From a bacterium (GTDB taxonomy: Bacteria > Arandabacterota > Arandabacteria > Arandabacterales > JALGWA01), in the NCBI GenBank assembly GCA_050125095.1, contig JASFEA010000081.1, forward strand, positions 1 through 14,727: 14,727 nt of DNA. The letters run 5' to 3'. The notes below the pieces were generated by a model. That model did not search any database, was not told where the DNA came from, and worked only from the letters and a program-made list of their open reading frames with translations. The position numbers and the translations under genes are program-made. The first letter of the stretch is position 1. The number at the start of each line of letters is the position of its first letter. Positions 1 to 14,727 of this stretch are shown piece after piece.

Positions 1-140
1 GCCGCGGCGCTCGCTGAGGCCTTCGAGGCCGTCCCGCGGTTCGGCTGCTCAGATTGTACTTGCACTTCCCACCTGTTCCGGGTACGCACAGAATTGAAAC
101 CGCAATTTACAGAAGAAGACAGATTGCCAGGAGGTAATGC

Positions 141-3011
141 ATGAAACCCGCCGCCCCTGTCGCAGCTGCCGCGATTACTATACTGCTCATGATCCCGCTG
201 ACGGCCCCGCCGCCCTCGCTTGCCCTCAAGGCCGAGCAATACGAAGCCTTCGACGAGGCCATACGCGGGGCCTTGCTCAACATGGGCATGACGCCCGCCG
301 ACATGCGAATAAGGCATGACTACGCCGAGCCCGACAAGTTCCGGCTCGCTATAGTCGACTCCCTCATGCACAACCCCGCGAGCCTGCTTGAGCAGGTCGA
401 CCGGCTCGCTTTGAAAGTCGAGCGCAGCGCGGCGGCGTGCGACCTCTCTTCCATGCTGTGGAGGGCCATGGATATCGAGCCCGCGACAGCGGTCGAGACG
501 GGTGAGGTCCCCAGGGTGAGAAATGTGGCGGGCCGCCTCAGGCATCTGCCTGGGGACACCCGGGTCCACCTGGAAGAATACTTGAGCAGTCTGGGGCGCA
601 TGTCCCGGCTTCTCGAGAGGGCGCGCGGGCCCTTGCGGGACCATGTCGACTTTCTCGAGACGGAGGCCTCGGCGCTGGTGACGCCCAAGGCCGAATACGA
701 AGACCTGGGGCCGTTCGAGCTCCATGACATCGAGGAGATGGAGTCGGCGCTTGCCGACTCAGTTCTCAGCCTGAGCGAGCTCGTCAACCTGCCCGAGCTC
801 GCAGGCATGTGCGCACTCGGCATGAAGTCCGCAGAAGATCTCGCAGCGGGGCTCGGGCCCGCAACGGTGGATATCGGCGACCATGCACGCTACGGCGATA
901 AGTCGGTGTCATTTAACGGTATGGAATGCAGCGTAACCGGGAAGGTAGCCTACTTCGGCATGACGGCGTACGGTCCGATCGTAGTAGGTGGCCCCTCCGA
1001 CAACACTTACACGGGCTGCTTCGCCCTCATCGCGGACCTGGGCGGCAACGACAGGTACACGCTGCACAGCCACCCCGACGTCAACTTCCGGCTCATAATC
1101 GACTACCATGGCGCGGATATTTACGAGTCACTGGACCAGACCGGCGTCGCCGGCATCAGGTTCGGCACGTCCGTTCTGATTGACCTCGAGGGCGATGACA
1201 CTTACAGAGCCGCCGACATGTCACTGGGCTCGGCAACTTATGGCGGCGCCCTGTTATACGACGTGAGGGGCGACGACATCTACGAGGCGGGAGCATTCTC
1301 CCAGGGCGCGGGTTTCCTGGGCGTCGGCGCCGTCGTGGACGGCGAAGGCAACGACAACTACACCGCCGGCATGCAGTCCCAGGGTTTCGGCTACGTGATG
1401 GGCTCGGGGCTCATACTCGATAAGACCGGCAACGACACCTACTACACCAGGATGTCGCAGAAAGACATATTGCGCTATGAGGACCACTACCTCACCCTTT
1501 CCCAGGGCTGCGCCTTCGGGGCCAGGCCCGACTACTCAGGCGGCATCGGGCTTCTCATCGACCTCAGGGGGAACGACCTCTACTACAGCGACATATTCGG
1601 CCAGGGCGTCGGCTACTGGTTCTGCGTGGGCGGCCTCATCGACAGGCAAGGGCATGATTATTACTGTTCATACCAGTACGCCCAGGGTGCCGGCGTTCAC
1701 CTGGCATTCGGGCTCCTCGTCGACGAACAGGGAAACGACTTCTACCAGAGCAAGGGCGTATCCCAGGGCTGCGGGCACGACCTCTCGCTCGGGCTCCTGG
1801 CGGATTTCTCCGGCAACGACTGCTTCACAGTCACCGACCTCAGCCAGGGCGCCGGCAATGCCAACGGCACCGGCATCATCTTCGACGCGGACGGCGTGGA
1901 CTCATACTCCTCCAAGAACAGGACCAATGTCAGCGGCTACGGCAATTTCCGCCGGGAGTTCGGCAGCATCGGCCTGCAACTCGACCTCGTGGGCCGGGAC
2001 TACTACTCGGCCCGGGGGCGGAACGACGCCCTGTGGGAAAGCGGCCAGTACGGCCTCGGGATGGACATACCCGGCGAGGCCGCCAGGGCAGATGGCGATA
2101 TCCTCATCGACGAGTCAGGCCTCATCGAACGGGATTACACCCCCCCGGAGCTCTTCATCCTGGCCTCCAGGGGGGAGCCGCGCTTCAGACAGTGGCACGA
2201 ATACGGCTTCGAAGCCATGGTTGAAGACACGGCCTCGACAATCGAATATCTCCGCACCGTGCTTGACACCAAAGTGGCAAGGGAGCGGCACACCATAAAG
2301 GATATACTGCGAGCGATCGGCAGCCCTTCGGTTGGCATGCTGTCGGCATCGGTGCTCGAAGACAACGACCTCGCCAAATCCGAGGCGAGCTGGATACTCG
2401 GTCTCATAGGCGACGCCGGGGCCTTCGACGCGCTCATACATCTCTCGCGCGCGCCCGGCTGGAAGCAGAGGTCGAGCGCGCTCAACGCTCTCGCCAAACT
2501 CAGGGACCTCTCGGCCGCGCAGAGGGACGCCCTGGAAGCGCGCGCAAAGCAAGTCCTGGATGACCCGGATGAGGTCTTCTATGTCAAGAAGGACGCGGCT
2601 TACGCTGCCGGGAGGCAGGAATTGACAGGCGCACTCCCCCGGCTCATGGAGGCGCTGGAGAGCGACCATTACTCGGTGCGCTACGCATCGGCCGAGGCCA
2701 TGCGCGGCCTCTCCCTGGAACACGGGGACGAAGTCTACCGCGGTCTGCGCGGGAGAATAGGCGGCTTTTCGAGCCTGGCCACGGTGGGCGCGCTATACGC
2801 CGCGGGCGCCCTCACCGACAAGCAGAAGCTGGCCATAATAGACGAGGTGCTGGACGGCGGGTATTCAGGTGATGCTCATGTGGCGGTGGCGGCCGCCAGG
2901 CTCCTCGCCACTGTCGGTGAGGGCCGAAACCGCGAGAGGCGCGAGACGAGACTCCTTGCCGCAGTCCCGGAAGAGTCCTGGCAGGTCCGGGCTATGCTCG
3001 AGGGCGAGTAG
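141..3011 (+). CDS. Secreted multi-domain protein: Sec signal peptide, acidic helical N-domain, ~13 tandem ~26-aa Gly-rich repeats (beta-solenoid-like), and C-terminal HEAT/PBS-lyase-type repeats. Function unknown.
   Basis: Longest ORF in the window, with AGGAGG 5 nt upstream of the ATG at 141. The N-terminus MKPAAPVAAAAITILLMIPLTAPPPSLALKA is a Sec-type signal peptide. Residues ~285-640 carry periodic motifs SDNTY, GGNDRY, HGADIY, EGDDTY, RGDDIY, EGNDNY, TGNDTY, RGNDLY, QGHDYY, QGNDFY, SGNDCF, DGVDSY and GRDYY, each preceded by an SQGxGxxxGxGLLxD-type segment. Residues ~740-940 show paired-helix repeats such as ALIHLSRAPGWKQRSSALNALAKL and LMEALESDHYSVRYASAEAMRGL, typical of HEAT/PBS-lyase repeats. 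No catalytic motif recognised. Confidence 0.8.
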   Translation: MKPAAPVAAAAITILLMIPLTAPPPSLALKAEQYEAFDEAIRGALLNMGMTPADMRIRHDYAEPDKFRLAIVDSLMHNPASLLEQVDRLALKVERSAAACDLSSMLWRAMDIEPATAVETGEVPRVRNVAGRLRHLPGDTRVHLEEYLSSLGRMSRLLERARGPLRDHVDFLETEASALVTPKAEYEDLGPFELHDIEEMESALADSVLSLSELVNLPELAGMCALGMKSAEDLAAGLGPATVDIGDHARYGDKSVSFNGMECSVTGKVAYFGMTAYGPIVVGGPSDNTYTGCFALIADLGGNDRYTLHSHPDVNFRLIIDYHGADIYESLDQTGVAGIRFGTSVLIDLEGDDTYRAADMSLGSATYGGALLYDVRGDDIYEAGAFSQGAGFLGVGAVVDGEGNDNYTAGMQSQGFGYVMGSGLILDKTGNDTYYTRMSQKDILRYEDHYLTLSQGCAFGARPDYSGGIGLLIDLRGNDLYYSDIFGQGVGYWFCVGGLIDRQGHDYYCSYQYAQGAGVHLAFGLLVDEQGNDFYQSKGVSQGCGHDLSLGLLADFSGNDCFTVTDLSQGAGNANGTGIIFDADGVDSYSSKNRTNVSGYGNFRREFGSIGLQLDLVGRDYYSARGRNDALWESGQYGLGMDIPGEAARADGDILIDESGLIERDYTPPELFILASRGEPRFRQWHEYGFEAMVEDTASTIEYLRTVLDTKVARERHTIKDILRAIGSPSVGMLSASVLEDNDLAKSEASWILGLIGDAGAFDALIHLSRAPGWKQRSSALNALAKLRDLSAAQRDALEARAKQVLDDPDEVFYVKKDAAYAAGRQELTGALPRLMEALESDHYSVRYASAEAMRGLSLEHGDEVYRGLRGRIGGFSSLATVGALYAAGALTDKQKLAIIDEVLDGGYSGDAHVAVAAARLLATVGEGRNRERRETRLLAAVPEESWQVRAMLEGE
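940..2120 (+). repeat. Protein-level tandem repeat array inside the 141..3011 CDS: ~13 units of ~26 aa (~78 nt), consensus ...SQG-x-G-x3-G-x-G-L-L-x-D-x2-G-[ND]-D-x-Y.
   Basis: Counted directly in the translation. Spacing between successive G[ND]DxY motifs is 26-27 residues, with one unit carrying an insertion. The units are divergent at nucleotide level, so they are ancient rather than recently duplicated. Confidence 0.6.
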
Positions 3012-3041
3012 CGGGAACTTAACGGATTTCCGCAGAAGGTC

Positions 3042-3584
3042 CTAGCCCCGCGCACGCAGCGCCTCGCCCAGGGCCTCATGATAGACGTCCAGGTCGTCAG
3101 CCCCGAAGAGCACGAAAATGACCTTATCCAGGCTGGTCGCATCGCCAAAGTGATCGAGAACCGCGTCCACGGCGACGCGGGATGCCTTCTCTATGGGGTA
3201 CCCGTAAACGCCCGTGCTGATCGACGGAAAGGCGATGGTCTTGAAGCCGCGATCCACAGCAAGCGCGAGGCTCTTGTCATAGGCGCTTCTCAGCAGCCCC
3301 TCTTCCCCCTTATCTCCCCCCCGCCAGACCGGTCCAACGGTGTGAATCACATAGGCCGCCGGGAGATTGCCGGCTGTCGTGATCACCGCCTCGCCCGTGG
3401 GGCATCGGCCGATCTTACGGCATTCCGCCATTATGGCCGGCCCGCCGGCCCGGTGTATGGCCCCGTCCACCCCGCCCCCGCCCCTGAGGCCCTCATTGGC
3501 GGCATTGACTACGGCATCCGCTATCACCCGGGTGATGTCGCCGTTGAAGAGCTCTATGAACCTGCCGTTGTATTCGAAGTCCAT
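3042..3584 (-). CDS. Macro-domain protein (Appr-1-p processing / O-acetyl-ADP-ribose deacetylase, YmdB-like)
   Basis: The motif NGDITRVIADAVVNAANEGLRGGGGVDGAIHRAGG is the macro-domain ADP-ribose-binding signature, followed by VITTAGNLPAAYVIHTVGPVW. GGAGG sits 8 nt upstream of the ATG at 3584. The ORF stays open to another ATG at 3614 that has no Shine-Dalgarno, so 3584 is the preferred start. Confidence 0.85.
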   Translation of the reverse strand: MDFEYNGRFIELFNGDITRVIADAVVNAANEGLRGGGGVDGAIHRAGGPAIMAECRKIGRCPTGEAVITTAGNLPAAYVIHTVGPVWRGGDKGEEGLLRSAYDKSLALAVDRGFKTIAFPSISTGVYGYPIEKASRVAVDAVLDHFGDATSLDKVIFVLFGADDLDVYHEALGEALRARG

Positions 3585-3634
3585 TTCATCTACCTCCCCC
3601 CCGCACAATATCATTTTCCCGAACCGTTTTCAGC

Positions 3635-3663
3635 TTGACATTGATCTAAACTAATACTAATAT
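3635..3663 (+). promoter_or_regulatory. Sigma70-type promoter, TTGACA(3635-3640)-17 nt-TAATAT(3658-3663), driving the rrf2-ferredoxin-cooS operon
   Basis: Perfect -35 hexamer, optimal 17-nt spacer, and a 5/6 -10 hexamer (TAATAT) ~20 nt upstream of the AGGAGA RBS and the ATG at 3683. The surrounding region is AT-rich in a GC-rich genome. Confidence 0.5.
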
Positions 3664-3676
3664 AGTATCAGTTTAG
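3646..3676 (+). promoter_or_regulatory. Imperfect palindrome CTAAACTAATACT-aatat-AGTATCAGTTTAG (13-5-13, 12/13 arms pair) overlapping the -10 box; candidate Rrf2 autoregulatory operator
   Basis: The inverted repeat is read directly from the sequence. Rrf2 regulators (IscR, NsrR) bind AT-rich palindromes overlapping their own promoters. Its position between the -35 box and the RBS fits a repressor site. Confidence 0.4.
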
Positions 3677-3682
3677 GAGACT

Positions 3683-4099
3683 ATGATGAAACTGCTGACC
3701 AAAGACACGGATTACGCGGTGAGGGCCATCGTCCATCTCGCCCGCAACCCCGACGGCTACCAGTCCTCGCGCGAAATTGCAAAGGCCGAGGGCATACCTC
3801 TTCAGTTCCTGAGGGCCATACTCCAGAGGCTTACAAAAGAGGGCCTGATCGTCTCGCGCGAGGGAGTCAGGGGCGGCGTTAAACTCAAGGCCAGGCCCCG
3901 CGACGTGCGGGTGAGCGACATCATAAGGATTTTCCAGGGCGATATAGAGCTCTCCGAGTGCATGTTCAGGAAAAAACTCTGCTCCAACCGGTCCACCTGT
4001 GTTCTGAGAGCGAGAATAAAGTCAATCGAAGAGATGGTGAACAGGGAATTCGAGAAGGTGACGATTGCGAAATTGATAGACGACCTGGGAGGAAAATAA
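3683..4099 (+). CDS. Rrf2-family transcriptional regulator (IscR/NsrR-like, probable Fe-S cluster sensor)
   Basis: The N-terminal wHTH signature MKLLTKDTDYAVRAIVHLA and SSREIAKAEGIPLQFLRAILQRLTKEGLIVSREGVRGG match Rrf2. Three Cys at C93, C100 and C106 (C-x6-C-x5-C) sit where IscR and NsrR ligate their Fe-S cluster. RBS AGGAGA precedes the start, and the stop overlaps the next start (TAATG). Confidence 0.85.
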   Translation: MMKLLTKDTDYAVRAIVHLARNPDGYQSSREIAKAEGIPLQFLRAILQRLTKEGLIVSREGVRGGVKLKARPRDVRVSDIIRIFQGDIELSECMFRKKLCSNRSTCVLRARIKSIEEMVNREFEKVTIAKLIDDLGGK

Positions 4100-4938
4100 T
4101 GAAAAGAGACATGATACATATCGACGACGAGAAATGCGACGGGTGCGGGGCCTGCATACCCAATTGCCCGGAAGGCGCGATCCAGATTATCGACGGCAAG
4201 GCCCGGCTCGTCGGGGAGGCGCTTTGTGACGGGCTCGGCGCATGCGTCGGATTCTGCCCGCGGGGGGCAATGACCGTGGAGACGCGCGAGGCCGAGGCCT
4301 ATGACGAGCGCAAGGTGATGGCCAACATAGTGAAGCAGGGCATAAACGTGGTCGCGGCGCATCTCAGGCACCTTGACGACCACGGCCTGGTTTCATACCT
4401 GAATGAGGGTCTCGAGTATCTCAAGCAACACGGCATCGAGATTCCGGACTACAAGCGGCCTCCGAGGGGAGCGGGGGTCTCCCCCTGCAGTTGCGAGGGG
4501 TGGAAACCGCCCGAGCGGGAGGGCGCCTCAGCGACGTCCCGTACAGGCTCGCTCGCGTCCGAACTGAGGCAATGGCCGGTGCAGCTCAAGTTGCTCCCGA
4601 CCAGCGCACCCTATTTCCGGAACGCTGATCTTCTCATCGCCGCCGATTGCGTGCCGTTCGCGCATGGCGGCTTCCACGGCGACCTTCTTAAGGACAAGGC
4701 CGTAATCATGTTCTGCCCCAAGCTCGACCAGGGCATCGAGGATTACATAGAGAAGCTCGCCCGCATATTCGCGGAAAACGACATCAGGTCCATAACGATC
4801 GCGCATATGGAGGTGCCGTGCTGCTTCGGCACCAATCGCGTCATCGAGCAGGCGCTCAAGATGTCGGGTAAGAACATCCCGGTTGAGACGAAGGTCATTT
4901 CTATTCAGGGAAAGGTCCTTGAGACCCGGTCCTGTTAA
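4099..4938 (+). CDS. Iron-sulfur protein: N-terminal 2x[4Fe-4S] ferredoxin domain plus a ~170-aa Cys-rich C-terminal domain of unassigned family; likely electron-transfer partner of the downstream CooS-like enzyme
   Basis: Start ATG at 4099 with GGAGG 6 nt upstream, overlapping the rrf2 stop. The 5' ORF extension back to 3958 overlaps rrf2 and is rejected. CDGCGACIPNCPEGAI and CDGLGACVGFCPRGAM are two CxxCxxCxxxCP ferredoxin motifs. The C-terminal domain carries conserved-looking Cys at SPCSCEGW, AADCVPF, MFCPKLD and VPCCFG. Confidence 0.75.
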   Translation: MKRDMIHIDDEKCDGCGACIPNCPEGAIQIIDGKARLVGEALCDGLGACVGFCPRGAMTVETREAEAYDERKVMANIVKQGINVVAAHLRHLDDHGLVSYLNEGLEYLKQHGIEIPDYKRPPRGAGVSPCSCEGWKPPEREGASATSRTGSLASELRQWPVQLKLLPTSAPYFRNADLLIAADCVPFAHGGFHGDLLKDKAVIMFCPKLDQGIEDYIEKLARIFAENDIRSITIAHMEVPCCFGTNRVIEQALKMSGKNIPVETKVISIQGKVLETRSC

Positions 4939-4977
4939 GAGGTCAATCCGCGAAGGCGCGGGAAAAGGAGGCTCACA

Positions 4978-6912
4978 ATGGAAGGCCAGAGGATATCTCA
5001 TCACGAGTCCGTAAAGAAGGCTTATGAGAGAATCAAGAATGACGGCATGAACAACATCTGGGACCGATACGAGGCGCAGGGGATGGGCGGCAACCCCGAC
5101 CAGAGATGCGCGTTCTGCCTGGCGGGCACGCGCTGCGACCTCTGCTCCAACGGTCCCTGCCGGGCCGACGCAGCCAAGGACAAGCGGGGCGTCTGCGGCA
5201 TAAAGGCGGACGGCATGGCCATGCGAATGATGCTGCTCCGAAATGTCATGGGGGCGTCTACGTACCAGTACCACTGCGACCAGACCGTGAAGACGCTGCG
5301 CCTGACGGCATTGGGCGCGACGGACTACCGGATCCGTGAGCCCGAAAAACTCAAGACATTCGCCAAACGCCTCGGCGTGGACACCTCCGGATCGACAGAG
5401 GATACGGCCATCCGGCTCTGCGACTTCGTGCAGAGCGACTTCAATCGCAGCTACCAGGAGCCCAGCAAGGTGGTGGAGGCGCTGGCCCCAGAGGAGCGCA
5501 AGATACTCTGGAATGAGCTCGGCATATTCCCCGGCGGCATACATGGCGAGATAATGTTCTCGACGAGCTCATGTCTCACCAATGTTGACGGCTACTACCT
5601 GAGCCTGGCCCTCAAGGCGATGCGGCTCGGCGTCGCCATGGCCTACCAGAGCCAGATCGTGAACGAATACCTGCAGGACGTCCTCTTCGGCATTCCGCGG
5701 CCGCACAAGGTCAGAGTGGACCTCGGCGTGCTCGACCCGGAATACGTCAACATCCTCCCCAACGGCCACGAGCCCTTCCTCGGCTTCGCGATGGTTGAGC
5801 TCGCGCGGCAAGAGGAGTGGCAGGAAAAGGCGAAGGCTGCCGGCGCCAGGGGGATGAGGATAATAGCCAATATCGAGACAGGCCAGGAGATGATACAGCG
5901 CTGGGAGATGGACGATGTCTTCTACGGCTTCACAGGCAACTGGATAATGCAGGAAGCGGTGCTGGCCAGCGGCTGCGTCGACCTCTTCGCAGCGGACATG
6001 AACTGCTCGATGCCCGTTGATCCAGAGTATGCCGAAAAGTACAAGTTCAAGCTCATACCGGTGAGCGAGCTGGTCGCCTTCGAGGGTGTTACGGATAGGA
6101 TAAACTACATTCCTGAAAAGGCGAAGGAACAGGCGGGGATGCTCCTCGACATGGCCATCGCGAATTTCAAGGAGCGCAAGGGCCGCGTCGAGCCCATTAC
6201 CGGGCTCAGAATGCATGAAGCCATCGCCGGCTTCTCCACCGAGAGCATACTCGAGGTCCTGGGCGGAACGCTTGATCCGCTTCTTGACGCGATCAAGGCC
6301 GGCTCGCTGCGCGGCGTGGTCGGCCTCGTCTCATGCACGTCCCTGAGAGACAACGGCCAGGATGTGCATACGGTCAGGCTGGCCGGGGAACTCATCAAGC
6401 GGGATATCCTGGTGCTGTCGCTGGGCTGCGGAAATGCCGCGCTGCAAGTCGCGGGGCTCTGCAGCCCGGAGGCGAAGGAACAGGCGGGGCCCGGGCTCAA
6501 GGCCGTATGTGAGGCCCTGGGGGCCCCTCCCGTGCTGAGCTACGGCACATGCACCGACACCGGGCGGCTGGCCGACCTGCTTGCGGCCATATCCGGTGCC
6601 CTGGGCGGCGTCCCGATCAAAGACCTGCCGGTGGCCGCGGCGGCGCCCGAGTACATGGAGCAGAAGGCGACCATCGACGCGATCTTCGCCCTGGCACTGG
6701 GCCTTTACACCTATGTCAACCCAGTGCCCACGGTAACCGGCGCGCCCGACCTGGTCGGCCTCCTCACCGAAGGCTGCAAGGAGGTGACGGGCGGCGTACT
6801 CGATGTCGAGCAGGACGCGGTGAAGGCCGCCGACAACATCCTTGCGCATATCGAGAGCAACCGCGCCAAACTCGGGCTGGACGGCGCGAAGGCGGCCCAG
6901 AGCGCGGATTAA
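4978..6912 (+). CDS. cooS: Anaerobic Ni-CO dehydrogenase catalytic subunit family (CooS / hybrid-cluster-protein superfamily), divergent member
   Basis: AAGGAGG sits 6 nt upstream of the ATG. Strings characteristic of CooS by eye: NIWDRYEA, GVCGI, NGHEP, AGFSTE, GLKAV, LGCGNAA and SYGTCTD. N-terminal Cys pattern is C44-x2-C47-x5-C53-x2-C56-x4-C61-x11-C73, consistent with a CxxC D-cluster type plus B-cluster ligands. C-cluster ligand positions are present (H264, C343, C453, C484, C525), except that the canonical Cys after the His reads I299-E300. Confidence 0.8.
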   Translation: MEGQRISHHESVKKAYERIKNDGMNNIWDRYEAQGMGGNPDQRCAFCLAGTRCDLCSNGPCRADAAKDKRGVCGIKADGMAMRMMLLRNVMGASTYQYHCDQTVKTLRLTALGATDYRIREPEKLKTFAKRLGVDTSGSTEDTAIRLCDFVQSDFNRSYQEPSKVVEALAPEERKILWNELGIFPGGIHGEIMFSTSSCLTNVDGYYLSLALKAMRLGVAMAYQSQIVNEYLQDVLFGIPRPHKVRVDLGVLDPEYVNILPNGHEPFLGFAMVELARQEEWQEKAKAAGARGMRIIANIETGQEMIQRWEMDDVFYGFTGNWIMQEAVLASGCVDLFAADMNCSMPVDPEYAEKYKFKLIPVSELVAFEGVTDRINYIPEKAKEQAGMLLDMAIANFKERKGRVEPITGLRMHEAIAGFSTESILEVLGGTLDPLLDAIKAGSLRGVVGLVSCTSLRDNGQDVHTVRLAGELIKRDILVLSLGCGNAALQVAGLCSPEAKEQAGPGLKAVCEALGAPPVLSYGTCTDTGRLADLLAAISGALGGVPIKDLPVAAAAPEYMEQKATIDAIFALALGLYTYVNPVPTVTGAPDLVGLLTEGCKEVTGGVLDVEQDAVKAADNILAHIESNRAKLGLDGAKAAQSAD

Positions 6913-6942
6913 AGACGCCTGACCCTTTGAGCCGATCTGAGC

Positions 6943-6983
6943 GGGGCGGTCCCCCGGGGGCCGCCCCCATACATTTGGTATTG
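6943..6983 (+). terminator. Probable intrinsic terminator after cooS
   Basis: GC hairpin GGGGCGG-t-CCCCC/GGGGG-CCGCCCC at 6943-6967, 30 nt after the stop, followed by CATACATTTGGTATTG. The T-tract is imperfect. Confidence 0.45.
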
Positions 6984-7030
6984 TCTCGGCGCACTTATTG
7001 TGTTACAAATGCCCCTAGCGGAGGTTGTTT

Positions 7031-7333
7031 ATGATCCTGGATGAACTTAAGGGCGAGATAGTCCTCATCAAGCTCAAGAGCCATGAAGAGCTTGAGACCT
7101 TCGGCGTGCCTTCCTCCAGTATTTACGCCAAGGTGATAGAAATCGACGAGCGCGTGGGCGTCTGGGTGGAGAATCCCAAGTGGTCACCAAAGAAGACCGC
7201 CAAGGAAGACGCGGAGCATATGACCCAGATCCTGATCCGGTGGGAATACGTCGTGGGTTTAATGACATTCCCGGACAGAGAGGGATTCAAGGAGGAAGCG
7301 GAAATAAAGCCCATGGGTTTCGTTACCAAGTAA
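7031..7333 (+). CDS. Hypothetical small cytoplasmic protein (100 aa), no recognised domain
   Basis: GGAGG at 7020-7024 sits 6 nt before the ATG at 7031, so the TTG at 7025 from the ORF track is unlikely. No signal peptide. Local GC (~52%) is below the window average. Sequence MILDELKGEIVLIKLKSHEELETFGVPSSSIYAKVIEIDERVGVWVENPKW... Confidence 0.5.
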   Translation: MILDELKGEIVLIKLKSHEELETFGVPSSSIYAKVIEIDERVGVWVENPKWSPKKTAKEDAEHMTQILIRWEYVVGLMTFPDREGFKEEAEIKPMGFVTK

Positions 7334-7437
7334 TCCTATCCGCGTAACCCTCCCGGCGAAACTCTCTCTTTAAGATCCCTGTCGCGGCGAGGTTCCGGGG
7401 CGTTTGCCTCTTTCCTGCAGCCTTTACATGTCTGTCA

Positions 7438-9177
7438 CTACCTGGCTATGACCACCTTGGCCGTCAGCGCCTCAGCGCCCGTATCAAGGCGCAGGAAGTA
7501 GATGCCGGAGCTCAGGCTGCCGGCCAGGGAACCCGTGGCATTCCAGCCGAGCTCATGGTACCCCTCTTCCCTGCGGCCGTTGACCAGGTCGCGGATATGC
7601 CTGCCGGCCACGTTGTATACCCCGATCCTCACATCGGCGGCCGCCGGAAGCCCGAAAACGATGCTGGTGCTCGACGTCAGGACGCTGCCGCCGGCGACTG
7701 TAAGAACGACCCTGTCAGGAATACCCGCTAGGTCCCCGCCTTCCACGCCCGAGGTCGAACCCCAGAGCGTGAAGTCGGAGTCGCTGGCGTCGGACGCCTC
7801 GTTGGGTACGCCATCGAACGCCACGACCTTTATTCTCGCGGTCTTCGAGTCCATGTCGGGCACCGTCCACATGAAAGACCCGTCATTGACCTCGCCCTGT
7901 GCCAGCGTGTCGGAATAGGTCACTCCTCCGTCGGTCGATAGCACTATGGTTATGCCCGTTATGCGCGCGTTATCGCTCGCCGACCAGGTGATTTCTTGAT
8001 CCGTGTTGTACTCCAGGATCTCGCCGCCATTGGGCGAAGTAAGCTCGACCTCAGGCGGGATGGGGTCCCGCTCTACCACGGGAACCACCGCGAAATCGGG
8101 ATCGCCCGCAAAACGCATACACTCGTTGAGGCCGCATGACGGAACGTCCGCGTTGGCCATCAGGAACGCGTCGCGTACGCTGTATCCCTGGTCCATGTAA
8201 TTGAAGAGGGCGGCCTGCCACATAATGGACTCGGTCCAGCAATTGGCGCACCACGTCTCCGCCATATGGCAGTAGCCAACGGTGGTAGTCGCCTCCCAGG
8301 AGCCCTTGCGGAATGCGTCGGAGAACGACCCGCTGAGGGTGTCGCACATGCCCTCACAGCTTCCCAGAAACGTAAAAGGCATCTTGGCCCGGTTGGCGAT
8401 CCACAGTTCGACTTTGAAAGAGCCGATATCCAGACCGCTTGAACCGTCGCAGCCGTACATGAAGCTGGTCGACCCGCCGTGGTTGAGCTCGTAGAACATG
8501 GCAGTGTGGTCCGACTTGACGTGTCCCCTGATCTGCTCGAGCGTCGGCCACTTGACTCCCTCGGTGGTATAGCCCATGTTCTCAAACCAGGTCTCGGCGT
8601 TCTGGTACCAGCTCGTCCAGGCGCCGTAGTATGGACACTCCCAGGGTCCGGTGAAAGAGAAGCCCTCGGTCGGCGGCGGCACGCCGTCCCCGAGCAGGGC
8701 CCCGGTTGCCGCGTTCACCACCTTTACGACCAGGCGGCCGTCCACGATGCTGCGCACCACCCAGCACGGGTCCGTGGGCGCGGGCTCCAGCGGGAATACG
8801 GCCGACTCGGGGGAGATATAATACAGCCTCGAGAACTGAATCTCGCCGCCCACAGTCGCCTCGGCATCTTCCCGTGATATCAGGCCGGCGGGAAGCGTCT
8901 CCGGGAGGCCGTCCCGCCAGTTGTATCGCCTGTCGAGCAGCTCTCCGGTCTCCCTGTCGAACTGGTAGACGATATTGTCCAGCTCCACGGCTGCCTCGCC
9001 GATCATCCGCTGATGGTAGTATACGATCTTGTCGCCGAACACGCCCTCCCGGAAGGCGCGGTCACCCGACTCGTACTTGCTGAGAAGACCCATAGCCGCG
9101 GACGCGCTGTCCAGCGATACGAGGATCGCAAGGGCGACGAGCGCGGTTACTGCCATATACCTCTTACAAGACTCCAT
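7438..9177 (-). CDS. Secreted Cys-rich putative cysteine peptidase (clan-CD-like His-x41-Cys dyad; tentatively legumain/gingipain/clostripain-type) with a conserved pre-CTD beta-sandwich domain and a Por/T9SS type-A C-terminal sorting domain
   Basis: AGGAGGT sits 7 nt upstream of the ATG at 9177 (MESCKRYMAVTALVALAILVSLDSASAA is a signal peptide). The ORF stays open to 9207 without an RBS. NHGG followed 41 residues later by FTFLGSCEG has the His-Gly...hydrophobic-strand-Cys geometry of caspase-fold peptidases (legumain has H148/C189). The C-terminal ~90 aa (IVFGLP...VRIGVYNVAGRHIRDL...GYHELGWNA...SGIYFLRLDTG...TAKVVIAR) match the T9SS CTD pattern. Confidence 0.75.
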   Translation of the reverse strand: MESCKRYMAVTALVALAILVSLDSASAAMGLLSKYESGDRAFREGVFGDKIVYYHQRMIGEAAVELDNIVYQFDRETGELLDRRYNWRDGLPETLPAGLISREDAEATVGGEIQFSRLYYISPESAVFPLEPAPTDPCWVVRSIVDGRLVVKVVNAATGALLGDGVPPPTEGFSFTGPWECPYYGAWTSWYQNAETWFENMGYTTEGVKWPTLEQIRGHVKSDHTAMFYELNHGGSTSFMYGCDGSSGLDIGSFKVELWIANRAKMPFTFLGSCEGMCDTLSGSFSDAFRKGSWEATTTVGYCHMAETWCANCWTESIMWQAALFNYMDQGYSVRDAFLMANADVPSCGLNECMRFAGDPDFAVVPVVERDPIPPEVELTSPNGGEILEYNTDQEITWSASDNARITGITIVLSTDGGVTYSDTLAQGEVNDGSFMWTVPDMDSKTARIKVVAFDGVPNEASDASDSDFTLWGSTSGVEGGDLAGIPDRVVLTVAGGSVLTSSTSIVFGLPAAADVRIGVYNVAGRHIRDLVNGRREEGYHELGWNATGSLAGSLSSGIYFLRLDTGAEALTAKVVIAR

Positions 9178-9225
9178 GTGCCGACCTCCTAATCCCTCAG
9201 CCTGCAAGCCCAGACAGCCGCATCA

Positions 9226-9253
9226 ACTATCCTCAAAAAGGACAGTGCGTCAA
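9226..9253 (-). promoter_or_regulatory. Candidate sigma70 promoter for the downstream protease gene (minus strand TTGACG-16 nt-GATAGT)
   Basis: On the minus strand, TTGACG (revcomp of 9248-9253) is followed after a 16-nt spacer by GATAGT (revcomp of 9226-9231), ~50 nt upstream of the RBS and ATG at 9177. Only 4/6 match in the -10 box. Confidence 0.3.
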
Positions 9254-9317
9254 GACGCCGTCATGCCCTCTGCCTACAGTGTGCCACAGCGGGCGAGTTA
9301 AGCAAGCGCCGCGTCGG

Positions 9318-9416
9318 TATAAATCGAGACAAATTCGAACCAGGCTTGGTGGAGGATGGGCGCCCCATGCCTTGCTCCTCGTATTCTGTGTGGTCTTCCC
9401 CGGCGACCCATCCTCC
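9318..9416 (-). terminator. Large stem-loop immediately 3' of the upstream protease gene, followed by a U-rich tract; candidate terminator or attenuator
   Basis: On the minus strand the 14-bp stem GGAGGAUGGG-u-CGCC...GGCG-CCCAUCCUCC (arms 9351-9364 and 9402-9416, 10 perfect plus 4 bp with a one-nucleotide bulge) encloses a 37-nt loop and begins 10 nt after the stop at 9427. It is followed by a small ACCA-agcc-UGGU hairpin and UUCGAAUUUGUCUCGAUUUAUA. Confidence 0.35.
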
Positions 9417-9426
9417 AAATGCACTT

Positions 9427-11910
9427 CTACCAGGCAATAACAATCTTGGCCGTTGCTTCACCTCCATCGCTATTGAGCCTTAAGAAATAGATACCAGGGC
9501 CAAGCCTGCCTCCCGCCTCAGTTCTCAAATCCCAGGTTATGTGATGATATCCCGCCTGCCTCTGCCCGCTCATGACGGCTGCAACGCGGCGGCCCGCCAC
9601 GTCGTAGCAGTCTATACTCGCGCGGGAAGGTGACGGCAAACCGAATTCGATCTTCGCAGGCGCGCCGGCGAGCGCGCCGCCCTCCACGCTTATCGAAACC
9701 GCGTCCGGAACGCGCGGGGCGTCGGGGTCGTCGACTCCGGACTGGTAACCCCAGAGCCTGAAATTCGCGTCGCTCTCGTCCTCGCCCTCATTCGAGGCGG
9801 CGTCGCGCGCGACGATCCTAATGCGCGCGACACCGCAGTCGATATCGGGGGCGTACCACGAATAGACCCCGTCGTCTGCTTCGCCCGAGGCGATCGTGTC
9901 GGGGAAGGTCACGCCACCGTCGGTGGAGAGCAGTATGCATACGGACGTAACGCCTATGTTGTCGGAGGCCGTCCACTCTATGTCATAGGTCGAGCCGAAG
10001 TGGAAGACTTCGCCGCCGTTCGGGCTGGCAACTGTCACGGCGGGCGGCTCTAAGTCTATTACGGCCGATTCGCAGGACCTGACGGCGACATCGTCGATGG
10101 CCGCTTCCACGATTGATCCGGGAGAGGAGTCCTGGGCCACGAACCTGAACTTCATCTGGCCGGTGAGCTCGACGTAGTCCTCGAGATAGAACTCCTTCTT
10201 CGTCCAGGCCCTTCCGCTGTATGAAAGCGTCTCGAGATTCTGCCAGGTCGCCCCGTCATCGCTCGACACGTCCACCACGAAGTCGTCGTCATTGGGGCCG
10301 GATCCCGTGTCGCTGGCGTACCACCTGTAGTAGGTCAGAACCGCCGAGTCGACATCGGAAAGGTCGACGGCCGGGCTCACGAGCGTTGTCCGGCCCCCGT
10401 CCACGTCATAGGCGCCCTGCGAATCGCCGGGATTGGACTGCTGCGTGAAGAAGCAGGTCGTTCCCGTCCCCGGCGTGTGGTCGTCCCCGGGCTGTACTTC
10501 CTCCGGTCCCCAGTAAGTGGCGTTGGGGTCGCCGCGCTCCCACATCCCCGTAACGGCCCCGTCGCCGGGCGCCCCGGAGGTCCACCCCAGGTCGGACTCG
10601 AAGTCATCTTCGAATACAGTTACGACTTCGCCTCCCTGCAGCACGAGTGCTCTGGTGGAACTCCCCTGGTCGGATGTTATCTCAATCTGGAAAACGAGCG
10701 CGCCGCAGGCCTGCGCCGAAGCGTCAACGGCAAAAGAAAAATGGGGACTGTATGATTCGAGCACCGCTCCCTTGTCTATATCGGGGTAGGCCGCCACGCT
10801 ATCGGTCACCGTGACGGAGCCTAGCGTGCTCCGGAGCGTGGCGCTTACATTCGTGGCGGTCTCCGCGCCGATATTGAGAAGCCTGACCGCCAGTATGACG
10901 GGCTCACCGGGCTCGATGTCGCCGTCTCCGTCGCCGGCGCTGTCGTCTATCGTATGGGAGTCATGGAAGAAGTGAACCGTCTGGCCGGGCGTGTAGTTGA
11001 GGGCGTCCGTGGCATAGCCGATATAGCTCGCGCCGTACTTGATGTACATATAGCCGCCGTCGCCCCAGTCGGGCCCCCACGAGTTCTTCATGATCCAGGC
11101 GCCGTCACCGCCGCACATGGTGTCGTCCCAGCCCACGAGCAGCACGCCATGGTTGATCTCGGTGCAGTTCTCCTCATAGCAGCCCCCGGTGTAGGAGCTG
11201 AATCCGCCGCATACCGCGATGGCGCAGGCCACCGGCCCTTCAAGCAACGCCGTCTTTATGGCCAGGACGGTGTCGTCGACATAGTAGTAGGAGTCGAGAT
11301 ACGCCGCCACGTCGCATGAAGAGACCGCACATGCCTCGGTGTCGTTCTCGTGATACGGCATGCACGACTCCCTGACGCCTCCCTGAGTGATGAACAGGTC
11401 ATATGCCGTTTCCATCCAGCCTCCGCTGCAGTCGTCGCCATTGGGGTTGCATACAAGTATGGCCTGCTCTGAGAGGTCCTCTTCCAGACCGCTGTAGATA
11501 AGGATCCGGGACTCGAGAGCCGCGGCCGCGCAAAAAGCCCAGCAGCTCCCGCAGTTGCCCTGGTTCTTGACTGGAGTCACTCCGCCCTGCGTCCGCCAGT
11601 CGAATGAAGACGGGAAGCTCATTCCTTCAGGAGCGGTTATGAGGCGGCCGTCGAGCGCGGCTCTCCGCCTGCGCTCCTGGAGGTCGGGCGGCAGCCTGAG
11701 GCCGAGGAGGCGCTGGAACTCCTCGTCGGTGAGCCGCGAAACCGAGGTCCGGCCCGCCGTCCACGAATACCCTTCCTCCTCAATATTCCGGTTTATGCGG
11801 TCGATCTTGGCCTGCTCGGCCTCCGGGGACAGCTCCGCCCGGAGGCAGGTCCCAGGCCAGACCGCGGCCAGTAGATACACGAGTACTGCCACGATAGCGG
11901 TCGATTTCAA
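9427..11910 (-). CDS. Secreted papain-family (C1A) cysteine peptidase with CARDB-like domain, MAM-like domain, conserved pre-CTD beta-sandwich domain and Por/T9SS type-A C-terminal sorting domain
   Basis: Papain catalytic signatures are present: Q in KNQGNCGSCWAF (Cys148), INHGVLLVGWDD (His280), NSWGPDWGDGGYMYIKYG (Asn/Trp). FEDDFESDLGW...GMWERG...DDHTPGTGTTCFF...RFVAQD...IDDVAV resembles a MAM/jelly-roll domain. The C-terminal IEFGLP...IDCYDVAGRRVA...GYHHITWDLR...PGIYFLRLNSDGGEATAKIVIAW is a T9SS CTD. The ORF is open to a TTG at 11988 with no RBS. A TTG at 11910, preceded by AAAGGGGCGG, gives a canonical signal peptide MKSTAIVAVLVYLLAAVWPGTCLRA, so the start is uncertain between 11910 and 11988. 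Confidence 0.8.
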   Translation of the reverse strand: MKSTAIVAVLVYLLAAVWPGTCLRAELSPEAEQAKIDRINRNIEEEGYSWTAGRTSVSRLTDEEFQRLLGLRLPPDLQERRRRAALDGRLITAPEGMSFPSSFDWRTQGGVTPVKNQGNCGSCWAFCAAAALESRILIYSGLEEDLSEQAILVCNPNGDDCSGGWMETAYDLFITQGGVRESCMPYHENDTEACAVSSCDVAAYLDSYYYVDDTVLAIKTALLEGPVACAIAVCGGFSSYTGGCYEENCTEINHGVLLVGWDDTMCGGDGAWIMKNSWGPDWGDGGYMYIKYGASYIGYATDALNYTPGQTVHFFHDSHTIDDSAGDGDGDIEPGEPVILAVRLLNIGAETATNVSATLRSTLGSVTVTDSVAAYPDIDKGAVLESYSPHFSFAVDASAQACGALVFQIEITSDQGSSTRALVLQGGEVVTVFEDDFESDLGWTSGAPGDGAVTGMWERGDPNATYWGPEEVQPGDDHTPGTGTTCFFTQQSNPGDSQGAYDVDGGRTTLVSPAVDLSDVDSAVLTYYRWYASDTGSGPNDDDFVVDVSSDDGATWQNLETLSYSGRAWTKKEFYLEDYVELTGQMKFRFVAQDSSPGSIVEAAIDDVAVRSCESAVIDLEPPAVTVASPNGGEVFHFGSTYDIEWTASDNIGVTSVCILLSTDGGVTFPDTIASGEADDGVYSWYAPDIDCGVARIRIVARDAASNEGEDESDANFRLWGYQSGVDDPDAPRVPDAVSISVEGGALAGAPAKIEFGLPSPSRASIDCYDVAGRRVAAVMSGQRQAGYHHITWDLRTEAGGRLGPGIYFLRLNSDGGEATAKIVIAW

Positions 11911-12001
11911 TAAACCGCCCCTTTCCAGGCCCGGCAACGGGGACTCCCGCTCACGGAAAGCCCGATAATATATATCTTTACGAATCAATTATACCACAAT
12001 A

Positions 12002-12034
12002 AGGGGCGCTCTCTCAAGCGACTTGTGCGCCCCT
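12002..12034. other. Nested GC hairpin AGGGGCGC-tctct-CAAG-cga-CTTG-t-GCGCCCCT in the divergent intergenic region, within or upstream of the C1A protease 5' leader
   Basis: Perfect 8-bp outer stem and 4-bp inner stem read directly from the sequence. On the minus strand it is followed by UUAUUGUGGUAUAAUU, which is terminator- or attenuator-like. Function unknown. Confidence 0.3.
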
Positions 12035-12318
12035 CTACTCCCGACCATCCCAAGTCGACCCGCTGAGGTAAATTATTGAATAACAAGCCATTAAGTATAT
12101 TAATATCGTTCCATACAGGGCTGCTGGGCGCCCTTCTATACCCATTGCAGCCCCCCACCACCCCGATATACCATTCATTAAGACTGTGAAGGCCCTGAGG
12201 GCCCCTGAAGCGGGCATTTGAGGCGAGCCCCGTCCCCCAATCCCGCGCGGGTCTTGACCCGGTGTCCTGCATGTGCTAGATATGATTTGCGGCTCTAACC
12301 ACATTGAGGAGGCTTGGA

Positions 12319-13455
12319 ATGGCAAGGTACCTGGCGATATCGGGCATATTAATCCTGGCAGCAGCCTTTATTCAGGGGTGCGGCGGCGATGACGGCGGGG
12401 TCGGCGTTACCATACCGGCCGTAACCGCGACCGTACCGGCGGACGGGGCAACCGGGGTAGCCATGAATACCTCAATATCCGTCACTTTCTCGCGCGAGAT
12501 GGAAGCCTCCACGCTTGATTCGATTTACGTGAACGGCCGGGCAGCATATCGGGTAGTCTACAACAACGCACAGAAAACGGCGACGGCCTACCTCGACAGC
12601 ATGCTGGGCGCCCAGACCGTATGCCAGGTGAAGGTATCGTCTTATTGCATGGACAAGTCGGGCAACAACCTGAGCGGCGACCATGAATTCAGCTTCACGA
12701 CGGGTGATTTCGGCTGCGACGAGCTGGAGGACCCGTTCGCTGACAATATGTCCATCGCGACGGCGGCCGAGGTGGATTTCAACACCAGATACAAGCTCCT
12801 GCCGAGCTGCGGAGGCCAGGGCGCCATGCATTACTTCAAGCTCGTCCTCTCGCAGGCCACCATGATCACCGCCAAATACAGGATTATAGACGCCGATACC
12901 ACCCAGGTTAGCTGGAGGCTCTATTTCAAGCGGGCCGACGAGGAAGACTACACGAGCCAGGGCTCGAGTCCCGTCGTTGCGGACCACCATGAGTACAGCA
13001 TGCGCTATTCATTCCTTCCCGGTACCTACTACATCAAGACCGGCAAGGAAGAAGACACCGGCCATACGGCGGTCTATGAGATTGAATTCGAGGACTCGGA
13101 AGCCTGCGCCGACGACGCTTATGAAGACAACGATTTCTTTGACGAGGCCACGCCGGTCACGCCCGGCACCCTCGAGAATCTCCGGTCATGTTATACAGAC
13201 GACGACTACTACTCCATAGACCTTACGACGGGGCAGACCATCACTGTGACTCTGGACGCCCCGGGAACCTCTGGCACGCTGCGAAGGGTCTGGATATACA
13301 ATCCCAGCAATATGGAGATGGGGCGTTATAACGGTTACGGCAACCCGGTTGTCCTGGAGAGAACCGCCTATATGGACGGGACCCACTACGTGTGTTCTCG
13401 CTGGTGGATAGATGACGTGGACTATAACCTGACAATCGAGGTGACGGGACCCTAG
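12319..13455 (+). CDS. Lipoprotein with N-terminal SbsA-type Ig-like (Big_5-like) domain and two PPC-like (pre-peptidase C-terminal-type) beta-sandwich domains
   Basis: GAGGAGG sits 6 nt before the ATG at 12319, so the TTG at 12304 is rejected. MARYLAISGILILAAAFIQGCGG is a signal peptide plus lipobox-like Cys. VTATVPADGATGVAMNTSISVTFSREMEASTL matches the Big_5/SbsA Ig-like motif. Two segments match the PPC pattern D-x-[YF]-E-x-N-D...A-x-[IV]...D-x-D-[YW]-[YF]: DPFADNMSIATAAEV...AMHYFKL and DAYEDNDFFDEATPV...DDDYYSIDLTTGQTITV. Confidence 0.75.
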   Translation: MARYLAISGILILAAAFIQGCGGDDGGVGVTIPAVTATVPADGATGVAMNTSISVTFSREMEASTLDSIYVNGRAAYRVVYNNAQKTATAYLDSMLGAQTVCQVKVSSYCMDKSGNNLSGDHEFSFTTGDFGCDELEDPFADNMSIATAAEVDFNTRYKLLPSCGGQGAMHYFKLVLSQATMITAKYRIIDADTTQVSWRLYFKRADEEDYTSQGSSPVVADHHEYSMRYSFLPGTYYIKTGKEEDTGHTAVYEIEFEDSEACADDAYEDNDFFDEATPVTPGTLENLRSCYTDDDYYSIDLTTGQTITVTLDAPGTSGTLRRVWIYNPSNMEMGRYNGYGNPVVLERTAYMDGTHYVCSRWWIDDVDYNLTIEVTGP

Positions 13456-13501
13456 GACCGGCGCATCAGGAGACATTAAGCCGGGATCTGCCCCCTGGTG
13501 C

Positions 13502-13559
13502 ATGTGCATCCTGAGACCTGACCCCTGAGGATGTGCATTTCAAGACCTGACCCCTAGCG
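13502..13559. repeat. Two immediately adjacent 29-bp direct repeats (ATGTGCAT-N4-AGACCTGACCCCT-N4) between convergent genes, preceded by an additional GTGCATGTGCAT
   Basis: Unit 13502-13530 is ATGTGCATCCTGAGACCTGACCCCTGAGG and unit 13531-13559 is ATGTGCATTTCAAGACCTGACCCCTAGCG, identical at 21 of 25 core positions. The second copy overlaps the hflK stop codon, and a T5 run follows. Confidence 0.4.
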
Positions 13560-14600
13560 TTTTTGGGTGGGCAATATGAGGCGGAGATTGGCGGTTCCGT
13601 CCTCGCCGGAACGGTCCACCATGTAAACCTTCAGGTTCGGCAGGATTTTTTCCATCTTCTCGATGTAGATGCGGGAGGCGGTGACCTCCCTGTTCCTCGA
13701 GTACTCCTCAAGCAGCGACAGGAAGCGCTCGGCCTCGCCGCGGGCCATCTCGACCCTCTCGTCCCTGTAGGCTTCGGCTTCGCGCACCATGCTAATGGCC
13801 TTGCCGCGTGTGGCGGGGATGATGGTGTTCTTGTAGCCCTCGGCTTCGTTTACGAGCCTGCTCCTGTCCTCCCTCGCGCTGGCCACGTCACGGAAGGCGT
13901 AGGCGACTTCCACGGGCGGGCTTATGTCCTGGAAGTAGGCGCCGATCACGGTTACGCCGATGCCGTATTCGTCGGCGACTTTCTGCACGCCGGCCTTTAT
14001 TAGCGCCTGGGCCTGGAGTTTCTCGGTCGTGAGAAGGGCATCTACGCCCATGCTTCCCACAACCGCCGCAACGACTTCCTCCGAGGCGACCTCCACGAGC
14101 CTCGTGGGATTATCGGATGTGAACAGATAGCTTTTCGGGTCGCTTATGGCGTACTGGATGATCACCTGGACGAGTATTACATTGGTGTCCCCGGTCAGCG
14201 TCTCGAGCCCGCCCACAGTTGACGATTCGCCCTCCTTGCCGAGGCCCACAAGCATCTTCTTGATCTCGGCCGTCTTGGGCCGGTATACGCGGTCCACCGG
14301 CCAGGGAACGCTGTAATGTATGCCCGGCGGCACGTTGTCGGCGATTACCTTGCCGAAACGCATCACCACGCCGAGCTCGTCCGTCTGGACGACGTATATT
14401 CCTGATAGCAGATATGCGAGCACCGCCACGACGGCTATCACCGACAGGAATCTCCTGTTAGCAAACGGAATCGACTTGAGCCCCGCCAGTATTATGTCGG
14501 CCGCCGACGGGTTATCGGGCGGAGAAGCCGGCTTATTCACGGGCGCGTCTTTGGAAATGTCCCCGGGCCTATCGGGCCCGGCATCAGGACCCTGGTTCAT
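13554..14600 (-). CDS. hflK: HflK (FtsH protease modulator, SPFH/band-7 family)
   Basis: AGGTGA RBS sits 4 nt before the ATG. The protein has an N-terminal Pro/Ala-rich tail, then one TM segment (FLSVIAVVAVLAYLLSGIYVV), then an SPFH domain. The C-terminal SRIYIEKMEKILPNLKVYMVD and EAEAYRDERVEMARGEAERF parallel E. coli HflK RERLYIETMEKVLGNTRKVLVN and EARAYKAQTILEAQGEVARF. Confidence 0.85.
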   Translation of the reverse strand: MNQGPDAGPDRPGDISKDAPVNKPASPPDNPSAADIILAGLKSIPFANRRFLSVIAVVAVLAYLLSGIYVVQTDELGVVMRFGKVIADNVPPGIHYSVPWPVDRVYRPKTAEIKKMLVGLGKEGESSTVGGLETLTGDTNVILVQVIIQYAISDPKSYLFTSDNPTRLVEVASEEVVAAVVGSMGVDALLTTEKLQAQALIKAGVQKVADEYGIGVTVIGAYFQDISPPVEVAYAFRDVASAREDRSRLVNEAEGYKNTIIPATRGKAISMVREAEAYRDERVEMARGEAERFLSLLEEYSRNREVTASRIYIEKMEKILPNLKVYMVDRSGEDGTANLRLILPTQKR

Positions 14601-14621
14601 CCTGTCACCTTCAAGTTCTTC

Positions 14622-14727
14622 TTATCTCTCCTTGAAGAGCCTCAATAGCTCAGAGTCGGTGGAGAGAACGACCGTCGTCTTGCTGTTCAGGAACTTCTCG
14701 TACGCCTGGAGGGTACGCGTGAGCTTG
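14622..14727 (-). CDS. hflC: 3' end of hflC (partial, runs off the window edge)
   Basis: The minus-strand frame ends ...KLTRTLQAYEKFLNSKTTVVLSTDSELLRLFKER-stop, closely paralleling the E. coli HflC C-terminus ...SLQAYEKSFSGNQDVMVLSPDSDFFRYM. The stop lies 21 nt upstream of the hflK start. Gene order here is hflC then hflK. Confidence 0.55.
   Translation of the reverse strand, partial: KLTRTLQAYEKFLNSKTTVVLSTDSELLRLFKER

Follow-up and report, generated by a model that had tools for sequence, protein, structure and literature searches.

The large reading frame near the start of the 14,727-nucleotide stretch of DNA analysed here (the window) raises the question of what an exported protein might do that joins a long array of 26- to 27-residue repeats to a HEAT-repeat solenoid. 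The initial annotation had described a large exported protein with these two parts, and this description was confirmed.

Gene Context and Domain Organization

The reading frame (positions 141 to 3011; this and all features given below lie on the + strand) was complete in ORF calling and encodes 956 amino acids followed by a stop codon. That it is a real gene is indicated by a 99%-identical protein (P0001) and by 716 homologues, the full-length ones numbering in the hundreds. The 3′ end of a DUF123 gene (positions 1 to 144; Pfam E = 8.7e-7) precedes it, and the TGA stop codon of this gene (142–144) overlaps the ATG start codon (141–143) in an ATGA stop/start arrangement. A Shine-Dalgarno sequence, GGAGG, lies in front of the ATG at positions 130–134. 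The two genes are arranged likewise in the homologous locus L001.

The N-terminus carries a Sec-type signal peptide (aa 1–29, positions 141–227), with a putative cleavage site between MKPAAPVAAAAITILLMIPLTAPPPSLA and the following LK. The leader can be read directly in the sequence, as in the initial annotation, and a comparable hydrophobic leader is present in nearly all of 50 aligned homologues. The protein is thus probably exported via its Sec signal peptide and is most likely periplasmic or envelope-associated. A Pfam scan of the whole protein found no Por_Secre_tail or autotransporter domain, and no T1SS, T5SS or T9SS sorting domain was found. The signal peptide is followed by an acidic helical domain (aa 30–253, positions 228–899), whose predicted nature was borne out by helices at residues 31–248 in the AlphaFold2 (AF2) model and by a pI of 4.73. 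This domain matched no Pfam family; the homologue consensus contains the conserved motif RIRxDYxxPDxFRLxxVDxLMxxP. A right-handed parallel beta-helix domain (aa 254–643, positions 900–2069), in which 12 regular rungs lie between an N-terminal cap and a C-terminal capping rung, is connected by a linker of acidic composition and low model confidence (aa 644–665, positions 2070–2135; pLDDT below 50 for aa 644–659) to a PBS-type HEAT-repeat alpha-solenoid (aa 666–956, positions 2136–3008).

A 27-Residue Repeat Without a Match in the Libraries Searched

The motif G-x-D-x-[YF] occurs 12 times between residues 302 and 618; composition shuffles (2,000 trials) yielded 0.7 copies on average and never more than 5. 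Successive copies are spaced by 22, 27, 26, 26, 27, 47, 27, 27, 27, 27 and 33 residues. The initial annotation had counted about 13 units with a strict period of 26 to 27 residues. The period holds for eight of the eleven spacings, and the count was revised to 12 clear units (aa 280–622, positions 978–2006; defined by motif spacing and a register matrix) plus a degenerate capping rung that extends to about residue 642. Exceptions to the period are a short second rung, a conserved 20-residue insertion between rungs 6 and 7 (aa 435–454, positions 1443–1502; delimited by homologue conservation and the register matrix) and a 6-residue insertion in rung 12. The unit consensus is x5-[SQ]-Q-G-x-G-x3-G-x-G-L-L-x-D-x-x-G-[ND]-D-x-Y, in which G0, D+2, Y+4, D-3 and G-7 make up invariant ladders. 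Among 50 sequences from several phyla, with an overall identity of about 30%, the Gly, Asp and Tyr of the turn do not vary in any of the 12 rungs, except that Tyr is conserved at a level of at least 90% in three of them. Motif spacing and register matrix also agreed with the earlier reading that one G-[ND]-D turn occurs per 26- to 27-residue rung and not at the 9-residue spacing of RTX proteins. Since no tandem repeat was found at the DNA level within the array, recent DNA duplication was ruled out as its origin and the units are old and diverged.

As anticipated in the initial annotation, the repeat showed no confident match to RTX, PbH1, Beta_helix or any other Pfam or NCBIfam family, either in the whole protein (Pfam scan at E <= 1) or in the repeat domains of ten diverse family members (E <= 10). 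This includes the profiles Beta_helix (PF13229), NosD (PF05048), PbH1 and the RTX profile PF00353. PDB sequences were queried with the protein on its own and with profiles built from the full family, from the repeat domain and from the 27-position unit; the repeat remained unmatched, and only HEAT and alphaRep proteins were returned. The repeat family and the architecture are thus both absent from Pfam, NCBIfam and the PDB sequences searched. In those relatives that have a domain of the NosD/Beta_helix type (P0257, P0225), it is present only as an extra one at the N-terminus.

Predicted Fold and a Calcium-Type Turn

AF2 returned a model of the protein with a pLDDT of 84.7 and a pTM of 0.84, in which the beta-helix, mostly at pLDDT values above 90, is a regular beta-solenoid, each rung of which has three strands. 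The regular solenoid that had been proposed from the array was thereby supported at high confidence. The class of fold is a known one, the right-handed parallel beta-helix. A Foldseek search of the full model against the PDB was dominated by HEAT and armadillo matches and was uninformative for the beta-helix. In the structural search of the beta-helix, the nearest structure by a clear margin was 3p4g, on which the model can be superimposed, and the nearest structures were non-enzymatic beta-helices (the MpIBP RIV adhesin domain, Vag8, EtpA, HMW1 and TibA). What structural likeness there is to lyases and epimerases reflects the fold in general, and none of their catalytic motifs was identified in the beta-helix.

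In the beta-roll of 3p4g, Ca2+ is bound on one side only, once per turn (PMC6891781), and the match to this structure strengthened the earlier reading of G-[ND]-D as a calcium-type turn. By analogy with this Marinomonas ice-binding adhesin, the D-x-x-G-[ND]-D-x-Y turns, one per rung, may be stacked as a one-sided ladder of Ca2+ sites, and the invariant Tyr residues would form an aromatic stack. Such a ladder would be the structural spine of a domain that folds and stiffens only after export; Ca2+-dependent folding after export is the logic of RTX proteins (PMC6891781) and is likely shared here. Two observations speak against the ladder: Asp-x-x stands where the canonical GGxGxD and XGTGND turns have their first glycines, and the AF2 model is ion-free. 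Homology to 3p4g was undetected in an hhalign comparison of the repeat-domain profile with its sequence (probability 0.1%), and both the family profile and the unit profile missed 3p4g in the search of PDB sequences. Ice binding as a function was rejected because the matching genomes include a hot-spring MAG as well as sludge and wastewater-type MAGs.

The non-enzymatic nature of the closest structures and the regular rungs, which lack the long loops typical of enzymes, are consistent with a passive structural or adhesive rod. The protein would then be a Ca2+-stiffened spacer or adhesin, comparable to RTX adhesins, autotransporter passengers or ice-binding domains, without catalysis or a specific small site, and its conserved residues would serve folding or protein contacts only. 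We consider such a role rather unlikely: the sorting and autotransporter domains mentioned above are missing, and the conservation pattern described below is difficult to reconcile with it.

An Invariant Stripe in Rungs 7 to 12

Besides the turn residues, the 50 aligned sequences contain invariant columns that are specific to single rungs within the second half of the array (rungs 7–12, aa 455–622, positions 1503–2006). These are R462, P463 and Y465; Y492 and W493; H520; C544, G545, H546 and D547; N575 (within N-x-N); and R604 and R605. In the register matrix they sit at positions -15 to -10, H520 and D547 occupying the same position in adjacent rungs, and it is from the repeat register that we infer their spatial clustering. 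The 20-residue insertion (...DILRYEDHY...) contributes D442, R445, Y446 and H449, which are invariant or nearly so. This pattern suggests a stripe that may act as a binding or catalytic site. The approximately 8 extra residues per rung, relative to a 19-residue roll, would provide a loop that serves as the working surface, away from the ladder, and in rungs 7–12 it is this loop that carries the stripe residues. Stripe and insertion together would bind an extended polymer of the envelope, most probably an acidic glycan, and might also modify it chemically. The residue types in the stripe and the weak genomic context are indirect hints at a candidate glycan-cleaving or glycan-modifying activity. 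A lone invariant Cys beside an invariant His and Asp is, at any rate, hard to ascribe to folding alone, as a passive rod would require.

NosD is a periplasmic beta-helix needed for the assembly of a copper centre. Following the same logic, the protein could be a periplasmic factor for metal handling or cofactor maturation, in which Cys544-Gly-His546-Asp547, His520 and His449 form a transition-metal site and the HEAT module holds the client. The invariance of C544, H546, D547, H520 and H449 and the shared register position of H520 and D547 fit such a site, a lone invariant Cys outside the cytoplasm is a typical metal ligand, and some members have the extra NosD/Beta_helix-type domain. However, the repeat domain is unrelated to NosD in sequence, genes for metal enzymes, chaperones or ABC transporters are not consistently found next to the gene, and the abundance of invariant Arg, Tyr, Trp, Asn and Gln is more reminiscent of a groove that binds a polymer than of a metal site. 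A metal-handling role is, in our judgement, distinctly unlikely.

An Exported HEAT Module

The C-terminal module, already recognized in the initial annotation as PBS-type HEAT repeats, scored 32.5 bits with HEAT_2 (Pfam gathering cut-off 27.7) and forms an alpha-solenoid of paired helices. The family profile matched alphaRep in the PDB sequence search (7e-49), and a split homologue matched HEAT_2 (5e-40) and HEAT_PBS (5e-26) in Pfam. In several lineages (L019, L021, L023, L035, L068, L087) the beta-helix and the HEAT module are encoded by adjacent separate genes, each with a signal peptide, and in the relatives P0239 and P0242 the HEAT module is N-terminal. An exported HEAT module, first regarded as unusual, is normal for this family, because the separately encoded modules carry their own signal peptides. 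In concert with the beta-helix, the HEAT solenoid would act in protein docking or clamping; it is fused to the beta-helix here and supplied by a separate exported gene elsewhere.

It is highly improbable that the protein is an ordinary cytoplasmic HEAT scaffold or a protein resembling bilin lyases or NblB, although sources name homologues “HEAT repeat protein”, NblB and CpcE profiles match weakly and CpcE/F are found among the structural matches. The NCBIfam scores are far below the cut-offs (NblB, 22.2 bits against 300; CpcE, 19.5 bits against 330), so that the protein is not a bilin lyase. Moreover, HEAT repeats account only for the last 290 or so of the 956 residues, signal peptides occur family-wide and on the stand-alone HEAT genes, and there are no cyanobacteria among the matched genomes with a named taxon.

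Family Distribution and Genomic Neighbourhood

The architecture, described at first as unusual, is not rare and defines a family of 4,215 clusters at 50% identity. It is distributed across FCB-group phyla, and identity is about 50% between phyla such as Eisenbacteria, Ignavibacteria, Zixibacteria, WOR-3, Gemmatimonadota and Cloacimonadota. The repeat domain is 42–68% identical to that of the window protein in ten aligned sequences. Rapid evolution and a variable number of repeats are usual in adhesins, whereas this family keeps its length (~950 aa), its rung count and many residues of its surface loops constant from phylum to phylum; such constraint is unusual for a mere adhesin and argues further against a passive rod. 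Homologues carry only the names “HEAT repeat protein” or “hypothetical” in databases because the largest and best-conserved domain has no Pfam or NCBIfam model. A literature search found no description of the family.

Analysis of 88 loci revealed no partner gene kept across phyla, and the genomic context therefore provides no functional anchor. On the upstream side, M1 and M28-PDZ peptidase, Glyphos_transf and NTP_transferase genes were confined to the clade of the window itself and TatC to one Zixibacteria-like lineage; on the downstream side, an LppM-like lipoprotein gene was confined to Ignavibacteria. A peptidase-operon or Tat-linked function was rejected as a family-wide explanation, such neighbours being lineage-restricted. 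N-terminal fusions to RibD/deaminase and PDZ domains (P0167, P0241) look like merged calls of adjacent genes and were left out of the analysis.

Proposed Function

The best explanation, which we give about an even chance of being correct, is an exported three-domain protein of the FCB group in which a Ca2+-laddered beta-helix with a polymer-binding stripe is combined with a HEAT module for docking. A role in binding or assembly, as the initial annotation had put forward, is what we too infer. A bolder and less likely reading, offered tentatively, is a previously unrecognised, FCB-group-specific envelope factor, whose calcium-laddered beta-helix would bear an active or metal centre (Cys544-His546-Asp547, His520, His449 and the flanking Arg, Tyr and Trp) and whose exported HEAT module would clamp onto an envelope polymer or a client. 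If this holds, the protein would represent a new class of enzyme or maturation factor built on a new 27-residue repeat, beyond a new repeat family. Definition of the repeat would improve the annotation of many genomes from uncultured lineages and would widen the range of RTX-like calcium turns to one per 27-residue rung in a Sec-exported protein. Concrete leads to a probable core envelope function in poorly studied bacterial lineages come from the invariant Cys-His-Asp/Arg/Trp stripe and from the conserved association of the beta-helix with an exported HEAT module.

Comparison With Known Systems

The RIV domain of Marinomonas primoryensis MpIBP/MpAFP (3p4g) is a non-canonical, one-sided Ca2+ beta-roll of 19-residue repeats (XGTGND-XUXU-GGXUXG-XUX). 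Like this domain, the window protein is acidic, Gly-rich and probably extracytoplasmic. In both, a single unbroken, regular solenoid makes about 12 turns, and every rung has one turn that contains G-N-D, after which comes a short strand bearing a hydrophobic or aromatic residue. The window protein differs in its period of 26–27 residues, its three strands per rung and its D-x-x-G-[ND]-D turn without G-T-G. Whereas the RIV domain is part of a megadalton adhesin, the solenoid here occurs once, as a conserved copy, in a protein of 950 aa that has a Sec signal peptide and no T1SS C-terminal signal.

The turn core G-[ND]-D-x-[aromatic/hydrophobic] resembles the second half of the canonical RTX nonapeptide GGxGxDxUx (PF00353, HemolysinCabind). 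Canonical RTX proteins form a two-sheet roll with two turns per 18 residues and Ca2+ bound at both edges, whereas the window protein has one turn per 27 residues in a three-sided helix. RTX proteins are secreted by the type I pathway via an uncleaved C-terminal signal; here the C-terminus is a HEAT solenoid and an N-terminal Sec-type signal is found family-wide.

Proteins of the pectate-lyase-like class (PL6 alginate/chondroitin lyases, AlgE4/AlgG C5-epimerases, phage capsule depolymerases and autotransporter/TPS passengers) share the parallel beta-helix with three strands per rung. The window protein is only 4–15% identical to them, its rungs are far more regular and the catalytic motifs of those families were not found. 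Finally, the C-terminus is by sequence and fold a bona fide member of the PBS-lyase-type HEAT repeats (HEAT_2/HEAT_PBS), which include the alphaRep designs, CpcE/F and E. coli YibA, and it is distinguished from the usual members of this group by its export and by its fusion to, or pairing with, a beta-helix.

Repeat array and predicted fold

A single long ORF of 956 codons extends over positions 141-3011 (+) of the window, with a GGAGG 7 nt 5' of its start and an ATG that, as part of an ATGA (141-144), overlaps the TGA stop codon of the preceding DUF123 gene. The encoded protein contains 12 copies of the motif G-x-D-x-[YF] between residues 302 and 618, compared with a mean of 0.7 and a maximum of 5 copies in composition-preserving shuffles (2,000 trials). 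In register, the repeat unit (rung) reads x5-[SQ]-Q-G-x-G-x3-G-x-G-L-L-x-D-x-x-G-[ND]-D-x-Y. The initial annotation had described about 13 tandem units with a strict period of 26-27 residues. The array is real, with small corrections: 12 units are clear, a degenerate rung caps them, and the period holds for 8 of the 11 spacings (22, 27, 26, 26, 27, 47, 27, 27, 27, 27 and 33 residues), the departures (22, 47, 33) arising because rung 2 is short, rung 7 is preceded by an insertion of 20 residues and rung 12 contains one of 6 residues. No DNA-level tandem repeat was found in the gene, indicating that the repeat units are ancient.

Residues 1-29 constitute a Sec leader with a typical hydrophobic N-terminus, and a comparable N-terminus is present in nearly all of 50 aligned homologues. 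An acidic domain (residues 30-253, pI 4.7), predicted to be helical, follows. The AlphaFold2 model generated from the 50-sequence alignment (mean pLDDT 84.7, pTM 0.84; residues 260-560 mostly >90) comprises a regular beta-solenoid with three short strands per rung (residues 254-643), as had been anticipated for the repeat region, a disordered stretch (residues 644-659) and an alpha-solenoid (residues 668-953). The assignment as an exported three-domain protein is well supported, as is the AlphaFold2 prediction that the repeat region folds as a right-handed parallel beta-helix. Taken jointly, we hold these structural statements with high confidence.

Distribution of the family and coupling of its modules

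A word-index search revealed 716 homologues, mostly of ~950 aa and with database names that go no further than "HEAT repeat protein" or "hypothetical". Exhaustive searching with the repeat-domain profile matched 4,215 cluster representatives (50% identity) at E <= 1e-3, including 2,277 at E <= 1e-30. Species-representative genomes contained 218 matching loci; all 80 of those listed came from metagenome-assembled genomes (MAGs), labeled as Eisenbacteria, Zixibacteria, WOR-3, Ignavibacteria/Chlorobiota, Bacteroidota, Delongbacteria, Cloacimonadota and Gemmatimonadota, with one record each labeled Armatimonadota and Didemnitutus. Eisenbacteria MAGs were among those nearest to the organism of the window. 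In ten aligned sequences the repeat domain was 42-68% identical to the window protein, which is strong conservation for a repeat protein that is exported.

About one third of the best profile-search matches are only 570-670 aa long and end just past the beta-helix. In the loci L019, L021, L023, L035, L068 and L087 such a short gene is followed by a gene for a protein of ~300 aa that immediately adjoins it or overlaps it stop to start. In L087 this downstream gene encodes a HEAT_2/HEAT_PBS protein homologous to the C-terminus of the window protein (E = 1e-18). Each stand-alone HEAT protein starts with a hydrophobic leader of its own; export thus applies to both halves, and the protein is highly unlikely to be a cytoplasmic HEAT scaffold or a bilin lyase. 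In the homologues P0239 and P0242 the HEAT repeats lie N-terminal to the beta-helix instead of C-terminal. Because the same two modules undergo fusion, fission and permutation, these sequence arrangements are a strong argument for their joint action outside the cytoplasm, and an obligatory partnership of the beta-helix with the PBS-type HEAT module is well supported. Two further homologues (P0225 and P0257) carry an extra N-terminal Beta_helix or NosD-type domain ahead of the 27-residue-repeat helix; a role of the family as NosD-like metal or cofactor maturation factor is nevertheless improbable.

Gene neighbourhood

In the clade of the window the gene stands at the end of a same-strand string encoding Glyphos_transf, NTP_transferase, an M1 peptidase and an M28-PDZ peptidase, joined by DUF123 only in the closest relatives. 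In L001, the contig that is 99% identical, the string (3707-10004) consists of Glyphos_transf (CDP-glycerol glycerophosphotransferase type), NTP_transferase, M1, M28 with PDZ and DUF123 and lies upstream of the gene with a 4-bp overlap. Without DUF123 it is syntenic throughout the clade (L006-L018; repeat domains about 63-86% identical). On the 3' side the clade shares a convergent macro-domain gene and then an Rrf2/ferredoxin/CooS cluster. Neither the Glyphos_transf-to-M28 string nor these 3' genes are kept beside the family gene in other phyla; these neighbours are conserved within the clade and not beyond it.

In the window the macro-domain gene is located at 3045-3614 (-) (Pfam Macro, E = 4e-46) and occupies the same position in eight loci of the clade. 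The Rrf2-family regulator gene (3683-4099, +), a 4Fe-4S ferredoxin-like gene ending at 4938 (+) and CooS, the catalytic subunit of anaerobic CO dehydrogenase (4978-6912, +; TIGR01702, 726 bits vs cut-off 478), look like a small CO-oxidation gene cluster, which is kept in the relatives L001 and L006. For the ferredoxin gene, the mechanical ORF call begins at 3958, within the Rrf2 gene and probably too far 5'; JGI places the start near 4097. The genes at 7441-9207 (-) and 9430-11988 (-) encode large proteins with Big_7 and a C-terminal FlgD_ig that are probably secreted; the second product (853 aa) is a cysteine peptidase of the papain family (C1). C-termini of the FlgD_ig type often occur alongside Por_Secre_tail (T9SS) domains in the related loci L004 and L023, and the window proteins may therefore be T9SS cargo. 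A Big_5 Ig-like-domain protein (12304-13455, +) and an HflK homologue (13554-14600, -; TIGR01933, 216 bits) appear unrelated to the repeat protein.

Other lineages show other neighbours. In one lineage, which includes a Zixibacteriota MAG, a TatC gene (L087, 6270-7004; also L019 and L021) precedes the beta-helix gene and runs 4 bp into its start; since the leaders of the adjoining family proteins contain no obvious twin-arginine motif, this adjacency may be coincidental. In 22 Ignavibacteria-type loci (e.g., L024, 8149-8808) an LppM-like gene follows directly downstream, encoding about 225 aa; its product begins with a leader like that of a lipoprotein, matches the LppM domain weakly (E = 1e-4), has a hydrophobic segment at the C-terminus and may be a lineage-specific partner. 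L025 has a gene for a Wzx/MurJ-like flippase on the downstream side, and L051 one for a TPR protein on the upstream side. Because neighbours change between phyla, the genomic context points no more than weakly to envelope-polymer biology.

Conserved residues and proposed mechanism

The 50-sequence alignment was set in rung register over 12 rungs, with position 0 at the G of the G-[ND]-D-x-Y turn. G0, D+2 and Y+4 are invariant or nearly so in all 12 rungs (in three of them Y+4 reaches at least 90%), D-3 in 10 and G-7 in 8. The five repeated positions make up a structural ladder, which fits a stacked ion-binding turn and an aromatic stack. In rungs 1-5 the ladder alone is conserved. Rungs 7-12 additionally possess rung-specific invariant residues at register -15 to -10, a loop additional to a 19-residue roll: R462, P463 and Y465 (rung 7), Y492 and W493 (rung 8), H520 (rung 9), C544, G545, H546 and D547 (rung 10), N575 (rung 11, where N573 is conserved, not invariant) and R604 and R605 (rung 12). 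Conservation extends to the insertion of 20 residues that precedes rung 7 (D442, R445, Y446, H449). By the established geometry of the beta-helix, the same register position of successive rungs stacks about 4.8 Å apart, so the residues of rungs 7-12 should form one continuous stripe, as predicted from the repeat register.

We propose that each D-x-x-G-[ND]-D turn would bind one Ca2+ per rung, which would make folding dependent on export. The invariant stripe would be the functional site. Its combination of Arg, Tyr, Trp, Asn, His and Asp with a single Cys suits a groove that would accommodate an extended polymer, probably an acidic one, and might also be catalytic; a metal site is the alternative. 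The HEAT solenoid may dock a partner or clamp the substrate. A polymer-binding or polymer-modifying mechanism is offered tentatively, at somewhat below even chances; a passive adhesin-like rod is unlikely, though less so than the NosD-like role. Structure and mechanism together, as the best overall explanation, have an even chance of being correct.

Comparison with known repeat families

Residues 254-643 gave no Pfam or NCBIfam match, ten diverse repeat domains had no relevant match in Pfam at E <= 10, and neither the 411-position domain profile nor the 27-position unit profile found relevant PDB sequences. The initial placement of the repeat outside the classical repeat families is therefore borne out, and its status as a new sequence family is well supported. 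Equally well supported as the nearest structural relative of the beta-helix is the one-sided Ca2+ roll of MpIBP RIV, a region of the Marinomonas primoryensis ice-binding RTX adhesin (PDB 3p4g). According to a review of RTX repeat structures, it is an unusual beta-roll in which a 19-residue repeat (XGTGND-XUXU-GGXUXG-XUX) recurs twelve times; Ca2+ is bound by the XGTGND turn only, and the ions consequently all lie along one edge (PMC6891781). Both repeats share the G-N-D-x-hydrophobic core and one turn per rung, whereas the rung studied here is 8 residues longer, its turn opens with D-x-x instead of x-G-T, and hhalign of the repeat-domain profile against 3p4g detected no homology (probability 0.1%). 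By predicted likeness the repeat would thus work like a one-sided RTX-type roll, yet it belongs to neither the RTX nor the MpIBP sequence family. The repeat merits a domain-family definition of its own, although its mechanism is not yet surprising. There is precedent for the beta-helix class of fold, for the calcium-turn principle and for HEAT repeats; new are the 27-residue repeat family with one RTX-like turn per three-sided rung, its export by Sec rather than by the T1SS of RTX proteins, and an exported beta-helix-plus-HEAT architecture kept across the FCB group.

Follow-up and report, generated by a model that had tools for sequence, protein, structure and literature searches.

A putative Rrf2-controlled operon that places a FrdX-like Fe-S protein and a CooS-V-type enzyme in the usual slot of the hybrid-cluster protein

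Introduction

The locus analyzed here places a gene for a CooS-like enzyme behind genes for an Rrf2-family regulator and an Fe-S protein, which raises the question of what this regulator controls, through which DNA site it might do so, and whether the enzyme acts as a CO dehydrogenase or in another capacity. A preliminary description of the 14,727-nucleotide stretch of DNA that contains the locus (hereafter, the window) had proposed an autoregulated CODH/HCP-type module. We combined promoter, operator and domain analysis of the window with a comparison of orthologous loci in other genomes and metagenomes.

Gene order and promoter

All of the structural elements given in the preliminary description were found. 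On the forward strand lie rrf2 (3683-4099; an ORF of 138 amino acids), a gene for a FrdX-like Fe-S protein (4099-4938; 279 amino acids) and a CooS-V-type gene of the Prismane/CooS family (4978-6912; 644 amino acids). The final A of the rrf2 stop codon (TAA, 4097-4099) is also the first base of the FrdX-like gene's start codon, ATG (4099-4101), and the claimed TAATG coupling can be read directly at 4097-4101; the gap between the FrdX-like gene and cooS-V is 39 nt. The terminator scan called no terminator before position 6912 on this strand. RNA folding places a GC-rich hairpin with an 11-bp stem at 6943-6967 of the forward strand, 31 nt past the cooS-V stop, and it is possible that this hairpin, which carries no canonical U-tract and was not called by the terminator scan, forms the end of the operon.

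The more likely start of rrf2 is the second ATG, at 3686, which would yield a protein of 137 amino acids, the length of the database protein (P0001), and which lies 6 nt 3' of a Shine-Dalgarno sequence, AGGAG, read at 3675-3679 (+). A Macro-domain gene (3042-3614) is divergent from rrf2, and the two share an intergenic region of 68 nt. Within this region, the promoter scan identified on the forward strand a -35 hexamer, TTGACA (3635-3640), and a -10 hexamer, TAATAT (3658-3663). The promoter had been called perfect; it matches the consensus at 10 of 12 positions, because TAATAT agrees at four of six, despite a -35 hexamer of TTGACA and a 17-nt spacer. A TTGAC-type hexamer is kept at equal distance in orthologous loci.

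A palindromic operator conserved over the -10 box

The -10 hexamer is also the central hexamer of an inverted repeat at 3646-3676, the 25-bp core of which, AACTAATACTAATATAGTATCAGTT, occupies 3649-3673. Its arms (3646-3659 and 3663-3676) are 14 nt each, separated by a 3-nt gap and paired at 13 of 14 positions, and the end of the right arm overlaps the Shine-Dalgarno sequence. The palindrome therefore lies over the -10 box, as had been claimed, and is not exact: the 14/3/14 arrangement is the 13-5-13 repeat of the preliminary description with a single arm mismatch, A3653 against G.

The 23-mer core occurs once in the window at up to three mismatches, and none of 200 dinucleotide-preserving shuffles matched it. 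A search of other genomes, as the preliminary description had suggested, found the operator over the -10 box 5' of each Rrf2 orthologue examined, in the lineage of the window, Omnitrophota, Chlorobaculum and others, spanning several phyla, with a degraded copy (six mismatches) at one orthologous locus, L033. The family consensus is AACTRATACTA-N3-TAGTATYAGTT (25 bp). There is one copy per Rrf2 orthologue in the fetched loci, and no further site with four or fewer mismatches elsewhere in those 885 kb. At 29 of the 35 non-redundant sites of orthologous loci, 16-17 nt separate the central TAnnnT of the operator from a preceding -35-like hexamer; in this count, the value for the window comes from its promoter scan. 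When used in an unbiased scan of metagenomes, the operator returned 70 loci, about 44 of them with an Rrf2 start abutting the site.

It could be argued that the AT-rich palindrome arose by chance or serves as a signal for the divergent Macro-domain gene, since it lies in the 68 nt common to both genes and since neither an Rrf2 nor an HCP neighbour is recognizable at about 24 of the 70 metagenome matches. We find this explanation scarcely credible: the site is kept beside Rrf2 at five loci that have no adjacent Macro gene (L006, L008, L010, L092 and L093), its register to the -35 hexamer is fixed, and shuffled sequence does not reproduce it.

HCP or CooS-V occupies the same operon slot

Prismane-family genes come after the orthologous Rrf2 in 20 of the 21 metagenome loci with enough downstream DNA to be informative (hcp in 16, a ferredoxin gene and CooS-V in four), and the remaining locus encodes a ferredoxin and a hemerythrin-like ORF; at four additional metagenome loci the operator is immediately 5' of hcp. 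Look-ups based on the Rrf2 protein gave a similar result, with a Prismane gene directly downstream in eight of nine homologues of 50%-88% identity. Thus, rather than standing beside unrelated genes, which would have spoken against the proposed module, the Rrf2 orthologues precede Prismane genes down to about 50% identity, and the proposal of an autoregulated CODH/HCP-type module gains support from this context together with the conserved operator.

The downstream gene is usually a true hcp, of class I or class III and often accompanied by a gene for the ferredoxin-domain protein, in lineages that include Omnitrophota, Chlorobaculum and other metagenome lineages; the same-slot genes at the five loci named above pass the HCP model NF003658 with 677-847 bits (cutoff 367). 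CooS-V follows the regulator in one Rrf2 subclade, that of the window, which is nested among HCP-linked Rrf2 proteins in a neighbour-joining tree computed without support values. Most CooS-V genes lack a neighbouring Rrf2 gene, which is the case in about 70 of 80 genomes. Genes for rubrerythrin and glutaredoxin are occasional neighbours of CooS-V.

An Rrf2 protein with NsrR-like cluster ligands

The product of rrf2 is a member of the Rrf2 family (PF02082, 115.1 bits, cutoff 30; TIGR00738, 103.6 bits, cutoff 73.3). Its translation contains the C-x6-C-x5-C motif reported earlier, formed by Cys93, Cys100 and Cys106, which places it among the Fe-S-binding Rrf2 proteins with three conserved C-terminal Cys residues. 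Its best solved relative is Streptomyces coelicolor NsrR (5N07), in which Cys93, Cys99, Cys105 and the fourth cluster ligand, Asp8, align with the three Cys residues and Asp10 of the present protein. The three Cys residues are invariant in 120 of 120 homologues and the Asp is found in 99% of them, suggesting that an NsrR-type cluster is bound.

By equivalog models, the protein is neither an NsrR orthologue (NF008240, 53.8 bits; cutoff 182) nor an IscR (TIGR02010, 60.9 bits, cutoff 207.55; NF008110, 40.3 bits, cutoff 275). Its top specific NCBIfam match is the SUF regulator model TIGR02944, at 82 bits, below the cutoff, and its second-best match in the Protein Data Bank is 4CIC, a protein deposited under the name BadM/Rrf2-family regulator, which we take to be Thermincola potens IscR. 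These two matches are among the reasons to consider an IscR- or SufR-like sensor of Fe-S supply, one that adjusts the output of Fe-S-rich proteins to the availability of clusters and does not respond to NO. Another is that an identical operator core is present 5' of a distant Rrf2 clade that is followed by sufC, sufB, sufS and sufU (L103, L131, L133, L149 and L153), so the DNA motif alone does not define a nitrosative-stress regulon. We nevertheless regard a supply sensor as unlikely. The TIGR02944, IscR and RirA scores all fall under their cutoffs; the residue three past the third Cys is Arg (C-V-L-R) where IscR has a His107-type ligand, and the NsrR-type N-terminal Asp is conserved instead; and the HCP- and CooS-V-linked Rrf2 proteins fall into a clade of their own, apart from the suf-linked one, and are never beside suf or isc genes in the loci examined.

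The enzyme is of the CooS-V type

The third gene had been described as CooS-like, and is so by family: its product passes the CooS equivalog model (TIGR01702, 726.2 bits; cutoff 478), and public records label it CODH. It is not a canonical CooS, an assignment rejected because the alignment replaces the C-cluster residue Cys295 by Glu (IETGQE against the CCTGNE of canonical CODH) and His93 by Tyr. Nor is it an HCP, with 25.8 bits to NF003658/TIGR01703 against a cutoff of 367. It aligns over its full length (693 bits) with the structure of Carboxydothermus hydrogenoformans CooS-V (PDB 7B7Q/7B95), and it has the CxxC D-cluster in which Gly41 is replaced by Cys (RCAFCLAGTRC) and an E-Q-K motif (YMEQK) with Glu two residues ahead of the catalytic Lys. 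The HCP-like active-site substitution noted earlier is thus confirmed as the Glu of CooS-V, and it is found in all 84 fetched relatives. The residue pattern H-E-C-C-C-C / Y-K of structural group D-1, as defined by Inoue 2019 (PMC6344411), is matched, and all features that distinguish CooS-V and D-1 are present in the alignment; the enzyme is a CooS-V-type protein of clade D, structural group D-1.

These assignments bear on whether this could be a true CO-oxidizing cooS operon, with a ferredoxin-type acceptor and a regulator of a new type that responds to CO or to redox state. The CooS equivalog score (726 bits against 478) and the public annotation would favour that idea, and genetic work in Methanosarcina acetivorans, as cited in PMC6344411, hinted at a role of D-1 in CO oxidation. 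We consider it very improbable, in view of the Glu that substitutes for the Ni,Fe-cluster ligand Cys295 and the Tyr that substitutes for the acid-base His93. CooS-V, the closest characterized protein, has no Ni cluster and neither oxidizes CO nor reduces CO2 (PMC9311411), and the C295E variant of CODH-II loses Ni and activity (PMC9311411, PMC6344411). Domain annotation of the window found no cooC, cooF, hydrogenase/ECH or ACS genes and no CooA or RcoM domains of the kind that would mark a CooA- or RcoM-type cooS locus, and in other lineages the orthologous regulator and carrier serve a true hcp.

CooS-V instead carries a redox-morphing, HCP-like Fe/S/O cluster (PMC9311411). Its functional equivalence to HCP is putative, because the purified protein had no detectable NO reductase activity and turned over NH2OH only slowly (PMC9311411).

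A FrdX-like Fe-S carrier

The protein encoded between regulator and enzyme had been called a 2x[4Fe-4S] protein. It does have an N-terminal ferredoxin (Fer4) domain; that domain has just seven Cys residues, its second motif reading C-D-G-L-G-A-C-x3-C, and it is joined to an additional C-terminal, Cys-rich domain of the AF_0155 type (PF27217 in the precomputed Pfam table) with five invariant Cys. The invariant Cys residues of the whole protein are 13, 16, 19, 23, 43, 49, 53, 132, 184, 206, 241 and 242. We term it FrdX-like, a provisional label based on domain and operon context.

In about 24 of 80 genomes, bacterial as well as archaeal, the family adjoins CooS-V, and it adjoins true hcp at L006 and L008. 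At these two loci and at L112, L127, L140 and L164, homologues (by domain, 50-73% identical) are encoded in the interval from rrf2 to the true hcp. The frdX-hcp operons are induced by NO, and both genes are required for NO tolerance of Clostridioides difficile (PMC12915319; PMC1274295). The FrdX-like protein may transfer electrons to the enzyme encoded beside it.

A model for regulation and function

The explanation that best accounts for these data, to which we assign a probability of about 70% as a whole, is that rrf2, the FrdX-like gene and cooS-V form a single autoregulated operon in which an NsrR-like [Fe-S] repressor would control an HCP-type detoxification module, with CooS-V replacing HCP. 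In this model, the sigma-70-type promoter would drive rrf2, the coupled FrdX-like gene and then cooS-V. Rrf2 is predicted to act as a homodimeric repressor with an Fe-S cluster held by Cys93, Cys100 and Cys106 and, following the arrangement in S. coelicolor NsrR, by Asp10 of the partner subunit. Cluster-bound Rrf2 would sit on the 25-bp palindrome centred on the -10 box and block RNA polymerase, and damage to the cluster, most likely by nitrosylation and alternatively by oxidation or cluster loss, would release it and turn on all three genes. The signal might accordingly be NO, redox state or Fe-S status. The other two products would then function as a reductase pair, the FrdX-like protein supplying low-potential electrons and the CooS-V-type enzyme acting as an Fe/S/O hybrid-cluster enzyme, not a CO dehydrogenase, that takes the role of HCP in sister lineages; the predicted reaction is reductive removal of small N-O or O species, for example NO or hydroxylamine.

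The same operon and repressor could also respond to redox state, O2 or peroxide, as RsrR or HypR do, with the enzyme pair clearing an oxygen-derived oxidant. [4Fe-4S] clusters of Rrf2 proteins are O2-labile, and the occasional rubrerythrin and glutaredoxin neighbours of CooS-V would fit such a signal. HCPs show peroxidase activity too (PMC6344411), and the cluster potentials of CooS-V are ~300 mV below those of Escherichia coli HCP (PMC9311411). The HypR model, however, gives 24.8 bits for the present protein against a cutoff of 180. RsrR-type ligands are Glu8 and His12, which are absent from its N-terminal sequence. With HCP and a hemerythrin-like protein, typical nitrosative-stress genes (PMC1274295), as the regulon partners, an oxidant signal also appears improbable. 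The presence of CooS-V in the usual slot of HCP gives an enzyme class of unknown function a role that can be tested.

Comparison with known systems

The regulator has its fold family, three-Cys spacing and N-terminal Asp position in common with NsrR, along with predicted repression from a promoter-overlapping palindrome, and its operator presumably differs from published NsrR motifs. It also differs in being the first gene of its own enzyme operon, with predicted autoregulation, and in occurring in anaerobic uncultured phyla. An HCP-type target is a further likeness, as enterobacterial NsrR regulates hcp (PMC1274295); in E. coli, NsrR controls hcp-hcr.

The frdX-hcp operons of Desulfovibrio and Clostridia likewise combine a ferredoxin-like protein and a hybrid-cluster enzyme with a dedicated local regulator (PMC12915319, PMC1274295, PMC545781); there the regulator is HcpR, a CRP/FNR activator, whereas here it is a putative Rrf2 repressor, and the enzyme here is built on the CooS rather than the HCP scaffold.

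An Rrf2 gene beside cooS has been noted earlier only for clade C, where a COG1959 Rrf2 gene precedes a cooS-family gene and an Fe-S protein gene in cooS-cooF-FNOR loci (PMC3082573, PMC4703632, PMC6344411). In view of this precedent, the earlier claim that such a module was not described holds for the present clade and architecture and no further. The clade C-1/C-2 enzymes have the full C-cluster Cys set, and their loci encode CooF and the flavoprotein FNOR, with no defined operator and no link to HCP.

Published work portrays the genomic context of CooS-V/clade D as solitary or uninformative (eLife 2026, PMC13056359), and D-1 was linked to COG1063 and HypAB by Inoue 2019 (PMC6344411). The enzyme described here shares with C. 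hydrogenoformans CooS-V (7B7Q, 7B95, 7B97) Glu295, the CxxC D-cluster, Tyr at the His93 position and the Glu-x-Lys motif (PMC9311411, PMC6344411), and its gene differs in that a regulator, an operator and a redox partner can be predicted for it from its locus and those of its relatives.

Organization of the rrf2-cooS-V operon

Positions 3635-6912 of the window hold three genes in the same orientation, namely rrf2 (3683-4099, +), which encodes an Rrf2-family regulator (PF02082, 115 bits), a gene for a 279-aa Fer4-domain protein that we call FrdX-like or Fd (4099-4938, +; ORF and domain match), and a gene for a 644-aa protein that matches the Prismane/CooS family (4978-6912, +), a family that takes in hybrid cluster protein (HCP) as well as CO dehydrogenase (CODH/CooS). 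The rrf2 stop codon overlaps the next start codon as TAATG, and a strong GC hairpin (6943-6967) follows the last gene; the translationally coupled operon with a three-Cys Rrf2 that the preliminary description had reported is therefore present. A promoter scan placed TTGACA at 3635-3640 (+) and, after a 17-nt spacer, TAATAT at 3658-3663 (+), a promoter that had been called perfect but with 10/12 matches is better termed good. The palindrome said to cover the -10 box is indeed centered on it, although its 14-nt arms (3646-3659 and 3663-3676, 3-nt gap) contain one mismatch. A role for this palindrome as a terminator was ruled out, since both flanking genes diverge from it. The AGGAG at 3675-3679 (+), upstream of the rrf2 start, favors the second ATG (3686) as the initiation codon; the database protein is 137 aa. 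Another promoter-like sequence at the end of rrf2 (TTGATA-16-AATAAT, 4073-4100, +, 10/12) has a -10 that overlaps TAATG and the frdX-like start, and is probably a chance match because its transcript would miss that start.

Several neighboring features are also of note. Only 68 nt separate rrf2 from the start of a divergent Macro-domain gene (3042-3614, -), whose promoter must therefore overlap the operator region; this adjacency varies in relatives, where L012 and L003 show gaps of 350-1100 nt (L numbers denote relatives' loci from genome or metagenome DNA). After the hairpin, a ~100-aa ORF (7031-7333, +) with its own GGAGG ribosome-binding site has no Pfam match and its synteny is confined to the lineage of the window (L001-L005, L012, L033; 62-95% identity), and 7438-11988 (-) encodes large proteins with papain-like peptidase, Big_7 and FlgD_ig domains.

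A CooS-V-type enzyme

The 644-aa enzyme passes the NCBIfam CooS model (726 bits), but among solved structures it is nearest, by a wide margin, to C. hydrogenoformans CooS-V (7B7Q/7B95; 693 bits, next CODH 393 bits), whose subclade Inoue et al. define as structural group D-1 (PMC6344411). All markers of this subclade are present in the alignment: Glu replaces the C-cluster ligand Cys295 (IETGQE vs CCTGNE), the D-cluster site is CxxC, Tyr takes the place of the acid-base His93, and Glu sits two residues N-terminal of the catalytic Lys. The HCP-like active-site substitution noted previously is thus confirmed as the Glu found in CooS-V. CooS-V, the sole characterized clade D member, turns over no CO and has no activity for oxidizing CO or reducing CO2; its cluster is a redox-morphing, HCP-like Fe/S/O hybrid, and in vitro it reduces hydroxylamine slowly and showed no NO reductase activity (PMC9311411). 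Despite the match to the CooS model, both the substituted ligands and CooS-V biochemistry count against a true CO dehydrogenase at this locus, which we regard as very unlikely; a domain search of the window found no cooC, cooF, hydrogenase or ACS genes.

Relatives of this enzyme are encoded by at least 584 genome loci. The best 80 of these (L012-L091) share 74-81% identity with the window protein and range across Asgard archaea, Bathyarchaeia, Thermoplasmata, methanogens, Dehalococcoidia, Acidobacteriota, WOR-3 and others, and all 84 fetched CooS-V copies contain Glu at the Cys295 position. The CooS-V-type enzyme is unusually conserved. Most of the CooS-V genes examined lack an Rrf2 neighbor. 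A small ORF with a Cupin_2 domain recurrently adjoins CooS-V (11/98 flanking ORFs), and separates the Fd gene from cooS-V in Methanofastidiosum and Thermococci MAGs (L050:4617-4937, L058:4611-4931, L067:4610-4930 and L080:4615-4935).

The FrdX-like protein as a candidate redox partner

The middle gene had been described as encoding a 2x[4Fe-4S] protein. Its product does contain an N-terminal ferredoxin-like domain, but this has seven Cys, and the second motif, C-D-G-L-G-A-C-x3-C-P (C43-D44...C49...C53), supplies three Cys together with an Asp that is invariant. The C-terminal half contains five invariant Cys (132, 184, 206, 241 and 242) and corresponds to PF27217 (AF_0155) in a precomputed Pfam table; a literature search on AF_0155/PF27217 found nothing relevant. 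An AlphaFold2 model built from a 48-sequence alignment had a pLDDT of 78 with the C-terminal domain well predicted, and values of 85-98 for the predicted fold. A Foldseek search of the PDB with this model gave no match below E = 0.03 and hence no functional clue from the fold, while a PDB sequence search matched the ferredoxin domain only.

This very large protein family is recurrently encoded beside CooS-V. Among the best 80 of the at least 584 genome loci, the Fd gene adjoins that for CooS-V in 22 and lies within 2.5 kb in 2 more, upstream in some loci and downstream in others, and the pairs span Asgard archaea, Bathyarchaeia, Thermoplasmata, methanogens, Dehalococcoidia, WOR-3 and others. 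Because the pairing recurs with CooS-V in both domains of life and with true HCP, it fits a role for the Fd protein as a dedicated redox partner.

An NsrR-like Rrf2 subfamily

The closest solved structure to the window Rrf2 is S. coelicolor NsrR (5N07), whose ligands Cys93, Cys99, Cys105 and Asp8 align with Cys93, Cys100, Cys106 and Asp10 of the window protein (Cys motif C-x6-C-x5-C). A search at E <= 1e-3 returned 136 homologs; in the best 120 of these the Cys ligands are invariant (120/120) and the Asp is present in 99%. The IscR-type His after the third Cys was not found in the window Rrf2, which has Arg there, and the protein scored below cutoff against the NCBIfam models for NsrR, IscR, RirA, CymR, HypR and SUF regulators. 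CymR was considered since some orthologs are annotated at JGI as 'cysteine metabolism repressor', and was rejected (NF047409, 45.9 bits vs a cutoff of 195). Judged by its sequence, this regulator belongs to an unnamed Rrf2 subfamily that has predicted NsrR-like ligation and lies outside NsrR proper.

Homologs with 74-88% identity are found at syntenic loci of the same lineage, and in other lineages the gene order differs. An Omnitrophota contig contains rrf2, a gene of the same Fd family and then a 554-aa gene; Chlorobaculum sp. MV4-Y (L008; complete genome, CP104202) contains rrf2, Fd, a TPR gene and then a 542-aa gene; another lineage has rrf2 and a 559-aa gene; and in two further lineages the genes after rrf2 encode 442 and 428 aa, matching class III HCP in length. 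All five downstream genes encode true HCP (NF003658, 677-847 bits, cutoff 367). HCP or CooS-V, rather than unrelated genes, is found downstream of these Rrf2 orthologs until 44% identity, where the linkage to the Prismane family ends (L094). At this edge of the HCP-linked group (L094:4961-5408) the operator is kept (AAATGATACTAATATAGTATCATTA), and an 83-aa ORF, a Rex-like gene and Fe-S/NADH-dehydrogenase-like genes lie downstream. With HCP in other phyla and CooS-V in the window lineage, one regulator, often accompanied by the Fd protein, therefore serves both.

The operator

The 23-nt operator core occurs once in the window at <=3 mismatches and in 0/200 shuffles of it. A search upstream of rrf2 homologs, proposed as a check in the preliminary description, found the consensus palindrome AACTRATACTA-N3-TAGTATYAGTT within 110 nt upstream of each Rrf2 ortholog, and the only sites with <=4 mismatches in 885 kb of fetched DNA were these, one per locus. 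When JGI metagenomes were scanned with ACTRATACTANNNTAGTATYAGT, 70 loci were obtained, of which ~44 have an Rrf2 gene start <=~60 nt from the operator. Twenty-one loci were informative in that they encode an orthologous Rrf2 (>=44% identity) and extend far enough downstream; hcp (class I or III, with or without Fd) follows in 16/21, Fd-CooS-V in 4/21, and Fd plus a hemerythrin-like ORF in 1/21. In this last locus (L100:649-2633, -), the operator and rrf2-Fd precede the hemerythrin-like ORF (PIGPLMIEHRLIERM...), which occupies the position of a Prismane-family enzyme. Four more metagenome loci have the operator immediately 5' of hcp without rrf2 (L123:1981, L137:1805, L142:7744 and L163:4248), so the regulator could act in trans on hcp promoters. 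A literature search with the operator sequence returned primers and unrelated matches only.

Across 35 non-redundant sites the central hexamer of the operator is TAnnnT, and in 29/35 it lies 16-17 nt 3' of a -35-like hexamer (the window value is from the promoter scan); therefore, the invariant C-TA...TA-G core doubles as the -10 element. An operator placed over the -10 element is the classic geometry of repression by promoter occlusion. Together with the position of rrf2 as first gene, this geometry implies autoregulation, in which Rrf2 bound to its operator would occlude the promoter and repress the operon, rrf2 included. One locus with orthologous rrf2-Fd-cooS-V (L033:3600-3716) has an intact TTGACA and a degraded operator with 6 mismatches (AAACTGTGAGTGAAATGGTATAAGTTT), which may reflect relaxed control in that lineage.

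As a less likely alternative, this Rrf2 may sense Fe-S status, since the same 23-nt core recurs ahead of a distant Rrf2 clade (24-37% identity; L103, L131, L133, for example at 1597-1619, L149 and L153) with sufC-, sufB/D-, sufS- and sufU-like genes downstream of it (named from ORF translations, no HMM). The motif is common to HCP-linked and SUF-linked Rrf2 regulators, and therefore does not by itself define a nitrosative regulon.

Proposed replacement of HCP by CooS-V

In a neighbor-joining tree of 52 Rrf2 sequences, built without support values, those linked to CooS-V group in one subclade that is nested within the HCP-linked sequences, which suggests that cooS-V replaced hcp once, in situ. 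A second, unrelated Rrf2 clade (~28% identity) lies directly 5' of CooS-V-Fd operons in WOR-3-type genomes (L026:1050, L032:48, L042:4511, L076:4500 and L087:4563). Its loci share a conserved palindrome of their own, CTTACT-N5-AGTAAG, which lies between TTGACA and TAAGAT, and with a start codon ~7 nt 3' of the -10 box the transcript looks leaderless. The existence of this clade indicates that Rrf2 control of CooS-V has arisen at least twice.

The boldest joint reading, to which we assign slightly less than even odds (~0.45), is that a previously unnamed Rrf2 subfamily with a defined 25-bp operator serves, across many anaerobic phyla, as the dedicated repressor of detoxification operons of the HCP type, and that in one branch the HCP gene was swapped in situ for that of a CooS-V-type enzyme. 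Such a natural swap within the same regulated slot argues for equivalent function. If this reading is correct, clade D-1 CODHs would be HCP analogs in defense against nitrosative or redox stress, and the AF_0155-type Fe-S protein would be the missing dedicated electron donor for CooS-V-type enzymes and class I HCPs. The preliminary description made a real observation with small overstatements, and its interpretation as an autoregulated CODH/HCP-type module is supported by the operator at -10, rrf2 as first gene, and HCP or CooS-V in the same slot.

Comparison with known systems

Annotation still treats the abundant clade D 'CO dehydrogenases' as CODH, and inferences about CO metabolism from metagenomes are distorted as a result. 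Inoue et al. reported only COG1063 and HypAB associations for clade D and speculated on an HCP-like function (PMC6344411). Recent context surveys call clade D neighborhoods uninformative and describe the physiological role as unproven; for example, one from 2026 found clade D to be mostly solitary, with ~10% transcription regulators, left it without further discussion, and notes that a stress role still lacks proof (PMC13056359). In the literature searched we found no report of an Rrf2-operator-FrdX-like-CooS-V module or of an HCP/CooS-V slot swap, and a search on Rrf2, hcp and Chlorobi found nothing relevant.

The locus and its relatives supply a directly testable regulator-operator pair and a conserved redox partner, and so open both the function of clade D CODHs and the electron donor of class I HCP to experiment. 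This donor has been described as unknown (PMC10210160; Lemaire et al.), with Lemaire et al. finding hcp without a syntenic partner; the locus suggests a dedicated one. In addition, the operator motif could flag such operons in uncultured anaerobes.

Rrf2 regulators of the NsrR-IscR-like type have been reported beside cooS in clade C cooS-cooF-FNOR clusters (PMC3082573, PMC4703632, PMC6344411). By gene arrangement, the pairing with the Fd protein resembles that in the frdX-hcp operons of Desulfovibrio and Clostridia; these operons are induced by NO and required to tolerate it (PMC1274295, PMC545781, PMC12915319). Within this module of an NsrR-like Rrf2 and a FrdX/HCP-type operon, what is new here is the predicted operator motif and the presence of a CooS-V-type enzyme in the place of HCP.

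Follow-up and report, generated by a model that had tools for sequence, protein, structure and literature searches.

A probable CooS-V-type member of CODH clade D, with glutamate in place of a cluster-ligating cysteine, in a predicted operon with an Rrf2 regulator and a ferredoxin-domain protein

The DNA analysed here is a 14,727-nt stretch of a bacterial genome (contig JASFEA010000081.1, henceforth the window). Three genes follow one another on its forward strand: rrf2 (3683-4099), a gene encoding a 279-residue protein that we call Fer4X (4099-4938), and a gene encoding a 644-residue homologue of carbon-monoxide dehydrogenases (4978-6912, henceforth cooS-V-like). The rrf2 product is an Rrf2-family regulator (Pfam Rrf2, E=3e-33) with three cysteines, C93, C100 and C106, in a C-x6-C-x5-C arrangement; against NCBIfam it is assigned to the superfamily only, scoring below the cut-offs of IscR, NsrR, RirA, CymR and the SUF regulator, and in near-identical contigs its start is called at the second ATG (137 aa). 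Fer4X combines an N-terminal 2x[4Fe-4S] ferredoxin domain (Pfam Fer4 families) with a C-terminal AF_0155 domain (PF27217, detected on the 99%-identical protein P0121). Its homologues contain invariant Cys and His residues, a PDB search with its sequence returned no relative outside the ferredoxin domain, and a literature search on AF_0155 and PF27217 found nothing relevant. The ATG of fer4X overlaps the TAA of rrf2 by 1 nt (TAATG), while the 39-nt gap between fer4X and the cooS-V-like gene holds a Shine-Dalgarno-like motif, AAGGAGG, close 5' of the ATG.

Upstream of rrf2, a consensus scan returned a sigma-70-like pair of hexamers (TTGACA-17 nt-TAATAT, 3635-3663, forward strand, 10 of 12 matches), a pattern match that we take as a putative promoter. 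Over its -10 hexamer, a repeat search found a 14-3-14 inverted repeat (3646-3676) with arms CTAAACTAATACTA and TAGTATCAGTTTAG that are 93% complementary. The core of this palindrome, AACTAATACTAATATAGTATCAGTT, occurs once in the window and was matched in none of 200 shuffles, and a degenerate form lies 5' of rrf2 at five related loci (L001, L004 and L081-L083); judged by its sequence, the repeat is probably the operator of the Rrf2 protein. At the other end, RNA folding placed a GC-rich hairpin (11-bp stem, 3-nt loop) at 6943-6967 on the forward strand, 31 nt past the stop codon, as a weak candidate for the end of the operon: it lacks a U-tract, its whole-segment z-score of -1.4 is not significant against shuffles, and a terminator scan 3' of the cooS-V-like gene flagged no intrinsic terminator. 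The gene order rrf2-fer4X-cooS-V-like is identical in near-identical contigs and at the MAG loci L001, L004 and L022, and the three genes are predicted to form one operon with the cooS-V-like gene last. The initial annotation of this DNA had missed the promoter, the palindrome, Rrf2 and Fer4X.

The cooS-V-like product contains a Prismane domain (Pfam PF03063, residues 53-614, E=3e-141). Its closest PDB sequence match by phmmer is CooS-V of C. hydrogenoformans (7B7Q, E=3e-207, residues 5-634), to which it is 52% identical over the full length, and the second-ranked match is the CODH of Thermococcus AM4 (6T7J, E=2e-116). A Foldseek search with an AF2 model also placed CooS-V first (7B9A/7B7Q, E=8e-53, TM 0.82); the lead over canonical CODHs (TM 0.78-0.80) is small because the confidence of the model is only moderate (pLDDT 73, below 50 near the cluster-binding loops). 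The protein scores 726 bits against the NCBIfam CODH equivalog TIGR01702, for which the cut-off is 478.

The initial annotation had singled out bases 5860-5895 (forward strand, ATAATAGCCAATATCGAGACAGGCCAGGAGATGATA; encoded peptide IIANIETGQEMI, I295-I-A-N-I299-E300-T-G-Q-E-M-I306) as carrying Ile-Glu where canonical CODHs carry a Cys-Cys pair, and sequence alignments confirm this. In phmmer alignments, I299-E300 (5872-5877, forward strand) stands opposite the 'CC' of 'CCTGNE' in 6T7J and in C. hydrogenoformans CODH-IV (6ELQ), and opposite the 'IE' of CooS-V (7B7Q); E300 corresponds to Glu295 of CooS-V and to Cys295 of CODH-II. All three alignments are free of gaps within about 100 residues of the motif, which rules out a Cys pair merely shifted by an indel, a caveat raised at the outset, and the register is unchanged in a MAFFT alignment of 67 sequences. 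Within the pair only the second position matters: the first Cys is not a ligand and is already Leu, Met or Thr in Cys-retaining relatives. The second is a ligand of the unique iron, as the initial annotation stated: in CODH-II the exo Fe1 of that cluster is bound by Cys295 (Jeoung 2022, PMC9311411). The exchange of Cys (TGY) for Glu (GAG) takes three base changes. The pattern x-E-[TS]-G-Q-E recurs in the 120 nearest database homologues, bar two that the pattern search missed, and Glu is encoded at 79 of 80 genome loci from Bacteria and Archaea (GAG in 42, GAA in 37); because both synonymous codons are used across these loci, we take the Glu to be under purifying selection.

The remainder of the active site follows CooS-V as well, with 17 of 17 signature positions mapping one-to-one. 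The other ligands listed in the initial annotation are all intact by alignment: H264 (5767-5769; His259 of CooS-V, a ligand of the reduced hybrid cluster), C343 as part of N342-C343 (6001-6006; Asn337-Cys338), and C453, C484 and C525 (6334-6552; Cys449, Cys480 and Cys521, the last of which is the persulfide), with roles as given for CooS-V (PMC9311411). To these E561-Q562-K563 (6658-6666) adds E561, which by alignment is the second carboxylate ligand (Glu556 in CooS-V, Glu494 in HCP), two residues before the conserved Lys (Jeoung 2022; Inoue 2019). Y96 (5263-5265) takes the place of the acid-base His93 of CODH-II, a replacement that Inoue 2019 gives as a D-1 signature; the column reads Tyr in this protein, in CooS-V (Y91) and in the homologue P0241, and His in 6T7J and 6ELQ. 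The Cys motifs at 5107-5196 map onto C38, C41, C47, C50, C55 and C68 of CooS-V and comprise the D-cluster motif (C44 and C47; type III, a [2Fe-2S] cluster in CooS-V) and that of the [4Fe-4S] B-cluster (C53, C56, C61 and C73). Canonical CODHs have Gly at position 47 and Cys at position 52, where this protein has C47 and R52, and the C-x2-C with a Gly41-to-Cys exchange that marks the type III D-cluster is found here as C44 and C47. All of these features lie on the forward strand.

These residues complete the signature that Inoue 2019 gives for group D-1 ('type III D-cluster, H E C C C C Y K'), and they include every residue type of a hybrid cluster (His, Glu, four Cys, Glu), matching the ligands of hybrid-cluster proteins (HCPs) according to published structural comparisons. 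By contrast, the one His and five Cys that ligate a canonical C-cluster are not all present, the Cys295 equivalent being Glu, and of the canonical acid-base pair His93/Lys563 the protein retains K563 but has Y96 for the His.

The protein shares with CooS-V (7B7Q, 7B7T, 7B95, 7B97 and 7B9A) a full-length CODH scaffold, every hybrid-cluster residue (His, Glu, Asn-Cys, three Cys, Glu-x-Lys), the Tyr that replaces the acid-base His, and the C-x2-C bridging-cluster and B-cluster motifs; it differs in an insertion of five residues (GMGGN) ahead of the D-cluster motif, in a C-terminal tail of 10 residues and in being encoded in a predicted operon with Rrf2 and Fer4-AF_0155 genes. With canonical Ni,Fe-CODHs (CODH-II 1SU6, 6T7J and D. 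vulgaris 6B6V) it shares the fold, the dimer-type scaffold, the B-cluster motif and five of six C-cluster ligand positions, but it departs from them in having Glu for Cys295, Tyr for His93, an additional Glu at the second residue ahead of the catalytic Lys, and an Asn where they have Gln in front of the second ligand Cys; Ni-maturation genes are also missing from its surroundings. With HCPs (classes I-III; D. vulgaris 1W9M and D. desulfuricans 1GN9) it shares the superfamily PF03063 and, according to the literature, an equivalent set of active-site ligands and a similar expected Fe/S/O cluster chemistry, whereas its architecture is of the CODH type with a bridging cluster and its Glu does not occupy the sequence-aligned position of the HCP Glu. 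Membership in HCP proper is ruled out by the scores: the NCBIfam hydroxylamine reductase model NF003658 gives 25.8 bits where 367 are required, and 1GN9 is matched only partially, over residues 408-609 (E=5.5e-5).

The initial annotation had also raised the question whether the clade of this protein lacks the Cys as a whole, and this proved to be the case. In a neighbour-joining tree of 58 full-length sequences, computed without bootstrap support values, the Glu-bearing proteins (the subclade of the protein described here, CooS-V and P0241) are monophyletic and set apart from the Cys-retaining groups of clade D, with CooS-V inside. Their sister group retains the Cys, yet already has the equivalents of N342 and E561 and the C-x2-C D-cluster motif. 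Unlike CooS-V, from which a long branch separates it, our protein falls in a tightly conserved subclade (77-100% identity) that spans bacterial and archaeal phyla; loci of Methanosarcinales are 75-76% identical to it, and relatives were matched in at least 584 stretches of species-representative genomes. Among representatives chosen at 50% identity the Glu clade collapses to very few sequences, and that set is informative for outgroups alone.

What such an exchange does to the cluster has been published for CooS-V, in which Glu295 replaces Cys295 and a Ni-free, HCP-like Fe/S/O hybrid cluster replaces the C-cluster (Jeoung 2022, PMC9311411). CooS-V is inactive towards CO and CO2, turns over hydroxylamine at a low rate (kcat 0.13 s-1) and showed no detectable NO reduction (Jeoung 2022, PMC9311411); its cluster restructures reversibly with the redox state, the substrate channel is redox-gated (PMC9311411), and the cluster potentials lie about 300 mV below those of HCP (Jeoung 2022). 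Group D-1 was defined by Inoue 2019, which describes the active-site residues as identical to those of HCP, and the Cys-to-Glu exchange had earlier been examined in a mutant study cited as Inoue 2013. Replacing Cys295 of CODH-II by Ala or Glu (C295A, C295E) leaves the enzyme deficient in Ni and without CO activity, and recent CODH surveys leave out Glu-bearing sequences of this type. The exchange, the altered cluster and the lost CO activity were thus all known before (Inoue 2013, Inoue 2019, Jeoung 2022), and our finding is a rediscovery of them. Seen against this work, the initial annotation was right that the carboxylate is what HCPs use and that the protein looks intermediate between CODH and HCP; its proposal of a modified cluster without CO oxidation agrees with the CooS-V homologue, that of hydroxylamine reduction finds weak backing in the slow turnover of CooS-V, and that of NO reduction runs counter to what was found for CooS-V. 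We are confident that the product of 4978-6912 is a CooS-V-type enzyme (CODH clade D, Inoue group D-1) rather than a CO dehydrogenase, and it probably acts as an operon-encoded low-potential reductase.

The gene neighbourhood offers candidates for the partners of such an enzyme. No member of the cooC, acs or cooF families, nor cooJ, cooT or ech, was found among the ORFs of the window or within 10 kb on each side in a near-identical longer contig, which was reached through the Fer4X protein P0121 (an exact-sequence look-up of the CooS-V-like protein, P0001, in the contig index gave no match). The initial annotation had already reported cooC, acs and cooF as missing from the window, but it overlooked the ferredoxin-domain gene directly upstream. 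Of the context associations given for D-1 in Inoue 2019 (a COG1063 dehydrogenase, HypA and HypB), none was seen in the window; conversely, we found no mention of a Fer4-AF_0155 neighbour in the accessible portions of Inoue 2019 or of the 2026 eLife genomic-context study of clade D. Fer4X adjoins the cooS-V-like gene in about a quarter to a third of related loci and is its same-strand neighbour in 24 of 81. Because it is adjacent in a minority of loci and is also encoded far from such genes, Fer4X is neither an obligate nor an exclusive partner; indeed, four homologues that were sampled have no Prismane gene in their neighbourhood. Elsewhere, Fer4X homologues are encoded beside genes for Rrf2, rubrerythrin, desulfoferrodoxin, flavodiiron protein, rubredoxin and hemerythrin, and related cooS-V-like loci contain an NAD(P)H:rubredoxin-reductase-rubredoxin fusion, a flavodiiron protein, an FMN reductase and a cupin. 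PADLOC defence-system models gave no matches to the large flanking proteins.

By homology to CooS-V, the cooS-V-like product would be a homodimer on the CODH scaffold, with C44 and C47 of both subunits sharing a bridging [2Fe-2S] cluster and C53, C56, C61 and C73 carrying a [4Fe-4S] B-cluster. The former C-cluster site (H264, E300, C343, C453, C484, C525 and E561, with N342 nearby) would hold a Ni-free hybrid cluster that is [4Fe-3S] when reduced and turns into an Fe/S/O cluster with a Cys persulfide on oxidation; this cluster type, like the predicted lack of CO activity, is carried over from CooS-V. Since the substrate channel would open only in the reduced state, the protein would be expected to work as a reductase, at low potential and on a small oxidant. 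The 2x[4Fe-4S] protein Fer4X is, on sequence grounds, the probable electron-transfer partner and probably delivers electrons to the D and B clusters. By way of the palindrome over the -10 element, the three-Cys Rrf2 protein is likely to act as the repressor of the operon, and it may be released from DNA when its cofactor is modified. Taken together, we infer that the CooS-V-like protein works as a low-potential reductase within a regulon for redox or nitrosative stress.

Two other roles for the protein are improbable, to a similar degree. One is that it serves CO metabolism in vivo despite the Glu, as a slow or specialised CO oxidiser or a CO2 reducer from a subclade that differs from CooS-V. 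Its identity to CooS-V leaves room for such a difference, it passes the CODH equivalog, and Methanosarcinales carry close relatives; in M. acetivorans, the D-1 proteins CooS1F and CooS2 have been suggested on genetic grounds to aid CO removal when the CO pressure is high (Rother 2007, as relayed by citing papers). The distance to CooS-V, the single characterised member, and these genetics also weigh against the low-potential reductase that we favour. Against a role in CO metabolism stand both active-site replacements, at Cys295 and at the acid-base His, the behaviour of the CODH-II variants and of CooS-V itself, the lack of the Ni-insertion genes cooC, cooJ and cooT nearby and the exclusion of such sequences from recent surveys. 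Moreover, C. autoethanogenum grows autotrophically without cooS2 (D-1), which does not oxidise CO in an acsA knockout, and the clade D CooS of A. fulgidus apparently has no role in CO metabolism, according to the 2026 eLife study.

The other is that the protein is mainly a sensor or regulator of redox state or small molecules, its morphing cluster reporting redox state rather than performing catalysis. For clades C and D, the 2026 eLife study put forward a part in regulation or redox sensing on the basis of co-occurrence, and the very slow hydroxylamine turnover and reversible restructuring of CooS-V, together with the predicted co-transcription with a regulator, would fit such a role. However, the protein consists of a full-length Prismane scaffold alone, with no DNA-binding or signalling domain; its electron-transfer chain of D and B clusters is complete, an electron-carrier gene lies next to its own, its neighbours at other loci are O2 and NO detoxification enzymes, and the operon already encodes a dedicated Rrf2 sensor. 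Finally, we found no support for reading the Ile-Glu as an artefact of misalignment, of sequencing or assembly error, or of a decaying pseudogene, which we regard as next to impossible given the gap-free alignments, a segment (292-306) without any Cys, three base changes between GAG and TGY, an intact ORF, Glu under both codons at the orthologous loci and an identical gene in independent assemblies.

The reading of 4978-6912 as a CooS-V-type reductase bears on how its family is recognised in genomes. The protein and its relatives are publicly annotated as 'anaerobic carbon-monoxide dehydrogenase catalytic subunit' because TIGR01702 does not separate D-1 proteins from true CODHs; with relatives so widespread, metagenome surveys can thus overestimate the potential for CO metabolism where position 295 goes unchecked. 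The enzyme is very widespread and very conserved, and the exchange itself is of little consequence here, having already been published. The recurrent context of Rrf2, Fer4-AF_0155, rubredoxin-reductase and flavodiiron genes provides candidates for the electron donor and the inducing signal. Tentatively, this uncharacterised subclade and the Fer4-AF_0155 protein may form a dedicated, Rrf2-controlled low-potential reductase module of anaerobes that acts on reactive nitrogen, oxygen or sulfur species, in which AF_0155 could be an electron-donor or cluster-maturation partner of hybrid-cluster CODH homologues.

The 644-codon open reading frame on the forward strand at 4978-6912 encodes a CooS-V-like protein in which positions 5860-5895 (ATAATAGCCAATATCGAGACAGGCCAGGAGATGATA) translate to IIANIETGQEMI, residues 295-306, which places I299-E300 at 5872-5877. 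In pairwise HMMER alignments, its 'IE-TGQE' pairs with 'CC-TGNE' of the CODHs of Thermococcus AM4 (6T7J) and C. hydrogenoformans (CODH-IV, 6ELQ) without an indel near the motif, and the register of I299-E300 against 'CC' is identical in a MAFFT alignment of 67 sequences. The initial annotation had read Ile-Glu in place of the canonical Cys-Cys pair, with the remaining C-cluster ligands intact. This reading was exact: H264, C343, C453, C484, and C525 are all kept. The second Cys, named there as an iron ligand in CODH-II, is indeed the Fe1 ligand Cys295 (Jeoung et al., 2022, PMC9311411). The first Cys has no ligand role and gives way to L, M, or T in relatives that retain the ligand Cys, so the diagnostic value lies in the second position alone.

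The best solved relative is CooS-V of C. hydrogenoformans (7B7Q and four sister entries, E=3e-207, residues 5-634), the next PDB sequence match following at E=2e-116. A Foldseek search with an AlphaFold2 model of only moderate confidence (pLDDT 73) likewise placed CooS-V first (E=8e-53, TM 0.82, 51-52% identity), with canonical CODHs behind at TM 0.78-0.80, a small margin explained by the common fold and the moderate model confidence. CooS-V keeps the CODH scaffold with Glu295 in place of Cys295, is devoid of Ni and of CO/CO2 activity, and carries a hybrid cluster that interconverts between reduced [4Fe-3S] and oxidised [4Fe-2S-S*-2O-2H2O] forms, with cluster potentials ~300 mV below those of HCP and slow hydroxylamine reduction (kcat 0.13 s-1; PMC9311411). 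Each CooS-V residue named in that work has a one-to-one counterpart in the window protein: C38 and C41 of the bridging [2Fe-2S] cluster correspond to C44 and C47; C47, C50, C55, and C68 of the B-cluster to C53, C56, C61, and C73; Y91, which replaces the acid-base His, to Y96; and, at the hybrid cluster, H259 to H264, E295 to E300, N337-C338 to N342-C343, C449, C480, and C521 to C453, C484, and C525, and E556-x-K558 to E561-x-K563. The D-1 signature of Inoue et al. (2019, PMC6344411), a type III D-cluster, H-E-C-C-C-C, Tyr, and Lys, is complete, and the same authors had already pointed out that hybrid cluster proteins have exactly the ligands of D-1. In sequence, the window protein falls outside the HCP family (25.8 bits for the NCBIfam hydroxylamine reductase model versus a cut-off of 367), and among PDB entries the HCP structure 1GN9 matches only partially (E=5.5e-5). 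By homology to CooS-V, the initial interpretation of an enzyme intermediate between CODH and HCP, with a modified cluster and a non-canonical activity, appears essentially right. The Cys-to-Glu feature is already known from mutagenesis, classification, crystal structures, and later reviews, and its recognition here is a rediscovery.

The Glu ligand and Tyr acid-base substitutions speak against a residual role in CO metabolism, which is nonetheless suggested by M. acetivorans genetics and by the 48% sequence divergence of the window protein from CooS-V. A CODH-II C295E mutant noted by Inoue et al. (PMC6344411) lost Ni and CO activity and gained hydroxylamine reductase activity, and C. autoethanogenum and A. 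fulgidus genetics also count against such a role. So does the lack of maturation genes. As the initial annotation had stated for the window, cooC, acs, and cooF are absent there, and a near-identical 355-kb contig has none of them within 10 kb to either side. A sensing rather than an enzymatic role, the reading of a 2026 eLife genomic-context study, is countered by an electron-transfer chain that is intact in the window protein and by the enzyme-rich gene context. An artefact is refuted, since GAG differs from TGY at 3/3 bases, independent assemblies agree on the protein and the gene order, x-E-[TS]-G-Q-E is present in 118/120 of the nearest database homologues (the regular expression missed the remaining 2), and Glu is encoded in 79/80 orthologous genome loci (the best 80 of at least 584) by both GAG (42) and GAA (37), a mix that is, at the codon level, the pattern of purifying selection.

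A search of 1.84 billion cluster representatives yielded full-length matches that were aligned and placed in a neighbor-joining tree without support values. There, all sequences with Glu fall into a single clade, made up of the query subclade, CooS-V, and database representative P0241. The sister group (P0243, P0245, and P0246) retains the Cys; the C-x2-C D-cluster, the Asn that precedes the second ligand Cys, and Glu-x-Lys are already in place, and the acid-base position is Asn, which together make up the D-2 signature of Inoue et al. This placement is in line with the scheme of trait evolution in Jeoung et al. (PMC9311411). The query subclade is very tight, the best 120 database matches being 77-100% identical to the window protein, yet it is 52% identical to CooS-V. 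A one-genome-per-species scan matched at least 599 stretches, 584 of them encoding relatives. In the best 80 loci of at least 584, the CooS-V-like protein is 74-81% identical across distant phyla of Bacteria (Dehalococcoidia, WOR-3, Acidobacteriota, Desulfobacterales, Syntrophorhabdus) and Archaea (Asgard archaea, Bathyarchaeia, Thermoplasmata, Methanofastidiosa, Methanosarcinales), among others. The product of the adjacent gene, Fer4X, is only 35-55% identical in such loci (36% versus 75% in L080), which points to unusually strong constraint on the CooS-V-like protein or frequent lateral transfer. Public records (NCBI, JGI) name the protein and its subclade 'anaerobic carbon-monoxide dehydrogenase catalytic subunit' because it passes the NCBIfam equivalog TIGR01702 (726 bits versus a cut-off of 478). 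Passing without the Cys295 ligand amounts to systematic over-annotation of CO-oxidation potential; recent CODH surveys explicitly leave out sequences with this substitution at Cys295.

The CooS-V-like gene is the last in a compact same-strand unit, rrf2, fer4X, cooS-V-like. A putative σ70-like promoter, matched by consensus (TTGACA, 17 nt, TAATAT; 3635-3663, forward strand), is overlapped at its -10 element by a candidate operator, a 14-3-14 inverted repeat (AACTNANWCTAANATAGTNTCAGTT; 3646-3676) with 93% complementary arms and a core that is unique in the window and matched in 0/200 shuffles. Degenerate forms lie upstream of orthologous rrf2 genes in genome loci L001 (1944-1968) and L004 (2281-2305) and in the near-identical contigs L081-L083 (L081, 9551-9575). 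The Rrf2-family regulator (3683-4099, forward strand; Pfam E=3e-33) has three Cys, C-x6-C-x5-C, and scores under the cut-off for every named Rrf2 subtype in NCBIfam. Its TAA is overlapped by one base by the ATG of the 279-aa Fer4X (4099-4938, forward strand), in which an N-terminal 2x[4Fe-4S] ferredoxin domain is followed by a C-terminal one from a recent Pfam family, PF27217 (AF_0155), and which has invariant H88, H91, H95, C132, D183-C184, H193, C206-PKLD, and C241-C242. Between fer4X and the CooS-V-like gene lie 39 nt that include an AAGGAGG motif.

Divergent from the rrf2 promoter region is a Macro-domain protein gene (3042-3614, reverse strand); the layout recurs in L001 and L022, so the two may share a regulatory region. 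A perfect 11-bp GC-rich hairpin (6943-6967, forward strand) without a U-tract, 31 nt past the CooS-V-like stop, may be the end of the operon and has no significance against shuffles. Downstream of the CooS-V-like gene, at a distance of 120 nt, lies a 100-aa ORF (7032-7333, forward strand) that has a GGAGG ribosome-binding site and no match in precomputed Pfam annotation; gene calls in near-identical contigs include it (L081, 12933-13235). Elsewhere, a 956-aa protein (141-3011, forward strand), syntenic in L081-L083 and with homologues in 3/80 genome loci (best 80 of at least 584), has an N-terminal signal-like hydrophobic segment, more than 10 short repeats ending G-[ND/D]-D-x-Y (GGNDRY, GDDTY, GNDNY, GNDLYY, GHDYY, GNDFY, and others), and a C-terminal HEAT-repeat region. 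Two large secreted-looking proteins (7438-9207 and 9427-11988, both reverse strand) end in a Big_7 and FlgD_ig module resembling a sorting-domain tail; they are a papain-family C1 peptidase and a protein without a recognisable catalytic domain.

Across 81 loci (the window and the best 80 of at least 584 relatives), Fer4X is the commonest neighbour of the CooS-V-like gene, upstream or downstream, in Bacteria and Archaea alike: it lies on the same strand within 3.5 kb in 24/81 and within 400 nt in 17 of the 65 flanked by 1 kb or more on each side. An rrf2 gene of one of two subtypes is directly upstream in 10/81, most being preceded at the -10 region by a subtype-specific palindromic or near-palindromic sequence; the second subtype, in WOR-3-like loci (L015, L021, L031, L065, and L076), has another palindrome, AATACCTTACT...AGTAAGATATT, in the same place. 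Within ~3.5 kb of the CooS-V-like gene in Asgard and other archaeal loci (L034, L043, L050, L066, L070, L079, and L080), a divergent NAD(P)H:rubredoxin-oxidoreductase-rubredoxin fusion, a small cupin, FMN reductase, and flavodiiron protein recur, a gene set typical of O2/NO detoxification. Fer4X is not an exclusive partner, since none of four sampled homologues adjoins a Prismane gene. Upstream of these four are Rrf2 (two) and TetR-family (one) genes, and two have stress-type neighbours: rubrerythrin, desulfoferrodoxin, NifU, and hemerythrin at one locus, and flavodiiron protein, rubredoxin, and rubrerythrin at an Rrf2-preceded one. Rrf2-Fer4X recurs as a module within the kind of gene sets with which anaerobes typically defend themselves against O2, ROS, and NO.

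That the CooS-V channel is open only when the cluster is reduced (PMC9311411) argues for a reductase. Low-potential electrons would enter the CooS-V-like enzyme at the surface-exposed bridging [2Fe-2S] cluster, plausibly from the putatively co-transcribed Fer4X, and reach the hybrid cluster via the B-cluster. Rrf2 is probably a repressor that acts on the operon at the palindrome and would let go of it upon a change in the cofactor bound by its Cys, with NO, O2, and Fe-S status as candidate signals.

In its accessible portion, the 2026 eLife study describes no clear pattern in clade D context beyond ~10% transcriptional regulators, and the available text of Inoue et al. (2019, PMC6344411) associates D-1 with a COG1063 dehydrogenase and HypA/HypB; these portions make no mention of a Fer4-AF_0155 neighbour. 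What is modestly new is the Rrf2/Fer4-AF_0155/CooS-V-like operon with its putative operator, the stress-type neighbourhoods, and the unusual cross-domain conservation of the subclade, which are testable leads to the function of CooS-V-like proteins.

Follow-up and report, generated by a model that had tools for sequence, protein, structure and literature searches.

Two neighbouring genes on the minus strand of the 14,727-nt stretch of DNA analysed here (the window) encode predicted secreted cysteine proteases with catalytic heads of unrelated folds and similar C-termini. This raises the questions of what the common tail does, what kind of enzyme the downstream gene encodes, and whether the two genes form a functional unit. 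We consider it likely that the pair specifies two exported cysteine-peptidase zymogens, one of family C1A and one of an unnamed clan CD family, which carry a common sorting cassette, are probably co-transcribed and would leave the cell by export of the T9SS type (type IX secretion).

Organization of the locus

Translation of the window yields two intact open reading frames (ORFs) on the minus strand, at 7438-9207 (gene 2) and 9427-11988 (gene 1). The original prediction had named these same two ORFs, but both starts probably have to be moved. Gene 2 most likely starts at ATG 9177, which lies 7 nt downstream of an AGGAGG sequence and gives a protein of 579 aa, the length of a near-identical database protein (P0001, 99% identity). 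For gene 1 the most likely start is TTG 11910 or TTG 11937; in public gene calls its length is 827 aa or 836 aa. The features of the locus are as follows.

11988-12017, minus strand: candidate sigma-70-like promoter 5' of gene 1 (TTGAGA, 18-nt spacer, TG-TATAAT)
9427-11910, minus strand: gene 1, C1A cysteine peptidase of the procathepsin L type, predicted to be secreted and extended far beyond the peptidase domain at its C-terminus, ~827 aa (836 aa from 11937)
11836-11910, minus strand: predicted signal peptide of gene 1, LKSTAIVAVLVYLLAAVWPGTCLRA; by eye, a basic N-region is followed by a hydrophobic core and an A-x-A-like end
11614-11832, minus strand: gene 1 propeptide, putative homologue of the cathepsin L (I29-type) propeptide, from phmmer alignments to procathepsins
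11005-11613, minus strand: papain-fold catalytic domain of gene 1, with Gln and Cys within QGNCGSCW, His within INHG and Asn within NSWG
10081-10983, minus strand: gene 1 middle region, β-sandwich modules with a weak choice-of-anchor-J / Reelin-subrepeat-B-like domain
9748-10047, minus strand: gene 1 Ig-like (Big_7 / Kre9_KNH-type) pre-CTD domain (PF17957, 26.0 bits, cut-off 24.1)
9430-9708, minus strand: gene 1 C-terminal sorting-type domain (CTD) (TIGR04183, 25.0 bits; local CTD HMM, 1e-35)
9178-9426, minus strand: intergenic spacer of 249 nt (AGGAGG at 9185-9190; weak promoter-like site at 9253-9226)
7438-9177, minus strand: gene 2, 579 aa, cysteine peptidase of clan CD (caspase fold) from an unnamed family, predicted to be secreted
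9097-9177, minus strand: predicted gene 2 signal peptide MESCKRYMAVTALVALAILVSLDSASA, from the translation
8686-9051, minus strand: gene 2 putative PepSY/FTP-like prodomain (head residues 43-164)
8068-8685, minus strand: caspase-fold catalytic domain of gene 2 (residues 165-370 of the head)
8479-8481, minus strand: gene 2 putative catalytic His codon (His243 in the ORF from 9207, H233 of the head), with Gly as the next residue
8356-8358, minus strand: gene 2 putative catalytic Cys codon (Cys284 in the ORF from 9207, C274 in head numbering)
7756-8058, minus strand: gene 2 Ig-like pre-CTD domain
7441-7719, minus strand: gene 2 C-terminal sorting-type domain (CTD) (TIGR04183, 21.8 bits; seven predicted strands)

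The candidate promoter ahead of gene 1 agrees at 11 of 12 positions, and in the TG of an extended -10 element, with a generic consensus that may not be the lineage's own. A scan of the 9178-9426 spacer returned a promoter-like match of 9/12 upstream of gene 2 and predicted no terminator-like hairpin on the gene strand, and in the orthologous loci of several MAGs the spacer shrinks to roughly 0-90 nt. The two genes, which have the same orientation, are probably co-transcribed; the weak promoter-like site in the spacer makes separate transcription of gene 2 possible.

On inspection of the sequence both predicted signal peptides resemble the Sec type. In the structure model that of gene 2 forms one helix, for which confidence is lower than elsewhere in the model. 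A lipoprotein signal in gene 1 (..PGTC..) was considered and discarded, the residues preceding the Cys being, by eye, unlike a lipobox.

Gene 1 is a papain-family peptidase with a long C-terminal extension

The assignment of the upstream gene to the papain-like C1A peptidases holds. Pfam Peptidase_C1 (PF00112) matches residues 126-328 of the 853-aa ORF over profile positions 2-215 of 220, with 182.9 bits against a cut-off of 20.7 and an E-value of 1.2e-53. The predicted motifs QGNCGSCWAF, INHG and NSWG are present, with the active-site Gln, Cys, His and Asn all in order (QGNCGSCW, INHG, KNSWG). The top match in the PDB is a cathepsin L-like protein (3qj3_A, 3.7e-43), and procathepsin L is found at about 1e-36. 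When gene 1 is aligned by phmmer to procathepsins L, K and S, the matches begin at its residues 35-59, 40-65 residues ahead of the mature domain, whereas Pfam Inhibitor_I29 was not reported at E <= 0.1.

Gene 1 has the active-site set of procathepsins L, K and S and of the plant papain-like enzymes, and probably a propeptide homologous to theirs. It differs from cathepsin L-like C1A peptidases by a ~500-aa C-terminal extension, absent from those enzymes, in which β-sandwiches and a choice-of-anchor-J-like domain are joined by the Ig-like domain and the CTD. In its middle region this extension gives 25.3 bits with NF038128 (under the cut-off of 30) and 19.7 bits with PF21471, and it resembles, though weakly, accessory domains that occur in M36 and serine peptidases of myxobacteria. 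The Ig-like domain is detected by a local HMM at 5e-49 and aligns with its counterpart in gene 2.

Gene 2 appears to represent an undescribed clan CD family

The head of gene 2 has no sequence match in Pfam, NCBIfam or the PDB, and a profile of the head searched against the PDB sequences found 0 at E <= 10. Homologues of gene 2 are labelled 'hypothetical' everywhere in the database. In the structure model (pLDDT 87) two structure-comparison methods identify the head as a clan CD fold. The defining feature of clan CD is a dyad in which first a His and then a Cys stands where strands 3 and 4 end C-terminally, the His having a Gly beside it (PMC4357240). The gene 2 model displays the six-stranded central sheet of the caspase-hemoglobinase fold and this placement of the dyad, H233 following directly on the strand of residues 225-231 and C274 directly on that of residues 268-271 (motif ELNHGG...FTFLGSCEG). 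Both residues are conserved in 100% of 242 aligned heads, and G234 shows a conservation of at least 90%. The clan-CD-like dyad that had been proposed is thus upheld in fold and in its invariant residues, but not in its spelling as His-x41-Cys, since His243 and Cys284 are 41 positions apart and have 40 residues between them. The same 242-head alignment contains eight additional conserved cysteines as well as conserved E230, D359, R290 and K291, four residues that could line the S1 pocket. The head appears to belong to an undescribed clan CD family.

By structure comparison the prodomain appears to have a PepSY/FTP-like fold. In the M4/M36 metallopeptidases (thermolysin/fungalysin type) an FTP/PepSY propeptide is attached to a zinc enzyme, whereas in gene 2 it sits, as a putative inhibitory prodomain, on a caspase-fold cysteine peptidase.

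A close parallel would be offered by the gingipains RgpB and Kgp of Porphyromonas gingivalis (MEROPS C25), which are T9SS cargo and, as secreted cysteine endopeptidases of an anaerobic, protein-degrading FCB bacterium, resemble gene 2 in its presumed role. Gingipains and gene 2 have in common a dyad in the order His...Cys and the succession of N-terminal prodomain, catalytic domain, Ig-like domain and C-terminal sorting domain. Gene 2 differs from them in that its prodomain looks PepSY/FTP-like rather than Propeptide_C25, that eight extra conserved cysteines are present, that no sequence kinship is detectable, and that its catalytic domain, at about 210 aa, is smaller than that of the gingipains. 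That gene 2 is a divergent member of C25 was considered and rejected at the sequence level: PF01364 is absent from gene 2 (E <= 0.1) and from 38 relatives (E <= 0.05), Propeptide_C25 (PF08126) does not match gene 2, and hhalign of gene 2 with eight genuine C25 proteins of the same lineage aligned the CTD alone. In its overall design, as far as this can be read from the predicted domains, gene 2 resembles the gingipains while lying outside C25.

With CHAT, caspase and metacaspase proteases (family C14, CHAT domain) gene 2 shares the core and the position of the dyad after strands 3 and 4. Pfam CHAT and Peptidase_C14 gave no match. Those proteases are cytoplasmic, regulated enzymes of signalling or defence that are not known to have signal peptides, whereas the members of the gene 2 family are predicted to be exported and are fused to surface-anchoring modules.

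The two proteins share a C-terminal cassette

BLASTP aligns the C-termini of the two proteins over 205 residues with 45% identity, 64% positives, 0 gaps and an E-value of 2e-57, and finds no similarity between them outside this region. The similarity is far beyond chance and substantiates the claim that both proteins carry a homologous pre-CTD domain followed by a homologous CTD. The cassette consists of the Ig-like domain and a CTD of roughly 90 aa, for which seven strands are predicted at cassette residues 118-204. An invariant Gly lies in ..VAGR.. (G152 in cassette numbering, G41 in the CTD-only alignment), and K201 of the last strand (..TAKVVIAR*) is Lys in at least 90% of the closest relatives and Lys/Arg in nearly all of the wider set.

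An HMM of the lineage's CTDs matched 76 ORFs, and in 76/76 the domain lies within 13 residues of the ORF end. The heads that carry it include Peptidase_C1, C10, C25 with propeptide, M14, GHL10 and FG-GAP. Since the CTD is joined to many heads and the clan CD head has many other tails elsewhere, the shuffling of modules, which the original prediction had read from the present pair, is supported. A search with the single cassette sequence returned mostly short fragments of the same gene pair, and the profile search short CTD-only fragments. Within a genome, cassettes are 44-54% identical, against a mean of 49% between genomes. On this basis it is not supported that the two cassettes evolve in concert or undergo gene conversion, within-genome identity being about equal to that between genomes and thus giving no signal of ongoing conversion or co-evolution.

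Is the CTD a T9SS sorting signal?

By profile, the label 'T9SS-type' that had been attached to the CTD is borderline. With TIGR04183 (cut-off 23 bits) gene 1 reaches 25.0 bits and gene 2, at 21.8 bits, stays just below; with PF18962 (cut-off 27 bits) both fall well short (17.1 and 16.8 bits, respectively); and FlgD_ig (PF13860, cut-off 27 bits) outscores PF18962 with 32.8 bits for gene 1 (above) and 23.2 bits for gene 2 (below). The C10, M14 and C25 neighbours that bear the same CTD in related MAGs reach 23.7-31.7 bits with TIGR04183, and NCBI names the Eisenbacteria proteins with this CTD 'T9SS type A sorting domain-containing protein'. Like the TIGR04183/PF18962 domain, the CTD of the cassette has about 90 aa, occupies the extreme C-terminus and is a predicted seven-strand sandwich behind an Ig-like domain. 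It departs from typical T9SS type A CTDs in its borderline scores, in the preference of Pfam for FlgD_ig and in a host outside the Bacteroidota.

Might the CTD then be a generic β-sandwich of the FlgD_ig type, serving surface attachment, substrate binding or stabilization and carrying no T9SS signal, so that the proteins would leave the cell differently, for instance through type II secretion, in vesicles or on lysis? The Pfam scores and the sub-threshold score of gene 2 with TIGR04183 speak for it, as does the fold search, whose matches are not specific to T9SS CTDs. In one relative, moreover, the genes immediately upstream of the pair form a pseudopilin cluster (GspH, N_methyl, DUF4900). T9SS core genes, by which we mean SprA/Sov, PorK/L/M/N (GldK-N), PorU and PorV, were not found in ~35 kb of the source genome, in the annotated flanks of a near-identical 355-kb contig or in the 10-20 kb flanks of relatives, together a sample far too small to mean absence. 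An NCBIfam scan of the seven largest unexplained ORFs beside CTD genes found no T9SS component; these ORFs encode AddA/RecB helicases, CO dehydrogenase, beta-helix proteins and similar. The 1280-1320-aa C25 neighbours were considered as PorU sortase candidates and dismissed, as they score 49-71 bits with NF033707 against a cut-off of 420 and carry Propeptide_C25 like gingipain-type cargo. Finally, the literature searched yielded no report of a T9SS for Eisenbacteria, Latescibacteria, Joyebacterota or Zixibacteria.

However, a CTD that is confined to the extreme C-terminus of functionally unrelated secreted enzymes behaves like an address label and unlike a binding module. Several of its members exceed the curated cut-off for T9SS type A, and outside this group the same clan CD head bears other anchoring tails. 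Two functional motifs have been defined in the CTDs of P. gingivalis (PMC11285876), and the invariant Gly, in the β3-β4 loop region, and the last-strand Lys of our CTD coincide with them; between species, CTDs are not always compatible (PMC11285876). The lineage, too, argues for sorting. The nearest MAGs are labelled Eisenbacteria or belong to JALG* Guaymas Basin MAG records (an accession series of an FCB-superphylum study), and the host is, judged by these relatives, an uncultured anaerobic sediment bacterium of the Eisenbacteria/Joyebacterota part of the FCB superphylum. Since a T9SS is expected in the FCB superphylum (PMC11285876), its use by such Eisenbacteria-like lineages would not surprise. 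We hence regard a CTD without a T9SS signal as improbable and infer that both proteins would be exported by a T9SS, such as the original prediction had presumed for this genome. Throughout the lineage the Ig-like domain and CTD together are, as far as their distribution tells, a general C-terminal address label of secreted enzymes.

Do the two genes belong together?

At least 9 species-level MAGs, all related and Eisenbacteria-like, have the two genes in the same order and orientation, as do 2 additional contigs from metagenomes, and the conserved pair persists down to 53-56% head identity. The surroundings are syntenic as well, with Band_7 genes on one flank and, on the opposite flank, genes for a hybrid-cluster protein, Fer4, Rrf2, Macro and HEAT. 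Because the pair is embedded in wider synteny with these unrelated genes, adjacency alone is no proof of functional coupling. The suggestion that the pair forms a dedicated proteolysis module is plausible but goes beyond what adjacency demonstrates.

The genes could also be functionally independent, their adjacency and common tail going back to a local event long ago, in which the tail was duplicated or recombined, and to subsequent vertical inheritance of a syntenic block. The syntenic neighbourhood would agree with this, as would the cassettes being no more alike within a genome than between genomes, the weak promoter-like site before gene 2, and two relatives (L014 and L040) in which head and cassette are present with no C1 gene adjacent. 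Yet the pair has kept order and orientation down to 53% head identity, several MAGs have the nearly closed spacers mentioned above with no terminator predicted, and the head clusters independently with C25, M14, C10 and another C1 peptidase in different arrangements, including a second conserved array, present in 9 loci, in which it is joined by C25 and M14 CTD-peptidases. To us independence seems less likely than not.

The clan CD head is widespread and carries different tails

The gene 2 family comprises roughly 500 head clusters. Its heads share 40-57% identity across bacteria and archaea. Their bacterial hosts are Eisenbacteria-like bacteria, Planctomycetota, Zixibacteria, Ignavibacteria, Desulfobacterota, Dehalococcoidia and Patescibacteria, and their archaeal hosts Bathyarchaeota, ANME relatives, Woesearchaeota and Nanoarchaeota. 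Other tails, for example dockerin or IPTL-CTERM, are attached to the head in Planctomycetota, Zixibacteria and archaea, and in Planctomycetota, Dehalococcoidia, Patescibacteria and archaea it occurs with neither CTD nor C1 partner and bears dockerin, cohesin, beta-helix or PKD tails.

But why would a scavenging enzyme remain so similar over such distances? This unusually tight conservation, together with the observation that in CTD-bearing lineages gene 2 always adjoins other secreted peptidases, would suit an enzyme of clan CD that is dedicated to processing or acts as a transpeptidase or ligase, as the PorU sortase, GPI transamidase and legumain-type ligases do. Such an enzyme might serve to mature the C1 peptidase next to it, or other cargo with a CTD, or to attach them. 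Against this, the presence of the family where CTD and C1 partner are both missing means that it is not tied to CTD cargo or to the T9SS; in addition, neither of the PorU models (NF033707, NF052324) recognizes the head, and the sequence of prodomain, catalytic, Ig-like and C-terminal domains is the architecture of a cargo protease. Such a role of gene 2 strikes us as very improbable. We lean slightly towards the view that gene 2 belongs to an undescribed clan CD family which has spread horizontally among prokaryotes of anoxic sediments and is equipped with host-specific surface tails. Its head would consist of a PepSY-type prodomain and a compact caspase-fold domain that the eight conserved cysteines may stabilize, and its tails would be a T9SS-type CTD, dockerin, cohesin, IPTL-CTERM, or beta-helix or PKD arrays.

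A model for export, and its implications

The predicted folds, the conserved catalytic residues, the common cassette with its strictly C-terminal position on many cargoes, and the conservation of the pair are established by the comparisons above. For two exported zymogens with a common sorting cassette we envisage the following course. Both proteins would enter the periplasm via Sec and fold there as inactive zymogens. The CTD would then direct their passage through the outer membrane by way of a type IX secretion system and would be cut off, whereupon the proteins would be attached to the cell surface or released. Removal of the prodomains would finally set free two endopeptidases that differ in specificity and break down protein outside the cell.

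For this bacterial group the gene pair is an ordinary secreted-protease locus, save for the unnamed caspase-fold family, and current understanding stands. The CTD hints that FCB lineages of the Eisenbacteria/Joyebacterota type use T9SS-style C-terminal sorting, which is unreported in the literature searched. As regards modular evolution, the gene 2 family presents one catalytic head that is combined, in each host lineage, with the kind of surface-sorting tail in use there. In anoxic sediments extracellular cysteine peptidases, especially gingipain-like ones of clan CD, and zinc carboxypeptidases dominate the predicted exported peptidases (PMC6752024). The gene 2 family has the same fold and export logic, and in relatives it adjoins genuine C25 and M14 enzymes; labelled 'hypothetical', it would escape peptidase inventories that are based on annotation. 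If our reading is true, this family would contribute to extracellular protein degradation in anoxic sediments and yet be overlooked by surveys based on MEROPS or Pfam.

Tandem cysteine peptidase genes with a common C-terminal cassette

The two peptidase genes lie in tandem in the window, which has a G+C content of about 61%, with the following features:

9427-11988, minus strand: upstream ORF (gene 1), with QGNCGSCWAF, INHG and NSWG; Pfam Peptidase_C1, 1.2e-53
11910 or 11937, minus strand: TTG, likely start of gene 1
12017-11988, minus strand: strong sigma-70-like site, 11/12 matches, extended -10
7438-9207, minus strand: downstream ORF (gene 2), with ELNHGG...FTFLGSCEG, His to Cys 41 positions
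9177, minus strand: ATG, likely start of gene 2, with AGGAGG 7 nt upstream

From ATG 9177 gene 2 encodes 579 aa, equal in length to a near-identical database protein. The N-termini of both proteins read as predicted Sec signal peptides. The 249-nt spacer between the genes holds only a weak promoter-like match, and a sequence scan found no terminator-like hairpin in it.

Our results uphold the anatomy of the original prediction, that is, a C1 gene and a His/Cys gene with alignable tails. In a pairwise BLASTP comparison the two proteins give a single significant alignment, which spans the last 205 residues at 45% identity without gaps (E 2e-57), and no further alignment outside this cassette of an Ig-like domain and a C-terminal domain (CTD). 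Given this E value and the confirmed ORFs and motifs, the features are real, lie at the coordinates listed and are far beyond chance.

The product of gene 1 is, as judged from its sequence, a procathepsin-L-like enzyme: among PDB sequences it matches best a cathepsin L-like protein (3.7e-43) and the procathepsins L, K and S, whose alignments reach into the propeptide. Past the papain domain follow about 300 aa of beta-sandwich modules with weak choice-of-anchor-J and Reelin-B-like matches, the Ig-like domain (Big_7/Kre9_KNH, 26.0 bits versus a cut-off of 24.1) and, as last domain, the CTD, which matches FlgD_ig (32.8 bits, cut-off 27). For its predicted T9SS type the scores are borderline: the TIGR04183 model ('T9SS type A sorting domain') gives 25.0 bits, slightly over its cut-off of 23, whereas Pfam Por_Secre_tail stays below its cut-off (17.1 versus 27 bits).

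The head of gene 2

The main interest of the locus lies in the N-terminal head of gene 2, which belongs to a tightly conserved clan CD family that has no name. Residues 1-375 match nothing in Pfam or NCBIfam and no PDB sequence, even with a 38-sequence profile at E <= 10, and none of 38 relatives of the head matches a clan CD Pfam family. In an AlphaFold2 model built with 38 homologues (mean pLDDT 87), the N-terminal part alone resembles PepSY-type folds (YpeB 9.4, fungalysin propeptide 8.1, vibriolysin propeptide 7.6); its assignment as a prodomain is supported by Pfam PepSY matches in 7 of the 38 relatives. Foldseek on the head concurs (CHAT 8.7e-09, YpeB 8.6e-06, caspases ~1e-4). The model has the caspase layout, with His right behind strand 225-231 and Cys right behind strand 268-271; both residues are 100% conserved in 242 aligned family members, and the Gly following the His is at least 90% conserved. 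His and Cys after core strands and a Gly next to the His are criteria of clan CD assignment (PMC4357240). Fold and conserved catalytic residues are established for this head as they are for gene 1, and both proteins have a probable prodomain.

In the 242 homologues, eight non-catalytic cysteines of the head (window 8068-9051; head numbering C138, C243, C278, C303, C310, C313, C348 and C353) show 91-100% conservation, with CxxxC and CxxC spacings among them beside the catalytic Cys. They may pair as disulfides or bind a metal.

Is gene 2 then a gingipain? In design it is alike (prodomain, clan CD domain, Ig-like domain, CTD), but it lies outside C25, because an hhalign comparison of its family profile with eight genuine Peptidase_C25 proteins of related MAGs aligned the common CTD alone. 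Membership in C25 is thus rejected at the level of sequence.

A phmmer search of the head against all 1.84 billion representative proteins yields 495 family members at E <= 1e-3, of which 234 reach E <= 1e-30. Source-named matches are all 'hypothetical protein' except one 'PepSY domain-containing protein', and the head is nearly always N-terminal, with tails of up to ~2,200 aa behind it. Among GTDB species representatives (36-81% identity) it occurs in MAGs labelled Eisenbacteria, Planctomycetota, Zixibacteria, Ignavibacteria, Aminicenantes, Desulfobacterota, Dehalococcoidia and Patescibacteria, and in archaeal MAGs of Bathyarchaeota, Methanophagales, Ethanoperedens, Methanomicrobiales, Woesearchaeota and Nanoarchaeota. 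In the archaeal (L029, L049, L067, L072, L079, L084) and Patescibacteria-binned contigs (L057, L068) identity is 36-50%, and the head there would reflect either horizontal transfer between domains or contamination of the bins. By record names and source studies, several of the bacterial and archaeal MAGs come from sediment, seep or hydrothermal samples; in anoxic estuarine sediment, gingipain-like (C25) peptidases made up >40% of the predicted exported peptidases (PMC6752024).

A Pfam census of 68 tails behind the head counts FlgD_ig CTD 25 times, beta-helix 11, FG-GAP 10, dockerin 8 and cohesin 3; others include PKD, HYR, CARDB and IPTL-CTERM. Judged from these sequences, tail type tracks host lineage. 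In Zixibacteria, Ignavibacteria and Dehalococcoidales MAGs (L055:7084-10029; L022, L013, L051) an IPTL-CTERM sorting motif, a dockerin or a cohesin plus dockerin replaces the CTD.

The CTD and the type IX secretion system

The cassette CTD behaves as a tag that sits strictly at the C-terminus of its many cargoes. An HMM of the last ~93 residues of 20 cassettes was searched against all stop-to-stop ORFs (80 aa or longer) in six frames of 84 fetched loci and the window; it matches 76 ORFs, each time at most 13 residues from the ORF end. The matches are confined to loci of Eisenbacteria-labelled, JALG-prefixed Guaymas Basin or unnamed MAGs, with none in the loci of this set labelled Planctomycetota, Ignavibacteria or Zixibacteria or in archaeal loci. 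The heads of these cargoes include Peptidase_C1, Peptidase_C10 with HYR, Peptidase_C25 with propeptide, Peptidase_M14, GHL10, FG-GAP and DUF7901/GEVED, and several of their CTDs exceed the TIGR04183 cut-off (23.7-31.7 bits).

The cassette is modelled as two beta-sandwiches (pLDDT 87) with a seven-stranded CTD. Gly152 (..VAGR..) never varies. At position 201, in the last strand (..TAKVVIAR, then stop), Lys is at least 90% conserved in the closest relatives, and almost every sequence of the wider set has Lys or Arg. Export by the T9SS of P. gingivalis requires two CTD motifs (PMC11285876), to which the positions of Gly152 and Lys201 correspond. NCBI names Eisenbacteria proteins with this CTD 'T9SS type A sorting domain protein', which is annotation, not experiment.

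Near-identical copies of the locus lie on 355-kb and 264-kb metagenome contigs, and among named genomes Eisenbacteria MAGs and JALG-prefixed Guaymas Basin MAG records come closest. JALG-prefixed lineage names are in use for genera of Joyebacterota, a new FCB phylum (Gong et al. 2022, cited through PMC13271369) with MAGs of 57-64% G+C (PMC13271369); the text of Gong et al. was checked for these particular MAG names and they did not turn up in it. Eisenbacteria and Latescibacterota have a common root (PMC11323493). The T9SS is considered exclusive to the FCB superphylum, and several phyla other than Bacteroidota may possess it (PMC11285876). Because of the FCB placement and this range, the T9SS predicted for the source lineage would be expected rather than surprising. 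Core genes were found in none of the readable flanks of the 355-kb contig and of relatives, and the searched literature contained no report of a T9SS in Eisenbacteria/Joyebacterota-type phyla. Large C25 neighbours were ruled out as PorU by their NCBIfam PorU scores.

Conservation of the gene pair

Conservation of the pair is established in nine species-level MAGs (L005-L010, L012, L015, L020), where the C1 gene lies directly upstream on the same strand (67-84% identity in the C1 catalytic domain), and the arrangement recurs in two further metagenome contigs. It persists at head identities as low as 53-56%, with a spacer of only roughly 0-90 nt in several MAGs; L014 and L040 carry gene 2 with cassette and without C1 partner. 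Since the wider neighbourhood is also syntenic in relatives, with Band_7 genes to one side of the pair and genes for hybrid-cluster protein, Fer4, Rrf2, Macro and HEAT to the other, adjacency alone is weak evidence of coupling. Cassette identity between gene 1 and gene 2 within a genome (44-54%) equals that across genomes (49%) and is below that of orthologues (52-55%), so the two genes had the tail in common before the clade diversified, and no homogenisation is under way.

A second conserved array of three genes is found in Eisenbacteria/Joyebacterota-type MAGs (L023:311-8754; also L024, L037, L039, L041, L044, L045, L063, L066). It encodes, in order, Peptidase_C25 with Propeptide_C25 and CTD (~1300 aa), Peptidase_M14 with CarboxypepD_reg and CTD (~565 aa), and a clan CD head of gene 2 type with FG-GAP/UnbV_ASPIC tail and CTD (~950 aa). 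P. gingivalis likewise has a C25 and an M14 peptidase among its T9SS cargo (RgpB, CPG70; PMC11285876). In one relative (L015:1-2799) a gene for a Peptidase_C10 (streptopain-type) protein that carries HYR domains and this CTD as well (TIGR04183 31.7 bits) directly precedes the pair, which makes three tandem cysteine peptidases of three families (C10, C1, unnamed clan CD). 'Protease islands' are independently supported by these nine other loci and the C10-CTD gene. One relative has a pseudopilin-type cluster (GspH, two N_methyl proteins, DUF4900) immediately upstream of the pair (L086:3587-6989).

Other genes in the window

141-3011, plus strand: 956-aa protein, only faint HEAT-repeat matches, conserved in all relatives
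3683-6912: operon-like Rrf2 regulator, 4Fe-4S ferredoxin-domain protein and hybrid-cluster (Prismane) protein
7025-7333, plus strand: 102-aa ORF convergent with gene 2, no family match
12304-13455, plus strand: 383-aa protein divergent from gene 1; Big_5 Ig-like domain (6.7e-19), weak PPC-like C-terminus, no match to the CTD HMM

The Rrf2/ferredoxin/hybrid-cluster set, typical of anaerobes, adjoins the pair and is syntenic with it in all close relatives. The 102-aa ORF is a 100-aa gene in the public calls of two relatives (L001, L088); another relative (L085/L086) has a Cupin_2 gene there. In a near-identical public contig a DUF123 gene stands before the 956-aa gene, and M28 (with PDZ) and M1 aminopeptidase genes lie farther behind.

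A possible role in extracellular proteolysis

T9SS export of both products is plausible from their sequences, and so is the dedicated module suggested originally. Both proteins would be exported by Sec, fold as zymogens, cross the outer membrane through the T9SS guided by the CTD, and then lose CTD and prodomain, so that both enzymes could act as complementary endopeptidases on extracellular protein. A protein-degrading lifestyle would fit the M28 and M1 aminopeptidase genes in the vicinity. Taken together, the locus belongs to a well-known kind, the CTD-tagged secreted proteases of FCB bacteria.
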